Positions 1 to 30,342 of a stretch of 30,342 nt of DNA are shown one piece after another. How positions within the stretch are numbered: the first letter of the stretch is position 1; the number at the start of each line of letters is the position of its first letter. The position numbers and the translations under genes were made by a program. The stretch is taken from contig MU271205.1 of assembly GCA_021432655.1 (NCBI GenBank), positions 124,001 through 154,342 on the forward strand, in the 5' to 3' direction. This DNA is from Atractiella rhizophila. Taxonomy: Eukaryota. The notes beneath the pieces were generated by a model that was not told the DNA's origin, searched no databases, and saw only the letters and a program-made list of their open reading frames with translations.

Positions 1-124
1 TTTTCACGCGAAGGCAGATTCGATGTGAATTCTGCCATGCTTTGTTAGAACATACAAGCAAGAAGAGGAAGAGTCCAATAAAGATCGAAGCAATTGAAGC
101 TACGAGAAACATTGACCCCTATCA

Positions 125-620
125 TTACAAGCTTCCTCCGATCAGATCATCGAGCACACAGACGACGGTTGTGACTGGTTTGTCGTTCTCGATGTCCCAG
201 CACCGAGGAGGAGAGCTGGATGCAAAGCAGACAGCTCAGTGTTCCGCCGACGTAGGCGAAAAGATATGCTCACGCGCAATACTGGATCAGATCTGCAAGT
301 CTTTGATCAGCGGAGATCAAGTCCCGAAAGCTAAGGCACTGACCGTCGAGATATGTCCTCATGTCACCCGTACGATATTGTCTTATATTCCCGTCCCACG
401 TAACGTTAAAGGTGAATCCGCTCAAGCAGTTTTGGCAATATCTCGCTGCTGATATCGTATTGGAACTACATGCCCCAGCTGTTACACCGTTACAGTTCTG
501 TGAGCATTGGAGCGCCCCAGCGGTCCCCATCCCTGTATTGAATTGAGGCTGGGGAAGTGAAAGAGCAAAGTCGAAGAAGAAAGCACGAAGCAAGACTTTT
601 GTTACTCGCTTCGACAACAT
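125..620 (-). CDS. Small cysteine-rich, probably secreted protein (~128 aa, 8 Cys, 3 exons)
   Basis: Exons 620-344, 292-274 and 215-125, with GT-AG introns at 293-343 and 216-273. Spliced product MLSKRVTKVLLRAFFFDFALSLPQPQ...CSQNC...C...YCQNC...YLDDLIQYCASPPRCWDIENDKPVTTVVCVLDDLIGGSL*. The N-terminus is signal-peptide-like but imperfect (contains an Asp). Confidence 0.7.
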
Positions 621-1439
621 CGCTGTGGTATTCTACGACAGTGGCTCAAGTCGATAATTTCCGAAAGCAGTTACCGTCGAGTTTCTGATGAGCACTTGAG
701 TAGGGATACCGCGTACACCGATCTGGATTTTATTGATGAGGACATGTTCTCAGAACAGAACAAGACGGATTTCTCGACCGTTCTCGTCTTCATGATGGGG
801 AACGAAATTGAAAAGTATCAATTGCTGGTCCTCAGATTACAGTATGCTTACAGCCCAGGTCACCCCGACACAGCCATTACCCAGACGACCCAGATCACTC
901 GGAGTTCACTCCAGATCCAATTTTCGCCCGTGCTCCATTCTTCCAGCGCGGTTGCAATGATGTTAGACTGGATGGGGCTTTGCATGGAGCTCCATTTTGA
1001 CGGCCTACGAATCAGAGTCAATCACGTTAGAATATTGAAATGGAAACTAAAGCCAACAGCCTAAGCTCCTGAGGCCTGAGGCTTGATCAACAATTCAAAG
1101 CAATAAATAAAGCAAAGCCAATTGACCCTGAGTAGCATTGCCACAAGTCCATACTGTTATTACTTATTTCTATCACTTTCATCGTTTGATCTCCTGTTTT
1201 GACTTTCTAAACCTCTAAATCTGAAAGACCGCATGGCGTCAGTGCAAGATTATCACCTGGACTGAGTCGGATGATGCGAAGAATGCCCTAGAAAAGGAAA
1301 GAGAAGAAGTAAATGAAGTCTTCGACGTTTGTTTCGCCACAAGCACATGTTGGCGCCCCTGGACTTTGGTTTGACTTGATCTGTCTAGAACTTCAAGCAT
1401 TTACATAATCAACGGGTTTGCTCCCATCTTTTTGCTTCC

Positions 1440-1621
1440 ATGAAGGCTCCCAGTAGATACCGTCGTCGGAATCTTTAAGCTTGCCCGTCCCACTCCTCCA
1501 CACTGCTCAGCTTCTCAAACCCTCCATATTATGCGCCAGCCAGGCGACCACATAATTACCCTCGTCCTACAGATCCGAAAAGGCTCGAAACGATACCACC
1601 TCAAACACCAGCTCAAATATC
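1440..1621 (+). pseudogene. Degenerate 5' fragment of the F-box-like gene (array copy 0)
   Basis: Homologous to ~2258-2432 (ctcccagtagatacc...cttgcccgtcccactcctcc...aattaccctcgtcc...caaatatc). Frameshifted right after the ATG and truncated at ~1621. Confidence 0.85.
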
Positions 1622-2257
1622 GTTCAAAGGTTTGGGGAATGATGAGAAGTAAGGTCTAGAAACGGTTGTATTATAGAGAATTATACAGTGAAGAAACTTG
1701 ATTAGCTCACCAGGCGGCTAAGCTCAGATGCGCATGTTAACTCTTTAGAGGAGAAAATCACCGCAGTTACTCCAGGCCGTTCGCTGCTCAATGCCGTTGG
1801 TTGCTAGCTGCAGGGTTTTCCTTCTAATAATTCCAGGTTGGACATGAGAATTGGGCATTGTGAACAGCAACAATGTTGTTGACGTGCGGGTGTTCTACGT
1901 TCACACAATGCTTTGTCAAACATGAAGGCGACACAAATGACGGTTGCGCATGAAAGAATCTTAAGAATGCGGATGAAACAAAATGTTCGGTATCAAAATC
2001 CAAGATGCACTTCGCCCAACATTGAAAGCTTGATCACTTGATTACTTGATTGGGTAGTATCGGCTGGCCTTCAAAGAGCGAGGCTTTAGGGCAAGTATGA
2101 GCGTCCAACCTCCTTGTTCGCTGCGGGGCTGACACCATGTCTCAGGAGTTGTGATAAAGACCGAACTCACTTCTTCTTTGACTAGATTTGACTACAACTT
2201 CTTCTACCTTTTAAACGGTTTTACTTCCATCTGCACCGCACAAAGCGCTCAAGCAGG
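1622..2257 (+). repeat. Duplicated upstream/promoter region of the F-box gene (paralog at ~8107-8737)
   Basis: Collinear similarity from aatgatgagaagtaaggt to caaagcgctcaagcagga, with small indels. Confidence 0.9.
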
Positions 2258-3649
2258 ATGTCGCTCCCAGTAGATACCCTTGTCGAGATTTTCAAACTTG
2301 CCCGTCCCACTCCTCCTGACCTTTTCAGTTTCTCCAACCCGCCCATGCCCGTCAAGCGAGACCACAATTATCCTCGTCCGGCAGATTCCATAGGCTCGGA
2401 ACGATACCCCTACAAATACCAGATCAAATATCAACTATATCAGCGGGACCTCTTCCGCTTCGCCCAAGTGGCAAAGAATTGGAGGAGCGCGGTTTCGGAG
2501 GTATTGAGGAGTGGCTACCTGACTGCGAGGATCAAAAGCAAGAAGGGAGCGGAGGGTCTAATTGAAGTTTTGAGTGACAGCGAGAAGAAAATCCCGGGGT
2601 GGAAGTTTCAAAGACTCGTGTTTGATTACGATGCTTCCTTGAAAGGATCAAGAGGACAGAGCACATACATGCGCCAAACCTTCGGAGCGACTCGAACAGA
2701 AGCAGAGAAGTGGGGCCTACCTACGTGGAAGAATACTGTGGAACTTCTTCGTCTTCCGTCGTGCAACGAGAATCTTCAATTCCTCTCCTTCATCGATCCC
2801 TGGTTCAAGAGAGATTGGCAAAATGATGATTTTGTTCCATATCCCGAAGCGGCCATCAAGCCAGAAGGAACATTTCAGACCCTTCCACAAGAAATGTCAA
2901 CGATTCAAAATGGACTGCCCCTTGCTTTTCCAGTTTTGACCGAATTTGCCTTTCAAGAAGCATTCAACTTTCCCAAGCCCCTTCTCTTCTGCCTCCTCTC
3001 AAAGATGCCTCAGCTCAAGATTCTCGCTCTCGGCGATATATTTGATTCTTGGGATACTCAAGGAGGCTATCCTCCAGAACCGACCTACCAACTTCACACC
3101 CTCAAGATGACTGCTGGAAGTCACTACCAACGCATGTTGTTAGAAGACGATTATAGATTCATCTTGAAGTCCTCCGTTGGCGCCAATTCCATCCAAACCT
3201 TCTCCCTTGTAGCCGGTGGCTATGGTGAAGATGAGAAACCTCTTTTCCCTGACGATATGTACGCTCCCCTCGCGTCCAACCTCAGGAGCGCAACATTCAT
3301 CGACATGCCGACAAAAGCGAGCGCCATCATTTCCCGTGCTCCAAAGTTGAAGGAACTTGTCAGCGTCGATAAACATAACCGCAGTACCCTATTTGACCGA
3401 ATGAAAGCCTTCCCTGAGGATGCGTCAATCGAGAGGATTTGGGAACGTTATAATCAATTTAGGGATCAAGCAACGGTGTCCGAGCTCGCGAAGTGTCTGG
3501 AAATGGACAGCAAGGGCAGCTTCAAACATCTCAAGTTGATCAGAATTTCTGTGGAGCGATGGTACGACACGTCTTCGAAGGAACAGCTTCAACCTTTCGT
3601 GCAGGTATGCAAGAGGTTGGGTGTCCAGATAGAGTGGGACACTACATGA
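2258..3649 (+). CDS. Intronless F-box-like / LRR-like protein, 463 aa (array copy 1, intact)
   Basis: Uninterrupted ORF. Split F-box pattern LPVDTLVEIFKLA...DLFRFAQVAKNWRSAVSEVL, followed by LxxLxL-type segments (PVLTEFAF, PQLKILAL, QLHTLKM, NLRSATF, PKLKELV, KHLKLIRI). The domain call is from motif recognition only. Confidence 0.75.
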   Translation: MSLPVDTLVEIFKLARPTPPDLFSFSNPPMPVKRDHNYPRPADSIGSERYPYKYQIKYQLYQRDLFRFAQVAKNWRSAVSEVLRSGYLTARIKSKKGAEGLIEVLSDSEKKIPGWKFQRLVFDYDASLKGSRGQSTYMRQTFGATRTEAEKWGLPTWKNTVELLRLPSCNENLQFLSFIDPWFKRDWQNDDFVPYPEAAIKPEGTFQTLPQEMSTIQNGLPLAFPVLTEFAFQEAFNFPKPLLFCLLSKMPQLKILALGDIFDSWDTQGGYPPEPTYQLHTLKMTAGSHYQRMLLEDDYRFILKSSVGANSIQTFSLVAGGYGEDEKPLFPDDMYAPLASNLRSATFIDMPTKASAIISRAPKLKELVSVDKHNRSTLFDRMKAFPEDASIERIWERYNQFRDQATVSELAKCLEMDSKGSFKHLKLIRISVERWYDTSSKEQLQPFVQVCKRLGVQIEWDTT

Positions 3650-3998
3650 CGGACGTGGGTTGGCATTTCCACCATTGTGCCCAGTTGACTGTATCCTCCA
3701 GCATCCAATGTCTTCCTCACAAGAATTCACCCAAATCCTGTCAGAGCATTTTGTCGTTTGGTCTTCCTGTCTTTCCGATTGCCTTTTGAGAAGTGCACAT
3801 ATCAATGAACAAAATGAGACATGGATGTTTCGCATGATACCATCTGCTCCCAGCACCGATAACGGTAAACAAATGCGGAGAAGTATCGCAGCTTTTGAGA
3901 TATACCGACGTAACTACTTGAGCTTGCAGGAGAGGAGAAAGACAACATTGACCAAACAAAGACCTCAAACGCAAAATGAGGCAAGCTTCCACTAACGT

Positions 3999-5063
3999 AT
4001 CAAGCTGCGATTGTTTATTTACATAACCCACCGCTCTATGGACGCCCCCAATTATTACATTCCAGCCCATTATATTCCCAGGATTACTGAAATCGTCTAG
4101 GTCGTCCGGGTTGATGTAAATTTCAGCCTCTGTGGCAGGTATAGGCTGCAAAGTGGTGGCATCGATTGTTGGTAGGGGTGGAACGGACGATCCAGCAGGG
4201 GGATAGACACATACGCTTCAGTGACAGCGGTAGTGATGTCAAGTCCAGGGAAATTCCCTGCGGCGGCATAGCCTGTTCCCGCTAAAATGATGGAGCTAGC
4301 TGGCGAAACTTGATTGCCGTTGTGTGGAGGGTACATGGTCTGACCATTGATTGGCTAGTGACTTGTTCTGTCTGTTGGGGATGTGGTCGACCTGGTTGCC
4401 GAACTTGTGAGTTGCGGGCCAAATCGGAAGGAGAAGTCGGTTGAAATGGCTCCAGTGATGTTGCCAGCAGTCGGGGGGACAGCCGTGACCTCTACGTCGA
4501 ACTACCACCGTCGGAAAGGGTATGCGCATGAATGATGCGCCTGGGAAGCTCTGAGGTACCGTGGAGTCAGCTCTTTGACTGGCTGGCTCATGAGTTAGGA
4601 ATGGGTTGACATCGTCAAGAGATGGCACCGAATTTAACGCTGCGGTCGAGATCCTGAGAAAGGTCGGAACGTGACAATTTGGCGTCCGAAACCTCAGGAT
4701 CCTCTATTGCTGATAACAGTCCTTGCAACGTCTCAACTGAAAGTACGACGAACAAAGGAGCTCAATTCCCAATATCATGACACCGCTGGCGACCTTGTAA
4801 GCCAACCAGCCCACTTCTGCTTCGTGGCCAGCTCCGCGAGGTGGCGAGAATTATCTAAAGACCCGTTAATTGTGAATAGTAAAATGATACCGCGGTGCTA
4901 ACCCTCGAGTACTTGAGGCATCAGGACGTTGAATATGCGTATTCTGCATTGTGATACCCGAGGATAAGGTCAACACGATGGATTCGAATATATTCTTGAA
5001 CAAGACGGATCCAAAATCGTGCTTAAAGGACCGTCAGAAACAATCAATTTCACGGAAGACAGC
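3999..5063 (-). pseudogene. 3'-end fragment A of the Zn2Cys6/fungal-specific TF
   Basis: Homologous to 10955-~11708 and to the mirrored TF tail. Has frameshifts and a deletion equivalent to 11121-11300. Confidence 0.85.
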
Positions 5064-5708
5064 ATGCCTCAGCTCAAGATTCTCGCTCTCGGCGATATAT
5101 TTGATTCTTGGGATACTCAAGGAGGCTATCCTCCAGAACCGACCTACCAACTTCACACCCTCAAGATGACTGCTGGAAGTCACTACCAACGCATGTTGTT
5201 AGAAGACGATTATAGATTCATCTTGAAGTCCTCCGTTAGCGCCAATTCCATCCAAACCTTCTCCCTCGTAGCCGGTGGCTATGGTGAAGACGAGAAACCT
5301 CTTTTCCCTGACGATATGTACGCTCCCCTCGCGTCCAACCTCAGGAGCGCAACATTCATCGACATGCCGACAAAAAGAAGCGCCATCATTTCTCGTGCTC
5401 CAAAATTGAAGGAACTTGTCAGCGTCGATAAACATAACCGCAGTACCCTATTTGACCGAATGAAAGCCTTCCCTGCGGATGCGTCAATCGAGAGGATTTG
5501 GGAACGTTATAATCAATTTAGGGATCAAGCCACGGTGTCCGAGCTCGCGAAGTGTCTGGAAATGGACAGCAAGGGCAGCTTCAAACACCTCAAGTTGATC
5601 AGAATTTCTGTGGAGCGATGGTATGACACGTCTTCGAAGGAACAGCTTCAACCTTTCGTGGAGGCATGCAAGAGGTTGGGTGTCCAGGTAGAGTGGGACA
5701 CTACATGA
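5064..5708 (+). pseudogene. 5'-truncated F-box gene copy 2 (C-terminal 214 codons, open frame)
   Basis: About 15 nt differences from 3005-3649 by manual count. Lacks the promoter and F-box and begins at an internal Met codon. Confidence 0.85.
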
Positions 5709-6057
5709 CGGACGTGGGTTGGCATTTCCACCATTGTGCCCAGTTGACTGTATCCTCCAGCATCCAATGTCTTCCTCACAAGAATGCACCCAAATCCTGT
5801 CAGAGCATTTTGTTGTTTGGTCTTCCTGTCTTTCCGATTGCCTTTTGAGAAGTGCACATATCAATGAACAAAATGAGACATGGATGTTTCGCATGATACC
5901 ATCTGCTCCCAGCACCGATAACGGTAAGCAAATGCGGAGAAGTATCGCAGCTTTTGAGATATACCGACGTAACTGCTTGAGCTTGCAGGAGAGGAGAAAG
6001 ACAACATTGACCAAACAAAGACCTCAAACGCAAAATGAGGCAAGCTTCCACTAACGT

Positions 6058-7845
6058 ATCAAGCTGCGATTGCTTATTTACATAACCCACCGCTCTATGG
6101 ACGCCCCCAATTATTACATTCCAGCCCATTATATTCCCAGGATTAGTGAAATCGTCTAGGTCGTCCGGGTTGATGTAAATTTCAGCCTCTGTAGCAGGTA
6201 TAGGCTGCAAAGTGTGGCATCGATTGTTGGTAGGGGTGGAACGGACGATCCAGCAAGGGGATAGACACAGACGCTTCAGTATCAGCGGTAGTGATGTCAA
6301 GTCCAGGGAGATTCCCTGCGGCGGCATAGCCTGTTCCCGCTGAAATGATGGAGCTAGCTGGCGAAACTTGATTGCCGTTGGGTGGAGGGTACATGGTCTG
6401 ACCATTGATTGGCTGGTGACTTGTTCTGTCTGTTGGGGATGTGGTCGACCTGGTTGCCGAACTCGTGAGTTGCGGGCTAAATCGGAAGGAGAAGTCGGTT
6501 GAAATGGCTCCAGTGATGTTGGCAGCAGTCGGCGGGACAGCTCTGACCTCTACGTCGAACTGCCGCCGTCGGAAAGGGTATGCACGTGAATGATGCGCCA
6601 GGGTGGCTGTGAGGCACCGTGGAGTTAGCTCTTTGACTGGCTGGCTTATGAGTTAGGAATGAGTTGTCATCGTCGACAGATAGCACCGAATTTAACGCTT
6701 GCTCTAATGCCGATTTATGATGATTGGTCGATGTCCTGAGAATAGTTGGAACGTGACAATTTGGCGTCTGAAACCTCAGCATCCTCTATTGCTGATATCA
6801 GTCCTTGCAACATCTCAACTGAAAGTACTACGAACGAAGGAGCTCAATTCCCAACTGACAGCACCGCTGATGACCTTGTACGTCAACCCGCCCACTTCTG
6901 TTTCGTGGCCATCCTCAGGATGGTGAGAATTATCTAAAGACCCGTTAAATTGTGAATAGAATGATACGGCGGTACTAACCTTCGAGTACTTGAGGCATTG
7001 GGACGTCGAATATGCGCATTCTGCATTGTGATACCCGAGGATAAGGTCAGCACGATGGATTCGAATATATTCTTGAGCGAGACAGTCCAAAATCGTGCTT
7101 AAAGGACCGTCAGAAACAATCAATTTCAGGAAGACAGCACACTTTGTTCGCTGTCACATGATTAGAATGGGTGGAATAATATTCCAGTAGTCTTCTCTTC
7201 GAATTTTAACAGACAGAAAAAGAGGTAAGTTGTCGTTAATCTGCTCAGTGTTCGGCTATTGGACAGCACGAGGAGAGGAGCCGCACCGCCTGAATCTACA
7301 AATCGAGTTGAAAAACCTCCCTGTACGGTGAAACCTTCGATACCAACAGCGCGCTTAGACTGTGGCACTTGTTTATCAGCTTTATGTTAGGAGATAGAGA
7401 AGGCATACACTACTTTGAACGCGACTTGTGCTATCCGTCTTCGAATAAGCAAGGAGGTCATAACCGTCTCCCTCTTGCTGGTTTTCTTCACCGTCTGCTC
7501 AGCATCCTTGAACTCTTTCTTGCTAAAGTCTTCCTAATTCATGTGGTCAGACCGTTCTGTAATCGCAATGAGCTGAGAAACGTGGACTTGTTGGTAGTGG
7601 ACCCGAACTTACTGATATCGACGGCATCCTCATCGAAGTCCGACCACGCTCGTTCAAGAGAGCTGCAACATCGGCCATCGTGAGGATGGAACTTCCCCGC
7701 TGACGGCTTCTCGAGCGGCACAAAGGCAAAACTGTGTCGGAAGCGAAATGAGCTGATAGTTATTTGATCCCGATGAAAGCTCACTAGCGCTCACTGAGCA
7801 TTGATAATGATAAAGGCTCGGATGGCATCGAGCGTTGGCGTATCC
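6058..7845 (-). pseudogene. 3'-end fragment B of the Zn2Cys6/fungal-specific TF
   Basis: Homologous to 10955-12600. Has deletions equivalent to 11121-11300 and ~12262-12432 (the LGLNRDP...EDRRR exon region) and frameshifts, and lacks the 5' half. Confidence 0.85.
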
Positions 7846-8737
7846 GTGTTGAGCGTGTTTCTTTCTTGTCCCGGGAGAACACCAGAACGTGACTACACAA
7901 AACACAACTTTATTCATTCACACAGCTTGGAATGGAATGGGATGGAGAATGGGAACAACCCGACAGAGACGCAAGACAGTGGAAGGGCGTTAGATTTGGG
8001 GGAATCAGGTATTTGAAGTAACAGTACACCGCTAGAACGAGTCTCAAAGCCAGTGGTGAGGTAATTAGCTGCAAACGGTGAGCAGTTCCGCTTCATTTCC
8101 TCATTTGATCAAATGTTTGGGAAATGATGAGAAGTAAGGTCGAGAAACGGTTGTGTCGTAGAGAAGTATGCAGTAAAGAAACTTCATTAGAAGTTCACTA
8201 GGTTGGCCAAGCTCAGACGCATGTTAGCGCATGTTAACTCTTGAGAGGAGTCACCACACTTATTACAGGCCATTCGCTGTTCAATACAGTTGTTTGCTAG
8301 CTGCAGGGGTTCTCGTTCTAATAATCCAGGTTGGACATGAGAATTGGCATGGAACAGCAACATTGATGCTGTCGTGCACGTGTTCTACCTTCACAGAATG
8401 CTTTGTTAAATAATGTAGGCGACATAGATGATGGTTGCGCAATGGCATCTTAATCTCAAGAACGCAGATGAAACGAAATGTTTGATATCAAATTCCAAGA
8501 TGCACTTTGTCCAGCATTGAAACCTAGATTACGTGATTAGTTAGTATCGGCTGGGCTTCAAAAAGCGAGGCTTTAGGGCATGTATGAGCGTCTAACCAGT
8601 TCGCTGCGGGGCTCTCAGGAGTTGTGATAAAGACCGAACTCACTTCTTCTTTGACTTGATCTGACTACAACCTCCTCCAGCTTTTAAACGGTTAAACTTC
8701 CGTCTGCCACCGCACAAAGCGCTCAAGCAGGAGCAGG

Positions 8738-9330
8738 ATGTCGCTCCCAGTGGATACCCTTGTCGAAATTTTCAAACTTGCCCGTCCCACTCCTCCTGAC
8801 CTTTTCAGTTTCTCCAACCCGCCCAATTCTACGCCAGTCGAGCAACATCGCAGTTATCCTCGTCCAGCAGATTCCACAGGCTCGGAACGATACCCCTACA
8901 AATACCAAATCAAATATCAACTATATCAGCGGGACCTCTTCCGCTTTGCTCAAGTGGCCAAGAATTGGAGAAACGCAGTCTCGGAAGTGTTGAGGACCGG
9001 CTACCTGACTGCGAGGATCAAAAGCAAGAAGGGAGCAGAGACTCTGATTGAGGTTCTGAGCGACAGCGAGAAGAAAATCCTGGGGTGGAAGTTTCAAAGA
9101 CTGGTGTTCGACTATGATGCTTCCTTGAAAGGCTGCTCAAGAGGACAGAGCACGTACGGGTACGAAACTTTCGGAGCGACTCGAACAGAAGCGGAGAAGT
9201 GGGGCTTACCTACGTGGAAGAATACTGTGGAACTTCTTCGTCTTCCGGCGTGCAACGAGAATCTTCAATTCCTCTCCTTCGTCGATCCCTGGTTCCGGGA
9301 ATATGATGATTTTGTTCCGTATCCTGAAGC
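8738..9330 (+). CDS. F-box-like gene copy 3, 5' part; the 3' part is present mirror-reversed at 10760->9958
   Basis: Paralog of the ORF at 2258 up to PYPEA. Reading 10760 backwards without complementing continues in frame as PIKPEGKFHLLPQEMSTIQNGLPLAFPVL...IEWDILQ*. About 464 aa, allowing for one extra C at 10083-10084. Confidence 0.85.
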
Positions 9331-10760
9331 GTGGTGACTCCCTAGAAACAAGCGGGGCTATAGTAGTGACGACCTCGGAGGAAACATAGGTTGGCACGGT
9401 TGTTGTCTACGGTTGTGAAAGGTCGGATATGGATGGGGTCTACGATTGTAAATGGATTCGGGCCTAGAAACCTTCTTGAACCTGCTAAAATGACTAGGAC
9501 CCTTATACTGCCGTCTGACCTTACGTTACAAACTCCCGTACTTATCTCTCTACCCAATACATTTACTTAGCGTCTGAACTATTGATGCTGTAACTTCGAA
9601 CGAAGCAAAACCACAAAACTCCAGAAACAACACTAATTACAAGAGAAAGAGGAAAAAGAACTTCGAGTTCACCAATGCAGCCGTACAGAGTTTTCGACAC
9701 TATGGAGAGGAGTTAGCAAAAGTCAACAGCCACGACACTCGTCTAACATAGTATACCTTGTACGTTCAGAGTAAGACAGGTGAAAGCAGGTGATTATGGT
9801 TAGTGAAGCAATGGTGCGTTCTTCTGGGCCGCTGTTCTTTAAGCCTTGGGTTTCCGCGATCAATCTTTTAACCTACTGAAAAACACTCCTTGTGTAACCT
9901 ACGACCGGCTATGTCAGTTGCGTCGTCTTATCACCTTTACCTTGTGTGGAAGTAACGAGTAACGTTATATAGGGTGAGATAGAGCTATCGGCTAGAGACC
10001 GTGTGGAGGTGTTTTCCAACTTCGACAAGGAAGCGTAGGCAGAGTCTGCTAACGTGGTGTCTTTAAGACTAGTTGAACTCCACCGAATTTCGATGGGAGC
10101 GATAGGTAAAGCTCTGCGAAGCGCTCGACCCTGTGGCAAGGAACTAGGGATATAAGTAACATAGCCAGGGTTTAGTAGAGTTAGCTGCGTAGGGGTCCTT
10201 TCCGCAAGTAAGCCAGTTTATTCCATCACACCGATACTAATAGCTGCGACTGTTCAAGGAAGTTGAAACCTCGTACCCCTTACTACCGCAAACGGAAGCA
10301 GCTGTACAGCTACTTGTAACGCCAGGACTCCAACCTCCGCTCCCCTCGTATGTGTAGTAGTCCCTTTTCTCCAAAGAGCAGACGTGGTATCGGCACTCGA
10401 TGCTCCATCTTTCAAACCTAGCTTAATCGCGCTTCCCTCCTCAAGTTCTACTTAGATATTAGCAGAAGATTATTGTGCGCAGCCATCACTGAAGGTCGCC
10501 AGTAGAACTCCCATACTTCAACCATCCATCCAAGGCCTCCTATAGGAGGAACTCATAGGGTTCTTCGTTTACATAGCGGTTCTCGCTCTTAGAACTCAAC
10601 TCCGTAGAAACTCTCCTCCGTCTTCTCTTCCCCGAACCCTTTCAACTTACGGAGAACCTTCCGTTTAAGCCAGTTTTGACCTTTCCGTTCCCCGTCAGGT
10701 AAAACTTATCAGCTGTAAAGAACGCCTTCATTTACTTTAAAAGGAAGACCGAACTAACCG
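9331..10760. other. 1430-bp mirror-reversed (non-complemented) segment; probable assembly artefact
   Basis: The plain reverse (gccaatcaagccagaaggaa...) aligns collinearly with ~2851-4266. I recognised no homology to the array in the forward or reverse-complement reading. Confidence 0.95.
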
Positions 10761-10954
10761 NNNNNNNNNNNNNNNNNNNNNNNNNNNNNNNNNNNNNNNN
10801 NNNNNNNNNNNNNNNNNNNNNNNNNNNNNNNNNNNNNNNNNNNNNNNNNNNNNNNNNNNNNNNNNNNNNNNNNNNNNNNNNNNNNNNNNNNNNNNNNNNN
10901 NNNNNNNNNNNNNNNNNNNNNNNNNNNNNNNNNNNNNNNNNNNNNNNNNNNNNN
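10761..10954. other. Assembly gap (194 N)
   Basis: Run of N. It falls inside the last coding exon of the TF. Confidence 1.
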
Positions 10955-13900
10955 GTGTGAATGGAGGGGTCGTGATGCGCGAGGCTGGCTCTGAGGTACC
11001 GCGGAGTCAGCTCTTTGACTGGCTGGCTTATGAGTGAGGAATGGATTGTCATCTTCAGCAGATGGCACCGAATTTAATGCTTGCTCTAATGCCGATTTGG
11101 GATGATTGGTTGACGTCCTGGACTTTTTGACGATGGTGGAGCAGCTGAGTTTCGTCGAGTGTTATCCTTTTCTTCAAGGAACTGCAACACCTTCGATCCC
11201 CTGCGGCCAAGACTCTGGATTGAATGTCAGCAGGGATTTGGCAGATGGGAAAGAGCCGAACCGAGACATCTGCGAAGAACTCCAACTGCTGCTTGGCCAG
11301 AGAAAGGTTAGAACGTAACAATTTGGCGTCGGGAGCCTCAGGATTCTCTATGGCTGACATCAGTCCACCGAAAGTCTCCACTTTGAGTGGGACGAACGAA
11401 GTAGCTCAATTCCCAAAATGATGGCGCCGCTGATGACCTTGTAAGTCAGCCCGCCCCACTTCTGCTTCATGGCCGGCATCCTCGAAATGGCGAGGATTAT
11501 CTGAAGCCGATTAATTTATGGATTGTAATAGATACAGTGGTACTAACCTTCGAGTACTTCAGGCATTGGGACCTGGAATATGCGTATTCCGCATTGTGGT
11601 AGCCGAGGATAAGATAAGGACGATGAATTCGAATGTATTCTTGAGCCAGACCAATCCAAATCATGCTGCAAGTACAGTCAGAAACAGTTGTCAATTTCAG
11701 GAAAGACAACGTAAACGTACTATGTTCGCATTTCAGACGCTGTCACATGATCGGATGGTGGAATAATATTCCAGTAGTCTTCCCTGTCGAATTTCAACAG
11801 ATAGAAAGGAGGCAGGTTGTCCTCGATCTGGTCAATGTTATCAGCCTTTTCGCCTCCCGACAGTAGGAGAAGCCGAACCTCCCGAATTTGCGAATCCAGC
11901 TGAAAGATTTCGCTATAGGTGACACCTTTGATACCAAAAGCCCGCTTAGACTGTGGAGTTGAGTTAGTTAGTTTTCATTAGGAAATAGAGAAGAGAAGTA
12001 CTATTTTGACGGCAACTTGGGCTATCCGTATGCGAATAAGCAAAGAGGTCATAACGGTCTCCTTCTTGCTAGTTTTCTTCACCGTCTGCTCCGCATCTTT
12101 GAACTCTTTCTTGCTAAAATCTTCGTCGTTCATGTCGTCGGGAAGTTCTACAGTCACAATGAGCTCTGGACATTGTAACTTTTGAAAGTGAAAGCGAACT
12201 TACTGACATCGATGGCTTCCATATCAAAATTTGACCATGTCCTGCCAAGAGAGCTACAACAAGTGAATCAACAAGACTAAACGAAGGCAACAAAGTTACT
12301 AACCTGGAGCTTAAGGTGAGGAGATGGAATAGTGTCCAAAAGATACGTCGACGATCCTCAGCTTCAAGATAGGTGAATTTTTTATCCATGCGATCCGGAT
12401 CTCGGTTGAGGCCAAGCTGGACTGCAAGTTGGACGGCCATCGTGAGGATGGAAATTCCCCCGTTGACGGATTCTCCAGTGGCCATAAAGACGAAACTGCG
12501 TAAGCATCCAAATGAGCCGATAGTTATTTGATCAAAGATGGAGGTTCACTAAGCATTGATAATGATAAGAGCTCGAATGGCATCGAGCGTTGGCGTGTCC
12601 AAAAATTTTCCCGCCGTCAGAGCAATCATCGCACCTTCCAACCACGTATTCGCTAGCTTGTCCTTATCAACGGGAAAACCGTCGCGCCTGGCCCGGGAGG
12701 AAGGCATCATGGCCAAACCGACACCACACTGAGGATATCATGATTACTATGGGTCCTCGGAAATAGATGTGGCACGCACCAATGAAAGATACACGGCCAA
12801 GAAAAAAGGGTCCACTGCGTCCGGATTCTTCTCCGCCGTCTCTCTCAGGCGTTGCATTTGGAAGTGAAAGGTGGGAGTGTGGCATGCATGCAGATACCTG
12901 CTGTGGAATTAGCTCGTAGACGCGCAGATAGAATGAACGAACCAGTCGACATAAGAAAAATAGTAACTGAGCGCGCTGTTGGCCTGCTCCAATAATGGCA
13001 TGCATTTGAGGGCATCCTTCACGGTGGCAGTCTCCGAAGCGTAAGATAATCTTGCCAGACTGCTGGCCGCTGTATCCGCACCTGGCGCAGGTTGGTTTGA
13101 TCCAGAACTGGGTATAGTCGTCGAGAGTCCATACGCTTGCGGAAGAGCAGCACAAAAGGTCCTGGCCTCATCGAAGATCTGGGTTTCCTTCAACTTCTCC
13201 CCTGTCGGCTCATCGATCCGCATAATCTGCGAAATGGCCAAATGACTGAGCGCCTCGCAGAGGTCATTCGCTTTCAAATCCACCTCTTCCTGTTGAGATG
13301 CGTTTGACAAAGCCCTGTTATCATCCAGAACGCGTTGTTGTGCTTCCGGCAAATTGAGGTTGCCGCCATTGTTTGGGTTCGCGAGGACGTCAACGAGCGC
13401 TTGAAGCCGATCTACTTGGGCGCGTAGCTCGGCCATATCATTCATATCTCTAGCAAGGTATCTGTGGTCAAGGAATTAGAAAAACCATCAGAACGTGAAG
13501 ATGGCTGAGGATTACACACAGAGGCACGGCATTTTCCCAGCTGCACAGGTGAGCCTCTCCTCGCTGTTGACACGCCGAACAAGGAACCTGATCGCACAAT
13601 ACGCCGTTCAACAATGGAGAACCCTGAGGCAGAAGGACGCACCAATCGATCGCACCTTAATTTCTTCTTTCTGCCTGAAGAAAATTTAGTCAGGAGAATG
13701 ACATTGAAAGCTACCTACAAGGGGCACCTGTACCAAGGCCAGTCAGTCAGTATTCATGCGATCAGAGGTATTAGTAAGAGTATCCGAATTCGGCTGCCTG
13801 TTCAGATGAGAGTTTGGATACCGGTAATACCTCCGGCAGCAGAGGAATCGCCCGTTTTCAATAGTCAAAGTGCGCACTAAGGGCCAGCACGCTGAGATGA

Positions 13901-14548
13901 TTGCGACACCAGCCTTTAGGTGCGAACTTTGTCGTTGCTAATATATCCGCATTCAGATCCTTGCTTGTCATTCATGCACAGCTCGGATTCGTATCGCTCA
14001 TCTCATTCCAGCAGCCATTTGAAGATGTGCCACTGTGGTCATCTCGCGGCTGGATCCGAAAGTAATATCAAAGAACGAAAACTGCTACTAATATGCCAAG
14101 CAGCAGAAGAGTGAAACAGCTTCCGAGTGGTGCGCAACTCAGGCTCAGGAGTGAACGGTTTCACAATATGCAACTCCCAGTTGAACACCAGATCAAGAAG
14201 AAACTCACAACTAGCCGGTTTCCTGTTCCTCGTCTTCTTTTTCGCAGGCGGAGTATCCTCCTTCATATCCCTCCGCATTCCTTGATTTCCAGTTTGGTTC
14301 ATATCGAGTCCTCCAATAACGGGCATATTAGTATCGAAGATCCTCTGTGTGTTGCCTTGAGAGCCAGTGGATGTTTCTGCTGGAACCTGCCGAAGAGAAA
14401 CTGGGTATGGGGCAAAGATTGGATTGTTGGAAAGCGACCACTGGGGTTGTGGTGGATTCACATTTGTTTGGAGAGGGGCGGGGAGTGCCGAGGTTTGATG
14501 GTCCCCTGGATCATAAAGCATGGTAGGATTATATGCCGACGACGCCAT
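10955..14548 (-). CDS. Zn(II)2Cys6 (Gal4-type) transcription factor with fungal-specific TF domain; multi-exon, 3' end in the gap and mirrored segment
   Basis: ATG at 14548. Exons 14548-14209, 13727-13719, 13674-13643, 13587-13520 and 13461-... splice to RNRKPASCAPCRKKKLRCDRLVPCSACQQRGEAHLCSW. Followed by a coiled coil (ELRAQVDRLQALV) and the middle-homology motif AVQLGLNRDP...EAEDRRRIFWTL. Apparent 1-nt frameshift at the T-run 11124-11128. Confidence 0.9.
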
Positions 14549-15758
14549 TGAGTGTCGACTTGGTGTCCAGAGCGTACAACCCACGTAGAACCGAGTCGAG
14601 TTGAATGCTACAGACAAGGTCAGATTGGTAACGCCGGACGATGCTCAGCAATCAGAAGCACGAGACGCTTGTCGAGATCTTACAATTCACCTTCCAGCGA
14701 CTTATCCGGCCAATGTTATTCCTTATCCGAGCTGCGTAGAAGCGGCCAGAATGGTCGAAGGAGGAGATGTTCGTCGTTGAAATTGATCGAAGTCACGTGT
14801 CTCAGACACCCACGAATTTATTTGACGCTGCGCCACCATCTGGAGGCTCATCTGGGTTCGCCAACTAGATATGAAGATCATATCCTGCCTTCTGGAACGC
14901 CCATTTTCTTGCAGAGGCTCGAAGCTGAGATGCCCATCGAATTTGCGAGGTATTCCGTGGATTCCAGACTGTCAACCCGAGAAAAGGTCGAGTTCCAGGT
15001 CGAGTTCAAGCGAGATGTGCGAGAGAACATTTGGAATCCGAAATGGCTGGCATATAAAAGTCTACGAACAGCCGAACTTCGCCCTCGATCTCATGCCGAC
15101 TGGTGTTTCGTATCCCCAGATCGATGAGAAAGCCATACGGAACTCCGGTCACCAATAGAAGTTAAAAGAACCTCAAACTTCCAAGTGAGGCCCTCTCCTC
15201 ACGATTTTACTGCGAACTTGCAAGAGAGTGGGCGAACGGTCAGGGTAACTGTTTGATGATCGGTGCAGAACGACGGCGACTCGAAGGAGTCTAAATCTGG
15301 AGGATTTTCTCGATTTTCCTGCTTGAACTTCAACGTCAAAGTTTTCCATCGGGACATCTGATTTTGAGCATGACATGGAGCTGCATTTGAATATGAGATG
15401 AAAGCCCGTCGACCCCTGTCTTTATTGTCTCTTACGTGCTTCTGGTCTTTTAGTGTAGGGTATTGTCACAAAGCCGACCAAGGTGTCGAGATGAGATCGG
15501 ACGGGACAGGGGTATGAGAAACGCAGGGGATCACAGTTAAAGCCATGGAGGCTTGAAAGTTCTGGGGATCCTTGCTAGGCCATTGTTTCCACTGATTTTG
15601 CGACGGCGACAGGTTTTCACATTCTCTAACTGACGAGGACATAAATACAAGACATTGCAATGCAGAGCTTAAAACCAATACACATGATCAGTAGCACAAG
15701 TACCATAGGCAATAAATTGAGCTTTACACGCAAGAAGCAAACTTGAAGTGAGCTCACT

Positions 15759-17626
15759 TTAGACATCCATACCACGAATTAAGTGGTTCCACTCCTCCTG
15801 TACATCTCCCCGTCCATATCCTTCACGACGACGTTGGTTTTCCAACCACCCGTCCCGTGTCGCATAAAGTTCATCTTCCCTGGAGGGGTTACTGGGCGGT
15901 CCAGCCACCATAGGCTGCACGATAACCTTCGAAGGAGTTGGTACATTAGGTTCCTTTGTTGTCCACCGGCAAGTCGTACTGCTCCGAGCGCAAGGACGGC
16001 AAATGAGGCAATTTGGTGTACATTCTATGTTCAAGCGACTGTTGCGACATTGTTAGTAATGTTAGTTTAATTACCAGAAGAAAAAGATACCACGTACCGA
16101 CAACGGTCACACTTGTCTTCTGCCTCTTGCAGTAACTTTGCTTGTGCCGGTCCATCAATAGCATTGTCCATAGAGACAGTCGAATAACGGTTGAACATTT
16201 CTTTTGTAGTCGTTTTGCAGAGGGCACCATCGTTGGCACAAGAAAGGCACTCGTGTCCGCCTCTAGGATTGTTCATGCAGGGTCTGTTTAAACGGCTATC
16301 CAGTTCCCTACCTCAGGAAAGTGACTCGAGGGATGAGCAGAGATACGAACCGACAACGGTCGCAGACCTCTCTGATCCCTCCATCGCTCAGATCTGCCTC
16401 AAACGACTCGTTCGTTCCGTCGCGGAGTTGCTGAACCGAATGAGTCTCCGATATAGGGCTAGGTGGTGCCTTCGATGCCCATTGGCATACAGCACCCTCA
16501 CGTGCGCAACGCAGACAAGTCCCCCCACTCGATGAATTGGCGATGCATTCCCGGTTCAAACGCCTGGCTCAGTCAGTCCACAAGTTATACTTGTAATCAA
16601 GAGGAAGAACAAACCGACAACGGTTACAGCCTTCTCCTGCTGCCTCTTTCGCCCGCAAGTTGACTCGCGTTAGCCCTTGGGTTTCGTCCTCAGTAGTTGG
16701 CCGTACGTGAGAGAATGCATTTGAGGCCATTCCTTTGGAAGGCCACTTGCAGATGGCAGAGTCGATGCCGCAAGAGACACAAGTTGTGCTCCAATAATAG
16801 CGCATGCACGATCGATTCAAGCGACTGTGGATCCCAGATGCTCAGGGAATGAAAAAACGGGAGGAAGAACGAACCGACAACGAGAACAGACCTCTCTCGT
16901 ATCCTTTTCGTGCACCTCGAGCGACACCGGTCCCTCAGACTTAGTTTCAAACGAGATTCTTGATGTATTAGCTGCATTCGTTGCCGTTTCTATCCATGCC
17001 CACCTGCAATTGACGCGATCGTTGGAACAAGAAACACAACTGTTGTGCCATGGAGTGCGCATGCAAGATCGATTTAAACGACTACCCAATGAAAGATCTC
17101 TATAAGTTATCCTTTCTATCTTTATAGAAGGAGAAGGAATACGAACCGACATCGAACACAAGTCTCTATCATCCAGCCCTTCTGCGCCACCGTTTCTGTC
17201 GATGGCCACTTGCAACTTTCGCCGGCTCTGGAACATCGCATGCAGGCTCCTTCACCATCCTTACTAAATTTGAACCTTCGGCAATTTTTGTTCAAACGAC
17301 TGTGGTCACCCGTCAGTATCAAAAGGGCAAGAAAAAGGCTGAACGAACCGACATCGATCACATTTCGTGCTATGAGAATCAGGCAAACGCGCGCGTCTGT
17401 GTAACTCTGTCAAAATGGTATTATTCTGATCGAAGGGAGGAACAAACGGCTCCTTGCAGACTGCCTGTCGGTCTGAACCGAGTTGCTTGGATTCTTGCAT
17501 GTTGCGGTTATTTGTGAGTGGAGCCTGAGAGAAACGCTGTCGTTTGCCCAGGACTGACGGAATTCCAGCCATAAACATCAGGGCTGAGGCAGCAGCACTC
17601 TCCAGTACTGAAACATGATCAGTCAT
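15759..17626 (-). CDS. Protein with six tandem Zn(II)2Cys6 clusters (~512 aa, 7 exons)
   Basis: Exons 17626-17349, 17299-17147, 17081-16875, 16824-16615, 16563-16351, 16295-16098 and 16038-15759 total 1539 nt in one open frame. Six C-x2-C-x6-C-x6/12-C-x2-C-x6-C units. All six introns are GT-AG, 49-65 nt and phase 2. The start codon choice is less certain. Confidence 0.88.
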
Positions 17627-18705
17627 CCACAGTCCTGCCAGGAAGAACAATTGCCTAGCGATTCTGGATTATCCCCGGTCGAATCATGCTCTGGCTCCGT
17701 CACATATCTATTGTAAAAATAAGTGCGACGTCAATAACACCAAACCACTTACATCTCTTGATTTGAATGGCTCTACGAGTTAAATTAGGAGCCTTCAATT
17801 CTGAAGTAGTACAACATACCATAGGTATGGTTGGCAGGAAAGGTATAGTTAGGGTTTTGTTTATCCTGCATCCAGAAATCAACACGCTGTAAATACGTGC
17901 ATGCGGAGGAACGAACGCATTCATGACAGCGAGACTGTCCAATCTCCAGCAATGTCCACTGTAGCTACCTAATCCTCCTGGTTCAACAGGCACAGATTCG
18001 CAGCTTATTGCTTTATCACTCACGCTGTGACTTAAGCTGGGAGCTAGATTGTGCCGTCACATCCCCTATTCCTGCATATAGTGAAAGGAACTGGCTCACA
18101 AGAGGACGTCACAGCATTCCTCATAACAGTACCAACTGCTTGTTTTTGACCGGGATTTGCGCTGATATTTCCACTTCAATTGCCTCTTGCCCCCGTCATA
18201 CAGGTGAATGAAGGACTTCTGGAAAGGGAACCTCCTTAAGTGCTGGTCCTGGATGGTCGTTCGATTTGAACAAGGGAACAACAAAAACAAAGTTTACAGC
18301 TTTCAATAGAACCAAAATAAGGGATTCTATGGGAAGATCCGCCGCCCATCTTGCCGCAAGAGCCCAAAACCTTGCTTATTACAGCTCATCGTTTATATTT
18401 ACTATTTGCTACAATAGTGAAAAAGGAGAGACAAACATACTTGCCGGAGCTTTTTCAAGAAAACAAAAGTTGTGACCCAAATTGTGGTGAGATCGCAAAT
18501 GCTGCGGAAGTACAGCAAACAACCAAAGGCGGATCCGAGGACAAGGTAGAATTGTTTAGGCAAAGTATCAGAGGACTTCATTAGCTAGTACTAATGAGTG
18601 GTAAAATTACATATTGAGTATCAATATGACAGCAATGACAAGTGCGTACAAAACATGAACTGAGTGGCAATAGTGAGTTCCAATCCACCGTTCTCTTCTG
18701 ATCGA

Positions 18706-21430
18706 TCATTCTTCTTCCATGATATCCAACTTTTCTTGAACTCGTGTTGGATCAGCATGCTTCACGGGTTCGGCTTCATGCAGCTCTGCAATCTCGATAT
18801 CGTCTTTTGCGGCGTTCAGCTTGAAATGGACCGCATCCCCATTTCTTATGGTTCCTTTCAAAAGTGCCATAGCAAGCGGTTGCCGAATCTGTTCACATAC
18901 ATCAATTTACGCCTCAGTTCACGATGTAAGGGGAGCAGAAGAAGGGAACAAACCTTTCTACCCACAAGTCGATTTAAAGCTCTTGCTCCGTACACAACAT
19001 CGTACCCCTTATCCGCCAGCCACATCTTCACATCCTCCCCACAAACCAGCGTCATATGCCTCTCTTCCAAGCTCTTCTGCACATCTGACAATCTCAGGTC
19101 AACAATGTCCAGGATTGCCTGCTTCGACAATTTATTGAAGACTATCTGGTCGTCAAGCCTGTTGAGAAGCTCTGGTGGATAACTCGCAGCGACGAAATCG
19201 AGGACTGCTTGCTTTGAAGCAGGTGAGACGCTCCCATCTGCATTAGTGGAGCTGGCGGACTTGAGGATGTCAGAGCCGAGGTTGGAGGTAAGGATGATAA
19301 TTGTGTTTTTGAAGTCGATCTTCCGACCCTGTGAATCTTGGAGTAGCCCTTCGTCGAGAATTTGTAGGAGAATGTTCGCTACGTCCTATGTGAGCATTCT
19401 GGCATTGAGAAACATCCAAAAAACCAAGAAATAAGGAAAGAAGGGCGTACTTTATGTGCCTTCTCGAACTCATCAAACAACACTACGCTATATGGTCTTC
19501 TCCTTACTTGCTCAGTAAGCTGACCTGATTCCTCATATCCCACATATCCCGGTGCGGCACCAATGAGTCTGGACACATTGAACCGCTCTCCATATTCGGA
19601 CATGTTGATGGTTATGAGAGCCTTCTCGTCATCAAAAAGGAACTGTGCAAGTCTTTTCGCAAGCTCCGTCTTTCCCACGCCCGTCGGTCCAAGAAAGAGT
19701 AAACTCGCCAAAGGTCTGCGCGAGGACTGAAGACCCGTGCGAGACATTCTTATCGCATCCGAAACTACTTTTACTGCTTCATCTTGCCCGACAACTGAAG
19801 AACCCAGCACCCGCTCCATGTCCAGCAATCGATCCCTCTCCCCTCGAAAGAGATTCGTGACTGGAACACCAGTCTGTTTGCTAACGACTCTCGCGACGTC
19901 CTTTGGCATAACCCTATCGCTGAGCATGAGGACCCCATCCTTCTCTCCCTTCAGCACCTCGTCCACATCTTCTTCCTCCCCTTCTGCAACGTCCTCCGGC
20001 AATTGCTTCTCCAACCCCGGAATCACTCCGTATCTCAACTCTGAAGCACGGAGGAAGTTACCCTGCCGTTCCATCTCCTCCAGCTCAAACTTGGCCTTCT
20101 CCAGCTCCTTTCTCTTCGCTCTTACGTGCTCTACTCTCTTTCTCTCCTCCTGCCACCTCCTTTCTACGTCCCCTTTTCGCAGCTCCAGATCTTCGATTTC
20201 TTCTTTCAGTTTCTCCTTCCTGGCAACGGAGAAACTATCTGTGTCCTTCTGTAAGGAAGTCAACTCAATCTGTTTCTCAAGAAGGCTACGCGTGAGGGAT
20301 TGAAGAATAGGAGGAGGAGACTCCAGAGCTATACGAAGAGAGGAGGCGGCCTCATCGATCAGATCTATGGCCTTGTCTGGCAAATATCGATCTGTGATAT
20401 ATCGGTGTGAATACGCAGCTGCAGAGACGAGGGCTGAATCGGAGATGGACACGCCATGGTGTTGCTCGTATTTAGTTTTCAAGCCTCGGAGCATGGTGAT
20501 CGTTTCTGCACGCTCGCTGTATTAGCCAAGGCGAATGAGTAGGATAGAAGAAAAGATGAACCTGCTACACCTGGTTCCTGTATTTGGATAGCTTGAAATC
20601 TTCTCGCCAATGCTACATCCTTCTCTATTGTTTTCCGATACTCATCCAAACTAAACAGACCTAACTCAACCTCCAAATCAACTGCGAGTTCGAGAATACT
20701 CACGTAGTCGCACCGGCCAGCTGCAAACCTCTAGCGAGAGCAGGCTTCAACAGATTCCCACCGTCGAGACTACCTTCCGCTTTGCCCAAGTTCAAGAGTG
20801 TATGAAGTTCATCAATGAAGATGATCACCTTCCCCAGCTCGTCTTGTATGTCATTTAGAAGCGCTTTAAAGCGTTCTTCGAACGATCCACGGACGCCGGT
20901 GCCTGAGATGAGGGAGGCGAGGTCCAAAGAGAGTACCCGCTTATCTTGCAGCGAAACTGGAACTTCTCGACGCAGTATTCGTTGTGCTAATCCCTCGATG
21001 ATAGCCGTCTTTCCAACGCCAGCGGGGCCAATGAGGACTGTCCAACACAAAAGAATTAACACTCTGTCTTCAAGGGAATGGCATGGTTAAGTAGCATCAC
21101 TCTGAATCAAACATTCGTTCAAGCCGTTCAAGTTTCAGGCATGAGAGATAAAGTTATGCTGTTTGGACTGGGGAAACTTTCAGGTGTCTCTGCACCTCGT
21201 GCTGTCACAGTCCACAGTCATCGATGACGAAAGAGAAAAAATGCAATGGTAATTGCGCATCCCTTCTCTTGAGCGTGAGCGTTCTAATCTTGGTAGCGAG
21301 GAAGTTCATACGCTCGATGCTGCTTAGGATTGCGAGAACTGAACGCACCTGGATTATTTTTCGTCCGCCGACTCAAAACTTGTAGAAACCTCAAGATTTC
21401 TTCTCTTGAGCCGAGAACCTTCTTGCTGAG
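18706..21430 (-). CDS. HSP78: ClpB/Hsp104-family AAA+ disaggregase, Hsp78-like; start unresolved
   Basis: NBD1 motifs [26 protein letters not shown] and ALARRF; coiled-coil middle domain; NBD2 motifs [23 protein letters not shown] and [11 protein letters not shown]; stop at 18706-18708. No Clp N-domain is visible, hence the Hsp78-like call. Confidence 0.85.
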
Positions 21431-21501
21431 AGATCGAACGTGAACGACCAACGACGAAACCAGGAACAGTCGTCTATTCTACTCAAGCAGCAGCAGAAAA
21501 C

Positions 21502-23797
21502 ATGCCCCGACTGGCGCACAACACCACTTCACGCGTCCGCACAGCTCCCTACACTCTTCCCTCCCACGGCGACTCTTACACACCACCTCCCACCAAAACT
21601 TCGCAACGCCAGCTGCACTCCCGCCTGGGGAGCAGCTCAAAACGACCTATAGACCTCTGCGATCTGCCCACTATCCATTATTCGGCTTCTGCACCTGATT
21701 TGAGCTCACTCGGTGGCTTTGGAGGCTTCGGGAGTGCTGTGGAGAAACCAGCTCCTAAGAGAGGGAGAAAGAGCGTAGGCGCTACAAGCTCTGCTCCAGC
21801 AGGAAAAGAAGGGACGGAGAAGAGGTTGGCGAGGGTTAAGAAAGCCTGTCCGAAAGTCATACTGGATCGGGTGGTGCGCGCTTCCTCTTGGTCCATCTGA
21901 AGGAGAGAGTTGGTTCTGTTCGGGATGGAGAGATATATTATTGTTTCATTCAGTTTGCTTGATATGTGTTCACGGAGATGGTTCGTTTCTTCGCTAGCTG
22001 AGAAGGCACAAATGTGCTTTTGTTATGTGTTCTCTCATATGAGAGTCACTTTCCTTGTTCTCTCTCACAAAGGTTTCAACTGGAGTTTGTGTTAGATCGG
22101 CTCATCGCGGCTGAGAAACCTGACAGTAGCTCATACTCTAGCGCATCAATCGTTAGCAGGTCGTTCTGAGAAGAAAATAATCGAATCTTTACTGAGAGAC
22201 GTTGTTGCGTTACTCGACCAATCCACCACTTGTGCGAATATTTTACCAGCTTCCAATTCAGTGTTGATTCATTACATAGTCTCACGGATTAGACTAGCTA
22301 GCTACATCTGAGAGTGATGTGACTACCGGAGAACGTAGAGCAGAACATCCATTGCTTCTCCCTTTTAGACACATGACAAATCTAGAGCTACAATATATGA
22401 TATCGAATCCAACCGATCTCAGACATTAACTTTTCGGTATGACGTGATGTTGTCAATAATCTATCCGATTTCCTCAATTCTCGTTAGCAGGAATAATGGG
22501 GTTTTGGCGTAGCGTGGCAGTAAACTTGTCAGTAGCCACTGTACCTAGCCCTCGCAACAAATCAGCGCAAGATCCGAAAGAATTTTGTTTTCTTTTGACG
22601 CCAAGGCAAGGGCAATGACTTTAAAGACACGGAGAACCTGCTACCTCTTCAGCTCACCCACTTCTAGCACAAAATAATGTCCTCTGTGGTTTCTCGTTGC
22701 GTTGTTCACGCTATCTAGTTTGTCTCAGTTGGAAGACAAGCTGGACGTGTTTCTGAGTCAAGTTTCATTTGCCCTTCTTAACACTCGACAACCATAGCGT
22801 CTCGTCCCCCAACCTTCCCGTTTGAATACTTCTTTCTAGAGACCAAGCCACATGCTCTGATCACCGCTGATGCTTTCCTAGGAGCGAGTTTACAGCCAAC
22901 GATTCTTCATGGTCGATAGGCATCGAAATGGAGATGACTTGAAAGAGGAAGTCAGTCGTCTTCCTCTCCAACATCGTGTGCAAATGGTGACAAAATTACG
23001 AGGGCAGTTCAAAGTGCTGGGATCTACGGGCAATGTCTACACCGTGACGATAACCCACGTTCCGACTTGCACTTGCCCTGACGCTCAAAAGGGTAATCAT
23101 TGCAAGCACATACTCTTCGTCTTCCTCAAAGTCCTAGGCGTGAAAGCGTCCTCGAATTTATATTATCAAAAGTTTGTCTTTTCTTTCATCTTTCAAGGGC
23201 CTCGACTGACTTGAGAAATTGTTAGAGCACTGCTAACGAGCGAATTGGTGGATATTTTCGCGAATGCAAAACCAAATCCGACAGCCTTAGCAAACAGCAC
23301 AATTATGGATGCCTACACTGCCGCTAAGGCAGGGGCTTCGACTTCGACCGGGGTTCAGAAACGCCTTCCTGGAGCAGGGGAGGGGGAAGAGGATTGTCCT
23401 ATCTGTTATGAAGAAATGAAGTCGAATGATTCAACCCTCGTTTTCTGCGAGACGGGCTGTGGAAAACCCCTTCATAAGGAATGCTTCGGACAATGGTCTG
23501 TTGTGCTCCTCTGAGATGCTTGTTTGTTGACTTGTTGGCGATTGCCATAGGGCAAAGACTTGCGGAGGAAAGCCCACCTGTCCTAGTTGTCGCGCGACCT
23601 GGGGACCTGCACCCAAGGCTGGTACTGTCAATCACGAAGGATATCTGAACTTCGGCGGCGTTGGCGGGATTGCGAGAGAGAGGGACACTTCAACTTATTA
23701 TCATGGTGTCATGCGAAGAGGATACGAGAGGGGATATGAGAGGAGAACGGAGTTGGATCCCAACTTTGGCCGACATGATTCTGATCGTTATTGCTGA
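21502..23797 (+). CDS. SWIM zinc finger + RING finger protein (putative E3 ligase)
   Basis: Exons 21502-21873, 22882-22950, 23008-23171, 23226-23495 and 23551-23797. SWIM motif CTCPDAQKGNHCKH. RING-type motif CPIC...CETGCGKPLHKECFGQW...CPSC. Confidence 0.88.
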
Positions 23798-24007
23798 ATT
23801 ATAAAGGAACTTCCTGGCCGACATTCATTTGTAATGCCTTGCTTTAGTGTCGTCCCTCTAGCATCCGATGTGAATCATTGTTTTGTAGCTAGTTAAGCCG
23901 GTCTCATCATTACTTAGGTGCCTATTAACTTTTAAATTAGGTGTATGTAGAATGAGGGGTGAATGAAATGGATATGAGTATCTATATTTTGTCCCTGAAT
24001 GTCACGC

Positions 24008-27000
24008 TTAAAGCGTTTTGGGAAGGGCGTATTTCTCGATACCGAGAATTTTGTCTCCGACGCGGAAGTCTTCAAAACCATCGAAGATGACACCACACTC
24101 TGTGTTCTTTTTCGCCTCCTCCACTTCCTTCTTAATAAACTTCATGCTCTCCAAGTTTCCTGCAAAACAATCAGTCAGTCGTTCGTAATGCAAAGATGGG
24201 CGCAAATTCTGACCTTCCCATATTGTCTCAGAGCCACGCACGATCCTCACCGACTTTTCCTTGTAGAAAGTGCCGTTGATAACGCGACATCCCGCAACGT
24301 TCACGTAAATTTTCTTCTTCGTGTTAAATTTGAAGATTTGCAGGATTTCTGCTTCAGACACAATCTTGGTCCCGAAAGTATCGGGGAGGAGGTCTAAAAC
24401 GCCTTGACGAACAATGTCGATGAGTCGGTAGATGACAGTATCAGTATGGATCATCACTGGACGAGCCGCCGCATTATTCAGGTCAACAACTGCCTTAGGG
24501 ACGGAAACGTTAAAGCCGACAATCATTCCTGTGAGACATTGTTAGTTCTACCGTGGTCTCGTACAAGAAAGAAGACTGACCACCAGCGGTATGGGCAAGC
24601 GCAAAATCGCTTTCAGTTACATTACCAGCAGCAGCTTCAATGATCTTGACCCTGGCTTGATCATTGCCAATATTCTCCAAAGCTCCCTGAACAGCTTCGA
24701 CGCTGCCCATAAAGTCTCCCTTGATAACAAGCACAAGTTCCTTCGTCTTCGCTCGTTCTTCTTCTTCCTCTTTGTTCATTTCTTCCATCCTTCTCTTCGC
24801 CTCCTTCTGATTCTCAGCTTTCCACCATTCCCGCTTCAAATCTTCGACCACTTCTTGCTTCCGGCTCTCTTGCTTCCGCTTCTCCTCAATGACTTCCAGA
24901 TCTTTGAGAGCCTGAGCTCTTTCCGCTCGTCGCTCGCGATTCTTCAGTGCCTTGTGGATCGCAGACAAATCTTGATGCTCGATCACTTCGTCACCCGCAG
25001 CTGGGAGATCTTTCCATCCAGTGATCTCGGCAGCTTCGCCAGGGAGCAGAGACGTGACCTTCCGTCCTGTACTGAGGGTCATTTCTCGAACCCTTCCGTA
25101 CGTGCTTCCAGCAATTAGGTGGTTAGCAAACTTAAGAGTCCCACGGGTGTTGAGTATTGTCGCGATCACCCTAGAGTAAGTATGTCAGATAATTCTTTCA
25201 CATAAACACGTCATTGACATACCCTCGTTTGGGATCCTTCTTCGCTTCCAGCACCCAACCTTGGCATCTCACTCCATCTCTTTCCGCCTTTACCTCCTTG
25301 AGCTCAGCAATTGTCGCGATGGTCTCCACCAGTTCCTTGAGACCCTGGCCAGTGACTGCAGATACTTCGACGCAGGGAATGTCACCGCCAAACTCCTCCA
25401 ACTTCAATCCCTCCCCCATGATTTGATTTTTGACGTCTTCAACCATCGACTCGGCTTTATCGACCTTCGTGATGGCTACAACAACTCCCAATCCTTCTCC
25501 CTGTCTTTCCTTCTTTAGAAGTCCAATGACTTCCTCAGTTTGAGGCATCACTCCATCATCAGCGGCCACAACGAGGACGACAACATCTGTCACGGTAGCA
25601 CCGCGTGCACGCATTGACGAGAAAGCTTCATGTCCGGGAGTATCCAGAAAAGTGATCTTGTCATAGGTCTCTCCCGCGGTTGCATCGATGGGAGGCACTT
25701 CTATCGATGGATCCAACTCTTTAGCTCTCAATGCCGAATTATGTCGAATGGCTGAAAGCGACACAGAGAAAGCTCCAATATGCTGGGTTATCCCTCCTGC
25801 CTCCCCTTTAGCCACACGAGCATTTCTCAACGCGTCAAGGAGTGAAGTTTTGCCGTGATCTACGTGACCCATAATCGTCACAATAGGAGGACGGGGCTGG
25901 AGGACGGAAGGATCGCTACATGGGGGATCGGGATAGATGTCGAAAGAAGCTTCCTCGTCGATTACTGGCTCGTATCCTAGTTCCATGGCAATCAAGCTGG
26001 AATCGTCCGCCGTCAGAACTCGATCAGCTCTGAGATCCGGGATTCCCATCCTGTCGAGCTTGTACAGCAGAGTCTTAAAGCGCATATTCACCAATCTCGC
26101 AAACCGCTCCACGGTGATGGTGGTGGGAATCTCAAGCGTTTTATAGTTCGTTTTCTTCTCCACTTTTTCCTCCTTCTTCTTCGCCTTTTTCTCCTTCCTC
26201 TTACGGTCTACTTCATCGTACAGCTCTCGACCGCCATACCCCTCACTCATCGCTCGATTCTCTTGCGACCGTGACACATATACCTTCTTTTTCTTCGCTC
26301 CAGCTTCCCTCTCCTTTTCTGTCCCCTTTCTGCCATCTCGATCCTTCACACGCCTCTGCAAACCTCCCATATCTTCCTCTTCCTCTAAGAGGTCGATTGA
26401 AGGTATAGCAGAGTCCGCATCCGATCCCTCAACTGTCGGGGTAAGAGCTGCCTCCGCCGAAGTAGACGCCGTACCAACGACTTCCTCTTGCCGTTTCGGG
26501 TGCGAACGATCCTGTCTTCTAGCCACTTGGTCCTGCGACCACCTTGAGTCATCCCTTCTGCGATTTCTAATATCATCTCGGAGGGGATCTGTTCGATTGC
26601 CACTCAATGACGCAAGACTCGTCCTACGGCTCTGCGAAGACGAATCAAACGTCCTCGACAGCATTGCTCTCCTGTCAGATTCCGCATCCCTCCTAGATGA
26701 AAACAGAGGACGTTTCGAGAGATCTCTAGACTGCCCATCACTGTCGGTACGTTGATAAGGACTCTGGGTTCTTCGTGCGTAGTGTTCTTCACGAGACTGA
26801 ACGTGGCGGCCATTACCAGCTTCCCTGTTAAATAACGTACCACGCCCCGCCCCACCTACACCTCCGTTTCCTTGGGATGCACCCCATCTAGGCTTAACCT
26901 CAACATTGTCGCTTCCCAAATCTCGTCGAGGAGACCGAGCCCACGACGCCGACTGGTCCTGTCGACTAAAGGTAGGTTTGGATGGGACGGCCTCGCCCGG

Positions 27001-27333
27001 CGTTCCCCAGTTTGCAGCTCCCTGAGGTTTCGACGCCTTACCCCAACCGTTGGGTTTGGCCTTATCAGTTGCTCCCCAGCTCGATGACGAAGAAGAAGTC
27101 GAGCTTCCCCATCCACCACTGTGGGGCTTCATTCCGCCGCCAACTTCGGAGCGATTGCCCCAAGAAGAGGCATTGGTTTGACGAGGGAAGGTGGGACGAG
27201 AAGAGGAGTATTCGTTGGAAGAGGAAGCGGCAGAGGACGAGCAGCAGATTGTACCATTAAGAGAGCGGGAGAGGTGCAGAGTCGGAGATGCTGAGGAGGC
27301 ATGCTGGGAAGTAGAGGCTAAGAGGCGACGCAT
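24008..27333 (-). CDS. IFM1: Mitochondrial translation initiation factor IF-2
   Basis: Exons 27333-25223, 25170-24581, 24528-24214 and 24159-24008. G-domain motifs [43 protein letters not shown] and TKVD; C-terminal ECG motif; presequence-like start MRRLLASTS. Confidence 0.95.
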
Positions 27334-28350
27334 TTTCTAGTGGCCAACTGGATATCGAGACAAATCCTACAGGCAAATATGAGATCATGAGAGTCGGGAT
27401 GGGGATGTAACAGCAGGTAGGCAAATAGAAACGTCTGTATATGAATACATCAACTACAGAAACGAAAGTACCATCGTAGCGCCGAAAATGAAAGCAAGAG
27501 GTATACCCGACTGACAAAGTTTTCAAAAATTCTTCATGCCTTCCTCAGGCGACAGTGATCCTGATCAATACATCACAAGGTGAGACGACAGCCTCCCTCC
27601 TTCATTCTACAAGGCTCTCATGTTCAGCTCCGAAGTGGCGTAAAATCTCACAAGGCACGAGAAGTTGTTTGAACTTTTTTGAAGCAGTAGCAACCTGTCG
27701 CTGCAACCTAGACGTAGCAAGTCGCTACATATTCGTATGACTCCGTGGCCGTATGCCGCAATACTCACAGTAAGTACAAGTTCAACAACCTGAAATTTAC
27801 AAGTCTATTTCTTGCTGTTCAAGCTCAAACGGATCAACGTCACAGATTCCTCGTTTTCACTTGCAGTAAGACTCCGGAAGTGGAAGGGAAGATCAAATAA
27901 AGTATAAGTTGAACACATATCCTTATCATCACAAGAAAGCCAAAGCCTTTCATCTGTCATTCAACGCAAAGATAATGTAACCCTATCATAGGTTATCTTC
28001 ATTTGAGAATAAAGAGCAACGAAACTTATAAGTCCCTCAAATGAACACGTTCTCCAACCTCCGTTGCTGGTATTGGATGGAAGAGGACTCACCGAGCAAG
28101 AGTAAGAACAGCTATCACCCTTTTAACTGAGTCTGAGTGATACACCCCTCCTCAACAATGTCCACCTCAATAGTCAACTAGTCGCCTGCAATCCTGACCC
28201 GAGGTGTGGTCGAAACTTGACCAAAAAAAGAGGTCAGCTTCCGCAATGTGCGAAACAGCCGCCCGGAGGGAGGTTGCCCACTTCAGACCATCACAGATTT
28301 CTCCTGGTTGGTAGTTTTCAAAAGCTTTAATACTGAAAGGTAGAGGCACA

Positions 28351-29875
28351 ATGGCGAGCAAAGGCAACGCTTCGACGACCCTATATGTGCAGAACTTGGA
28401 CACCAAAATCAAGAAGGATGGTTCGTCTTCCTCCAACCATCTTTCCTGCCTAACCGCGTGGAATGGATGATATAGATCTCAGAAGATCGCTCTATCACCT
28501 CTTCTCAACCCACGGAAAAGTACTCGACATCGTCTCCACCCGCGCGCCAAACATGCGAGGACAAGCTTTCGTAGTCTTCCGCGACTTGAGCAGCTCAGCG
28601 GCTGCCATGCGAGCTTTGGATGGAGAGAGAGTGTTTGGGAGGGGACTGGTGCGTTTTTGGCTTCGTTTGTTATTTTTCTTATCGGATGGAATTGGGCGAA
28701 TGGTATGAAGGCCTTGATTACATGCACAAAGAACAGATACTACGCTTGATTTGAGGCCTTCTGTCCTTTCTTCCCTCTTTTGCTTTCTTCTTCTCCACAA
28801 CAGAGTGCGAGCTGTGTCGTTTTTAGAATCTTTATTCGCGTTTCTTCCATTTTTTGTTCAGCGAGCGATGAAGGAGACTCTCTCCGGAGCTCCTTTACCA
28901 TTTCGTTCGAAACGACTGCCGTGCTAACGCTCTTACTATGCTCCTGCACTGCACTCCTCCACCTATGACGATACAGCGGATATCATACGCTCGCACCACA
29001 TCCCACGCCACCATCCTCCACACCTCCGGCGCAGAAGCGCTCTACGCCGTGCGCACAACCGGTGCGTCTCCTCTCCCCTCCCCTGTGGCCTCTCTCTCTC
29101 TCTTAGTGCACATTTTAATGTTAATGTTTGATGGTTCAGGCAAATCTCTGCCCGCCAATAGCGCGTTGACGGGAAAATTGACTGTTTCGGATGCGCAGAA
29201 GAAGTTGGCGGAGGCGGAAGCGAAGAAGGGGAAGAAGAGGGGGAGGGAGTCGGATGAGGAAGAGTCAGATGAGGATGGTGGACCGGAGAAGAAACGGAGG
29301 GAAGCTGAGGATGACGGTTCGTTTCGTCCCTCTCTCTATACCCTTCTTTCTTGTGGAGGGTGGGAAGGATAGATACTGATTGTTTGGGGACAGAAATGCA
29401 AATGGACGAATCGTCGGATGATGAGTCCCCTCCGAAGAAAGCGGTGGAGAAACCTCCGGTGGTGGAAATGCCAGCGGCGAGAGAAGTGGGAGAGGTGCCA
29501 TACCAAGTTCTTTTCGTCGAAGGGCTGCCAAGGGAAGTGACGGACGACATGCTTTCCGTCCTTTTCCAACAGTGCGTCCAACCCAAACCTTCCTTCCCCA
29601 TCCTTGAAAAAGCAAGCTCATGCGAACATGTGACGAATTGGTACAGATATCCAGGCTTCCAATCCGTCCGCCTCGTCCCCTCTCTCGCTCCAACCACGCC
29701 GAAACACCCCTCCTCAACAATGTCCACCTCAATAGTCAACCAGTCGACTGCAATCCTACCCGAGGTGTGGTCGAAACTTGACCAAAAAAGAGGTCAGCTT
29801 CCGCAATGTGCAAAACAGCCGCCCGGAGGGAGGTTGACCACCTTCAGACTATCACAGATTTCTCCTGGTTGGTAG
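28351..29875 (+). CDS. U1A/U2B''(SNF)-family snRNP protein, copy 1, with RRM2 truncated by the duplication junction
   Basis: Exons 28351-28420, 28476-28648, 28977-29061, 29140-29316, 29394-29571 and 29647-29875. RRM1 TLYVQNLDTKIKKDDLRRSLYHLF...MRGQAFVVF...RISYAR. RRM2 VLFVEGLP...LFQQYPGFQSVRLVP then runs into duplicated promoter sequence. Confidence 0.85.
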
Positions 29876-29911
29876 TTTTCAAAAGCTTTAATACTGTAAG
29901 ATAGAGGCACA

Positions 29912-30342
29912 ATGGCGAGCAAAGGCAACGCTTCGACGACCCTATATGTGCAGAACTTGGACACCAAAATCAAGAAGGATGGTTCGTCTTCCTCCAACCA
30001 TCTTTCCTGCCTAACCGCGTGGAATGGATGATATAGATCTCAGAAGATCGCTCTATCACCTCTTCTCAACGCATGGAAAAGTCCTCGACATCGTCTCCAC
30101 CCGCGCGCCAAACATGCGAGGACAGGCCTTCGTCGTCTTCCGCGACTTGAGCAGCTCAGCGGCTGCCATGCGAGCTTTGGATGGAGAGAGAGTGTTTGGG
30201 AGGGGATTGGTGCGTTTTTGGCTTCGTTTGTTATTTTTCTTATCGGATGGAATTGGGCGAATGGTATGAAGGCCTTGATTACATGCACAAAGAACAGATA
30301 CTACGCTTGATTTGAGGCCTTCTGTCCTTTCTTCCCTCTTTT
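29912..30342 (+). CDS. U1A/U2B''-family gene, copy 2 (partial; runs off the window)
   Basis: ATG at 29912. Exons 1-2 encode the same amino acids as copy 1. Confidence 0.88.

Follow-up and report, generated by a model that had tools for sequence, protein, structure and literature searches.

Orientation errors are a familiar fault of databases and assemblies, where a segment is usually written as its reverse complement and can still be aligned to its relatives. The locus described here, in a window of 30,342 nt (the whole stretch of DNA analysed), resembles these errors in its evidently informatic character, in its position at a contig end and gap edge within a repeat array, and in the break that it makes in a gene model; it differs from them in that a block of 1,430 nt is reversed only, which makes it invisible to BLAST on both strands. 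Excerpts from the literature returned by phrase searches held no account of plain reversal as an assembly artefact; in these excerpts plain reversal figured mainly as a deliberate synthetic control, and the papers on mirror repeats dealt with non-B DNA. The reversed-not-complemented controls of synthetic regulatory genomics, as described there, involve the same operation on the letters as that seen here, but they are designed constructs, whereas the block stands in a genome assembly record.

The other described relatives are natural mirror repeats of the H-DNA (triplex) type, homopurine-homopyrimidine tracts that share with the block a letter symmetry without complementation. Such tracts are short, of low complexity and symmetric about their own centre, whereas the block comprises 1.43 kb of complex, gene-bearing sequence that mirrors paralogs located 3–6 kb away. 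Considered as a repeat of this type, the block showed neither mirror symmetry about its own centre nor purine skew (GC 0.43–0.50, skews near zero), and the assignment was rejected. One small natural mirror repeat does occur elsewhere in the window, a purine-rich GAA/GGA run at 29197–29263, which probably codes for an acidic, Lys/Glu-rich stretch.

Orientation and extent of the block

The block occupies positions 9331–10760, and its right end touches a run of 194 N (10761–10954), the sole one in the window, so that the seam at 10760 adjoins an assembly gap. When the block was compared by blastn (both strands, E≤1e-3) with the window in which the block itself had been masked, the deposited order gave no match on either strand. 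Reversed without complementing, the same letters matched 2855–4198 (80.36% identity over 1,395 nt, 1,251 bits) and 5064–6255 (78.46% over 1,244 nt, 1,003 bits). In a control, the entire 30,342-nt window was plain-reversed and compared with itself; beyond the two pairs involving the block, the single match was that of the purine-rich run at 29197–29263 to itself (68 nt, 76%), and the mirror match of the block is far above chance.

Searches at the protein level agreed with this. Relatives of copy 1, the intact paralog at 2258–3649 on the + strand, numbered only three in a large protein collection (P0002, 85%; P0003, 76%; P0004, 55%), all of them Atractiella rhizophila hypothetical proteins on other contigs. 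All three matched the mirrored block in tblastn (E 1e-129, 6e-108 and 1e-80), P0002 at 79.5% over 224 aa, while the best E value for the same proteins against the six frames of the deposited block was 0.17, and three shuffles gave a best value of 0.30. A first-pass annotation had described 9331–10760 as mirror-image DNA, reversed but not complemented, and both blastn and tblastn confirmed the description; to judge from these alignments, similarity of the block to its relatives appears only in plain-reversed order. The mirrored matches and the likelihood scan described below indicate that the true sequence is that read from 10760 to 9331 on the + strand, with breakpoints that can each shift by 1 nt, since G stands at both 9331 and 10760.

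The orientation of the block could also be read from composition, with no homologue involved. TA and AT, CA and AC and other such pairs are unequal in real sequence because DNA is symmetric only under reverse complementation, and reversal exchanges every k-mer with its mirror. Markov models of order 1–3, trained only on 12701–30342 (outside the repeat array), were used to score 476-nt tiles as log-odds of deposited versus mirrored order. Cross-validated null tiles (37) had a mean log-odds of +8.5 to +9.4 (sd 4.1–5.2), with 37 of 37 positive at orders 1 and 2 and 97% at order 3. Tiles to the left of the block (19) and the two to the right of the gap (10955–11906) were likewise all positive, whereas the three tiles within the block scored -11.3 to -19.8. 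The maximum-scoring mirror-like segment of the whole window was 9327–10760 (score 83.9), which recovers the block to within 4 nt without any paralog; the runner-up was 11912–12086 (score 11.4).

Dinucleotide ratios are likewise inverted in the block relative to both reference regions, 1–9330 and 12701 to the end: TA/AT was 1.81 in the block versus 0.62–0.63 in those regions, CA/AC 0.72 versus 1.24–1.27, GA/AG 0.82 versus 1.14–1.15, and CG/GC 1.13 versus 0.91–0.94, and the inverses of the block ratios are normal values. A single normal tile, 11907–12382, lay near zero (-0.2 to -2.8), which marks the noise floor of the test; this tile and the runner-up segment were considered as mirrored candidates and rejected, as they align in ordinary orientation to copy 2 and to spliced contigs.

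The tandem array and its genes

Ordinary self-comparison showed that the window contains a tandem array of diverged units. Matches in ordinary orientation were found between 1624–2851 and 8109–9331 (84%), between 3005–5064 and 5064–7139 (94%), between 6732–7670 and 11294–12261 (77%), and between 4533–4641 and 6591–6738 and the sequence from 10973 onward. Units of approximately 3.4 kb make up the stretch 1624–12600, each pairing a lineage-specific gene on the + strand with a convergent Fungal_trans gene on the - strand; copy 2 is incomplete, and its start at 5064 is the exact start of the 94% duplicate of 3005–5064.

Unit 3 tracks units 1 and 2 normally as far as 9331 and resumes normal orientation to the right of the gap; between these points, collinearity with them requires the block to be read in the order 10760 to 9331. 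Under this mirrored pairing, 2855–4198 corresponds to 10756→9368, and the same number of bases (four) separates GAAGC from ATCAAG in both copies, GGCC in copy 1 and GCCA in the mirrored copy 3. Global alignment of the block with 2851–4229 of copy 1 (+ strand) gave 1,357 aligned positions, 85.3% of them identical, and the partial copy 2 was collinear over 5064–6291 (+ strand) with mirrored positions ~155–1430 according to blastn, self-comparison and global alignment together. The mirrored end at 9331 lay opposite 4229 in copy 1 and 6291 in copy 2, so the collinearity with copy 1 proposed earlier (~2851–4266) holds from 2851 but has its right limit at 4229. These alignments show the block to be flipped exactly in place, and turning it back restores both collinearity and reading frame to the base.

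The gene interrupted at the junction begins at ATG 8738. In deposited order its ORF comprises 199 aa and stops at 9335–9337; once the block is mirrored where it stands, the ORF extends to 436 aa, compared with 463 aa for copy 1. The junction 9330/9331 splits codon 198 between its second and third bases, so that the intact 5' part of copy 3 (8738–9330, + strand) holds codons 1–197 plus two bases, and the remainder of the 436-aa frame, from codon 198 to the stop, is mirrored in 10043–10760 and read right to left. Amino acid identity of copy 3 to copy 1 was 90.2% before the junction (175 of 194 aligned) and 80.3% after it (238 aligned), and the longest open stretch of the block in any frame was 238 aa mirrored against 102 aa as deposited. 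In-frame completion of the ORF with ~267 missing codons had been claimed; the frame is indeed open across the junction, but the mirrored part adds 238 codons before a stop, and the shortfall has a visible cause. A 1-nt insertion relative to copy 1 near 10086 (mirrored position ~675) shifts the restored frame, which is why the restored ORF reaches 436 aa instead of about 463–466; past the insertion the final 47 aa of the relatives lie in a different frame, as a second tblastn segment. This insertion may be a genuine change that makes a pseudogene or a variant C-terminus, or it may stem from a base-calling error where a contig ends.

It is also the single indel relative to copy 1 across the ~790 nt aligned with coding sequence, whereas more than 30 indels occur in the ~640 nt past the copy 1 stop (3649). 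Such a distribution is the pattern that would be given by a gene followed by non-coding DNA, and 9331–10042 is accordingly annotated as a mirrored non-coding tail, comprising putative 3' UTR and intergenic sequence between the convergent genes. The codons after the junction differ from those of copy 1 at 38 synonymous and 47 amino-acid-changing sites. Together with the indels, which are mostly non-coding, these differences bear out the earlier view that the block represents a distinct paralog and not a copy of copy 1; the paralog it carries is a genuine one.

The + strand gene is an ordinary member of a small family specific to the lineage. It had been introduced as an F-box ORF that breaks after 9330; the break stands, but the F-box label is tentative, since the Pfam F-box profiles (PF00646 / PF12937) yielded F-box-like matches in two of five family members that were below the gathering score (17.8–19.3 bits, cutoff 24.3) and spanned profile positions 18–36 of 47. 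A search of the PDB with the family profile returned no relatives at E≤1. Copy 3 itself was found in the public protein record: a search with its ORF as deposited returned one protein, of 199 aa, 100% identical over 100% of the query and assigned to the 164,516-nt contig of the window itself. It ends ...PYPEAW and thus reads through 9330|9331 into mirrored letters. Because this record crosses the junction, the error must already have been in the public record when the truncated protein entry was made. The intact 463-aa ORF of copy 1 had no self-match from the window's own record, its best match being at 85%; with the copy 3 stub recorded and copy 1 not, gene calling on the contig looks incomplete or differently modelled.

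On the other side of the gap lies the 3' half of the convergent fungal transcription-factor gene (10955–12255, - strand) in normal orientation. Spliced joints in contigs from two public sequencing runs (X3 and X4, see below) defined seven GT..AG introns of 47–56 nt, and Fungal_trans (PF04082) was matched on 12117–12545 (-) with a score of 30 bits (cutoff 23, E 3.6e-7). The - strand pieces tested showed no N-terminal zinc-cluster domain, and Pfam gave no match on eight further minus-strand pieces from 11058–14644. The frame of this gene, which includes the ORF 11086–11226, ends ...PIIPNRH with a stop at 11086–11088, to the right of the gap, and the corresponding point of copy 2 reads ...PIIINRH-stop. 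A tail of the transcription-factor gene had been assigned to the block, and the position of these stops contradicts that assignment: from this gene the block can contain no more than 3' UTR or intergenic DNA. Of two genes said to be hidden from annotation, damage is demonstrated for only one, whose truncated 199-aa product is on record. A minus-strand ORF at 5800–6405 (201 aa) was considered as a candidate tail and rejected, as it had no Pfam match and lies downstream of the conserved stop; in copy 1 a 1-nt insertion shifts its frame, and in copy 3 it is broken.

The gap itself appears to be mis-sized. As 9331 lies opposite 4229 and 6291, and 10973 lies opposite 4533 in copy 1 and 6591 in copy 2, the paralogs predict about 281–285 missing bases, where the record has 194 N at 10761–10954.

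Contigs of public sequencing runs

Four public runs containing part of 1000–10760 were examined as Logan contigs over 7800–12300. Two of them, X1 and X2, derive from the same sample of organism A (share of words 0.61 and 0.59), X3 from organism B (0.08) and X4 from organism C (0.41); these shares played no part in judging the presence of the block. Across nine bins spanning 9461–10819, all four runs had a mean word depth of 0, with the flanks covered, and as the data are contigs only this hole was not counted as evidence. What the contigs do reveal is how the flanks continue, and those fitting either flank run on into letters unlike the deposited block.

At the left edge, an X4 contig fits as far as 9330 and then carries 32 further letters. 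Over 30 letters of this extension, by our own reading, 24 match the far end of the block in mirrored form and 28 match 2851–2880 of copy 1, which is the closer of the two; a core 16-mer occurs in forward order only at 2855 and as its letter-mirror at 10741–10756. The contig is a family member under another organism label, and it shows how the family continues rather than this locus. Contigs of X4 only also skip 603–641 nt within 8066–8708, immediately 5' of the ORF start, in one case with 37 different letters in between; this could be due to a 5' intron or to that organism being structurally different here.

Contigs fitting from 10955 rightward extend leftward in all four runs (X1, 337 nt; X2, 654 nt; X3, 620 nt; X4, 201 nt); those of X1 and X2 fit the right flank with 1 mismatch and 2 gaps. 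Given the 194-nt gap, the extensions of X1, X2 and X3 are long enough to reach the block, and none of the leftward extensions was placed on it as deposited. Contigs that enter the gap are predicted to fit the mirrored block, their letters being known to 30 nt. The X1 and X2 contigs, entering from the right by 337 and 654 nt, could close the gap.

Origin of the mirrored block

The block is almost certainly a data-handling artefact of the deposited assembly and not DNA of the organism. The first-pass annotation had suggested an in-silico error beside the N gap, and the mirror-only match, the exactness of the flip and the inverted dinucleotide asymmetry all support it. As to the step responsible, the geometry of the locus suggests a partial gap-fill or contig-end extension with a bug that complements without reversing, the exact join at 9330 together with the other end on the N run making an extension or partial fill the likeliest event. 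The tandem repeats would have broken the assembly, so that the contig of unit 3 originally ended near 9330 with a gap after it. The true continuation E (1,430 nt) would then have been recovered and joined base-exactly to 9330, but written as reverse(E): a piece kept as its reverse complement, if complemented and not reversed, becomes complement(revcomp(E)) = reverse(E). The rest of the gap would have been left as 194 N.

Another informatic route would give a similar product. A separate 1,430-nt contig may have been placed between the left contig and the gap with its orientation flip half executed, by a scaffolder or at submission, either through complementing only or through reversing only a piece already in the right orientation. 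The contig end on one side of the block and the gap on the other fit this, and a half-executed flip would presumably yield a plain reversal. Against it stands the join 9330|10760, which is base-exact and keeps the frame, and which compared with copy 1 shows no N, no overlap and no lost base; independently assembled contigs rarely abut in this way, whereas an extension grown from the contig end does. A separately placed contig is therefore held to be the lesser alternative to extension, improbable though still carrying appreciable weight. A reversal introduced only after deposition is very unlikely: nothing speaks for it directly, the nearest parallel being the synthetic controls of regulatory genomics, for which excerpts of that literature describe plain reversals in use, and the protein record for the contig of the window already includes the 199-aa product that crosses the junction (...PYPEAW).

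Readings that place the reversal in physical DNA are less probable still. A chromosome with a real mirror-order segment of 1.43 kb is what the deposited record, taken alone, describes, and the run data consist of contigs and not of raw reads; yet it is extremely improbable. Templated nucleic-acid synthesis is antiparallel and gives direct or reverse-complement copies, never a plain reversal, and to our knowledge no rearrangement yields one; a segment in mirror order would call for an unfamiliar process of parallel-strand copying, to which we attach the same minute probability. Nor could a coding signature, collinearity with paralogs and normal dinucleotide asymmetry be maintained in mirror order; read-derived contigs depart from the deposited sequence at both edges, and natural mirror repeats, in the excerpts of that literature and in the example at 29197–29263, are short, low-complexity tracts. 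An inversion of biological origin, or a chimeric read inverted by strand switching in library preparation or amplification, might be looked for in a tandem array, where rearrangements and chimeras are common. Either predicts a reverse complement, and none was found by blastn on both strands or by six-frame tblastn, which refutes this explanation and leaves it virtually no probability.

The biological import of the block is nil: it is an error of record, and what gives it interest is database hygiene together with the simple composition test that detects it. In the record the gene is called as a 199-aa stub instead of a protein of about 436–466 aa, about 240–270 codons being hidden, and because a plain reversal escapes any two-strand aligner the block passes as unique, non-coding orphan DNA; the error would mislead studies of repeats, orphan sequences or gene loss at this locus. 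The log-odds of forward versus mirror k-mers, which need no homologue, could be used to scan whole assemblies for further cases. A systematic bug of complementing without reversing, with more BLAST-invisible blocks at the gap edges of this and other assemblies, is a tentative suggestion that we consider possible but rather doubtful, though far more probable than true mirror-order DNA. Towards the right end of the window, a direct repeat of 644 nt (28139–28781 and 29701–30342) is 97% identical between its copies, the second of which leaves the window end.

Follow-up and report, generated by a model that had tools for sequence, protein, structure and literature searches.

A spliced gene of Atractiella rhizophila encoding an array of six divergent Zn2Cys6-like clusters

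Zinc-cluster proteins and other modular zinc proteins

Zinc-cluster (Gal4-type) proteins form the largest family of fungal transcription factors. The classical member carries a single N-terminal Zn2Cys6 cluster (PF00172) followed by a linker and a coiled coil, and some proteins with multiple Zn_clus domains are listed in public domain-architecture tables. Polydactyl C2H2 arrays are built differently, as tandem rows of small zinc modules that are joined by short conserved linkers and read a few base pairs each.

In the available portions of two papers (PMC5559640, PMC6265462) zinc-cluster proteins have one cluster and mostly bind as homodimers, the exceptions being Schizosaccharomyces pombe Pho7 and Aspergillus AlcR, both of which bind DNA as monomers (PMC6265462). 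Pho7 comprises one cluster with flanking segments and has a 14-bp footprint. The same portions equate its Asn299 with Gal4 Lys18 and describe a hydrogen bond from this residue to a guanine of CGG (PMC5559640, PMC6265462). Bhr1 of Dichomitus squalens combines a septin-like NTPase with two PF00172 domains, and the accessible part of its description calls the C-terminal placement rare and, as late as 2026, the two-cluster case unusual (PMC13532241). A literature search that included the accessible part of PMC5415576 brought up no protein carrying more than two Zn2Cys6 clusters. The 'two Zn2Cys6' of PMC4192604 are, in the part of that paper available, two genes and not two domains.

The gene described here lies in a 30,342-nucleotide stretch of the Atractiella rhizophila genome (the window) and encodes an array of six clusters of the Zn2Cys6 type, which is a known module type in an unusual number per chain. 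Its modules share the six-cysteine spacing of the Gal4-type domain in all six cases, are basic and have a short helix predicted at each CxxC, but they carry an invariant RRLN where the usual segment is Lys-rich, and the Pfam score of clusters 1-2 is half of the gathering cut-off. Where the classical factor has a single N-terminal cluster the array has six, with neither a coiled coil after the cluster nor a fungal middle-homology region. Like Pho7 and AlcR the array has no dimerisation helix, and it appears to share with Pho7 an Asn at the position of Gal4 Lys18, whereas the linkers between its six clusters are unconserved and searches of PDB sequences detected no homology to Pho7 beyond the motif. 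Judging from the accessible text on Bhr1, both are basidiomycete proteins with more than one Zn2Cys6 domain per chain, placed away from the N-terminus, but Bhr1 has two clusters that pass the Pfam threshold and an NTPase fold, while the six clusters of the array stay below that threshold and are its only domains. With the C2H2 arrays it has in common the tandem modules and the apparent duplication of a unit, but the fold and the metal site differ and its linkers are variable.

Gene structure

Splicing by script reproduced the gene, strand and six introns that the first-pass annotation had proposed, and its six cluster sequences letter for letter. On the minus strand, removal of six introns of 49, 65, 50, 51, 55 and 59 nt, all six of them GT..AG, joins seven exons (17626..15759) into an open frame of 512 codons, and 15759..17626 spans exactly the stop codon to the first-modelled ATG. 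The features, all on the minus strand, are as follows.

15759..17626, minus strand: whole coding span, ATG at 17626 and stop at 15761-15759; 512 aa modelled, probably about 478 aa transcript-supported
17608..17654, minus strand: 5' GC..AG intron, joint 17607/17655 in one X4 contig, side 46; deletes the ATG at 17626
17349..17626, minus strand: exon 1, non-repeat N-terminus, basic patch GKRQR and first CxRCR of cluster 1; alternative Met at 17578 and 17572; X4 contig over 17448-17607
17397..17447, minus strand: in-frame GT..AG intron of 51 nt within exon 1, spliced in the public model, which is without these 17 aa; X4 loose end
17300..17348, minus strand: intron 1, 49 nt, GT..AG, splits cluster 1; same junction in the public protein model
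17147..17299, minus strand: exon 2, 153 nt, remainder of cluster 1, linker and start of cluster 2; script splice and contigs
17082..17146, minus strand: intron 2 of 65 nt, interrupting cluster 2; spliced in contigs of X1, X3 and X4
16875..17081, minus strand: exon 3, 207 nt, remainder of cluster 2, linker and start of cluster 3; 100% identity to the public 196-aa protein
16825..16874, minus strand: intron 3 of 50 nt, interrupting cluster 3; spliced in contigs of X1 and X4, also retained (X4)
16615..16824, minus strand: exon 4, 210 nt, remainder of cluster 3, linker and start of cluster 4; script splice and contigs
16564..16614, minus strand: intron 4 of 51 nt, interrupting cluster 4; spliced in contigs of X2 and X4 (cut +1); in-frame TGA if retained
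16351..16563, minus strand: exon 5, 213 nt, remainder of cluster 4, linker and start of cluster 5; script splice and contigs
16296..16350, minus strand: intron 5 of 55 nt, interrupting cluster 5; spliced in contigs of X1 and X4
16098..16295, minus strand: exon 6, 198 nt, remainder of cluster 5, linker and start of cluster 6; script splice and contigs
16039..16097, minus strand: intron 6 of 59 nt, interrupting cluster 6; spliced in contigs of X1, X2 and X4
15759..16038, minus strand: exon 7, remainder of cluster 6, a 69-aa Pro/acidic/aromatic tail and stop; covered by X2 and X4 contigs

All six introns interrupt the motif at the identical point, CxxCR / RLN, in phase 2, and the internal exons all have lengths divisible by 3 and a phase-2 intron on either side. 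This symmetry suggests that the array would have grown by tandem duplication of one exon-plus-intron unit. It also means that the duplication, loss or skipping of an exon would always restore intact hybrid clusters, and such events could adjust how many modules the chain carries; the contigs of the four runs described below show no joint that skips an exon.

Six modules in one chain

The pattern C-x2-C-x6-C-x5-12-C-x2-C-x6-8-C, run on the spliced frame, matched all six modules, at aa 89-122, 140-169, 209-238, 279-309, 350-380 and 416-443 of the 512-aa numbering, with an observed spacing of CX2CX6CX6-12CX2CX6C. The pattern accounts for nearly all of the cysteine in the protein, as 36 of the 38 residues are ligands and none falls in a linker; module 6 has an additional, seventh Cys in its loop. 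CxRCRRLN is invariant in the modules and places an Asn four residues after the second Cys (C2+4) in each of the six. Net charge ranges from +2 to +6 in the clusters and from -4 to +1 in the five linkers between them. These Cys-free linkers are 17-40 aa long, variable and unconserved, and are probably disordered.

The exon-encoded half motif RLNxxC...CxxC...C occurs six times in the window and not once in any of 200 mononucleotide shuffles. A looser four-Cys motif also occurs six times, whereas the shuffles average 0.27 and never exceed 2. All six motifs are confined to the gene, with none elsewhere in the window. The gene is very probably real and encodes six modules.

Transcripts and the 5' end

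Transcript data consist of contigs from four public runs (X1-X4), of which X1 is on record as RNA; X1-X3 name three studies and X4 names none. The first-pass annotation had looked to transcripts spliced at its six introns, and exact joints were found at five, with 16039-16097, 16296-16350, 16564-16614, 16825-16874 and 17082-17146 skipped in the contigs. Intron 1 falls outside the contig cover, the bins at 17308-17441 having depth 0 in all four runs, which is uninformative either way. Its support comes from the same junction in the public protein model and from the stop codon that is reached if it is retained.

Run X4 splices out 17608-17654, and with it the ATG at 17626, so that translation probably starts at Met 17578 or Met 17572. 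A loose end of an X4 contig at 17448, when compared by eye, agrees with 17367-17396 in 27 of 30 letters, as expected of the 51-nt intron within exon 1. With both of these introns spliced in X4, the main product is probably about 478 aa long and not 512.

The 5' end bears on the reading of the modules as disulfide-bonded Cys6 units of a secreted, effector-like repeat protein in which the Gal4-like spacing is convergent. The organism is a plant-root fungus (a root endophyte) and one of the runs with the transcript is a root metatranscriptome, the protein is rich in Cys, built of repeats and specific to its lineage, and the 512-aa model starts with a stretch that is moderately hydrophobic by inspection. 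However, the X4 transcript form drops the very ATG that this stretch needs, and the array protein shares with its paralogue an NLS-like patch, SVLGKR(K/Q)R, which as SVLGKRKR is internal in the paralogue at about residue 160. As all six modules moreover obey the Zn2Cys6 spacing and the fold predicted for clusters 1-2 matches Zn2Cys6 domains alone, this reading is considered very improbable indeed.

Intron 3 and the public protein model

The first-pass annotation had called the protein hidden. This holds for most of the array but not for clusters 1 and 2, which are annotated in the public model BT69DRAFT_1276903, a 196-aa protein with these two clusters only. The model reads into intron 3 and owes its truncation to the retention of that intron. 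The full array is absent from the annotation, as had been claimed: the truncated model is the single one, and exon 5 was found in none of 49 candidate public proteins in a search with exon 5 and longer proteins.

Intron 3 is both spliced (X1, X4) and retained, in an unspliced X4 contig over 16796-16904. In X4 the retaining contig has a depth of 67.6 and the spliced contigs have one of 43, which suggests that a truncated two-cluster product may be common, although by the tool's own note contig depths are unfit for ranking isoforms. It could be argued from this contig and from the end of the public model in intron 3 that the gene works through the short protein with two clusters, that intron 3 is usually retained and that exons 4-7 are an untranslated or decaying remnant of an old duplication. 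Against this, intron 3 is spliced in two runs and introns 4-6 in up to three runs each, the depths on which the argument leans cannot order isoforms, and the frame is open to 15759 with all 18 ligand cysteines of clusters 4-6 intact.

Differences between strains in the contigs also speak for a translated downstream half. Among the 39 coding differences listed, 25 are synonymous and 14 non-synonymous, whereas the expected synonymous share is 0.23-0.28 (P<=2.3e-6), and in exons 4-7 alone 19 of the 30 listed differences are synonymous (P<=4.9e-5). Only one of the 14 non-synonymous changes falls within a cluster, and every Cys is kept. Reduction of the working product to two clusters is accordingly rated as quite improbable.

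Family membership and relatives

Zn_clus (PF00172) is the sole Pfam family found in the public two-cluster protein, scoring 10.4 bits (E 0.73) where the cut-off is 21, and the sole one in the paralogue, at 9.2 bits and thus likewise below 21. None of the seven exon translations matches any family at E<=10, as is expected when every domain is split by an intron. The up to six PF00172 hits that had been anticipated were not borne out in these scans, in which the two-cluster protein stayed below the cut-off and clusters 3-6 were scanned as split exons.

The same exon scans agree with the earlier remark that the protein has no fungal transcription-factor domain, and neither PF04082 nor PF11951 middle homology was found at E<=10 in the seven exon translations or the two public proteins. 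A coiled coil, also said to be missing, is not apparent either, since by a crude test no stretch outside the clusters goes for more than 24 aa without a Pro or Gly. Altogether no activation, middle-homology or dimerisation domain was found.

Relatives are few. A search of 1.84 billion representatives with the public two-cluster protein gave three matches at E<=1e-3, two of which are real members; the third, a 1321-aa protein matching in nine stretches, is a low-complexity repeat protein without the Cys motif and was rejected as unrelated. Of the 8000 candidates scored in a profile search, just the two from Atractiella were retrieved, and the sole relative found is one Atractiella paralogue. 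Bhr1 is absent from the results of both searches. A metagenome scan with peptides of the public protein gave 36 pattern matches, none of which was confirmed, and a scan for the DNA signature running from donor to acceptor gave four loci, which were set aside as chance because none holds the half-cluster motif.

Predicted fold

Searches of all PDB sequences by phmmer and by profile returned chance rows only, with no Zn2Cys6 chain at E<=10. The AlphaFold2 model of the public 196-aa protein has a pLDDT of 62-72 over both clusters (mean 48.8) and shows short helices at 55-60, 78-83, 106-110 and 125-129, one starting at each CxxC, with no long helix. The model of the paralogue, with a mean pLDDT of 35.9, is unusable.

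With the model of clusters 1-2, ranks 1-8 of 350,542 chains in Foldseek are Gal4, Pho7, Put3, Ppr1 and Hap1, with weak E values of 0.5-2, and all nine chains that reach Z>=2 among 48,161 in VIA-align are Zn2Cys6 DNA-binding domains, again weakly (Z 2.2-3.4) and with matches that take in both clusters. The structural matches are solely to Gal4, Leu3, Pho7, Lac9, Hap1, AlcR, Ppr1 and Put3. Pho7 is among the best of them, with an rmsd of 2.2 over 37 columns at 27% identity for 6e33 and a Z of 3.1 for 6o19. In the ESM Atlas, searched by features, the ten nearest structure clusters all carry Zn_clus, with best scores of 0.77-0.78 that are below the tool's lead level. This evidence concerns clusters 1-2, and a model with this mean pLDDT may just be following the Cys pattern. 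The Cys spacing taken together with the weak yet exclusive matches of the moderate-confidence model suggests that the modules probably adopt a Zn2Cys6 fold that binds zinc, in which six cysteines would hold two zinc ions per module.

DNA reading and its alternative

The C2-C3 segment of zinc clusters typically bears Lys residues, and those Lys are replaced in this array. At C2+4, the position taken as the criterion for base contact, Gal4, Ppr1, Hap1, Leu3 and AlcR have Lys, Put3 has His and Pho7 has Asn. The C2+4 Asn of the array is presumably in the register of Gal4 Lys18, judging from the Gal4 Cys numbering and from the VIA-align range 51..98 to 289..328. Each module would then act as an independent monomeric reader with its invariant CxRCRRLN helix facing the DNA major groove, the Asn taking the base-contacting role of Gal4 Lys18 or Pho7 Asn299, and a single chain would need no coiled coil for dimerisation to read several short sites that contain G.

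The precedents of Pho7 and AlcR make a monomeric multi-cluster reader more plausible, and by this analogy single-chain DNA reading by the array is plausible. A spliced coding gene with six divergent Zn2Cys6 modules for monomeric DNA reading is the best explanation of the locus, one that is evenly poised between right and wrong. Nucleic-acid reading as the function of the array, argued by analogy, is held tentatively and at slightly less than even confidence. The more specific proposal of a 'polydactyl' Gal4-type protein, in which six independent modules in one chain would each read a short site as a monomer, so that a composite target, long or clustered, is recognised without dimerisation, is somewhat unlikely in this exact form.

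The clusters might instead bind zinc and not read DNA, serving as a protein- or RNA-binding scaffold or as a zinc buffer or store, with the RRLN face meeting another partner. The sub-threshold similarity to the DNA-binding Zn_clus family, the replacement of the Lys typical of the DNA-contact segment in the consensus and the lack of a transcription-factor effector domain all fit such a role, as do the 36 ligand cysteines in about 480 aa, which would carry some 12 Zn, and the tiny, lineage-restricted family. The net basic charge of all six clusters does not, nor do structural neighbours that are exclusively DNA-binding domains and the presence of an NLS-like patch, and an Asn is compatible with base contact, as Pho7 shows in the available text of PMC6265462. 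On balance a scaffold or store is considered unlikely.

If polydactyl single-chain reading holds true, it would be a mode of DNA reading not described for the Zn2Cys6 family. A transcribed and constrained gene with six modules and no dimerisation element offers a direct test of whether the Zn2Cys6 fold works in arrays in the manner of C2H2 fingers, and use of the fold in arrays bears on the evolution of DNA-reading domains as well as on the design of modular binders. Surveys of fungal transcription factors that are based on domains would miss this protein, since its modules do not reach the Pfam cut-off and a retained intron truncates the public model.

Gene structure and transcription

The six-cluster gene is real, and the first-pass annotation, which had described a hidden protein of six tandem Zn(II)2Cys6 clusters split by six introns, was correct in its observation. 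Frame inspection places the coding strand on the minus strand, where short ORFs form a staircase, each starting with '...RLNxxC...C..C......C' and ending in 'C.RCR', after which come a handful of junk codons and a stop. A script seeking donors as TGTCG/GT and acceptors as AG/NCGNTTRAA (the slash marks the splice site) located six of each, giving the following exons.

Exons of the six-cluster gene (script splice)
17626-17349, minus strand, exon 1
17299-17147, minus strand, exon 2, 153 nt
17081-16875, minus strand, exon 3, 207 nt
16824-16615, minus strand, exon 4, 210 nt
16563-16351, minus strand, exon 5, 213 nt
16295-16098, minus strand, exon 6, 198 nt
16038-15759, minus strand, exon 7

The spliced frame is open over 512 codons and matches C-x2-C-x6-C-x5-12-C-x2-C-x6-8-C six times; its clusters are exactly the six sequences first proposed (6/6), and the script also bears out the proposed ends of the gene. 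Exon-encoded half motifs occur six times in the 30-kb window, all in this gene, and no half motif arose in 200 shuffles of the window. The introns (49, 65, 50, 51, 55 and 59 nt) are all GT..AG; in several of them a CTGAC or CTAAC-like branch site lies close to the 3' end. Their donors (16097-17348, minus strand) read GTTCGT in four of six cases and GTTTGT in one, GTAAGT or GTACGT being the usual types in fungi, and the exon letters flanking each of the six junctions are nearly identical on both sides. The unusual donors and alike junction letters either preserve a trace of how the array was duplicated or reflect a splicing constraint.

One run search found four public runs holding parts of the gene, and their contigs were placed on 15700-17700: X1, a root metatranscriptome (RNA on record), X2 and X3, RNA by guess, and X4, of a kind not stated.

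Introns and splice joints
16039-16097 skipped, minus strand, intron 6; contigs of X1, X2, X4
16296-16350 skipped, minus strand, intron 5; contigs of X1, X4
16564-16614 skipped, minus strand, intron 4; contigs of X2, X4
16825-16874 skipped, minus strand, intron 3; contigs of X1, X4
17082-17146 skipped, minus strand, intron 2; contigs of X1, X3, X4
17300-17348, minus strand, intron 1; outside contig cover of X1-X4, junction used by the public model P0001
17397-17447, minus strand, in-frame 51-nt intron; fits an X4 loose end at 17448, also removed in the public model
17608-17654, minus strand, GC..AG intron; X4 joint, deletes the ATG at 17626

Five of the six predicted introns are thus matched to the base in run contigs, and since these five joints read CT..AC on the plus strand, the coding strand is the minus strand. 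Intron 1 is supported by its use in the public model and by the stop that retention would bring 13 codons into it. The GC..AG joint together with the in-frame 51-nt intron indicates that the main product probably begins at Met 17578 or 17572 and is about 478 aa long; these revisions leave all six clusters intact. The X4 leader extends to about 17781 and includes the rare GC..AG intron; once spliced it holds, by eye, three very short upstream ORFs before Met 17578, two of them an ATG with an immediate stop, the third ten sense codons long and ending at the exon border. At the other end, a 2072-nt X4 contig with exons 4-7 continues about 1.1 kb beyond the stop codon (about 14589-15758), which would be a long 3' UTR or else reflect overlap with the transcript of a neighbour. 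In this region, the ORFs 14039-14644 (minus) and 14552-15127 (plus) have no Pfam match.

Annotation, intron 3 and selection on the frame

Exon 3 matches a single protein at 100%, P0001 (hypothetical protein BT69DRAFT_1276903 of Atractiella rhizophila, 196 aa), which contains clusters 1 and 2 and ends after running on into intron 3. None of 49 candidates in the protein collection scored with exon 5, and thus the collection searched lacks clusters 4-6 as well as cluster 3 in its complete form. An unspliced X4 contig (16796-16904) crosses intron 3 with a depth figure of 67.6 against 43 for spliced contigs; retention could be regulated or could merely have misled annotation. That the locus mainly makes a truncated two-cluster product by retaining intron 3 is distinctly unlikely; the intron is spliced in contigs of two runs, and the frame of the six-cluster gene, including the exons beyond it, is under selection. 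The window and the run contigs differ at 56 positions, 40 of which were listed, 39 of them coding and the other within intron 3. The 39 comprise 25 synonymous and 14 non-synonymous differences, where the expected synonymous share is 0.23-0.28, and the excess has a P between 3.6e-8 and 2.3e-6, values limited by the non-independence of contigs from different runs. In exons 4-7, the part without public annotation, 19 of the 30 listed differences are synonymous (P<=4.9e-5). Five listed differences fall within clusters, four synonymous (two in Cys codons) and one Ser to Gly; the remaining 13 replacements affect linkers or the N-terminus.

Identity and origin of the modules

All six modules satisfy Zn2Cys6 spacing, with the consensus C-x-R-C-R-R-L-N-x-x-C ... 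C-x-x-C-x6-C-x-W. PF00172, which the first-pass annotation expected to hit up to six times, is the closest domain family and the only Pfam family listed for P0001, but at 10.4 bits (E 0.73) it stays below the cut-off of 21, as it does on the paralogue P0003 (9.2 bits). Sequence searches found no Gal4-type chains among PDB sequences. The AlphaFold2 model of P0001, built on a thin 7-row alignment, has a mean pLDDT of 48.8 (62-72 over both clusters) and begins a short helix at each CxxC. Foldseek against 350,542 PDB chains returned nothing at E<=1e-3, with ranks 1-8, all above this threshold, being Gal4, Pho7 (twice), Put3 (twice), Gal4, Ppr1 and Hap1, and 19 of the 34 matches listed being Zn2Cys6 domains. 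VIA-align against 48,161 representatives gave nine chains at Z>=2, all Zn2Cys6 DNA-binding domains (Leu3 3.4, Gal4 3.3, Pho7 3.1, then Lac9, Hap1, AlcR, Ppr1, Put3 and Gal4), with both clusters covered, and the ten structure clusters nearest to the ESM Atlas model of P0001 all contain Zn_clus (TM 0.34-0.47). The predicted fold thus points weakly but exclusively to Zn2Cys6. Scores this low fall short of proof and the predictor may follow the Cys pattern, hence the modules are called divergent Zn2Cys6-type and not a Pfam-level member. Family and fold results rest on clusters 1-2, and clusters 3-6 are judged by their likeness to these (54-71% identity over 24 fixed positions). A secreted disulfide repeat protein is highly improbable beside these matches. 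Of the 38 Cys, 36 are the putative ligands, with one extra in module 6 and one N-terminal. The best description of the modules is a lineage-restricted, divergent form of the Gal4-type zinc cluster, repeated six times in an unusual array built from symmetric exons.

Each of the five internal exons has a length divisible by three, and the introns on either side are of phase 2 and always interrupt the motif at one position, so that each exon encodes the back of one cluster, a linker and the front of the next. This arrangement suggests that the array grew as a single exon-intron unit was duplicated in tandem. Given such symmetry, an intact hybrid cluster would be restored whichever internal exon was skipped or duplicated; no exon-skipping joint was seen in contigs of X1-X4 over 15700-17700.

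HMMER with P0001 on 1.84 billion representatives returned three proteins at E<=1e-3: P0001 itself, P0002, rejected as an unrelated low-complexity repeat protein, and P0003 (446 aa), which a profile search named as BT69DRAFT_1095914 of the same species. Near its C-terminus, P0003 carries two clear modules bearing the CxxCRR(L/F)N signature; it also has one or two additional Cys6 motifs at its N-terminus and an SVLGKR(K/Q)R patch in common with the six-cluster protein. A very basic stretch precedes its clusters, and its first motif lacks one Cys, so the N-terminus of P0003 may likewise contain a modelling error at an intron. No relatives turned up in two metagenome scans, and the family appears confined to Atractiella as far as the collections searched show.

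A putative single-chain DNA reader

The linkers are 17-40 aa long, free of Cys, 64-70% polar and poorly conserved; the modules carry net charges of +2 to +6 and the five between-module linkers -4 to +1. The protein ends in a 69-aa tail, Pro-rich and then acidic and aromatic. No Pro/Gly-free run outside the modules exceeds 24 aa, which by this crude test makes a classical coiled coil unlikely, in line with the first reading. Four positions after the second Cys, all six modules have Asn, which we take, from Gal4 Cys numbering and the VIA range for Pho7, to be the position of Gal4 Lys18 and Pho7 Asn299. Gal4 reads CGG through Lys18, the side chain of the equivalent Pho7 Asn299 bonds a guanine of the triplet, and Pho7, like AlcR, lacks the coiled coil and binds as a monomer (PMC5559640, PMC6265462). 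These two monomeric factors are the closest working models, Pho7 sharing the Asn at the contact position.

By analogy, it is plausible that the array reads DNA as a single chain. Each module would fold around two zinc ions and act as a separate reader, its invariant RRLN helix facing the major groove, and one chain could contact up to six short sites via flexible linkers. The basic GKRQR patch (KRKR in P0003) could serve nuclear import. A metal buffer, or a scaffold such as the metal-binding one first proposed as the alternative, in either case without DNA binding, is unlikely.

Some proteins with several Zn_clus domains appear in the architecture tables of databases. Among published multi-cluster proteins, the closest one found is Dichomitus squalens Bhr1, which has two PF00172 domains against six modules here; its authors call the C-terminal placement of those two domains rare (PMC13532241). 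No protein with three or more Zn2Cys6 clusters was found in the literature searched, including the consulted parts of a fungal transcription-factor review (PMC5415576).

Neighbouring genes

The gene has two ordinary housekeeping neighbours with no evident link to it, a ClpB/Hsp104-type AAA+ fragment (AAA_2, AAA_lid_9; 19379-20521, minus) and a mitochondrial-type IF-2 (GTP_EFTU, IF-2, IF2_N; 24510-27336, minus). The ORFs 2192-3649 (plus) and 8696-9337 (plus) both match the same positions of an F-box-like profile, at 17.6 and 19.1 bits and so under the 24.3 cut-off, and may be paralogous neighbours.
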